This document shows, in pieces, positions 1 to 35,923 of a stretch of 35,923 nucleotides of DNA. The stretch is from Catajapyx aquilonaris (Eukaryota). The notes under the pieces were generated by a model. The model saw only the letters and a list, made by a program, of their open reading frames with translations, searched no databases and was not told the DNA's origin. A program made the position numbers and the translations under genes. Location: NCBI GenBank assembly GCA_000934665.2, contig JYFJ02003967.1:1-35923 (forward strand), read 5' to 3'. Position 1 is the stretch's first letter, and each line of letters starts with the position of its first letter.

Positions 1-599
1 ATTTTTGTTAAAAATTGCTTTAAAGCGTGTTCAAACTCTCTTCTGACACTAAAATCGTGTTCAGCGACTTCGTATTGCTAGGAATGGACTCCTCAATCGT
101 CAATTTCCTGCGAAAAATACGGTACCTATTTTGTAACAATGGAGACCATTTTCATTATTGGCCGCCATATTGGTTTCAAACGTGTTAAAACTGTATTCTG
201 ACATTAGATTCGGGCTCAGAGACTTCATATTGATTGGAATCGACTCCTCAATCGTCAATTTACGGCGAAAAATGAAGATTTTGTAACAATGGAGGCCCTT
301 TTGATTGTTGGCCGCCATATTGGTTTCAAACGTGTTCAAGCGGTATTCTGACATTAGATTCGTGTTCAGCGACTTCGTATTGCTAGGAATTGACACCTCA
401 ATCGTCAATTTCCTGCGAAAAATACCGATTTTGTAACAATGGAGGCAAGTTTCATTATTGGCCGCCATCTTGAATCCTAATGGACGAAATCTTCGGCTCC
501 ACTTCCGGAATCATTTCTTATGGTCCTAGGAAGCACCATGCCAAGTGGCACACTTTCATCATCAAATGCCAGGTTTTTCCAGCTACCGCTTCCACTATA
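1..599. mobile_element. End of a probable non-autonomous transposon with internal tandem repeats (Helentron/HINE-like), inserted into exon 1 of zinc-finger copy 1
   Basis: The 150-bp array is followed by a unique tail ending CCACTAT|AA. Homology to zinc-finger copy 3 exon 1 (about 22145 onward) starts abruptly at about 601. The family call rests on general resemblance only. Confidence 0.4.
26..470. repeat. Tandem repeat, about 150-155 bp unit, about 3 copies
   Basis: The anchor CTCAATCGTCAATTT recurs at 92, 247 and 397. TTGGCCGCCAT(A/C)TTG also recurs in each unit. ORF 100..468 is simply the repeat translated. Confidence 0.92.
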
Positions 600-600
600 A

Positions 601-3600
601 GGGGGCTTGAGGGAAGAATGGGGAAGGTGGAGGGAATGCTGCAGGAGTTGTTCATCAGGGGAGGATGGCCACTGCGGGACGGAGGTTGGTTGTTGGAAGG
701 GGTGGTGCGCAGGGTTAATCATCATATTGCCAGTCTTTGACGGCCTGCCATTAGTTTCAGCTGAAGGGGCATGCGACAGTACTCCCTCTGCGAAGGAAGA
801 ATTACGGCCTGAAGACGACCCAACACTGGACGCATTGGTCCCGCAAGCAGCGGATGAAGATGACGTTGTACATGATGATGAACACAACAATCAGGTTGGT
901 TCCAGGAGGACACATTACGTTAAATATTATTCTGATGATATTACTGCGATATTAAATTATGCTATGTTATTCCTCTGTTTCAGGATGAAGGATTGGCAGG
1001 AGAATATCTGAACAGTTCTGCCGGACACAATAAGGAAGCCAACAGTCAGTTGCATGCGTCTTGCCTCAGATTCATTTGGATGTTTTAACAGTTTTATCAG
1101 GGAGCATATACTACATAAGAGGCGCAACCTTCTGTCGGCGCCTTTGATGTTCGCGTCTCTCTGTTTGGGGCGGTTGCCAAGGTTGGCGGCCATTTTGAAG
1201 TGTGGGCAACGCCAACGAGGTATAAATAGGGTACAAGCAAAAATAGGGTCCGCCATCTTTGATGGTTTTGGCGGCCATGGCAACTACACGGCAAGAACAT
1301 GCGCGAATCAAAGATGGCGGACCCTATTTTTGCCTGTACTCTATTTATACCTCGTTGGCGTTGCCCACACTTCAAGATGATTGCCAGCCTTGGCAACGCC
1401 CCAAACAGACGCGGAAATAGAATGTTTGCGCCTCTTATGTAGTATATGCTCCCTGATTTAATTTTGTGCACAGGTCTTGACTGCAGGACTGGTTGCTTTG
1501 ATGCTGATGATGCAGAAACACCTGCGGAGAGCATCATCATGCAGGCTCCAGAGGGCGTCTTTTCTGATGTGGCGACAATGCTCTCAAAACCAGTCATTGT
1601 GTACGGAGATGAAGTGGACGAGTACTTAGAGACTCAGGTAGCCCATCTGGCACTATTATTGCATGGTTTGTATGAGCCATAACTAATTTCATCATCTTGA
1701 AGTACAGGGTGTTTCCTGTAACTCTGTAAAGACTTGCAGGGGTAACAGAGGGGACCAGTACAAGTATTTTTGACATGGGAACCCGTGTCCTGAAACGCCA
1801 TCTAGACATTATAGTTCATAGACATGGAACGGGTGCGCTCAGACACATCACACGAGAGGCGCTAGGAAAGCGGACTGTTTTGTTGACAGATGGCGAGCAG
1901 TTGTTGCCAAGTTACGACATATCGCATCGTTGTAAGGAAACAAACGACGCTGTAAGCCATAACCTGGCAACAACAGAATCGTTGTTTACTATCCACGCTT
2001 CTCCTAGGGGACGGACTTTAGTTGCTAGATGGCTCTGCTGTTGCCAGGTTATGCCACATCGCTTCGGTGTTTACGACCCGAGCGCCATCTATCAACAAAA
2101 CAGTCTGCTCGCCTAGCGCCTCTCGCGTGACGCGTCTGAGCGCACCCTTTCCTTGTCTATGAACACGGACATGGGTTCCTATGTCAAAAATACTTGTCTT
2201 GGTCCCCTCTATTACCCCTGAAAGTCTTTACAGAGTTACAGGAAACACCCTGTATAATGAGGGAGGGTGGTGTAGGAATAATTTCAGTCGTCACTGTAAC
2301 CCTATTCAATGTTTGGAAAGGGTTAATCGATTTCAAATCGGAAACAAGATTTACACTCCGCTCACTCCAGTTGGAAACTTTAGATAGGTAAACAACAACT
2401 AGGGCCATTACTGGGGTCATTACCCGGGGTCAAAGTTCAAAAAAGTGTCGTTACTTAGACCAGGGTACAGCCTAAACGGTGCGTCGTAGAGGGTCATACC
2501 ATGTGTCATTAGAACCGCAATGTTCCCAGGAGGTGCCCTTCTGCCTTCCTTTTTTTAAGGAAAACCTTTACTTTTTGAGTTACGAGGCGATTTTGATAGT
2601 GTCAGTTTGGTGGCTCTCGCTCTCTTTCTGTACCACAGAAAAACCCATCATGACCCATGTGCTCGTCTGAGAGTCGATGCGGAGAAGCTCTTAATAATAA
2701 TTAAACTATCTTTACATTACTTTATTCTGATGATGATAAGAATTAAGTAAAATAGGCAGTAAAACTGCAGAAAACTATTCTTCCTCTGGGTGAGATTAAA
2801 AGTAAGAAACAAGTCCATAGGTGGGGGTTGGTTCGTGTCATGGGGATGTGTGATGATTAAATTTAATTCAAAACATTTGTGCTTTGGGGCTGGGAAGAAT
2901 TAGGCAGAGTATGAGGGTCGGAGTACATAACAGCGATATCTGCCTAATTCAACCCCCACCTATGGACTTGTTTCTTACTTTTAATCTCACCCAGAGGAAG
3001 AATAGTTTTCTGCAGTTTTACTGGCTATTTTTAATTCTCCGAGACATGCTTAACGTGATGCCACTCACTGCGGATGGTGAACTAATTCTCTGTCACATAA
3101 AATATCAGTCTCAATTTATGTCACTAGCCCTCATAATTGTGACGTGCATGTGACAGGGAGAAGAAATTTAATCAAATCTGGAATATTTCATTATTTAACA
3201 ACAGTCAGGATATTGACTTGATTGGTTCATTATCACTTCATTTTAGGTGCATCCTGTGCATAAGGACGAGACTGAGAAGGTTCCCATGCAGTTTGAGGTG
3301 TGCAGCAAGGAATTCTTCTCACAAAGAAAAGTGACGGAGTGTATAAAGTCTCATGAAAAGGCCACCGATGACAGTAAGGAGAGGACAAATGATCGACAAG
3401 GAGGAAAATCTGGCAAGGGGACAGGAAAGAAAAACGGAGAGGGGATAAAGCAAACTGGAAATCAAGCTGCGGTTGATGGAAAAAGGAAGAAAGGGATTGA
3501 CAGGACACTTGGAACTAATGGTGGCTTGTATCGGTGTGAATTATGTTCATATAAGGTTCGATATCTGTCTTGGATGACCAAGCATTTGCGAACTCACACT

Positions 3601-4092
3601 GGAGAGAAACCATACACTTGCAGTCATTGCAGTAAGAAATTCATGCAGAAGGCTGACATGAATGTTCACATCAATTCAGTTCACCTTGGCAAGAAGCCAC
3701 ATGAATGTGAATTTTGCTCTCGGAGATTTGCCAATTCCTTCGAGTTGAAATGTCACATGAGATCTATCCACTTGAAAGAAAAATCTTTCCCATGCGACGT
3801 GTGTGGTGAGGAATTTGCACATTCATATGATGTGCAGTGCCACAAGCGCAGATGGCACCAAAAAAGCGTGCCTTACTCATCACCTGGAAAGAAATTCCAA
3901 AGGTTTGCCGCAGGCTTTGACCATCCCGACGAAGAAGAGACACTGGAAGAAGAAGGACCAAGTGATTTGAAGGCTGTGGAGGACATTTCATCAGACGTGA
4001 GACCATCTCGACCAAAGACAACCATCGTTCATTTGGAAGAAGAGGACAAACACTTTGAGGCACAGGTAGGTGCGGCACAAAAGACAGGCTAG
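601..4092 (+). CDS. C2H2 zinc-finger gene copy 1, multi-exon; 5' end disrupted, 3' end fused to copy 2
   Basis: Phase-compatible GT-AG exons at about 601-894, 984-1044, 1474-1637 and from 3247. The last exon has 4 canonical fingers (CELC, CSHC, CEFC, CDVC) with a TGEKPY linker. Each exon has a homolog in copy 3. Confidence 0.75.
1098..1455. mobile_element. Foldback MITE with long terminal inverted repeats
   Basis: Ends are CAGGGAGCATATACTACATAAGAGGCGCAA ... TTGCGCCTCTTATGTAGTATATGCTCCCTG. The arms pair imperfectly over more than 130 bp. AT flanks both sides. It lies in an intron. Confidence 0.88.
1705..2252. mobile_element. Tc1/mariner-type MITE with TA target duplication
   Basis: TA|CAGGGTGTTTCCTGTAACTCTGTAAAGAC ... 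GTCTTTACAGAGTTACAGGAAACACCCTG|TA, with arms of about 85 bp (1705-1790, 2167-2252). Confidence 0.9.
1817..2161. mobile_element. Second MITE nested inside the mariner-type MITE
   Basis: CATAGACATGGAACGGGTGCGCTCAGAC ... GTCTGAGCGCACCCTTTCCTTGTCTATG, with imperfect arms of about 80 bp. No clear TSD. Confidence 0.82.
2739..3038. mobile_element. Foldback element with near-perfect inverted arms of about 80 bp
   Basis: CAGTAAAACTGCAGAAAACTATTCTTCCTCTGGGTGAGATTAAAAGTAAGAAACAAGTCCATAGGTGGGGGTTG (about 2757-2830) is reverse-complemented at about 2950-3023. Confidence 0.85.
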
Positions 4093-5462
4093 GGGAGAGG
4101 ATATGGTGTGGTTGCTGGCATATTGAGCTGTCACAAATTCAAAGATGAAGAGACAATTATTACTGTTTCATATTTGTCACAGCCAACACAATCAAATCTG
4201 CAATATGCTATTCTTTTACAACAATGTGACTTGAGTTGTAATTATTCTTCATAGCAGTAAAATAAGTTTGAATTTGATAAAATCCATCCATTTCATATTT
4301 CACCAGACAACTTATTTATTTGGTCCATTGACATAAAATGAATACAATTAAATCAATGCGTTGATGATTGGTGGTTAATTTTGTGCCTTTTTTTATTACA
4401 AAGGAGGGCTGGAAGGGAGGCATTTTGGACGATGAGGATCACAATGGAAGAGAGGATAACACGGAAGATTTCATGGGTGGAGAAGGAACTCTGCAAAAAG
4501 ACGTGAGTGGATTCATTTAGCCTTTCATTTGTCAAGGTTGTGTTGCAGGTTTGTCACATTTGTATCGGTTGTTTATTGGAGTAATTAGTATATTTAGAGA
4601 GAGCTAGTCATTACTTGTACAACTGAAGATTTCACTATCTGGACATTGATTTGTTAATTATCACTTCACTTAGGAGCATCCTGTGCAGAAGGACAAGTCT
4701 GCAAAGGTTCCTTCGCAGTGTGAGGTGTGCAGCAAGAAGTTCTTCTCGCAAAGGGAACTTAATGCATGTGTCAAGTCTCATGAGAAGGTTGCCAATGAGA
4801 GTGATGAGAAGGGAAGGAATCGAAGAATCAAGACTAATGGAGGGGGGAATTCAGGCAAGGGGGAGGAAAAGGAACGGCAAGAGGAGACGAAGCAATCAGG
4901 TGATGAAGTGGGGGTTGGTGGAGAGAGGATCAAAAAGATGCAAAAAGCACTTAGAACTAGTGGCAGGTACCAGTGTGAATTTTGTCCTCACAAGGTTCGA
5001 AAGTTGAGTCAGATGACCAGTCATTTGAGAACACACACTGGGGAGAAACCATACACTTGCAGTCATTGCAATAGGAAATTTACTCGGAAGAGCAACGTGA
5101 ATGTTCATATCAGTACAGTTCACTCTGGCAAGAAGCTACACACTTGTACGCATTGCAATAGGAAATTTGCTCGGAAGAGCAACGTGAATGCTCATATCAA
5201 ATCAGTTCACTTTGGCCAGAAGCCACATTAATGTAAATTTTGTTTCCGGAAATTTTCTGGTCACTTGAACCAACATGTAAATGTTGTTCACTTGAATTTG
5301 AAATTGCACTCATGTGATGTGTGTGGTGACAAATTTGCACATGCTCGTGATGTTCAGCGCACACAAGCGCACAGTGCACCAAAAGTGTGCACCTCATACT
5401 ATCAAATGTGGGAAGTAATTTGGCAGGAAGGACAGCCTAAGGGTGCACATGGCCCTCCATGA
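3914..5462 (+). pseudogene. C2H2 zinc-finger gene copy 2 (3' exons only; premature stop)
   Basis: Exons 3914-4065, 4404-4502 and from 4674, all phase-compatible. A TAA at 5229-5231 replaces the GAA of KPHE after 3 canonical fingers. The remaining fingers to about 5462 are frameshifted. Confidence 0.82.
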
Positions 5463-6459
5463 TATTAAAGATGTAATAATTATTGCAGGTTGAAGGGTTG
5501 TGTGTATCTATTCTTACAAGGTGCAAGATTATTCTTGTGCTGAAAATTCCCTTGACACATTTTTGCGTGATTATTATTGGAAGCACGTTTCTTTAATTTT
5601 GCAAGATCTCATAGCTGGTTCATTCCATTAATTTATTTTCTACTCCCGTTTAAAAATATGCAACACTGTCAGGAGCTGTAATGTTGCTTTTGATAGCATG
5701 AGGAAGATGAGCCAAGACCTGTTCCAATTAGGGAAATCCATGCACTCTTTGAGACTGACGCATAGCTGTATTTAGTCACAAGTTTTGTATCGCTTTTCTT
5801 AACGTAGGAAAAAATAAATTATGTCTGAAGATGCACATGTATGGAAAAGGAAGGGAACTTTGTGGGTACATCAGGTCAATGTGAAAATGTGCAGTGTGAT
5901 ACTTGAAAAGTACAACATATTAACCTTTATGGTCCAGGGCATTTCAAAGGTGCTGATTCAATAAGGTCGAAATTCCCTTGCCAAGCTAATTCCTTACATG
6001 CCTTGATGAGATAAGAAACTGGTTTTCGCAGCAAGCCATAAGGACCCTTTGTGAAACAAATGGCGCGAGTACCAATTGGACGTTCCTGGAGCGTAAAGGT
6101 TAAAGGTTGTTGTTGAGAAGGGAATTGTGGGTTGTGTCCACAGTAAAAAGTTGTGTAAGGAATACCATTACACATTACACATCAAAGTGCGAAACAGTCA
6201 GAAGCCGTGAAGCTGCAACAACGCGTGCTTCAGAATGACGAACTGTGGGGCAACACGGACGAGGTACGATGTGCAACCTCCAAGACATCACACAAACCTT
6301 TGGCTAAGGCATCATCGCAGCCCAACAAGAAGTTCAATCAGCGGTGGCAGTCTGGTTAAAACGGTTCCAAATACTCTCCATGGAACGGGTCGTCTGGAAT
6401 CCAGCAGTGCCTCTGGTATGGTGGGCAGAAGCATCAACTGTCAGCATGCCCTGATGGCC

Positions 6460-6585
6460 AGGCCACAAGACTGCCTCCCCTTCTGGCGGTATCGGCACGA
6501 TATTGACATCATGGAAGACCCTCTTGTGTATGGCACCCAGATAGTCATTCCAGTTAAACTGCGGAAGGAAGTACTGGAGATATAA
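6460..6585 (+). mobile_element. Ty3/Gypsy pol relic (region before the integrase zinc finger)
   Basis: PFWRYRHDIDIMEDPLVYGTQIVIPVKLRKEVLEI matches the typical YW..RDELS..DG.L..G.RIVIP..LR.EVL motif. Confidence 0.7.
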
Positions 6586-6814
6586 ATCAGAGCAACAAGA
6601 TCCAGCGCAAACTACGGTCGTTCAGACTGTTCTGGTGAACGGTTGAGGCTGTTCATGTGGGTGTGCAAACATCGCCTGGATGCTGCAGTCGGCGCAAGTC
6701 ATCGTTGAGATTGCTATGCGCAGGTAATAAAGGGACAGCTTCTCTCTTGCAGTGGAAGTGGGCACAGCAGTCAAGCCATGGCAACGGCCGTTATATTGTC
6801 ATGTACCCACAGTG

Positions 6815-7325
6815 CCATGGACAAACAAACAAACTGATGTTTCCTGTATTTCTACTCTTACCAGTATATGTGTAAGCCCAGGGTAATCATGTCAGATTAG
6901 CATATGGTTTCCACCACATCAACAGGTTGCCATGTCACACCTGGACGAACGAGCAAGCAGACTTTGCTGCTTTATAATGACAGAGATTGATGATTGGGGC
7001 AGGATGAACAGGACTGATGACTTGTACATGAAATTTTTTATTTCAAGCGTTTTAATTGTGGACACCATGGCAGAAGGGTGTCCTTGGAAAGCGTTGCCAT
7101 GATATCGGTTGCCATGGATTTACAAAAAGGAACTTTTCCTAACTTTTAAGCATGTACGCATGTAAGATTAGCATTGTCGATGTCGACACTCCATATCAAG
7201 GAGTTGCCATGGACAACTGTTGCCATGTCAAACTTGGAAAGAAGATCAAGCAAACTTTGCCTTTTATAATGACAGAAATTGATCATTGGGGCGGGGTAAA
7301 CCAGCAGGCTGACTTGTACGTTCAT
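6815..7325. repeat. Two diverged tandem copies (period about 292 bp) of a GTTGCCATG-rich module upstream of THAP copy 1
   Basis: TTATAATGACAGA occurs at about 6972 and 7264. Homologous modules lie at about 10540-10970 and 18945-19100. Confidence 0.75.
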
Positions 7326-7381
7326 AATTATTTTTCTTCGAGCTTTGAAGAATCTGAAGCCAGACTTGCAGTGTTCTAGAG

Positions 7382-7587
7382 ATGCCTTCGAGGACTTCTG
7401 CTGCGTCTCCTCGTGTCCCAACAACAGTCGGACTGGGACGAGGAGCAAGTCGATCAGCTTCTTCCCTATTCCGGAACATCATCAGATCAGGATAATATGG
7501 TTGATGCAGGCCGTACTCAAACCAAACCACTTCAAGGTGTGCTCCAGCCACTTCCATCACGACAATGTGGTCCAGCCGGTCATTTAG
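7382..7587 (+). pseudogene. THAP-domain gene copy 1
   Basis: CCVSSCPNNS...FFPIP...W...KVCSSHF is the C2CH THAP signature. The ATG-CCT start at 7382 is out of frame with the domain, and no AVPTIF box or 3' exons follow. Confidence 0.8.
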
Positions 7588-8210
7588 ATATGTCTATAAG
7601 TTTTCGACTTATAGGATTTAATATTTTTTCAAACTGTAACTGTATGTAGCTGAGCCGTGGCAACATATGGACACAAAAAGTTTCACGATTGTACCAGTAC
7701 ATCCGATTAGGCCATTATTGGGACGAAAAGGCCCGAAAGTGCAGGCCAGCTCAATAGGAGCTGCCAGTCTCTGCTGCAGTAAAATGTGAGAGAAGCGAGG
7801 GTTCTTCTATTTTCCTTTACAAGTTTATGTTATATCTCAACTACAGTTATTCGTAGGAACTGGACTGATAAGGCCCTAATTATCGAAGGATGCCCAAAAG
7901 GAATACCTCCAGAAGCCTTTTCCAGCTGCAGTGTGCGACATGTGCTCGTGAAACCAGTTGAAACAAGTGTCCTTGGAAAGGCTGATTAGGAGGAGGGAAG
8001 TACATTCTTCAGCAGCTGATGAGGGATGCGGATGCTTATACTCTCTTGCAAATCACACGGATGTCAGCTTGAAGCTGTTGAAAGGTATTGTAAGTCACCA
8101 TTTCCAGGAAGAATTCGCTCAATTTATTTTCCATCCTTTTATTCAAGTTGCAAGCTCATACATTGCGTGGGTCTTGCCAATTGCCCGCAGTCAAACTGGC
8201 AAATGGGGAA

Positions 8211-9431
8211 TTACTTTACAGTCAAGGCCACGTCAGGACGAGACCTTTTGAACTGAGCAATGGCCAGGCTCTTGTCGACATGATCACAATGTACTACTTT
8301 AACAGAGTTGAGGTTGAGGAGCACTTTGATCAAATCATGGAGGCCGTTGTGGGTGATTCTGGTGCATTCAACAAAGGCCAGCTTGGACAGTGAGGTGCAC
8401 CTCGCCCAATGGAGACGAGGCATGCGTCGTCAAAGTTGTCTGCAAATATCAGCTTCAATGATTCCAGCCCTCTAGTCATGTTGGGCCAGGTGAACAATTT
8501 AGTGGTGACCGACTGGTTCAGGAGGGATGGCCATGCAAGTGTCAGGTGGCTGAGGTTTTCGATGGTGCCAAGTCCATCAAGGGTCTGAGAAGCCCAGTGA
8601 GAAATATACGCAGAGATATTCAACCTGGGTAAATTGGGCCTGGGTCTGATACGGCTGCAGTGTATAAAACATCCCAAGTGTTAGCTTCTTGATTTGCGGG
8701 CCAGCAACTGAGGACAGCAGACGCAGTTCTTCTTCTTCATTACCTGAAGGACTGATGTAGACCTCGTTCAGGTTTGGCCAACTGTGCTGAAGAAATCCTG
8801 GACTGGCCCACCTTACATTTATTTTGCTGAGTGACAGGCGCAAACTGGTCAGCTGAGGAGCCACAGGCATGAGGTCCAGTACGTGAAGGCTGCCAGGTGT
8901 AAATCTGCAGCAGTCAATGGAGATGTGCTTCAGTTGCCTGCTGTACATCTGGAGAATCCCCTTGACCGTTTCTTCTCTCTTGATGCGGATCCACTTCAGC
9001 TGCAAAGACACCACGCCTGGAGCCACAGCATGAAGCACATCCATGATTCGATCATCTTCTGGTTCGACGAACTTCCAACTCTTCAACTCCAGCCTCTTGA
9101 CGTGCATCATCCGTCCCTCCAGCTGCCTCGCCAACTGCTGGGTTCTTCTGATTCTCCCACCTTCTGTAATGTCCTTGAAATTCCACCCATCCAGAGTGAC
9201 CTCCCTCCAGAGTTGCTGGTCGTAGGACATCCTCCTCCACTGCCTGCATACAGGTGCAGCCCTCTTCACAAGCTCACCCTTCGTCAGGTAGGAGAAGACC
9301 ATCAGCATGACCTCATCTGGAAGGAGAGGTCTGCCCTCCTCCGCCTGTGGAAGGATGGAAAAGGGGTAATGTTCCGCCTTGAACTAATCCCGATCCGTCC
9401 TCACCTGATGTTCCTCCTCTTCGTCTCCCAT
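8211..9431 (-). pseudogene. F-box/LRR gene copy 1, two frameshifts
   Basis: Exon 9431-9405, a 60-nt intron, then the main exon from 9344. F-box motif LPDEVMLMVFSYL...CRQWRR...LWREV. A deletion at about 8583 and a +2 shift at about 8402 relative to the paralogs. Confidence 0.9.
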
Positions 9432-10210
9432 CTGTCCCCCTCTTCCTTCAGGACGCCCGTTCACCTGGTCCGCTTGGTCCACATCCCCTCCCGAATCAAT
9501 CAGAAACTGAGCAAATAATGTCCTGGTTGCCCTGGTAAGCGGCCCAGTGGACTCCGGTCCACCCACGGTGATCCTCCACCGTGCTCTTGGCGTCCAGTTG
9601 TCGTCCTAGTACCCACTTTTTGACTTGGAAAGTCCTTCCTTGAGGACAAGCCTTGAAGTAATCCTTCGGGCCCTGCTGTTGAAATGAGAGTGATTATTAT
9701 TAGTGCACCGTCTGGTTGATTCGATTCCGCCTTACCTTCCCCGCAGAGTGTGAGTCTGCGAGTGTCCAAAGAATGGAACATCTGAGCACCAGGGCCATAG
9801 ATGAAAGCACAAAATGTCACATTCAAACAAATGTTATGCGAATAATTATTGCAACGCTGGTAAGTTGCGGCCTGTTTTTGAGATCTAGTGCAGGGGGTTA
9901 ATGCCAGTCACTCTGTATTTGCAGCCACATTGCCAAGAAGACCAAGAGGACTGCGTCGCCAGCAATCAAGTGCGGCTCTCAAGGTTGGGAAACCTGCCAT
10001 ACACTTGAAGGAGCCAGCTTATTAAATTGTGGCATACGCTACAGAACTCTCATTGCAAATGCTCGCTTTGGGTCAATTTTGCGTCAAACAAATCCTGCTC
10101 AATATCTTTAGTCCACTCTGTGCCTACTTCCGATGCAACCCAGTCAGCCCTTGTGAACATTACAAATTAAAAATTAAGTTAAATTAAGTTGCAAATTAAA
10201 TGCAACTCAA

Positions 10211-10357
10211 GGGGGTGGATTCATCAAATGTCATCAAGTCATATTTTCATTGTAACCATTGGTAACCCATAGTTACTAATGATAATTAACTGCCTATGTG
10301 ATAATGACCGGTTACGACAAAAAATTTGACTTGTGACATTTGCATGAATCCACACCC
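10211..10357. mobile_element. Short MITE
   Basis: GGGGGTGGATTCATCAAATGTCATCAAGTC ... GACTTGTGACATTTGCATGAATCCACACCC. A related left end, GGGGGTCGATTCATCAAATGTC, lies at about 10468. Confidence 0.72.
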
Positions 10358-11032
10358 TGGCCATCCAGATTTGCGCACTATTTGTCAACATATTCCGTGT
10401 CCTCTCCTCTGGCTAATCCGTTGTTGGGATTGCTTCGTTACATGTAACATAAGATCTTATGTCAGATGGGGGTCGATTCATCAAATGTCGTAAGTCGTCC
10501 ACCATGAAAATGCTTGAAAATTAATTAAAATAATGATTAATTTCAATCATTTTCATTGTGGACACAGTGGCAGCAGTTCTCGTGACATATCTGCTGTTGC
10601 CATGGACTAACTTACAAACTTGTCCATTGTTGGCCACAAGCATTGTTGGCAACCGTTGTCATGGACAAACAAACTTTTCCCAACTTTTACGTGAGGCTTA
10701 TGTAAGCATGTAAGAGTAGCACTGCCAATGCCATAATGGACACCTGTTGCCATGGACTCACGAGCAAACTGAATTTCTCCAAACTTCTATGGTGTGTTTA
10801 AGATTGATCGAAGCATGTCAGATTAGCTTTGTCACCACACCATATCAATGGGTTGCCATGGACAAACGTTGCCACGTCAAACCTGGCCCTAGCAGACTTT
10901 GCTGTTTTACAATGGCAAAGATCGATCGTTGGGGCAGGATGATAATAACTATTTTGACTTGTACGTTCATAGTTTATTTTTCTTCATGCTTTGAAGAATC
11001 TGCTGAAGACGGAGACTCGCAGTGTCAGAGAG

Positions 11033-11214
11033 ATGCCTCCCAACTCGGGGGACTTCTGCTGCGTCTCCTCGTGTCCCAACCACAGTCTGACTGGGACGAG
11101 GAGCAAGTCGATCAGCTTCTTCCCGTTTCTGCAGACGGACGCCTTCCCAGTCTGGTACCCATCGCATCTGGCCAAACGCAAGAGCTGGAAGCACCAGTAG
11201 AACCAAGAAGCTAA
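11033..11214 (+). pseudogene. THAP-domain gene copy 2, internally deleted
   Basis: MPPNSGDFCCVSSCPNHS...SISFFPF is joined directly to WYPSHLAK and the PRS-stop tail that ends copy 3 (15500-15560). Confidence 0.78.
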
Positions 11215-11218
11215 CTAG

Positions 11219-11334
11219 TGCAGTTGAACACATGTAACGTATACGTTACATGTGTTCAACTGCAATACTAGAGTGATGAAGATGAATTATTTTACTGCCA
11301 TATATATATGGCAGTAAAATAATTCATCTTCATC
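11219..11334. repeat. Two adjacent perfect palindromes (46 bp and 60 bp)
   Basis: TGCAGTTGAACACATGTAACGTA|TACGTTACATGTGTTCAACTGCA at 11219-11264. GATGAAGATGAATTATTTTACTGCCATATA|TATATGGCAGTAAAATAATTCATCTTCATC at 11275-11334. Confidence 0.97.
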
Positions 11335-11705
11335 TTCATCTTCATCATTGCGGGAGTCAATATGATGGCTCCAATGACTTGCGCAGTATGCAAGGGTGCT
11401 TTTTGATTCTCCGAGATGTCGGACTCGGAGAATCATAAGCAAGTAGTCATTTGATTCCAGATAAATATGATATTTTGGTTGGATTAATGACGCCCAAGGA
11501 TGTGACTGATTTTTTTGACAGGTCATTTAATTGCTAATTTAAACTGGAAGTAATGTCCATTTGCACTTGTGTAACCAGTGTTGCAAAACCATTAATTTTG
11601 TTGTAGGCTAGATCTGTTAGTTAAAAATTTGTCATCGCAAAAAACCAGTTACAATCTAACGTTGTTTGAAAAATTTATATTAAAAAGTTACCAAACTTTA
11701 CCGAA

Positions 11706-11870
11706 GCAGTGGTAGCGGAGGGGATATGGTATCCGACTGCTAATCGGGAGGTCCTGGGTTCGAATCTCGGTGTCAACGAAGCAAACGAAAGCAATTCGAC
11801 TTTGAGCAAGCCCGACAATTCGAAAGTCGTACGTGCAAAGCTGGCGTACAAGCAAATTAAATGTGACAAG
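11706..11870 (+). mobile_element. tRNA-derived SINE; 3' limit approximate
   Basis: A box TAGCGGAGGGG (11713), B box GGTTCGAATCT (11757), anticodon-like arm TCCGA-CTGCTAA-TCGGG. The acceptor stem does not pair. Confidence 0.72.
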
Positions 11871-11959
11871 CCGCAATGCACAAAAGATGGTGAACTCTCA
11901 CCAAAAATGACTGTTACGCTGCCTTCAGAGACAACCACCGTACACACAACACAACCGGA

Positions 11960-12113
11960 CAAACAAATCCAGCCAGTTACGTACACTGATGATCAACTGC
12001 AAAGCGAGCTGACGGACTCAATCAAGAAGTGTCAGTCACTTCTCAGAATGTTTCGGTACCTGGCCAAGCAGCAAGCACAAGTGTTTGATGCATCAGTAGC
12101 ACCAAGAAGCTAA
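11960..12113 (+). pseudogene. Additional 3' fragment of the THAP/C2H2 gene
   Basis: KKCQSLLRMFRYLAKQQAQVFDASVAPRS* and its downstream flank match 11155-11235 and 15470-15580. Confidence 0.6.
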
Positions 12114-12720
12114 TTAGTGCGGTTGAACACATATGCAACACATCTCATCTCTCCAGTATTGTCGTCCACTCCTTGAATTTTTAGAAATGCACTTGACAGC
12201 AGCTGAAGCTTTGAATATAATTTATGGAACAATTAATATTAATTACTGAGTTTGGAACTGACTGTACAGCAGCATTACAGTGCAATCTGCAATGAACATC
12301 TGCAGTGTTGACAAGTTTCACTTTCTGAATAAAAATTATTGAAGAGTGACTGCTTTAATGGACACAAAATAAACATTTCTCCGGGATTCTCACCTTTCTT
12401 GTTACGAGAGCTTTACATGATGGCGTCATCTGATGAGGGACCTTTTCCAGCCGCAGCGTATGATGTGCTCATAAACTAGCGGAAACAAGTGTCCTTGGAA
12501 AGGCTGATTAGGAGGAGGGAACTATTCTTCAGCAGGTCATGAGGGATGTTGACTCACCTGCAAATCACACGGAGGTCAGCTTGAAGCTGTGAAAACAATA
12601 ATTGCATGTCACCATTTTATCAATTTCATCAATTTATTTTCCATCCTTTTATTCAAGTTGCAAGCTCATACATTGCATGGGTCTTGTCAATTGCCCGCAG
12701 TCAAACTGGCTAATGGGGAA

Positions 12721-14004
12721 TTACTTTACAATCAAGGCCACATCAGGACGAGACCTTTCAAACTGAGCAATGGCCAGGCTCTGGTCAACACAAGAGCACT
12801 TCTCAACACAAAGAGAGTTGAGATTCGGCAACAGCAGCGCCAAGTCGTGGAGGCCTTTGTGGGAGATTTCATGGCATTCGACAAAGCTCAGCTTGGCCAG
12901 AGAGGTGCATCTCCCCATGGACCTCAGGCATGCATCATCAAAATTGTCTGCACATAGCAGCGTGAATGATTCCAGCCCTCTAGTCACGTTGGGCCAGGAG
13001 AACAATTTAGTGGCCACCGACTGGTTCAAGAAGGATGGCTGTGCAAGTGACAGGTGGCGGAGGTTTCCAAGGGAATGGAGTCCGTCAAGGGCTCTGTGGT
13101 CTGATAAGTCGCGTAGGAATGTTACAGAGAGATCTTCCACCTGTGGAAATTGTGCCAGGGTCAGATACGGCTGCAATGAGTCAAACCACCCAACTCCCAG
13201 CTTCTTGATTTGGTGGCCAGCAACTGAGGACAGCAGACGGAGTTCTTCTTCTGCATCAATTGATGTAGGACCGATGAAGACCTCTTTCAGGTTTGGCCAA
13301 CTGTGCTTAAGAGAGCCTGGACTGGCCGACCTTGCATCTCTCATGGTGAGTGACAGGTACAAACTGGTGAGGTGTGGAGCCACGCACATGAGGTCCAAGA
13401 CGTGGAGGCAGTCAGGTGGAAGCTTGCACCAGTCAATAGAGATGTGCGTCAATTGCCTGCTGTACATCTGGATCATCCGTTTCATTGTTTCTTCTCTCTT
13501 GAAGGTGATAAGCCTCAGGTGCAGAGATGTGACCCCTGGAGCCACAGCGTGAAGCACATCTACGACCTGATCATCTTCTGGTTTGACGAACTCCCACCAA
13601 ACCAACTCCAGCCTCTTGACGTGGACCATCCGTCCCCTTTGAAGCTCCAGCTGCCTCACCAACTGCTGCACTTTGCTGACTGTCACTCTGCCACCTTCCC
13701 TTATTTCCTCGAAATTAATCCTATCCAGCGTGACCTCCCTCCAGAGTTCCTTGTCGTAGGACAGCCTCCTCCACTGCCTGCAGACCGGTGCTGCGATCTT
13801 CACAAGCTCCTCCTTTGTCAGATAGGAGAAGACCTTCAGCGTGACCTCGTCGGGAAGGAGAGGCCTGCCCTCCTCCACCTGCGGAAGGATCAAAAAAGGA
13901 GTAATGATCCGCCATAAACCAAGATCCGTCCGACCCGTCCCCACCTGCTGCCGTCCCTCCTCCTCTTGATGGTCTCCCATCTGCTGCTGCAGTGTGCACC
14001 CCAT
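12721..14004 (-). CDS. F-box/LRR protein copy 2, intact
   Basis: Uninterrupted ORF with F-box LLPDEVTLKVFSYLTKEELVKIAAPVCRQWRRLSYDKELWREV followed by cysteine-containing-type LRRs. Probable 66-nt intron 13944-13879, conserved in position in copies 1 and 3. Minus-strand AATAAA at about 12650. Confidence 0.92.
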   Translation of the reverse strand: MGCTLQQQMGDHQEEEGRQQVGTGRTDLGLWRIITPFLILPQVEEGRPLLPDEVTLKVFSYLTKEELVKIAAPVCRQWRRLSYDKELWREVTLDRINFEEIREGGRVTVSKVQQLVRQLELQRGRMVHVKRLELVWWEFVKPEDDQVVDVLHAVAPGVTSLHLRLITFKREETMKRMIQMYSRQLTHISIDWCKLPPDCLHVLDLMCVAPHLTSLYLSLTMRDARSASPGSLKHSWPNLKEVFIGPTSIDAEEELRLLSSVAGHQIKKLGVGWFDSLQPYLTLAQFPQVEDLSVTFLRDLSDHRALDGLHSLGNLRHLSLAQPSFLNQSVATKLFSWPNVTRGLESFTLLCADNFDDACLRSMGRCTSLAKLSFVECHEISHKGLHDLALLLPNLNSLCVEKCSCVDQSLAIAQFERSRPDVALIVK

Positions 14005-14099
14005 CTTCCTTCAGGATCCCAAGTCCTGTGGGAAGAAGAAGAGAAGCGGGAGGTGGCCTTGATGGGTCAGAGTGTACACAGGAGGAGGCTGGTCCCCAC

Positions 14100-14260
14100 C
14101 TTGTGCAAGTCTCCGTACCTATAGTGTAATTAGGTCATGAACTCACCGCAATTGAAGTATGACTCATCCGACGAGACGAAGACGATCACCGATGAAGAGT
14201 GGTAAGGTGGCTTCCGGTGTCTCCTCCCCAAATATTTGCCTCAACTCCTCCAAATCAAAT
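14100..14260 (-). promoter_or_regulatory. Conserved upstream block (5' UTR exon/promoter) of the F-box genes; second copy at about 17610-17790
   Basis: Near-identical block in copies 2 and 3, containing a GTGAGT donor and an ACCGGAAG (ETS-like) motif on the minus strand. Confidence 0.55.
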
Positions 14261-14858
14261 GATTTAATTTTAATTCCACACTCAAATTACACTTTAAAAA
14301 TTGTTGTTTTAAAAATGTTTTTCTTCAGACGCAGCTCCATCCGTGACGTCACTACAGGGTGGCTCAAAATTGCGCAGCACATTCCACCATAAATCTGACA
14401 AAAAAAGAGACTGCAAATGGACCTGGAATGTGACTCAAATCCGATTACATGTGCATTGCATAGAATATTACTTTATATCTTTTGCCTTCTAAAGGGAAAG
14501 GAGTTAATTTTGCAGGCGTTCAACAAGTAAACAAGTCACCGAATCTTATTGTTTTCGAAGATGGGGTCCATCTCAGACGACAACAACATTTTAATGTATG
14601 GTAATATTTGTCTCATAATTTTGTTGTTTACAGGGCCGATAATTAGTCGGGAATGTTGCTAACAGTTTAATAAGGCCCGGGTGTAGCATAGTAATTATTG
14701 CCACAAATTCCCTGATTTTAATGGGCCGGACACCTGCTGGACAAACTAGGCCGCAAACACATCCGATGGACACAACGAACCATTTCGTACAGATGTTGAG
14801 ATGTACACAAATTTTTGTTCCAGATCTTATTGTTCCAGTTTGAATTCAATGCATGGAG

Positions 14859-15560
14859 ATGCCACTGAAGGGACAAGACTTGCTGCGTCTCCACCTGTTG
14901 GACCCACAGCCCCTGATCACAGTCGGAGGACAGCTGGACTCTCTTCTTCCCGATCCATCCCAAACTGAGGCTGCTCTGGAGGGAGGGAGGTCATTCTAAG
15001 GCCTGAAGGTCTGCTCCAAGTACTTCCTCAGATCAGGTGTCATCCAGGGCGGGAATCACCCGAAGCTGTAGGAAAATGCAGGTCCAACAATCTTTGCACA
15101 GCGCAGGTATCATTATAACCAAGGAGGTTGATTCAGCAAGTATTTTTTGATGCTACAATTTCTTTCAGACTTTGACGGCCTGCAATGGGCGGCACCCAGC
15201 GATTCAATCATGTCAAGCGAATCTGCAGCTGCTGCGTTTATTATGGATGACCCTACATTTCCATATGTCATTGTGATTTTATCATTAAGGGTATGTGCGA
15301 TGCAGTGTCAATTAATTAATCTGTGCTGCAATGACATGATTCAACTACTAATCTTCCCTAGCACTGGGAAATTATTTCCACTTTCAGAGGAGATCAAAGG
15401 AGAAGTTTCGTTGACATATCAGTGCTAACTCGTCTCTTTCTTGCCACTGGCCACAGCGATGCCCTAGCCTGAAGTGCGACGAGTGCTGCAAGACCTTATT
15501 CTGGTACCCATCGCATCTGGCCAAACAAGGGCTCTTGATGCAGCAGTACCGAGAAGCTAA
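14859..15560 (+). pseudogene. THAP/C2H2 gene copy 3, most complete but multiply disrupted
   Basis: ATG CCA, CCVSTC, KVCSKYF and KL*ENAGPTIF (AVPTIF-like box), GT-AG introns, and a last exon with a KCDECCKTLFWYPSHLAK finger remnant. Contains stops and frameshifts. Confidence 0.72.
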
Positions 15561-16124
15561 TTAGTGCTGGTGAACAAATGTAGAACATATGGCAATAAAA
15601 TAATTAATCTTCATCACTCCAGTATTGTCATGCACTCCCTGAATTCTTGGAATTGCACTTGACAGCAGCTGAAGCTTTAAATATAATTTATGGCACAATT
15701 GATATTAATTACAGGGTTTAATTACTTGGAATTGACTCAATTTATCAATCACATTTTATGGCACAAATGAATATTAATTAGAGGGTTTGGAATGGACTAG
15801 GTAGAGCAGCATTCCAGTTCAATGAATGTCGTGTGTTGACAAAGACATTTCTCCGCATTTCTCACCTTTGTTGTTATGAGAGCTTCACGTGATGGTATCA
15901 TCTGATGAGGGACCTACTCTTCCAGCCGCAGCGTATGATGTGCTCGTAAACTAGTGGAAACAAGTGCCCTTGGAAAGGCTGATTAGAAGGAGGAAGTATT
16001 CTTCAGCAGCTGATGAGGGATGCTTATTGGCTTGCAAATCACACGGATGTCGGGTTGGAAGCTGTGAAAACAATTGCATGGGACCATTTCCAAGAAGAAT
16101 TAGCTCAATTTATTTCCCATCCTT

Positions 16125-17415
16125 TTATTCAAGTTGCAAGCTCACACATTGCATGGGTCTTCGTCGATATTGCCATAGACAAGGAATTACAGTCAAGGCC
16201 ACGTCAGGACGAGACCTTTTGAACTGAGCAATGGCCTGGCTCCTGTCAACACAACGGCAATTCTCAACACGAAGAGACTTGAGATTCGGCAACAATAGCG
16301 CCAAGTCATGGAGGCCTTTGTGGGAGATTTCACGGCATTGGACAAAGGTCAGCTTGGTCAGAGAGGTGGATCTCCCAATGGAACTCAGGCATGCATCATC
16401 GAAGTTGTCTGCAAATACCAGCCTGAATGATTCCAGGCCTCTAGTCATGTTTGGCAAGGAGAACAATTTAGTGGTCACCGACTGGTTCAGGAAGGATGGC
16501 CCTGAAAGTGTCAGGTGGCGGAGGTTTTCAAGGTAACCCAGTTCGTCAAGGGCTCTGTGGTCTGAGAAGTCGAATTGGATTCCTACATGGAAATCTTCCA
16601 CCTGTGGAAATCGTGCCAGGTTCAGATATGGGTCGAATGTCTCCTCCAAGTACCCAACTGATAGCTTCTTGATATGATGGCCAGCCACTGAGGACAGCAG
16701 CTGGAGTTCTTCTTCTGCGCTTGGAGAATCACTGATGAAGGCCTCGTTCACATTAGGCCAACTGTGCTTAAGTGATCCTGGATGTGCCCATCCTTTGTTG
16801 TCCATCAGGCGCAAACTGGTGAGGTGTGGAGCATCACACATGATGTCCATGACGTGAAGGCTGCCTGTCGGAAATGTGCACGCGTAAATAGAGATGTCTG
16901 TCAACTGCCTGCTGTACATCTGGATCATCCGTTTCATTGCTTCTTTTCCAGAGAAGCTGCTAAACGACAGGTGCAAAGACGTGATGCCTGGAGCCAAGGT
17001 CGGGAGGGCAGATAAGATTCGATCATCCTCTGGATGGAAATCCCATAAACCCAACTCCAGCTTCTTGACATGGATCATCCGTCCCCTGTGAAGCTTCAGC
17101 TGCCTCGCCAACTGCTGGGCTGCAGTTCTCCCACCTTCCCTTATGTCCTTGAAATTCAACTCACACAGCTGCACCTCCCTCCAGAGTAGTGGGTCGTAGG
17201 ACAGCCTCCTCCACTGCCTGCAGACAGGTGCAGCCCTCTTCACGAGCTCCCTTCTCGTCAGATAGGAGAAGACCTTCAGTGTGACCTCTTCAGGAAGGAG
17301 AGGCCTGCCCTCCTCCGCCTGCAGAAGGATGGAAAGTAGCGAAAGTGCATATTCTGACACGTACTCATCACAACTTCACCTGTTCTTCCACCTCTCGGCT
17401 CATGTAGCCTCCCAT
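16125..17415 (-). CDS. F-box/LRR protein copy 3, open frame with extended C-terminus
   Basis: Exon 17415-17380, a 61-nt intron, and main exon 17318-16125. The VALTVK-stop end is lost by a small deletion, adding about 20 residues. Confidence 0.88.
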
Positions 17416-17824
17416 CACTTGTCCTCCTCTTCCTTCAGGACCACCCCAGCTAGTCCTGTGGGAAGAAGAAGAAGAAGGAGTGAGCCCCTCGTGTCCAACC
17501 CGTGAAGTGCGGACATGGCCGATCTGGTATCTCCAACAACAAGGAGTGGGACAATAAGCACTGGTCAGAGGCCTTGGTGGGTCAGACGTATGTACAGAAA
17601 GAGGCTGTGGTCCCCACCCTTCTTGAGCACCACACGTCTCCGTACCTATAGTGTGTAATTAGGTCATGAACTCACCGCAATCGAAGTATGACTCCTGACT
17701 AGACAAAGACGATCACCGATGAAGAGTGGTAGGGTGGCGACATCTGCTTCCGGTGTCTCCTCTCCAAATATTTCCCTCACCCCTCCAAATGAAACGGTTT
17801 ATTGTTAATTCCACACAACAATTA

Positions 17825-18010
17825 ATCTAATACATATTTCAAGACCTATATCTGTCTGTCTGTCTTTCTGTCTGTCACCTAAACAGATCCATACGGAGGC
17901 CTCCACATATGCCCCAGGGGTATCACCAGGGGTAGTTTTTTTTACCGGAAATAAGGTTCTTAGCGCATTGGAATTGACCTCCGAGGTCATCCTTGGCCAC
18001 AGGAGGCGAA
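17825..18010 (+). mobile_element. Possible 5' end of a non-autonomous Helitron
   Basis: A|TCTAATACATAT start followed by a (TCTG)n microsatellite. It begins where homology with the copy 2 upstream block ends. Confidence 0.4.
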
Positions 18011-18149
18011 AAGTACTTTGGAACTCTTCTAATAATGAGCAATTGGCTGTAAACATCACCTGTCTTGGGTTACCGAGGCAACCACTGAATGCCCAATGCC
18101 TTGAATCACCCCCTCCCGCCTTCCCCCCCAATACTAATACTAATGCGCC

Positions 18150-18270
18150 CCCTTAACCTTAACGTGGTGGTGGGCCTTGAGTTCTCCAGCGACCCCATAG
18201 CTACCTGCTGGCACAGTCATCCAGGCCAGAATGGCCATTTTGGGGTTGGGGAATGACTAAGAGAGGTGCC
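18150..18270 (+). mobile_element. Possible RTE-clade LINE 5' UTR fragment
   Basis: ACCTTAACGTGGTGGTGGG...GACC...AGCTA...GACTAAGAGAG resembles the conserved RTE/Expander 5' UTR (from memory, not aligned). Confidence 0.4.
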
Positions 18271-19463
18271 GGTCTTTCAATGCTATTCTACATTATTACT
18301 GCAAAACCTTCAATTTTTCATGACATACTTTTGCTGGATTTTTAAGGCGTATATTGGATCAGGAATTTTCTTGACTTGAAAATTCCAGAATTTCAAGTGC
18401 AGTTTTTGTTCGTTTGTTTGTTGTTGTTTTTTTGCAAAACTAGAATCAGGTATAACCGTACTTATCACCCAACATAATTATTACGAACCTCTTCCACTAA
18501 GACTACACTACTGATGTGAGACACATAATCAGGTCGCCAAGTGACATCTGAAACCAAGGTGTGGCTGCAAAAATTTAATGTCTATTCGTCACCATTCTTG
18601 TTTTTAAGCATTATGTCACATTTTAAATATCAGTTGTTAATTGAGTGTGACAAACCACCACCGAGTCACCAGTCTCCACGTTGTAGTTCTCAAAATAATA
18701 ATCCCAGATAATTATAATTATGAGCAATGCACATTTTCTTAGTCCAAAGTGTAACTTATTATTTATCGCACCATGAGTTGGGAATGGGCATATGTACAGT
18801 ACTGTAGATGATAAGAAGTCACAACTTGTTTAAATGAATATTTTTTAAAAAATTCGAACCCTAAAAAACAGAGTTTTTGGTTGTTTTTTAACATGTTTTT
18901 TTTTTCCCCCACCAACCCTGGTTACCACGGACCAAGAGCTGATTAGCTCTTGCATGGACTAACAAACAACCTTTTTCTAACTTTTATGCCTGTAAGACTA
19001 ATGTAAGCATTCAAGATTGGCATCTTTGACACCATGGAAAGGGCGGGTTGCCGTGGACAAGCGTTGCCATGTCGAACCTGGACAAACACACAAGCAGAAT
19101 TTGATGTATCACCTCACGGTTCATACGGGAGAGAACTTATTTCAGTTGCTGCATAATAATCATTGAAAAGGAACACAAAAACATTTTCCCGCATTTCTCC
19201 CCTTTCTTGTTAGGAGAGATTCACTTGATGGAGTCATCTGAAGAGGGACCTTTTCTATAGCTTCAGGGTGCGTCATGTGCCCTTGGAAAGGCTGATTAGG
19301 AGGAGGGATGCTTATACTCTCTTGCAAATCAAACTGATGTCAGCTGGAAGCTGTGAAAACAATTGCATGGGACCATTTCCAAGAAAAATTGTTCAATTTA
19401 TTTCCCATCCCTTTTATTCATGTTGCGAGCTCATACATTGCATGGATCTCGTCAATATTACTG

Positions 19464-20630
19464 TCAAAAACCTAGCACATGGGAAATTATATAAAAGGCC
19501 ACGTCAGGACGAGACCTTTTGAAATGAGCAGTGGCCAAGCTCCTGTCAACACCATCACAATTAACTACTTTAACAGACTTTAGTTTTGGCAGCACTTTGA
19601 TCAAATCATGGAGGCCATCGTGGGTGATTTCAGGGCAGCAAGCAAAGCTCAGCTTGGAGAGAGAGGTGCATCTCCCCATGGACATGAGGCATGCGTTGTC
19701 AAAGTTGGCAAACATCAGCCTGAATGATTCCAGCCCTCTAGTCATGTTTGGCCAGGAGAACAATTTAGTGGCCACCGACTGGTTCAGGAAGGATGGCCAC
19801 CTCAGGGTCAGGCGGTGAAGGTTTCCAAGGGAACTGAGTCCGTCAAGGGCTCTGTCGTCTGAGAAGGGGAGTGGGAATGATACGGAGAGATCTTCCACCT
19901 GTGGAAATTGTGCCAGGGCCAGATATGGCTGCGATGTGTTAAACCATCTAACTTTCAGCTTCTTGATTTGTTGGCCAGCAACTGAGGACAGCAGACGGAG
20001 TTCTTCATCTGCATCATTTGATATATTACCGATGCAGACCTCATTCAGGTTTGGCCAAATGTGCTTGAGAGATCCTGGGGGTGACCACCTTAGTTCTCCT
20101 CCATTGTCTGACAGGTGCAAACTGGTGAGCTGTGGAGCCAGGCACATGAGGTCCAAGACGTGAAGACTGTCAGGCGGAAACGTGCACCCGTAAACTAAGA
20201 TGTGCGTCAACTGCCTGCTGTACATCTGGATCATCCGTTTCATTGTTTCTTCTCTCGTGAAGGTGATACGCCTCAGGTGCAGAGATGTGACCCCTGGAGC
20301 CACAGCATGAAGCACATCTACGATCTGGTCATCTTCAGGTTTGAGGAACTGCCACCAAACCAACTCCAGCCTCTTGACGTGGACCATCCGTCCCCTTTGA
20401 AGCTCCAGCTGCCTCACCAACTGCTGGGCTCTGCTGATTGTCACTCTCCCACCTTCCCTTATGTCCTGGAAATTCATCTCACTGAGCTTCGCCTCCCTCC
20501 AGAGTTCTCTGTCGTAGGACAGCCTCCTCCACTGCCTGCAGACCGATGCTGCACTCTTCACCAGCTCCTCTTTCGTCAGGTAGGAGATCTTGAGAGTCAC
20601 TTCATCTGGGAAGAGTGGGCTGCCCTCTGC
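19464..20630 (-). CDS. F-box/LRR copy 4: main exon open, first exon and promoter missing
   Basis: Acceptor CAG at 20633-20631. F-box LFPDEVTLKISYLTKEELV has a one-codon deletion. Sequence upstream of about 20670 is the 3' flank of copy 5. The C-terminus is altered. Confidence 0.78.
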   Translation of the reverse strand, partial: AEGSPLFPDEVTLKISYLTKEELVKSAASVCRQWRRLSYDRELWREAKLSEMNFQDIREGGRVTISRAQQLVRQLELQRGRMVHVKRLELVWWQFLKPEDDQIVDVLHAVAPGVTSLHLRRITFTREETMKRMIQMYSRQLTHILVYGCTFPPDSLHVLDLMCLAPQLTSLHLSDNGGELRWSPPGSLKHIWPNLNEVCIGNISNDADEELRLLSSVAGQQIKKLKVRWFNTSQPYLALAQFPQVEDLSVSFPLPFSDDRALDGLSSLGNLHRLTLRWPSFLNQSVATKLFSWPNMTRGLESFRLMFANFDNACLMSMGRCTSLSKLSFACCPEITHDGLHDLIKVLPKLKSVKVVNCDGVDRSLATAHFKRSRPDVAFYIISHVLGF

Positions 20631-21037
20631 CTGTTGAAGGACCAAAAGGGTAATCATAATAATGGCCTTCATAATAAATTTTGAAAAGTGCTGCTTTAAT
20701 GGACACAAAATAAACATTTCTCTCGGATTTCTCACCTTTCTTGTTAAGGAGCTAGTGTCACCTGATGAGGGACCTTTTCCAGCCGCAGCGTATGATGTGG
20801 CTCGTAAAACTAGTGGAAACAAGTGCCCTTGCAATGGCTGATTAGGAGGGAAGTATTCTTCAGCAGCAGATGAGGGATGCTTACTCGCTTGCAAATCACA
20901 CGGAGGTCAGCTTGAAGCTGGGAAAACAATTGCAGGCCATCATTTACAAGAAGAATTCCCTCAATTTATTTTCCATCCTTTTATTCAAGTTGCATGGGTC
21001 TTGCCAATTGCCCGCAGTCAAACTGGCTAATGGGGAA

Positions 21038-21922
21038 TTACTTTACAGTCAAGGCCACATCAGGACGAGACCTTTCAAACTGAGCAATGGCCAGGCTCTG
21101 GTCAACACTGGTGCACCTCTCAACATGAACAGACTTGAGGTTTGGCAACAGTAGCGCCAAGTCATGGAGGCCTTTGTGGGAGATTTCACGGCATTCGACA
21201 AAGGTCAGCTTGGTCAGAGAGGTGGATCTCCCAATGGAACTCAGGCATGCATCATCAAAGTTGTCTGCAAATTCCAGCCTGAATGATTCCAGGCCTCGAG
21301 TCATGTTTGGCAAGGAGAACAATTTAGTGGTCACCGACTGGTTCAGGAAGGATGGCCATGTAAGTGTCAGGTGGCGGAGGTTTTCAAGGGAACCGAGTCC
21401 ATCAAGGGCTCTGTTGTCTGAGAAGCGGAATGGGAACATGAACTGGAGATATTCAACCTGTGGAAACTGTGCCACGGTCAGATATGGCTGCAATGTGTTA
21501 AACCATCTAACTTTCAGTTTCTTGATTTGCTGGCCAGCAACTGAGGACAGCAGACGGAGTTCTTCATCTGAATCATTTGTTGGAGGACGGATGCAGACCT
21601 CATTCAGGTTTGGCCAACTGTGCTCAATTAATCCTGGATTGGGCAACCTTGGACTTGGTTCATTGCAAGACAGGTCCAAACTGGTGAGGTGCGGAGCGTC
21701 ACACATGATGTCCAAGGCATGGAGGCTGCCAGGTGGAGATACGCAGGAGAAAAGTGAGATGTGCGTCAGTTGCCTGCTGTACATCAGGTGCATCCGTGTG
21801 AGTGTTTCTTCTCTCTTGATCGTCATGTGCGCCAGGTGCAGAGACACGACCCCTGGAGCCTCCCATGTCTTGAATCCGTCAGACTCGAAATGGCTTCTCC
21901 CCGGTAGGGCAGCATATCCCAT
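21038..21922 (-). CDS. LRR-only copy 5 (F-box deleted; novel 21-aa N-terminus)
   Basis: Homology to the paralogs stops at APGVVSL (about 21860). An in-frame ATG lies at 21922. No stops, and the canonical VALTVK* end is kept. Confidence 0.7.
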   Translation of the reverse strand: MGYAALPGRSHFESDGFKTWEAPGVVSLHLAHMTIKREETLTRMHLMYSRQLTHISLFSCVSPPGSLHALDIMCDAPHLTSLDLSCNEPSPRLPNPGLIEHSWPNLNEVCIRPPTNDSDEELRLLSSVAGQQIKKLKVRWFNTLQPYLTVAQFPQVEYLQFMFPFRFSDNRALDGLGSLENLRHLTLTWPSFLNQSVTTKLFSLPNMTRGLESFRLEFADNFDDACLSSIGRSTSLTKLTFVECREISHKGLHDLALLLPNLKSVHVERCTSVDQSLAIAQFERSRPDVALTVK

Positions 21923-22057
21923 TGACTCAATATGGTTTCTCCCCTGTCATTACTGCTCATAATATTTCCTTTTCCTCTTGAACGAGACAGACAACAATCC
22001 TTCTCGAGAGAAAGAGGGCCTGGTTTGTTGTTGTTGTTGTTGGGTTCAACTATCCAG

Positions 22058-25000
22058 ATGGATGGGAATAAGGGAGGAGGAGACGTGGTGGGGATGGGGA
22101 TCGACCAGATGGGCCCCCTGATGGAGGCCGTGCTGGGGAACAGGGGAGGGGCCTGGAGGGAAGAATGGGGAAGGTGGAGGGAATGCTGCAGGAGTTGCTG
22201 TTGTTGGGGAGAAGATGGCCACGGGATGAAGGAGGTTGGTTGTTGGAAGGGGGTCGGAAGGGGTGTTTCCCGTTGCTGATGAAACTGCCCTTAGTTACAG
22301 GTGGAGGGGCATGCGAGCCGTCAAGTACTCCTGTCGTGAAGGAAGAATTAGGGGCAGAAGAAGACCCAACAGTGCACGCATTGGACCCGCAAGCAGCAGA
22401 TGAAAATGACGCTGTATATAGGCCTACATGATGATGAACGCAACAATCAGGTTGGTTCCAGGAGGACACACGAATAAATTTTAAGGGCGGTAGCCCTTAA
22501 GACCGTAGCGTAGATTTCAACAATGAATTTTTTCCACTTGTTGTTGTTATTACGTTTTTTTTATTCGCCCTAACTCAAGTTCTGCTGTAGGTAGAGCTTC
22601 CAAATTTTGAACACAGATGCCCACCGTCGTAAAGTGCATTCCTAATTTCATAAAACACTAAAGGCCATTTCACACAAAAAAAAATCGCGCGTTGCGGCAT
22701 ATTTGTTGCATCGCCTCGGTTTGCCGCATGTGCGAACACAAAAAGAGCTGCGACACGACTGACGACTAGCGACAAGTCTGGGAAACAAAAGACAAAAGTC
22801 AAGTGACCGACAACCACGACTCCCTATTGGCTGCGTCATATTCAACGCGCGACAAATTCTGGCCGGCCTACTCCTGCAGTGCGGGATATTTGTCGCGCGA
22901 CAAACTCCGACGCGCTGCAAATTTTTTTTGTGAATTGCACTGCGACGCGTTTGCCGCTTGATGCTGCCGCAAAATCTTTTTGTGAAATGGCCTTAATAGG
23001 AAGTGGCTCACGGAAAATTAATGGGTGGAATTTTCTTTGTACTACTAGTAACTATAGTTACTGGTAATTTAGCAGTACCATTGCACTACACTGGTACTGC
23101 TAAGTTAGAAGTAACTATAGTAGAATAACGAAAATTCCACAAATTGTTTTCAGAAAGGAGACTTCATGAGCAGTAAATTGGAAATTGCTTGAGTAAGACC
23201 TGTGGTACAGGTTAAATCAATTGGTGAAGGTCTTACGTGCGCCTGCCTTGTTTCAGTACCTTCATTCCGCTGCGGAGGTCTTACTACCCTTTTTTTCACT
23301 CAAAGGAATGTTTTTGCTCTTATTATTCTAATAATATTACTGCGATATTAAATTAGGATGTGTCATTCCTGTTTCAGGATGAAGGATTGGCAGGAGAAAA
23401 TTATTCGGACAGTTCAGGACACAACAACAACAACAACAACAACAACATCACGACAGTTCAGGACACAATAAATGCAATAGGTGTATCAAATAATACTGGC
23501 TTTAGCTGGAACATCAGGGTGGTTCAATTGAAACGTTTGTAACCCGCTGGTCATGATCTGCCATTGAGCTGATTATTTTTAAGCAGTGGCTTTGAAATGA
23601 TAATAATGTGAACGTTGTCATGTGTTCCTTCCAATATTAGGGGAGGATTAGGAGGATGTACTGACTTGGAAAGTGTTGGTTCTCTCATAGCATTTGCTGC
23701 TTAAAATTATTATGTAGTGCTGTGAACACTGCATTTTGGGAATCCCTACAAAGTGTTATGAAATTTGCAATAACTTCTTACGTTGCATCATGACTACATT
23801 TTTACACAGTTTGCCTGCCAATCCAATTGCATTGCACCTTTTCATTTGCCATCCTGTTCATAGGAAAACTTAATTGCATTTGTCTTCCAGTGTTATGAAA
23901 TGAAAGCAATGAAGTACACTTTTTAATCTTGCAGGATAAAGGGTTGGAAGAGGAATATTCCAGCACTGCTGGATGCGCAGGGGAAGCAGGCAACGGTCAG
24001 TTTAATGGGATTTAATGACTAGTGAAATTGAGCGTAATTTTGACATTCCATGTTTTCGACAGGCTTTGACTTTCATGCTGATGAGGAGGCAGAGACACCG
24101 GCGGAAGAATCCTGCAGTTTGGATGCTCTGCAAGGCAATACTTCAGACGTGAGACCATCTCTCCCAAAGACAACCATTGTTCATGAAGAAGAAGACGAGA
24201 AGCACTTTGAGACGCAGGTACTCTCCGACTCACATAAGAGTGAACCTTTTCGGATAATCATTCGTCCGAGGGGTCGGTGAGCTGCCAGTGTCAAGAATTT
24301 CTTGACACTGGCAGAGCGGAGGCAAATACGAACCTACTGTATAGTTCTACAGCCTATGTCACAGTCGAGAAGGATTGCAGAAGATTTGAACAATAATTGA
24401 TCTCTTAATCCTCCAAGACATAGACACCATGCCACTCACTTCCGATGGCAAACTAATTCGCTTTATCACATGAAATACCAGTCTCAATTTTTTTTTTTCA
24501 CTAGATCTGATTGGTTCATTTTTGATTGATCAAATCTGCAACATCACTTTTATTTTACAACATTACAACTCCTTAAAAAAAAGTATTTAAATGAGTAAAT
24601 TGAATTTCAATTATTATTGGTTTCACATTAGGATGATTAGTTACCGGGAAAGAATTGATTATAATGTAAACAATACGCTAATGATTATAATTATCTTTTT
24701 TTAAATTATTACTAAGGAGGACTGGAAGGAAGGCATTTTGGAAGCTGAGGATCAAAATGAGGAGGAAATGAGTCTTGAAGATTTAATAAGTGAAGGAGGA
24801 GTAACTCAACAAAACGAGGTGAGTTGATTATTAACACGCTCATTCAATTGTCAGGGTTGCATTGCTTGGTTGTCACAGTTCCTTTATTTGGTGCGGTCTA
24901 TTTGTTACTTGTGCAGCTGAAGATTTCGCAGTCAGGATATTGAGTTGATTGGTTCTTATCACTTCATTTTTTAGGAGGATCCTCTGCAGAATGACAAGTC

Positions 25001-25844
25001 TGCAAAGGTCCCCTTGCAGTGTGAGGTGTGCAGCAAGACGTTCTTCTCGCAAAGGGGACTTAATGCATGTGTCAAGTCTCATGAGAAGGCTGCGGATGGG
25101 GGCAAGGAGAAGGCAATGAATCGAAGAATCAAGACTAATGGAGGGGGAGAATCAGGGAAGGGGAAAGAAAAGGAACGGCAAGAGGAGACGAAGCAATCTG
25201 GTGATGAAGTGGGTGTTGGTGGAGAGAGGATCAAAAAGATGCGAAAAGCACTTAAAACTAATGGCAGGTACCAGTGCGAATTTTGTTCTTACAAGGCTCC
25301 CTATAAGTGTAACTTGACCGAGCATTTGAGTACACACACTGGGGAGAAACCATACACTTGCAGTCATTGCAATAGGAAATTTACTCGGAAGAGTGACATG
25401 AAGGTTCATATCAGTTCAGTTCACTTTGGAGAGAAGCCAGGGAAGCCACACACTTGTAGGCATTGCAGTATGAAATTTACTCGGAAGGGTCAATTGAATG
25501 TTCATATCAGGTCGGTTCACTCTGGCAAGAAGCCACACACTTGTACGCATTGCAGTAAGAAATTTGCTTGGAAGAGCAACATGAATGTTCATATCAATTC
25601 AGTTCACTTTGGACAGAAGCCACACGAATGTAAATTTTGCTCCCAGAAATTTTCTTCCAGTGGTGACTTGAAACGTCACGTAAATGCTGTTCACTTGAAT
25701 TTGAAATTCCACTCATGTGACGTGTGTGGTGACAAATTTGCACAAGCTTGGATAGTTCAGCGCCACAAGCGTATAGTGCACGCGAAGTGTGCACCTCATT
25801 CTCAAAATGTGGGACGGAATAATTTGGCAGGAAGCACAGCCTGA
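22058..25844 (+). CDS. C2H2 zinc-finger gene copy 3 (full exon set; apparent frameshifts in exon 1, so possibly a pseudogene)
   Basis: Exons 22058-22450, 23378-23480 or 23935-23995, 24063-24217, 24717-24818 and 24975-25844. One atypical plus 6 canonical fingers. A 10-nt insertion (TATAGGCCTA) near 22420 and a frame shift near 22283 relative to copy 1. Confidence 0.78.
22662..22993. mobile_element. PIF/Harbinger MITE
   Basis: TAA|AGGCCATTTCACA ... TGTGAAATGGCCT|TAA: 13-bp TIR and TAA target duplication. Confidence 0.9.
23023..23141. mobile_element. Palindromic MITE of about 115-120 bp, family copy 1
   Basis: GGGTGGAATTTTC ... GAAAATTCCAC with a TTAGCAGTA/TACTGCTAA core. AAT flanks. Confidence 0.75.
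23423..23446 (+). repeat. (CAA)n microsatellite within a zinc-finger exon (poly-Asn)
   Basis: About 8 CAA units, absent from the copy 1 homolog. Confidence 0.9.
24282..24314. repeat. 33-bp palindrome, probably a transposon remnant
   Basis: CTGCCAGTGTCAAGAA-T-TTCTTGACACTGGCAG. Confidence 0.85.
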
Positions 25845-27879
25845 GGGTACTACACATGGCCCTCCATGATAAGACATTGTAGGTTGAAGGGTTGTGTGTA
25901 TCTCTATTCTTACGAGATGCAAGATGACTGTTGTGCTGAAAAGTCACTTTTAAGTAATCTTGGACACATTTTTGCATGATAATTATTATTGGAAGAACTA
26001 TAGGATTTGCATACTTCCTGTGGTATGTTCATCCTTAATTACTAGGTAAGAAAGACTTGTGCGCAAGACTTTGGAGGCAATCACCGTGCATCTTCAAGTA
26101 ATTTCCGCAATTGCAAGCTTTGACATAAATAGTATTCAGCAGGAGACCAATTATGACACTATTGTTGTGCCGTTGTCAAGCCTCTCTTGCAATCTGCGGT
26201 GGAATATTTCAGTGGGAATTGCAGGCAAAATAAACATGCACTTCCTGTTATACTGTAAACTTTTTTTTAAATGGCAAAAGTTCATTGTAATTATCAGAAA
26301 CTTTGCCTTACATATGTAGATTATCAAAACATGTTATTAATTAATGAATTTATAGCAGCAAACCTGTGTGTAGTGTCTGGTACATATGTTGAACTTGATG
26401 TCAGTCAACGTACGCAGAAGTGATCGAAAGCGGAGGGATAATTGGACAGCGTTATGAAATAACTGGTCAACCCACAAAAATGTCAAAATTGAGCCAAGTC
26501 CAGGAGCAAACACCTAAAGCAGAGGTTCTTAACCAATTAGGGCCTCCGCACCCCTTTGTAGACAATACATTGGTCCTTGTCGCACCCCCTATACCAGGGG
26601 TGATTGATTAAGTTCACACCTCAGAACCAGATGACCCTTTGGAACCTTAACCATTAAACGTGCATTATAAATGTTTGAAATTGTCGGCATTAAAAACTGC
26701 AATTTAAGCACTGTATCAGGGAAATTTTTGGAAATCCGAGAACCCATCTCATTTATTTCCATTATAATTTTGTCTCATTTTACGCCTTTTCATTTTACGC
26801 CGCGTTTTGCAGGAACCAATTACCGGCATAAAACAGGTATTACGTGTATCCTTATGGGGAGCCTTGTGAGCCCGTTCGTAAGTACAGATCGCAGTAAATC
26901 ATACTGCAATAACTCAGTATAGGCCATTATCAAAACCAGGCGACCTATTTCAGAACACCAGGAAACGCGAATGTCTGATTGTGCGCTTTTTATTTACGAC
27001 CCAGGGAAAAATGATTACCATGTTCATTGTATGCTTTGCCATGTCTCTTATCACATATCCAGAGCACGGAAATCATGATCCATAAACAAAATCACAATGA
27101 TCAATTGGAAATTATGATAGCGTACTGGTTGTGAAACGGCCAAGAAAGATTTCCCATATAGGGAAGTACCCATTTTCCGCCGCTCCGTTTTACGCCATTT
27201 CACATTAACCCCGGTTGTAAAATTAGCCTACATTTGAAAATATCTTATATTGGAATTTTTAAAAATATGTGATGATGACCCAATCTAAACATGAACGCAT
27301 CACTTCAACACTTCTCGAGACCAAACACACGAACGTATACCTGCTCTTCTTTCCTGTGTGTTTCATGGTGCCTTGTGGCAGGTACTACCGATATGTACTG
27401 TACAGTACTGTATTGCTCGGTATTGTTGATCTCAGCACTCCCCGAAGTACTCCAACCCTACAATACCCTATGTGTAGAGTACTGCAATTATTCCTGCCAA
27501 CCTGCCCCTTGTTCCATTGTTTTCATTGTTGAATATGCAATGTTGATTATTGTAGAACATGAGTGAGAGAGGCAGATCCTTCCTTTGGGCTTGTTGACAG
27601 GGAAGGTTCCTAGGCAATTGCGAAATCTGCTGAAAACCGCCCTTAGGCTCAAAAAAGTTTGGGTTTGGGACTTTTCTCGGGGTCAGTGATAGGTAAGACA
27701 TGGCTGTGAGAAATTTGAGCGCTCTCCGTGCCCGGGAAGTGGCTTAATTAGGCGTGACATATGTAAAAATATACATATCTGATACATTATGTACAAACTT
27801 TCTTCTTTATTAATAGGGATTGCCACGTTGTCATTGCGAATTGCAGCACTGTCAGTGCTCAAAGGAAGGGGTGAGATCG

Positions 27880-28060
27880 CGTTGTTGACAAGTTTCAGTT
27901 ATTGATAAGTACACAGTAATGAATGAAAAGTAATATTGCTTTAATAATGGACTTCATTTATTTGCATTTTTCACCTTTCGCGTTAAGTGAGCTTCATGTG
28001 ATGGTGTAATGTCATGAGGCATGAGGGACCTTTACGATCGAGCTGCAGTGTATGATGGTT
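27880..28060. repeat. Diverged copy of the F-box 3'-flank module
   Basis: Collinear GTTGACAAGTTTCA, TGCTTTAAT, TCACCTTTC, GAGCTT..TGATGG, ATGAGGGACCTT and GCAG.GTATGATG, as at 12305-12470. Confidence 0.8.
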
Positions 28061-28310
28061 GGCCCAAAGATGACTTGAGCAGACTGGCAAAACACTCCAC
28101 TTTGTTTGTGATACAATGTAAGCGGAGGTGGGAGGAAGGCGACAATATTACGCATAATTATGGAAATAAAATGAAGGCTGTGGTGTTGATCGGGCGTGTG
28201 TCCTTCTTTACGGTGGAGGAGGTTGGTCGTCAGTGCTCATCATTGTTGAGGTGGCCTCCAACAAGCCTTTCTCCTTCACAGCTCACCGCGCAGGGGTTTC
28301 TGGTCCTCTT

Positions 28311-31300
28311 CTACGTCTCCTTCCCCTACGGAAGAGGAAAAGAAATGAATAAATAGATCAGCCTCCAAACAGGTCCTGCAGCCAACATATTCTCAAACTA
28401 TCCAATGTCACTGTGTCCCTTCCACAATATTGAAGTGTTCTAAACTTCTAATCAATTAAGTTGATTTTGACCCTTATTCAATACCAAAGCCGTCGAATAT
28501 TTCCAAGGCCCTACGGTTCATTTTCAGGTTTTTGTAACCCACCGATCTGGATATTTTAGAGCCTTTTTAGTGCCGTCGCAAAAGCTTCCAATGTAAATGT
28601 CATAAGACATTTTAGACGCGAGAAATCTTTTTTATTTATGGATGGATTTTTGTGTTTTTGGTGTGTCAGCATATACAGTAGGCCATTTTATGACCTGTCA
28701 TATTCACAGTATCACACCATTCAGAGGCCACAAAGAGAGTCCGTCACGACACAAAGTAACTTAGTGATTTACTATACAGTCGTTGACTCTGGATGTAAGA
28801 GCATTCAGGATACCTTAATAATGATCAAGGTTTCTTACAGCCAACTTACCCTTTTTTTTTTGCAATGAATACACAAAGTTTTGCCTGACGCATGCTTATA
28901 ATGCATGAAATTATTCACAAAGCGCGAAATTAGTTCATCCAGGAGAAAAATAATTCGAGATTTGCTTCAGCCATCTCCTTGTTGACAAAGGGTGGAATTT
29001 ATTTCGTCCCACACTCCCACTGTTCTGTATGTAGTTACTAACTTAGCAGTACCATTGCCAATGCTACTAAGTTAGCAATAATAAGTATCAGTGAGACGAA
29101 AATTCCACCCAAACATATCAAGAAAAGGAATGATTTTGACCTACTTTTAGGAAAGTGTGAAGGACAGTACATTGTACATAAAGGACTACGCCAACTGGGT
29201 GAAATGGCAGGATTAATTAGCATCATTACCGACAGATGTTACCGCCATTTCTTTCTACAGTTACGATTTCGTAAATTCCCCAATTGCTTCTAATATCTGT
29301 TGATAGAAACTGGACTGGTAAGAACCATATTTGTCAAGAACTCCCCCCCACCCCCCCACCCCGACCCCTCAATATATACCTTCAAAAGTTTGGCGACATC
29401 ATCATATCCCTCCTCCTTTGCGAGGTCAAGGGGTGTCTTCCCTTCATCATCTCTGGCCAACTTGTCCGCTCCCTTGGAGAGAAGGAAGCTAACCAGTTCT
29501 GGTTGGTTCCACCTTGCCGCATAGTGGAGTGGGGTCCTATTCCCCCATCCCTTGTCCTCCAGCCCTGCCCCTTCCTCCAGGAGTAACTCCACAACCTGGA
29601 CGTGGCCTCCTTCTGAAGCGAGGTGGATGGGCTGGTCCCCATACTTGTCCTTTGCCCCCACATCCGCCGCCCCTTCCTTGATCAGTGTCTGGCAGGTGGA
29701 GAGGTGTCCTCCCTCTGCTGCCAAGTGGAGGGCTGTCCAGCCCCCATGGTCTCCCTGGTTGACAGGCCATCCTTCACCCAGCAGGTATGCGACCACCTCT
29801 TCCCTTCCTCTCCGTGCAGCATTGTGAAGACCACTCCGTTTGTACTCATCCTTCACCCCCAGCACCCACCTCTCCACCCCACCCCCTCCTCCCTCCTCCA
29901 CCATCCTCTTCACCTCCTCCAGCCTGCCTTCCCAGCAGGCCTCCAGGAACATTGGTATGTTCTGCAAGGGAACAGCAAGAGCTACGTTAAGGCGCATCAC
30001 TCATCGCTACACGCATGTAACAGCCATTGTCCTGAAGTTACACCATCGCAATGGTTAACATTATTGTTGTTCGTTGCCCAACAATATTGATGGCATACCG
30101 TAGATCTGAATGATTCAAGTTTTGAAATGCTCAGAAGTGTCTCAAGTTTTGGCCCTACCATAATTTGTTTCGATATGATGAGCTTCATTTGTCGCTCGAA
30201 AAATTTCAATAATGTAATCGGTGTCGTGCCAAACCCGCTCAGGCATGTCTGGCCTTATACCGTTGCACTATTATCTTGTAGGTGCTCGTGATGCCGGATC
30301 TTTTCACCATGCAAGTCATGTGTCTCCACAAAAAAAGGCCATCGGGGTAAGATCTGAGCTTCTGGAGGGGCTATATAGGCATGGCGAAACTTCTCATTAA
30401 AGACTTCGCACACTGGGATGCTGAACAAATGAGACTTTCCTATATACGGCAGGTTTGTTCCTTGGATGAGGCGACTTTTTATGTGAATCATCAAGAACAA
30501 TGTCTGTGGTGTAAAGACCCAAGATATCAAGTACTTACGGGATATGATTATTGCAACGGTAACTCCAGATATGATTGAGCGGGTTTGGCTCGAGACCGAT
30601 TACCTCCTTTTTTTATCTGCCGTGCGATACGTGAAGCTCGTATCTAAACAAACTAAGGTGGGCCCAAAACTTTAGACCTTTCTTAGCATTTAAAAATCAT
30701 TCAGATATGTCTACAAGTTTCTGAGTTATAGGGTTTTCAAATTGGGACATTATTTTTCGATGACCATGAATTGTTTAACCTCAAACCTAAGAAGGTGTAT
30801 TTTTATCCCATCTAGTGCATGTGGAAGGGAATATCCAAGACTTACGAGCTTCGTCCACCCCCAATGTAACGTCTCTCGGCTCTGACCAAGACCATCATTC
30901 TCTGAACGTTAACCATTGTTCTTTGGAGTGGACACAAACAGATCTCCACAATAATTAATCATGGTTCAGCGTAGTCCGGTAGAGTCGCCTAATAAATGCT
31001 CCGTGAAAGGTCTCATGGCGCTCTCAGGTGAGCACCTCCTGCAAAACGCCCGGGCAGGGGGTAGGTGGGAGTGTCCAGACCTTAGTAGTCTATGGTGACC
31101 ATGGACCCGGCCTATACCTAAAAGTGTCATGGCGGCTCTCTGTGCGTGAAAATTTTTACGGGCTATACAGTTAGGTGTTATCCCTTCATTCATTTATTCC
31201 CGGGCAACGCCGGGTATCGCAGCTATTGTACATAAAGTACACTACTATGCCAAATGGGTGAAATGGCCGCATTAATATATTAGCACCATTACCGACAGAT

Positions 31301-34300
31301 GATACCGCAATTTCTTTCTACAGTTACGATTTCGTAAATTCCCCAATTGCTTGTAATATCTGTTGATAGAAACTGGACTGGTAAGAACCAGATTTGTCAA
31401 GAACTCTCTCTTCCCCACGCCCCCTCAATATATACCTTCAAAAGTTTGACGACATCATCATATCCCATATTTTTTGCAATGTCAAGGGGTGTCCTCCCAA
31501 ACGCGTCTATTGCCGACTCGTCTGCTCCCTTGGACAGAAGGAAGCGAACCACTTCTGGTTGGTCGTTCTCTGCCGCCCAGTGGAGTGGGGTCCTTCTCCA
31601 CATCCCCTCGTCCTCCAGCCCTGCCCCTTCCTCCAGTAGTAACTCCACGACCTGGACGTGGCCTCTATAAGAAGCGTAGTGGATGGGCTGGTTACTAATC
31701 AGGTCCTTTGCCCCCACATTCGCCCCTTTCCCGATTAGCATATGGCAGGTGGACATGCGTCCTTCCTCCGCTGCATAGTGAAGGGGTGTTTTGCCCCCAG
31801 AGTGTTCCTGGTTGACAGGCCATCCTTCACCCAGCAAGTATGCGACCACCTCTTCCCTTCCTCCCTTTGCAGCAAGGTGGAGTGCACTCTTTCCATCCTC
31901 ATCCTTCGCTCCCACCCACCATTCCACCCCATCCCCTCCACCATCCTCCACCATCCTCTTCACCTCTTCCAGCCTCCCTTCCTGGCAGGCCTCCAGGAAC
32001 ATTATTGGGTCGAATTTTCGTCCCACTGCTAGTTCCTGCTAACTTAGCAGTATCAGTGCCAGCACTGATACTGCTACTGCTAAGTTAGCAGGAAGTAGCA
32101 GTGGGACGCAAATTCGACCCATTGACATTTTCTGCAAGAGAACAGCAAGAGCCTCGTTAAGGCGCATCACCCATCGCTATACGCATGTAACAGCCATTGT
32201 CCTGAAGTTACACCATCGCAATGGTTAGCATTATTGTTGTTTGTTGCCCAACAATATTGATGGCATACCGTATCTGAATGATTTAAGTTTTGAAATGCTC
32301 AGAAGTGTCTCAAGTTTTGGCCCTACCATAGTTTGTTTCGATATGAGCTCCATTTGTCGCTCGAAAAATTTAAATACTGTAATCGGTGTCGTGCCAGACC
32401 CGCTCAGGCATGTCTGGCCTTACCGTTGCACTTCTTATCTTGTAGGTGCTCGTGATGCCGGATCTTTTCACCAGCATACATGTGTCTCCACAAAAAAAGA
32501 CCATCGGGGTAAGATCTGGGCTTCTGGAGGGGCTATATAGGCATGGCGAAACTTCTCATTAAAGACTTGGCTTACTGGGAGGCTGAACAAATAATGAAAC
32601 TTTCCTACGACAGGTTTGTTTCATGGATGAGGCGACTTTTTATGTGAATCATCAAGAACAACGTTTGTGGTGTACAGACCCAAGATATCCAGCACCTACG
32701 GGATAGGATTATTGCAACGGTAACTCCAGATAATTATGATTGACAGGGTTTGGCACAACACCGATTACCGCCCTTTTAAAAAAATCTGCCATGCGACACA
32801 TGATATCGAAACAAGCTAAGGTCAGACCAAAACTTATTATTAGACCTTTCTTAGCATTTCAACATCATTCAGATATGTCTACAAGTTTCCGAGTTATAGG
32901 GTTTTCAAATTGGGAAATTCTTTTTCGATGACCCTGTATTTTTAAACCTCAAACGTATGAACGTGTATTTTTTAATCCCATCTACTGCGTGGTGAAGGAT
33001 ATATCCTAGACTTACGAACTTCCTCCACCCCCAATACAGACTCTCGTGGCTCGGACCAAGACCACCTCTGAACGTTAAAGATTGTTCTTTGCAGTGGACA
33101 CAAACAGACCTCCACAATAATTGATTGATGTTGCAGGGCAATTGATTGATGACAAATATTGAGCTTTATATTAATAGGGATTTTTCGTGTATGTTCTACC
33201 TGTAGTACTTGTGAAGAGAGCAAATACCGCACTCATTATCGCCTTATAGAAGTGCTGTAAAAATTCGCGAACCTCTGGTAGGCCTAGGCTCGCGCTGCCA
33301 CAGATGGTAATTCAAATAAATCCTTATCACCTTTCTCCCCCTGTCGAGGGACAACTGGACCTGTTTCTCCACTTCAGAAGAGGACACTCTTGAGGACACA
33401 TCTCGTGTCATCATTTTCTGGATTAGACCTGATTCGTCTCCATGGATGCGTGTAAAACCCTGTGCGAAAGGGTCCCCCCTCCTGAGGGATGTGAAGGCCC
33501 TCCTCCTCCCTTCCTTGTCCTCTCCGAATGGGGACAACATCTCGTACAATATCAGGCCCATGGAATACACGTCAGTCTTGGGACCGTACTCACTCCCGCT
33601 CATCTGCTCGGGGGAGCAGTAGAGTCTGGTCCCAACACCGCCAGTCCTCTCTGGTTGGGACTGATCAGGGGGGACTCCGGGTTGGGATGGTTGGACTGGA
33701 CATGGAGGGTGGGAGGGGGAAGGAGGAGGATGGGCCAGGAGGGAGGTGGAGAGACCGAAGTCACCAATCTTCACTCTCTCCCCACCGCCCAGGGCAAAAA
33801 GGATGTTGTAAGGTTTCAGATCGCGGTGGATCAGTCCCTGCGAGTGGATGTAACAAACTGCGGATGCTATTTGTCCGAAGAGGGTGAGTTTGGCGGACTT
33901 TCCCATGTCCAATCTTCCATCGTCCATCTTGTGTCCCAGGGCTTCCTTTTCGCACAGTTCGAGCTGCATGAAGAGGAAGTCCATGGTGGGTCCTGCCACC
34001 GTCATGGGAGAGGTGAAGTAGACGGATGCTGCCTCCGAGGCCTCCCTCGCCTCTGGACCAGGCCTGTTGTAGCATGTGGCCGTCATGGCGTCCCACTCCT
34101 TCTGGACCCAACATGGATAGCTCTCAGTCCAGGCGTGGTAGAACTTCACGACATGATCGTGTTCCATCCGAGCCAGTGCCTTGACCTCCCTCAGGATGAC
34201 CCCCTGCAGTTGATCGTCTTGAGGGAGAGGAACCCTCTTCACCGCGTAACGTGCCTCTGTCAGCTTCAGTTCAACCTCGGCCGCGACTCCGAAGGACCCC

Positions 34301-35832
34301 TCACCCAAGATGGACACCTGCTTGTAGTCCGACATGTACCTGGGCACCACTGTCGTTTCCTTTGCAGCTTTTTGCACGTTGTCCTCGGCCCTGACGGATT
34401 GAAATCAATGAGTGTTACGAGTGTAATTTTTGAAGTAGCATGTATTTTTTTTAAATAAAGGATAAGGATGTTAGGATATCGAAATTCATGCTGAATGTTA
34501 TTCCAGTCCTGTGTTAATCTAATGAACAACCTCTCTGGCGGTAGCATCGATAAGAACGTTCTTTATCGCCAAAGGAATGTTAAACTGATTTTTTAAAATT
34601 ACTGGCTGCAAAATGTTCATTAGAGAATTAGCATTGTTTCTGTAGTGTGCAGGAATCAAGATAAATTATTACAGTATCTTACAAGTGCCATGTACGGAAT
34701 CAAAAACTGTTCAAGTTCAAAATTTAAGCAATGCAACATTCGTTATTCGTAAGCTAACAAGACAGTAGTACTAGCCCACGTATTATCGCGATCCTAAACA
34801 AACCTAGCAAGAATATAGTTTCATGACCACCCAGTTGGCAGTATACAGGATTGAGACATGCAATGGCGTAAATAAATGAATCATCTTAGACTTACTGTTA
34901 GAGCATATTAAAACTAAACAATAGTCGTATGTGTTAAGGCAACGGATGTCATGCACTCACCTGGCCTGTGTGGCATGAGTCCGCTTCAGGTGATCAATGA
35001 TGAATCCATGCAGCTCTACATGATTTTTGAGAAGGGCCAGGGAGGCGGGTGTGGCCCCATCCTTGTCCGTGGCCTGGGGGTCACTCTTTCCCTCCAACAA
35101 GAGGAGGCTGGCCACATCCAGATGGCCGGACATGCAGGCCAAGTGCAGTGGGGTGTGGCCAGTGTGGGTGGTTCGGGTGTCCGAGGAGGCCCCTCTGTCC
35201 AGGAGGAGTCTGCACGTCTCCACCAGACCACTCCTGGCAGACCAGTGGAGGGCTGTCCTTCCCTCCAAGTCCCTCTCGTCCACCTTTTCGCGTCCAGTCA
35301 GGCCCAGGAGGGTTCGACAGACGCCCACCTTCCTGGCCCGACACGCCACCATCAGGGGGGTCTCCCCATGTCCATTCCTCTTGTTCACCTCTTCTCTTCT
35401 TTCTCCCAACAACCTGCCAACGTCTTCTTCCCTTCCCATGGCCGCCATGACGTGAACGTCCTCTTGCATGCCCAGGAGGAACTTGGCCATCTCCTTTCTG
35501 TCCTTCTTCACCGCCACCCCTTGAGACGTCTTCTTCTCTCCATTCTTCTCATCCGGATCCGCCCCCCACTCCAGGAGAAGCCTCCCCACTTGGACGTTCC
35601 CAGCCTCCGCCGCCGTGTGCAGAGGGGTGTCCCCCACCTTGGTCTTGGCCATTGGGTGTGCCCCTTCCTCCAGCAGAAGGCGGCAGACCTGCAGGTGGTT
35701 GAACTCTGATGCCTCGTGCAGGGCAGTCTTGTCCTGGTGAGTGGAGGCCAGGTTGACCCTTGCCCCCCTCTTGACCAGTTCCTCGCACACTGGAATCCAA
35801 CCACGTCTGGAGGCCACCATCAGTGGTGTCAC
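28311..35832 (-). CDS. Predicted multi-exon ankyrin / eIF2-alpha kinase (PERK-like) / ankyrin gene; 5' end uncertain or outside the window
   Basis: Exons at about 35832-34961, 34390-33331, 32131-31436 (MITE-disrupted), 29961-29380 and 28325-28311. All junctions are GT-AG and phase-compatible (2,0,0,0). Confidence 0.65.
28990..29110. mobile_element. Palindromic MITE, family copy 2
   Basis: AAA|GGGTGGAATT ... AATTCCACCC|AAA. Confidence 0.82.
29380..29961 (-). CDS. Ankyrin-repeat exon A (about 6 repeats)
   Basis: Repeat cores FLEAC, SGLHNAA, TALHLAA, QPIHLAS, TPLHYAA, TPLDLAK. Acceptor GTTCCCTTGCAG, donor AAG|GTATAT, 582 nt. Confidence 0.9.
30105..30705. mobile_element. Old foldback element with diverged inverted arms of about 135 bp; duplicated at about 32272-32873
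   Basis: 30105-30241 is an imperfect reverse complement of 30576-30705 (e.g. GTAATCGGTGTCGTGCCAAACCCGCTCA / TGAGCGGGTTTGGCTCGAGACCGATTAC). Confidence 0.75.
30957..31226 (+). mobile_element. Helitron-like 3' fragment
   Basis: Subterminal hairpin CCCGGGCAACGCCGGG followed about 8 nt later by CTAT (canonical end is CTRR). Confidence 0.62.
31436..32131 (-). CDS. Ankyrin-repeat exon B (about 6 repeats), with a MITE and an in-frame TAG near its 5' end
   Basis: Paralog of exon A with SALHLAA, TPLHYAA, QPIHYAS, TPLHWAA, TPLDIAK. Stop at 32041-32039. Confidence 0.85.
32007..32120. mobile_element. Palindromic MITE, family copy 3 (young; inside exon B)
   Basis: ATT|GGGTCGAATT ... AATTCGACCC|ATT with near-perfect arms. 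Absent from exon A (empty site). Confidence 0.93.
33331..34390 (-). CDS. eIF2-alpha kinase domain, PERK/EIF2AK3-like, on one exon
   Basis: RYMSDY, LGEGSFG, YAVKRVPLP, LREVKALARMEH, LFMQLELC, IHRDLKPYNILF, VKIGDFGL, RTGGVGTRLYCSPEQ and DVYSMGLILYEML parallel PERK motifs. The kinase insert is short. Confidence 0.92.
34961..35832 (-). CDS. N-terminal ankyrin-repeat exon (about 9 repeats, some degenerate)
   Basis: TPLMVAS, TALHEAS, TPLHTAA, TPLMVAC, TALHWSA, TPLHLAC, TPASLAL. Ends at a strong donor AG|GTGAGT. Confidence 0.92.
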
Positions 35833-35923
35833 CGGTAGAAATTGTCTCCAAAATATAGCGACACTAATGATTCTTTATGAGAGGAAAAGCCCCCCCTTTT
35901 TAGCCATTTGGCAGAGATGTAAG

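Follow-up and report, generated by a model that had tools for sequence, protein, structure and literature searches.

In the window analysed here, the whole 35,923-nucleotide stretch of Catajapyx aquilonaris contig JYFJ02003967.1, two neighbouring exons on the minus strand most likely encode one cytosolic protein, in which ankyrin repeats precede a complete kinase domain derived from PERK (EIF2AK3). The predicted protein comprises approximately 640-670 residues within the window, namely nine ankyrin repeats, a linker of approximately 30 residues and the kinase, and the repeats would take the place of the luminal sensor and membrane anchor of PERK. By analogy with the family, the N-lobes of two molecules would pair back to back and allow mutual phosphorylation of the activation-loop Thr, and the activated kinase would phosphorylate Ser51 of eIF2-alpha and lower translation initiation. 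The ankyrin domain may bind a protein or small ligand, leading to signal-dependent clustering or to release from inhibition. We give an even chance to this reading as a whole, that of one gene for a soluble cytosolic ankyrin-repeat eIF2-alpha kinase of PERK origin that is clustered by a signal.

The known eIF2-alpha kinases, four or five in number, have a common catalytic core and differ in their sensor domains, and how such kinases acquire sensors is an active question. The gene, if real, would represent a second and independent case, after PKR, of a kinase of this family gaining a new sensor, here with an ER-luminal sensor replaced by cytosolic ankyrin repeats. It would also hint that the integrated stress response receives input from a stress or infection signal beyond those now known. 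Should the two exons not be spliced together, all that is left at the locus would be an ankyrin gene adjoining a kinase-only PERK paralogue.

Exon structure and the predicted junction

The ankyrin-repeat exon (34961..35820, minus strand; 860 nt) is taken to start at the first ATG in frame (35820-35818), extends to a donor site and ends in phase 2. It lies in an open frame of 305 codons, stop to stop (34957..35874, minus strand), in which a Pfam scan detected Ank (9.4e-50) and Ank_2 (2.4e-47). Nine repeat units were counted by eye, with units 4 and 5 degenerate, and the best PDB matches of the exon are ankyrin-1/2, NOMPC and DARPins. A single-sequence AlphaFold model of the exon reached a mean pLDDT of 39, too low to use. 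The kinase exon (33331..34390, minus strand; 1060 nt) holds the whole PERK-type kinase domain within an open frame of 386 codons (33244..34404, minus strand), where Pfam detected Pkinase (1e-40) and otherwise only PK_Tyr_Ser-Thr. The length of both frames and the extreme Pfam E-values speak against a chance finding.

The two exons are separated by a predicted GT..AG intron (34391..34960, minus strand; 570 nt) that is AT-rich and has the donor CAGGTGAGT. A sequence-only reading of this DNA had drawn the same boundaries, and all of them held: the ankyrin exon ends in GCC AG at 34961 with GTGAGT next to it, the kinase exon begins with the G at 34390 behind the AG at 34392-34391, the AG and G join in frame as Arg to read ...THATQAR-AEDNVQK..., and 33331 is the final base of the AAG ahead of GTGATA. 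The TGA that closes the ankyrin frame is itself part of the GTGAGT donor. GC content is approximately 0.35 in the intron versus 0.57-0.61 in the flanking exons, and this cliff matches both splice sites. On a rough, hand-typed donor matrix, applied to 33000-35923 with a threshold of 7 bits, the donor CAG/GTGAGT at 34961 is a perfect consensus of 12.5 bits and the highest of four sites above the threshold; the same scan found no donor above 7 bits inside the 570-nt interval 34391..34960.

It is decidedly unlikely that the exons instead belong to two transcription units or stay unjoined, with the ankyrin exon ending there or splicing past the kinase exon and the kinase produced alone, in the manner of PKR-sis, with its start at Met19 or in some first exon not seen here. 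An ATG at 34335, right where the kinase core starts, would suit such an arrangement, as would the one-in-three chance of frame compatibility alone, the existence of kinase-only EIF2AKs as described in the cited part of PMC11305385, and the occurrence of the fusion in no relative examined. Met19 (34335-34333, minus strand), however, is the sole ATG of the kinase exon and lies past the conserved Arg17 of the SRYxxDF motif (34341-34339, minus strand), so that a start there would remove a residue that is Arg in 47/52 family rows; with no ATG between the in-frame stop and Arg17, an upstream exon is required. The 18 codons from the acceptor to Met19 are coding-like, with a GC3 of 0.67 versus 0.68 in the rest of the exon, and the composition cliff falls at the acceptor and not at the ATG. 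The idea that the kinase has a first exon of its own within the 570-nt interval was rejected because this rough matrix scored no donor above 7 bits there, leaving the ankyrin exon as the obvious upstream partner, and the perfect donor that ends the ankyrin frame argues for onward splicing. A predicted splice from 34961 to 34390 is most likely.

Ends of the gene

The 5' side of the ankyrin exon (35821..35923, minus strand) is either 5' UTR or the last part of an intron and has a non-coding look (GC 0.41, GC3 0.33); for GC3, the 54 open-frame nucleotides preceding the ATG give 0.33, versus 0.74 in the exon. The frame remains open to 35874 and reads ..LPVTPL up to the Met, which places the TPL motif of the first repeat upstream of the ATG, and a candidate acceptor (ttttggag/A) lies close to 35846, 5' of the ATG. 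The N-terminus of the gene is at or past the window edge (35923), and further domains, even a membrane anchor, may lie upstream of that edge. Neighbouring ankyrin exons were considered as the source of the 34961..35820 exon and rejected, since they share only generic repeat similarity of 29-42% with it. The region around the two exons is rich in tandem duplicates and transposon remnants.

At the 3' end, the frame beyond the kinase exon (33244..33330, minus strand) is either read through or begins an intron. Read-through would add 28 codons and a stop (33246-33244) and give 668 residues counted from the ATG, whereas an intron from the weak donor AAG/GTGATA, which scores below 7 bits, would give 640 residues followed by one or more further exons. 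GC3 in this segment is 0.43 versus 0.68 in the kinase exon. Within the window, Kyte-Doolittle analysis found that no membrane segment separates the repeats from the kinase, in agreement with the earlier claim: over 19 residues, the mean peaks at 1.03 for the kinase frame and at 1.55 for the ankyrin frame, where the peak precedes the ATG, in non-coding-looking sequence.

Placement of the kinase in the PERK clade

Judged by its sequence, the kinase domain is a member of the eIF2-alpha kinase family and belongs to the PERK clade, and the PERK-like identity first proposed is backed by a PDB search, phylogenetic trees and a fold search. The PDB sequence search returned PERK (3.3e-49; 3qd2), GCN2 (1e-38), HRI (4.5e-36) and PKR (8.5e-33), and the first family that does not consist of eIF2-alpha kinases was CDPK (5.9e-20). 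A careful maximum-likelihood tree of 39 rows puts the query within the PERK clade (support 99/95 and 95/91) and the PKR clade apart from it (99/99); a quick tree of 59 rows places it in a PERK and PKR group (96). The branch of the query on the 39-row tree is long (1.95 versus a median of 0.7), and so its exact place within the PERK clade is unsure. In Foldseek, ranks 1-12 are all PERK, and PERK, GCN2 and PKR lead the fold matches. A search of the Protein Atlas with the kinase gave generic kinase clusters only.

An insert of approximately 45 residues between beta4 and beta5 (approximately residues 90-135) aligns with those of PERK, HRI and GCN2, is missing in the bacterial outgroup row, and opens in the query with a PERK-like W.Q.E.D pattern. 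PERK, the best PDB match in both sequence and fold, shares with the query this insert, a long post-DFG insert and the loop HTGxVGTxLYMSPEQ, which reads ERTGGVGTRLYCSPEQ in the query. Unlike PERK, the query has neither the luminal, beta-propeller-like PQQ_2 nor a membrane segment within the window; the 305 codons directly upstream of the predicted intron there hold ankyrin repeats only (Pfam). The query also departs from PERK in an altered alpha-G motif and in its long branch.

Catalytic and dimer-interface residues

Residues of the kinase were compared across 52 family rows and 39 relatives. Lys51 (34239-34237), Glu68, His188-Arg189-Asp190 (Asp190 at 33822-33820), Asn195 and Asp210-Phe211-Gly212 (Asp210 at 33762-33760; all minus strand) occupy invariant columns that include the query, and the catalytic core, from the Gly loop to SPE, is complete. 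These residues, Thr249, Thr254 and the SPEQ at 259-262 are all intact, as the sequence-only reading had described for the Lys, alphaC Glu, HRD, DFG, activation-loop Thr and SPE, and the kinase is, on this residue pattern, catalytically competent. In the activation loop, the position of Thr249 (33645-33643, minus strand) carries Thr or Ser in 50/52 rows and that of Thr254 (33630-33628, minus strand) carries Thr in 51/52; we take the two to be the equivalents of PKR T446 and T451. The SRYxxDF motif reads PRYMSDY in the query; besides its Arg, the family conserves Glu or Asp (51/52) and Phe or Tyr (52/52). The Arg and Asp of the query presumably correspond to the dimer-interface positions R262 and D266 of PKR, where R262 would form the dimer salt bridge. 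An AF2 model of the kinase exon has a pLDDT of 86.5, with high confidence and a gap-free alignment in the C-lobe outside the deviant alpha-G, and a complex prediction for two copies of the exon scored 0.38 against a mark of 0.42.

The completeness of this domain bears on a further explanation, in which the locus holds a chimera confined to this lineage, silent or dying, where a single-exon copy derived from PERK, possibly a retrocopy, landed beside an ankyrin exon and stayed open while being unexpressed or non-functional. The entire kinase domain does lie within one exon, whereas EIF2AK3 is multi-exonic, with 15-22 exons in chordates and 4 in invertebrates according to the cited part of PMC5851622. 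The long branch, the deviant alpha-G helix and the abundance of tandem duplicates and transposon remnants would also fit. Against it, the frame is still open over 353 codons, with no catalytic or dimer-interface residue lost, at approximately 37% identity to the nearest PERKs, which requires long purifying selection, and a high GC3 has been maintained, so that we hold the chimera to be very unlikely.

The alpha-G helix and the substrate

The alpha-G helix docks eIF2-alpha in PKR. Its docking motif PFxTxMER...L..LR...FP is not matched by the query, which reads PFGEDKEGRRRAFTSLRRGDPFA, with E-D-K-E-G-R in place of T-x-M-E-R. The deviant Glu290 (33522-33520, minus strand) stands where the family has Thr (46/52) or Ser (4/52), a position that we take to be Thr487 of PKR, needed for eIF2-alpha phosphorylation. 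The Met of the motif (35/52 rows) is Lys in the query, a one-residue insertion is shared by 0/52 rows, and the Pro at position 309 (45/52 rows) is Ala. The same helix keeps Glu293 (51/52), Arg295 (43/52) and Arg303 (43/52). Ser51 of eIF2-alpha is the predicted substrate by analogy with the family, and is not secure given the loss of the near-invariant Thr and the unique insertion.

These changes suggest an alternative in which the ankyrin array and PERK-derived kinase are as described and the remodelled alpha-G recognises another substrate, with no shutoff of translation. The substituted Thr/Ser (present in 50/52 rows), the insertion, the lost Pro309 and the long branch all point that way, as does the role of PKR Thr487. 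The retention of Glu293, Arg295 and Arg303, however, and a C-lobe that is otherwise gap-free and confidently modelled, argue for the family substrate, and we know of no other substrate for kinases of the PERK clade; another substrate is on balance unlikely. The altered helix of such a kinase would offer a natural test of the residues that fix eIF2-alpha specificity.

Comparison with other ankyrin-repeat and eIF2-alpha kinases

The combination of ankyrin repeats with an EIF2AK, thought to be new when first noticed, was indeed absent from the relatives examined and from the literature found. None of the 380 nearest relatives carries ankyrin repeats, in a Pfam scan that detected PQQ_2, dsrm and z-alpha domains among them, and no orthologue or paralogue among the relatives searched shares the two domains; the fusion is therefore without comparative support. 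In metagenome contigs, 0/51 loci (tblastn, 1e-5) have ankyrin repeats, and these loci are all distant (best-segment identity of at most 41%, except for one 30-residue stretch at 53%). Viral contigs gave no pattern match, and a literature search found no paper describing such an architecture. Ankyrin repeats followed by a PERK-type kinase probably add a new domain arrangement to a kinase family that is already known.

The query resembles PKR, PKZ and the shark PKR-sis of the EIF2AK2 group in having an eIF2-alpha kinase core with a swappable cytosolic N-terminal domain; it differs in lying outside the PKR clade and in having ankyrin repeats and no nucleic-acid binding fold at its N-terminus. According to the cited part of PMC11305385, this domain is a dsRBD in PKR, Z-alpha in PKZ and absent from PKR-sis, and the kinase-only catshark PKR-sis became an eIF2-alpha Ser51 kinase in yeast upon forced GST dimerisation. 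The same part of that paper argues that PKR originated when an EIF2AK acquired a new, dsRNA-binding N-terminal domain.

The analogy with RNase L that the sequence-only reading had drawn survives in its logic, since the predicted protein, like RNase L, would be soluble and place an N-terminal ankyrin array ahead of a kinase fold. In RNase L, nine repeats bind 2-5A and drive dimerisation of a protein with a pseudokinase and a C-terminal KEN ribonuclease. The analogy ends there: Pfam detected no RNase domain in the query, and its kinase has all catalytic residues and groups with PERK. The 60 PDB matches listed for the ankyrin exon do not include RNase L. ILK, TNNI3K, ANKK1/RIPK4 and DAPK1 also combine ankyrin repeats, which act as protein-docking modules, with a kinase fold, but their kinases fall within the TKL or CAMK groups, unlike the eIF2-alpha kinase of the query, and none came near the query in sequence searches.

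A bolder extension of the preferred reading, which we consider a long shot, is that a PERK-derived kinase freed from the ER became an independent PKR-like defence in an animal lineage that lies outside the jawed vertebrates and lacks PKR. Much as in RNase L, its ankyrin repeats would act as the cytosolic receptor for a pathogen protein or small second messenger, and binding of the ligand would lead to a dimer and to translation shutoff.

Elsewhere, an Rfam scan of the window returned no families. The window also contains an F-box open reading frame, with which a word-indexed search gave no match at E <= 1e-10 among the 8000 candidates scored, a saturated list, and whose look-alikes in the Protein Atlas are chordate and arthropod clusters.

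Predicted splicing of an ankyrin exon to a kinase exon

The window consists of AT-rich spacers between GC-rich open frames and looks like eukaryotic nuclear DNA, probably of an animal. At its right end lie two minus-strand frames, an ankyrin frame of 305 codons (34957..35874; Pfam Ank, 9.4e-50) and a kinase frame of 386 codons (33244..34404; Pkinase, 1e-40). The ankyrin exon contains nine repeat units as counted by eye, of which units 4 and 5 are degenerate. It ends in ...GCC AG at 34961, followed by GTGAGT, and the stop that closes the ankyrin frame is the TGA inside this donor. The first base of the kinase exon is the G at 34390, preceded by an AG at 34392-34391, and the joined reading is ...THATQAR-AEDNVQK...PRYMSDY. 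These splice coordinates and this junction had been put forward in the sequence-only reading and proved exact to the base when the sequence was read again.

The donor of the ankyrin exon, CAGGTGAGT, matches the full consensus and scores 12.5 bits, the highest of four sites above a cut-off of 7 bits within 33000-35923, on a rough donor matrix. The exons have a GC content of 0.57-0.61 and a GC3 of 0.68-0.74, whereas the 570-nt interval between them (34391..34960) has a GC content of about 0.35, with a sharp shift at both proposed borders. The 18 codons from the acceptor to the sole ATG of the kinase exon have a GC3 of 0.67, equal to that of the remainder of the exon, and include Arg17 of the SRYxxDF motif, a residue shared by 47 of 52 family rows and the counterpart of PKR R262, the dimer salt-bridge partner of D266. 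The kinase frame has no ATG from its upstream in-frame stop (34405) as far as Arg17, and the kinase exon therefore needs a spliced upstream exon for a complete N-lobe. A private first exon inside the 570-nt interval would supply one but is unlikely, given that the same rough matrix finds no donor above 7 bits there. The ankyrin-exon donor is the nearest, strongest and in-frame partner for the kinase exon, the chance of frame compatibility by itself being 1 in 3, and the two exons are predicted with good confidence to be spliced together. Of the fusion of ankyrin repeats to a PERK-like eIF2-alpha kinase that had been claimed from the sequence, the architecture and the family are probably right; the splice is a prediction, the substrate putative and any antiviral role speculative.

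Both ends of the gene can be read in two ways. The frame 5' of the ATG at 35820 is open to 35874 with a GC3 of 0.33, and ..PVTPL precedes the Met, so that the first repeat gains a complete TPLx motif. Translation may begin at this ATG; alternatively, the exon may extend a little further, to an acceptor near 35846, and be preceded by more exons past the window edge at 35923. The kinase domain terminates in ...DRGRK at 33331, where either a weak donor, AAG/GTGATA (below 7 bits on the rough matrix), is used or 28 codons with a low GC3 of 0.43 are read through to a stop at 33244, so that the predicted protein would have 640 residues plus further exons or 668 residues, respectively. The stretch between the repeats and the kinase contains no hydrophobic segment; an N-terminal membrane anchor may lie past the window edge.

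Placement of the kinase within the eIF2-alpha kinase family

The best sequence matches of the translated kinase exon among solved structures are the four eIF2-alpha kinases PERK (3.3e-49), GCN2 (1e-38), HRI (4.5e-36) and PKR (8.5e-33), and the next kinase family follows at 5.9e-20. Scoring against 1.84 billion representatives yielded 435 proteins at E <= 1e-30, and among the best 150 of these 435 the lowest E-values come from fish gene models whose scores are inflated because they contain two or three kinase domains. Rescoring against single kinase domains gave 134-189 bits for PERK, 71-149 for HRI, 113-133 for GCN2 and 85-128 for PKR. A quick maximum-likelihood tree of 59 rows places the query in a PERK and PKR clade with a support of 96 and inside PERK at 91/86/85. 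A careful tree was built from 39 rows after 20 had been dropped, namely redundant fish PKR-like sequences, near-identical pairs, and the five longest rows except the query. The query lies within the PERK clade of this tree (99/95 and 95/91), with insect PERKs as a weak sister group (88/87 and 86/71), and its exact position is unsure because its end branch is long, at 1.95 against a median of 0.7. An AlphaFold model of the kinase, built with 39 relatives, has a mean pLDDT of 86.5, and when it is compared with the PDB by Foldseek, PERK structures take the first 12 ranks, ahead of GCN2 and PKR. These comparisons give good support to membership in the eIF2-alpha kinase family and to a close relation with PERK.

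Catalytic, dimer and docking residues

Comparison of the query with 52 family rows reveals that the Gly loop, Lys51, Glu68, HRD, Asn195, DFG and SPEQ are kept. Both activation-loop threonines are also conserved, Thr249 at a position held by Thr or Ser in 50 of the 52 rows and Thr254 at one that is Thr in 51. The dimer-motif residues Arg17, Asp21 and Tyr22 are conserved, and the beta4-beta5 insert is present with a PERK-like W.Q.E.D pattern at its opening. A Pro-rich insert follows DFG, a place where PERK, HRI and GCN2 also carry inserts. The kinase is very likely to be catalytically active.

Helix alpha-G is the docking site of eIF2-alpha in PKR, and here the family motif PFxTxMER contrasts with PFGEDKEGR in the query. 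Glu stands at a Thr/Ser position (50 of 52 rows), which is that of PKR T487, required for eIF2-alpha phosphorylation; Lys replaces Met (35 of 52), one residue is inserted (0 of 52), and Ala occupies the position of Pro309, conserved in 45 of 52. The region retains Glu293, Arg295 and Arg303. As the putative substrate, eIF2-alpha is probable, not secure.

Proposed activation, origin and novelty

Kinases of this family are activated by back-to-back dimerisation and trans-autophosphorylation, and the residues for this route are intact in the query. In PERK, a luminal sensor and a membrane anchor drive oligomerisation, whereas here ankyrin repeats stand in their place. The repeats, which resemble generic ankyrin, would bind a protein or small ligand and so cluster the kinase or free it from inhibition. 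Activation by dimerisation is illustrated by shark PKR-sis, which GST-forced pairing switches on in yeast (PMC11305385). One exon holds the entire kinase domain, while EIF2AK3 genes have 15-22 exons in chordates and 4 in invertebrates, according to PMC5851622; a retrocopy that later captured an exon is therefore a possible origin, although only a guess.

A phmmer search of the ankyrin exon against 380 kinase relatives, which take in 150 of the 435 proteins at E <= 1e-30, gave no matches even at E <= 10. In the 35 top relatives, Pfam detects dsrm, z-alpha, PQQ_2, HRI2_3H, RWD and HisRS-type domains and Ank in none of them, and the precomputed Pfam columns of 240 relatives, inspected by eye, hold no Ank accession. 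Ankyrin repeats are absent from all 51 metagenome loci with distant kinase relatives, and a scan of viral contigs gave no match. Full-text searches of open literature turned up no ankyrin-bearing eIF2-alpha kinase, and the word "ankyrin" does not occur in the main text of PMC5851622 or of PMC11305385.

Neighbouring elements in the window

A stretch of about 2.06-2.17 kb is duplicated in tandem (29216-30959 and 31279-33125); the duplication, with a boundary about 120 nt downstream of the stop of the kinase gene, carries one ankyrin-only exon per copy on the minus strand (29380-29961 and 31436-32131). Each exon has an acceptor ..ttgcag, a donor TTGAAG/GTATAT, phase 0 on both sides and an ATG a few codons past the acceptor, and their proteins are 70% identical. 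The weak phase-0 donor after the kinase domain (33331, minus strand) is frame-compatible with the phase-0 exon starting at 29961, and a longer ankyrin-kinase-ankyrin product may be made by this route. The exonic DNA of the duplicated unit is 75-82% identical, whereas the flanking non-coding DNA is 91-97% identical; the exons may have diverged further under diversifying selection, or gene conversion may have kept the flanks alike. The upstream copy alone carries a near-perfect, MITE-like palindrome at 32006-32121 (57-nt arms, 91% complementary, 2 nt apart), which is inserted after the acceptor of the ankyrin exon and ahead of its ATG and introduces a stop if the phase-0 frame is followed from that acceptor. 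The insertion accounts for the spacing of 2170 versus 2056 nt in the duplicated units.

Five similar, intronless open reading frames lie in tandem on the minus strand (8577-9383, 12721-14010, 16125-17375, 19464-20906 and 21038-21946). An F-box-like domain is found in four (Pfam, 1.4e-13 to 4.8e-9) and a sub-threshold LRR_14 match in the fifth, and all five have a similar C-terminal sequence. When one of these frames was used in a word-indexed search, whose candidate list was saturated, nothing was returned at E <= 1e-10, and the array looks like a lineage-specific expanding family. Three paralogous C2H2 zinc-finger frames on the plus strand (3247-4092, 4674-5231 and 24975-25844) have in common an N-terminal stretch and a Lys/Gly-rich spacer. 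Degenerate transposon remnants are situated within the duplicated unit at 30214-30603 and 32380-32740, and one of their plus-strand frames has no Pfam match. The inverted ends at 30214-30257 and 30560-30603 are 84% complementary, and a broken frame in the remnants contains ..PSRSPDLTP.., which recalls the C-terminus of a mariner-type transposase.
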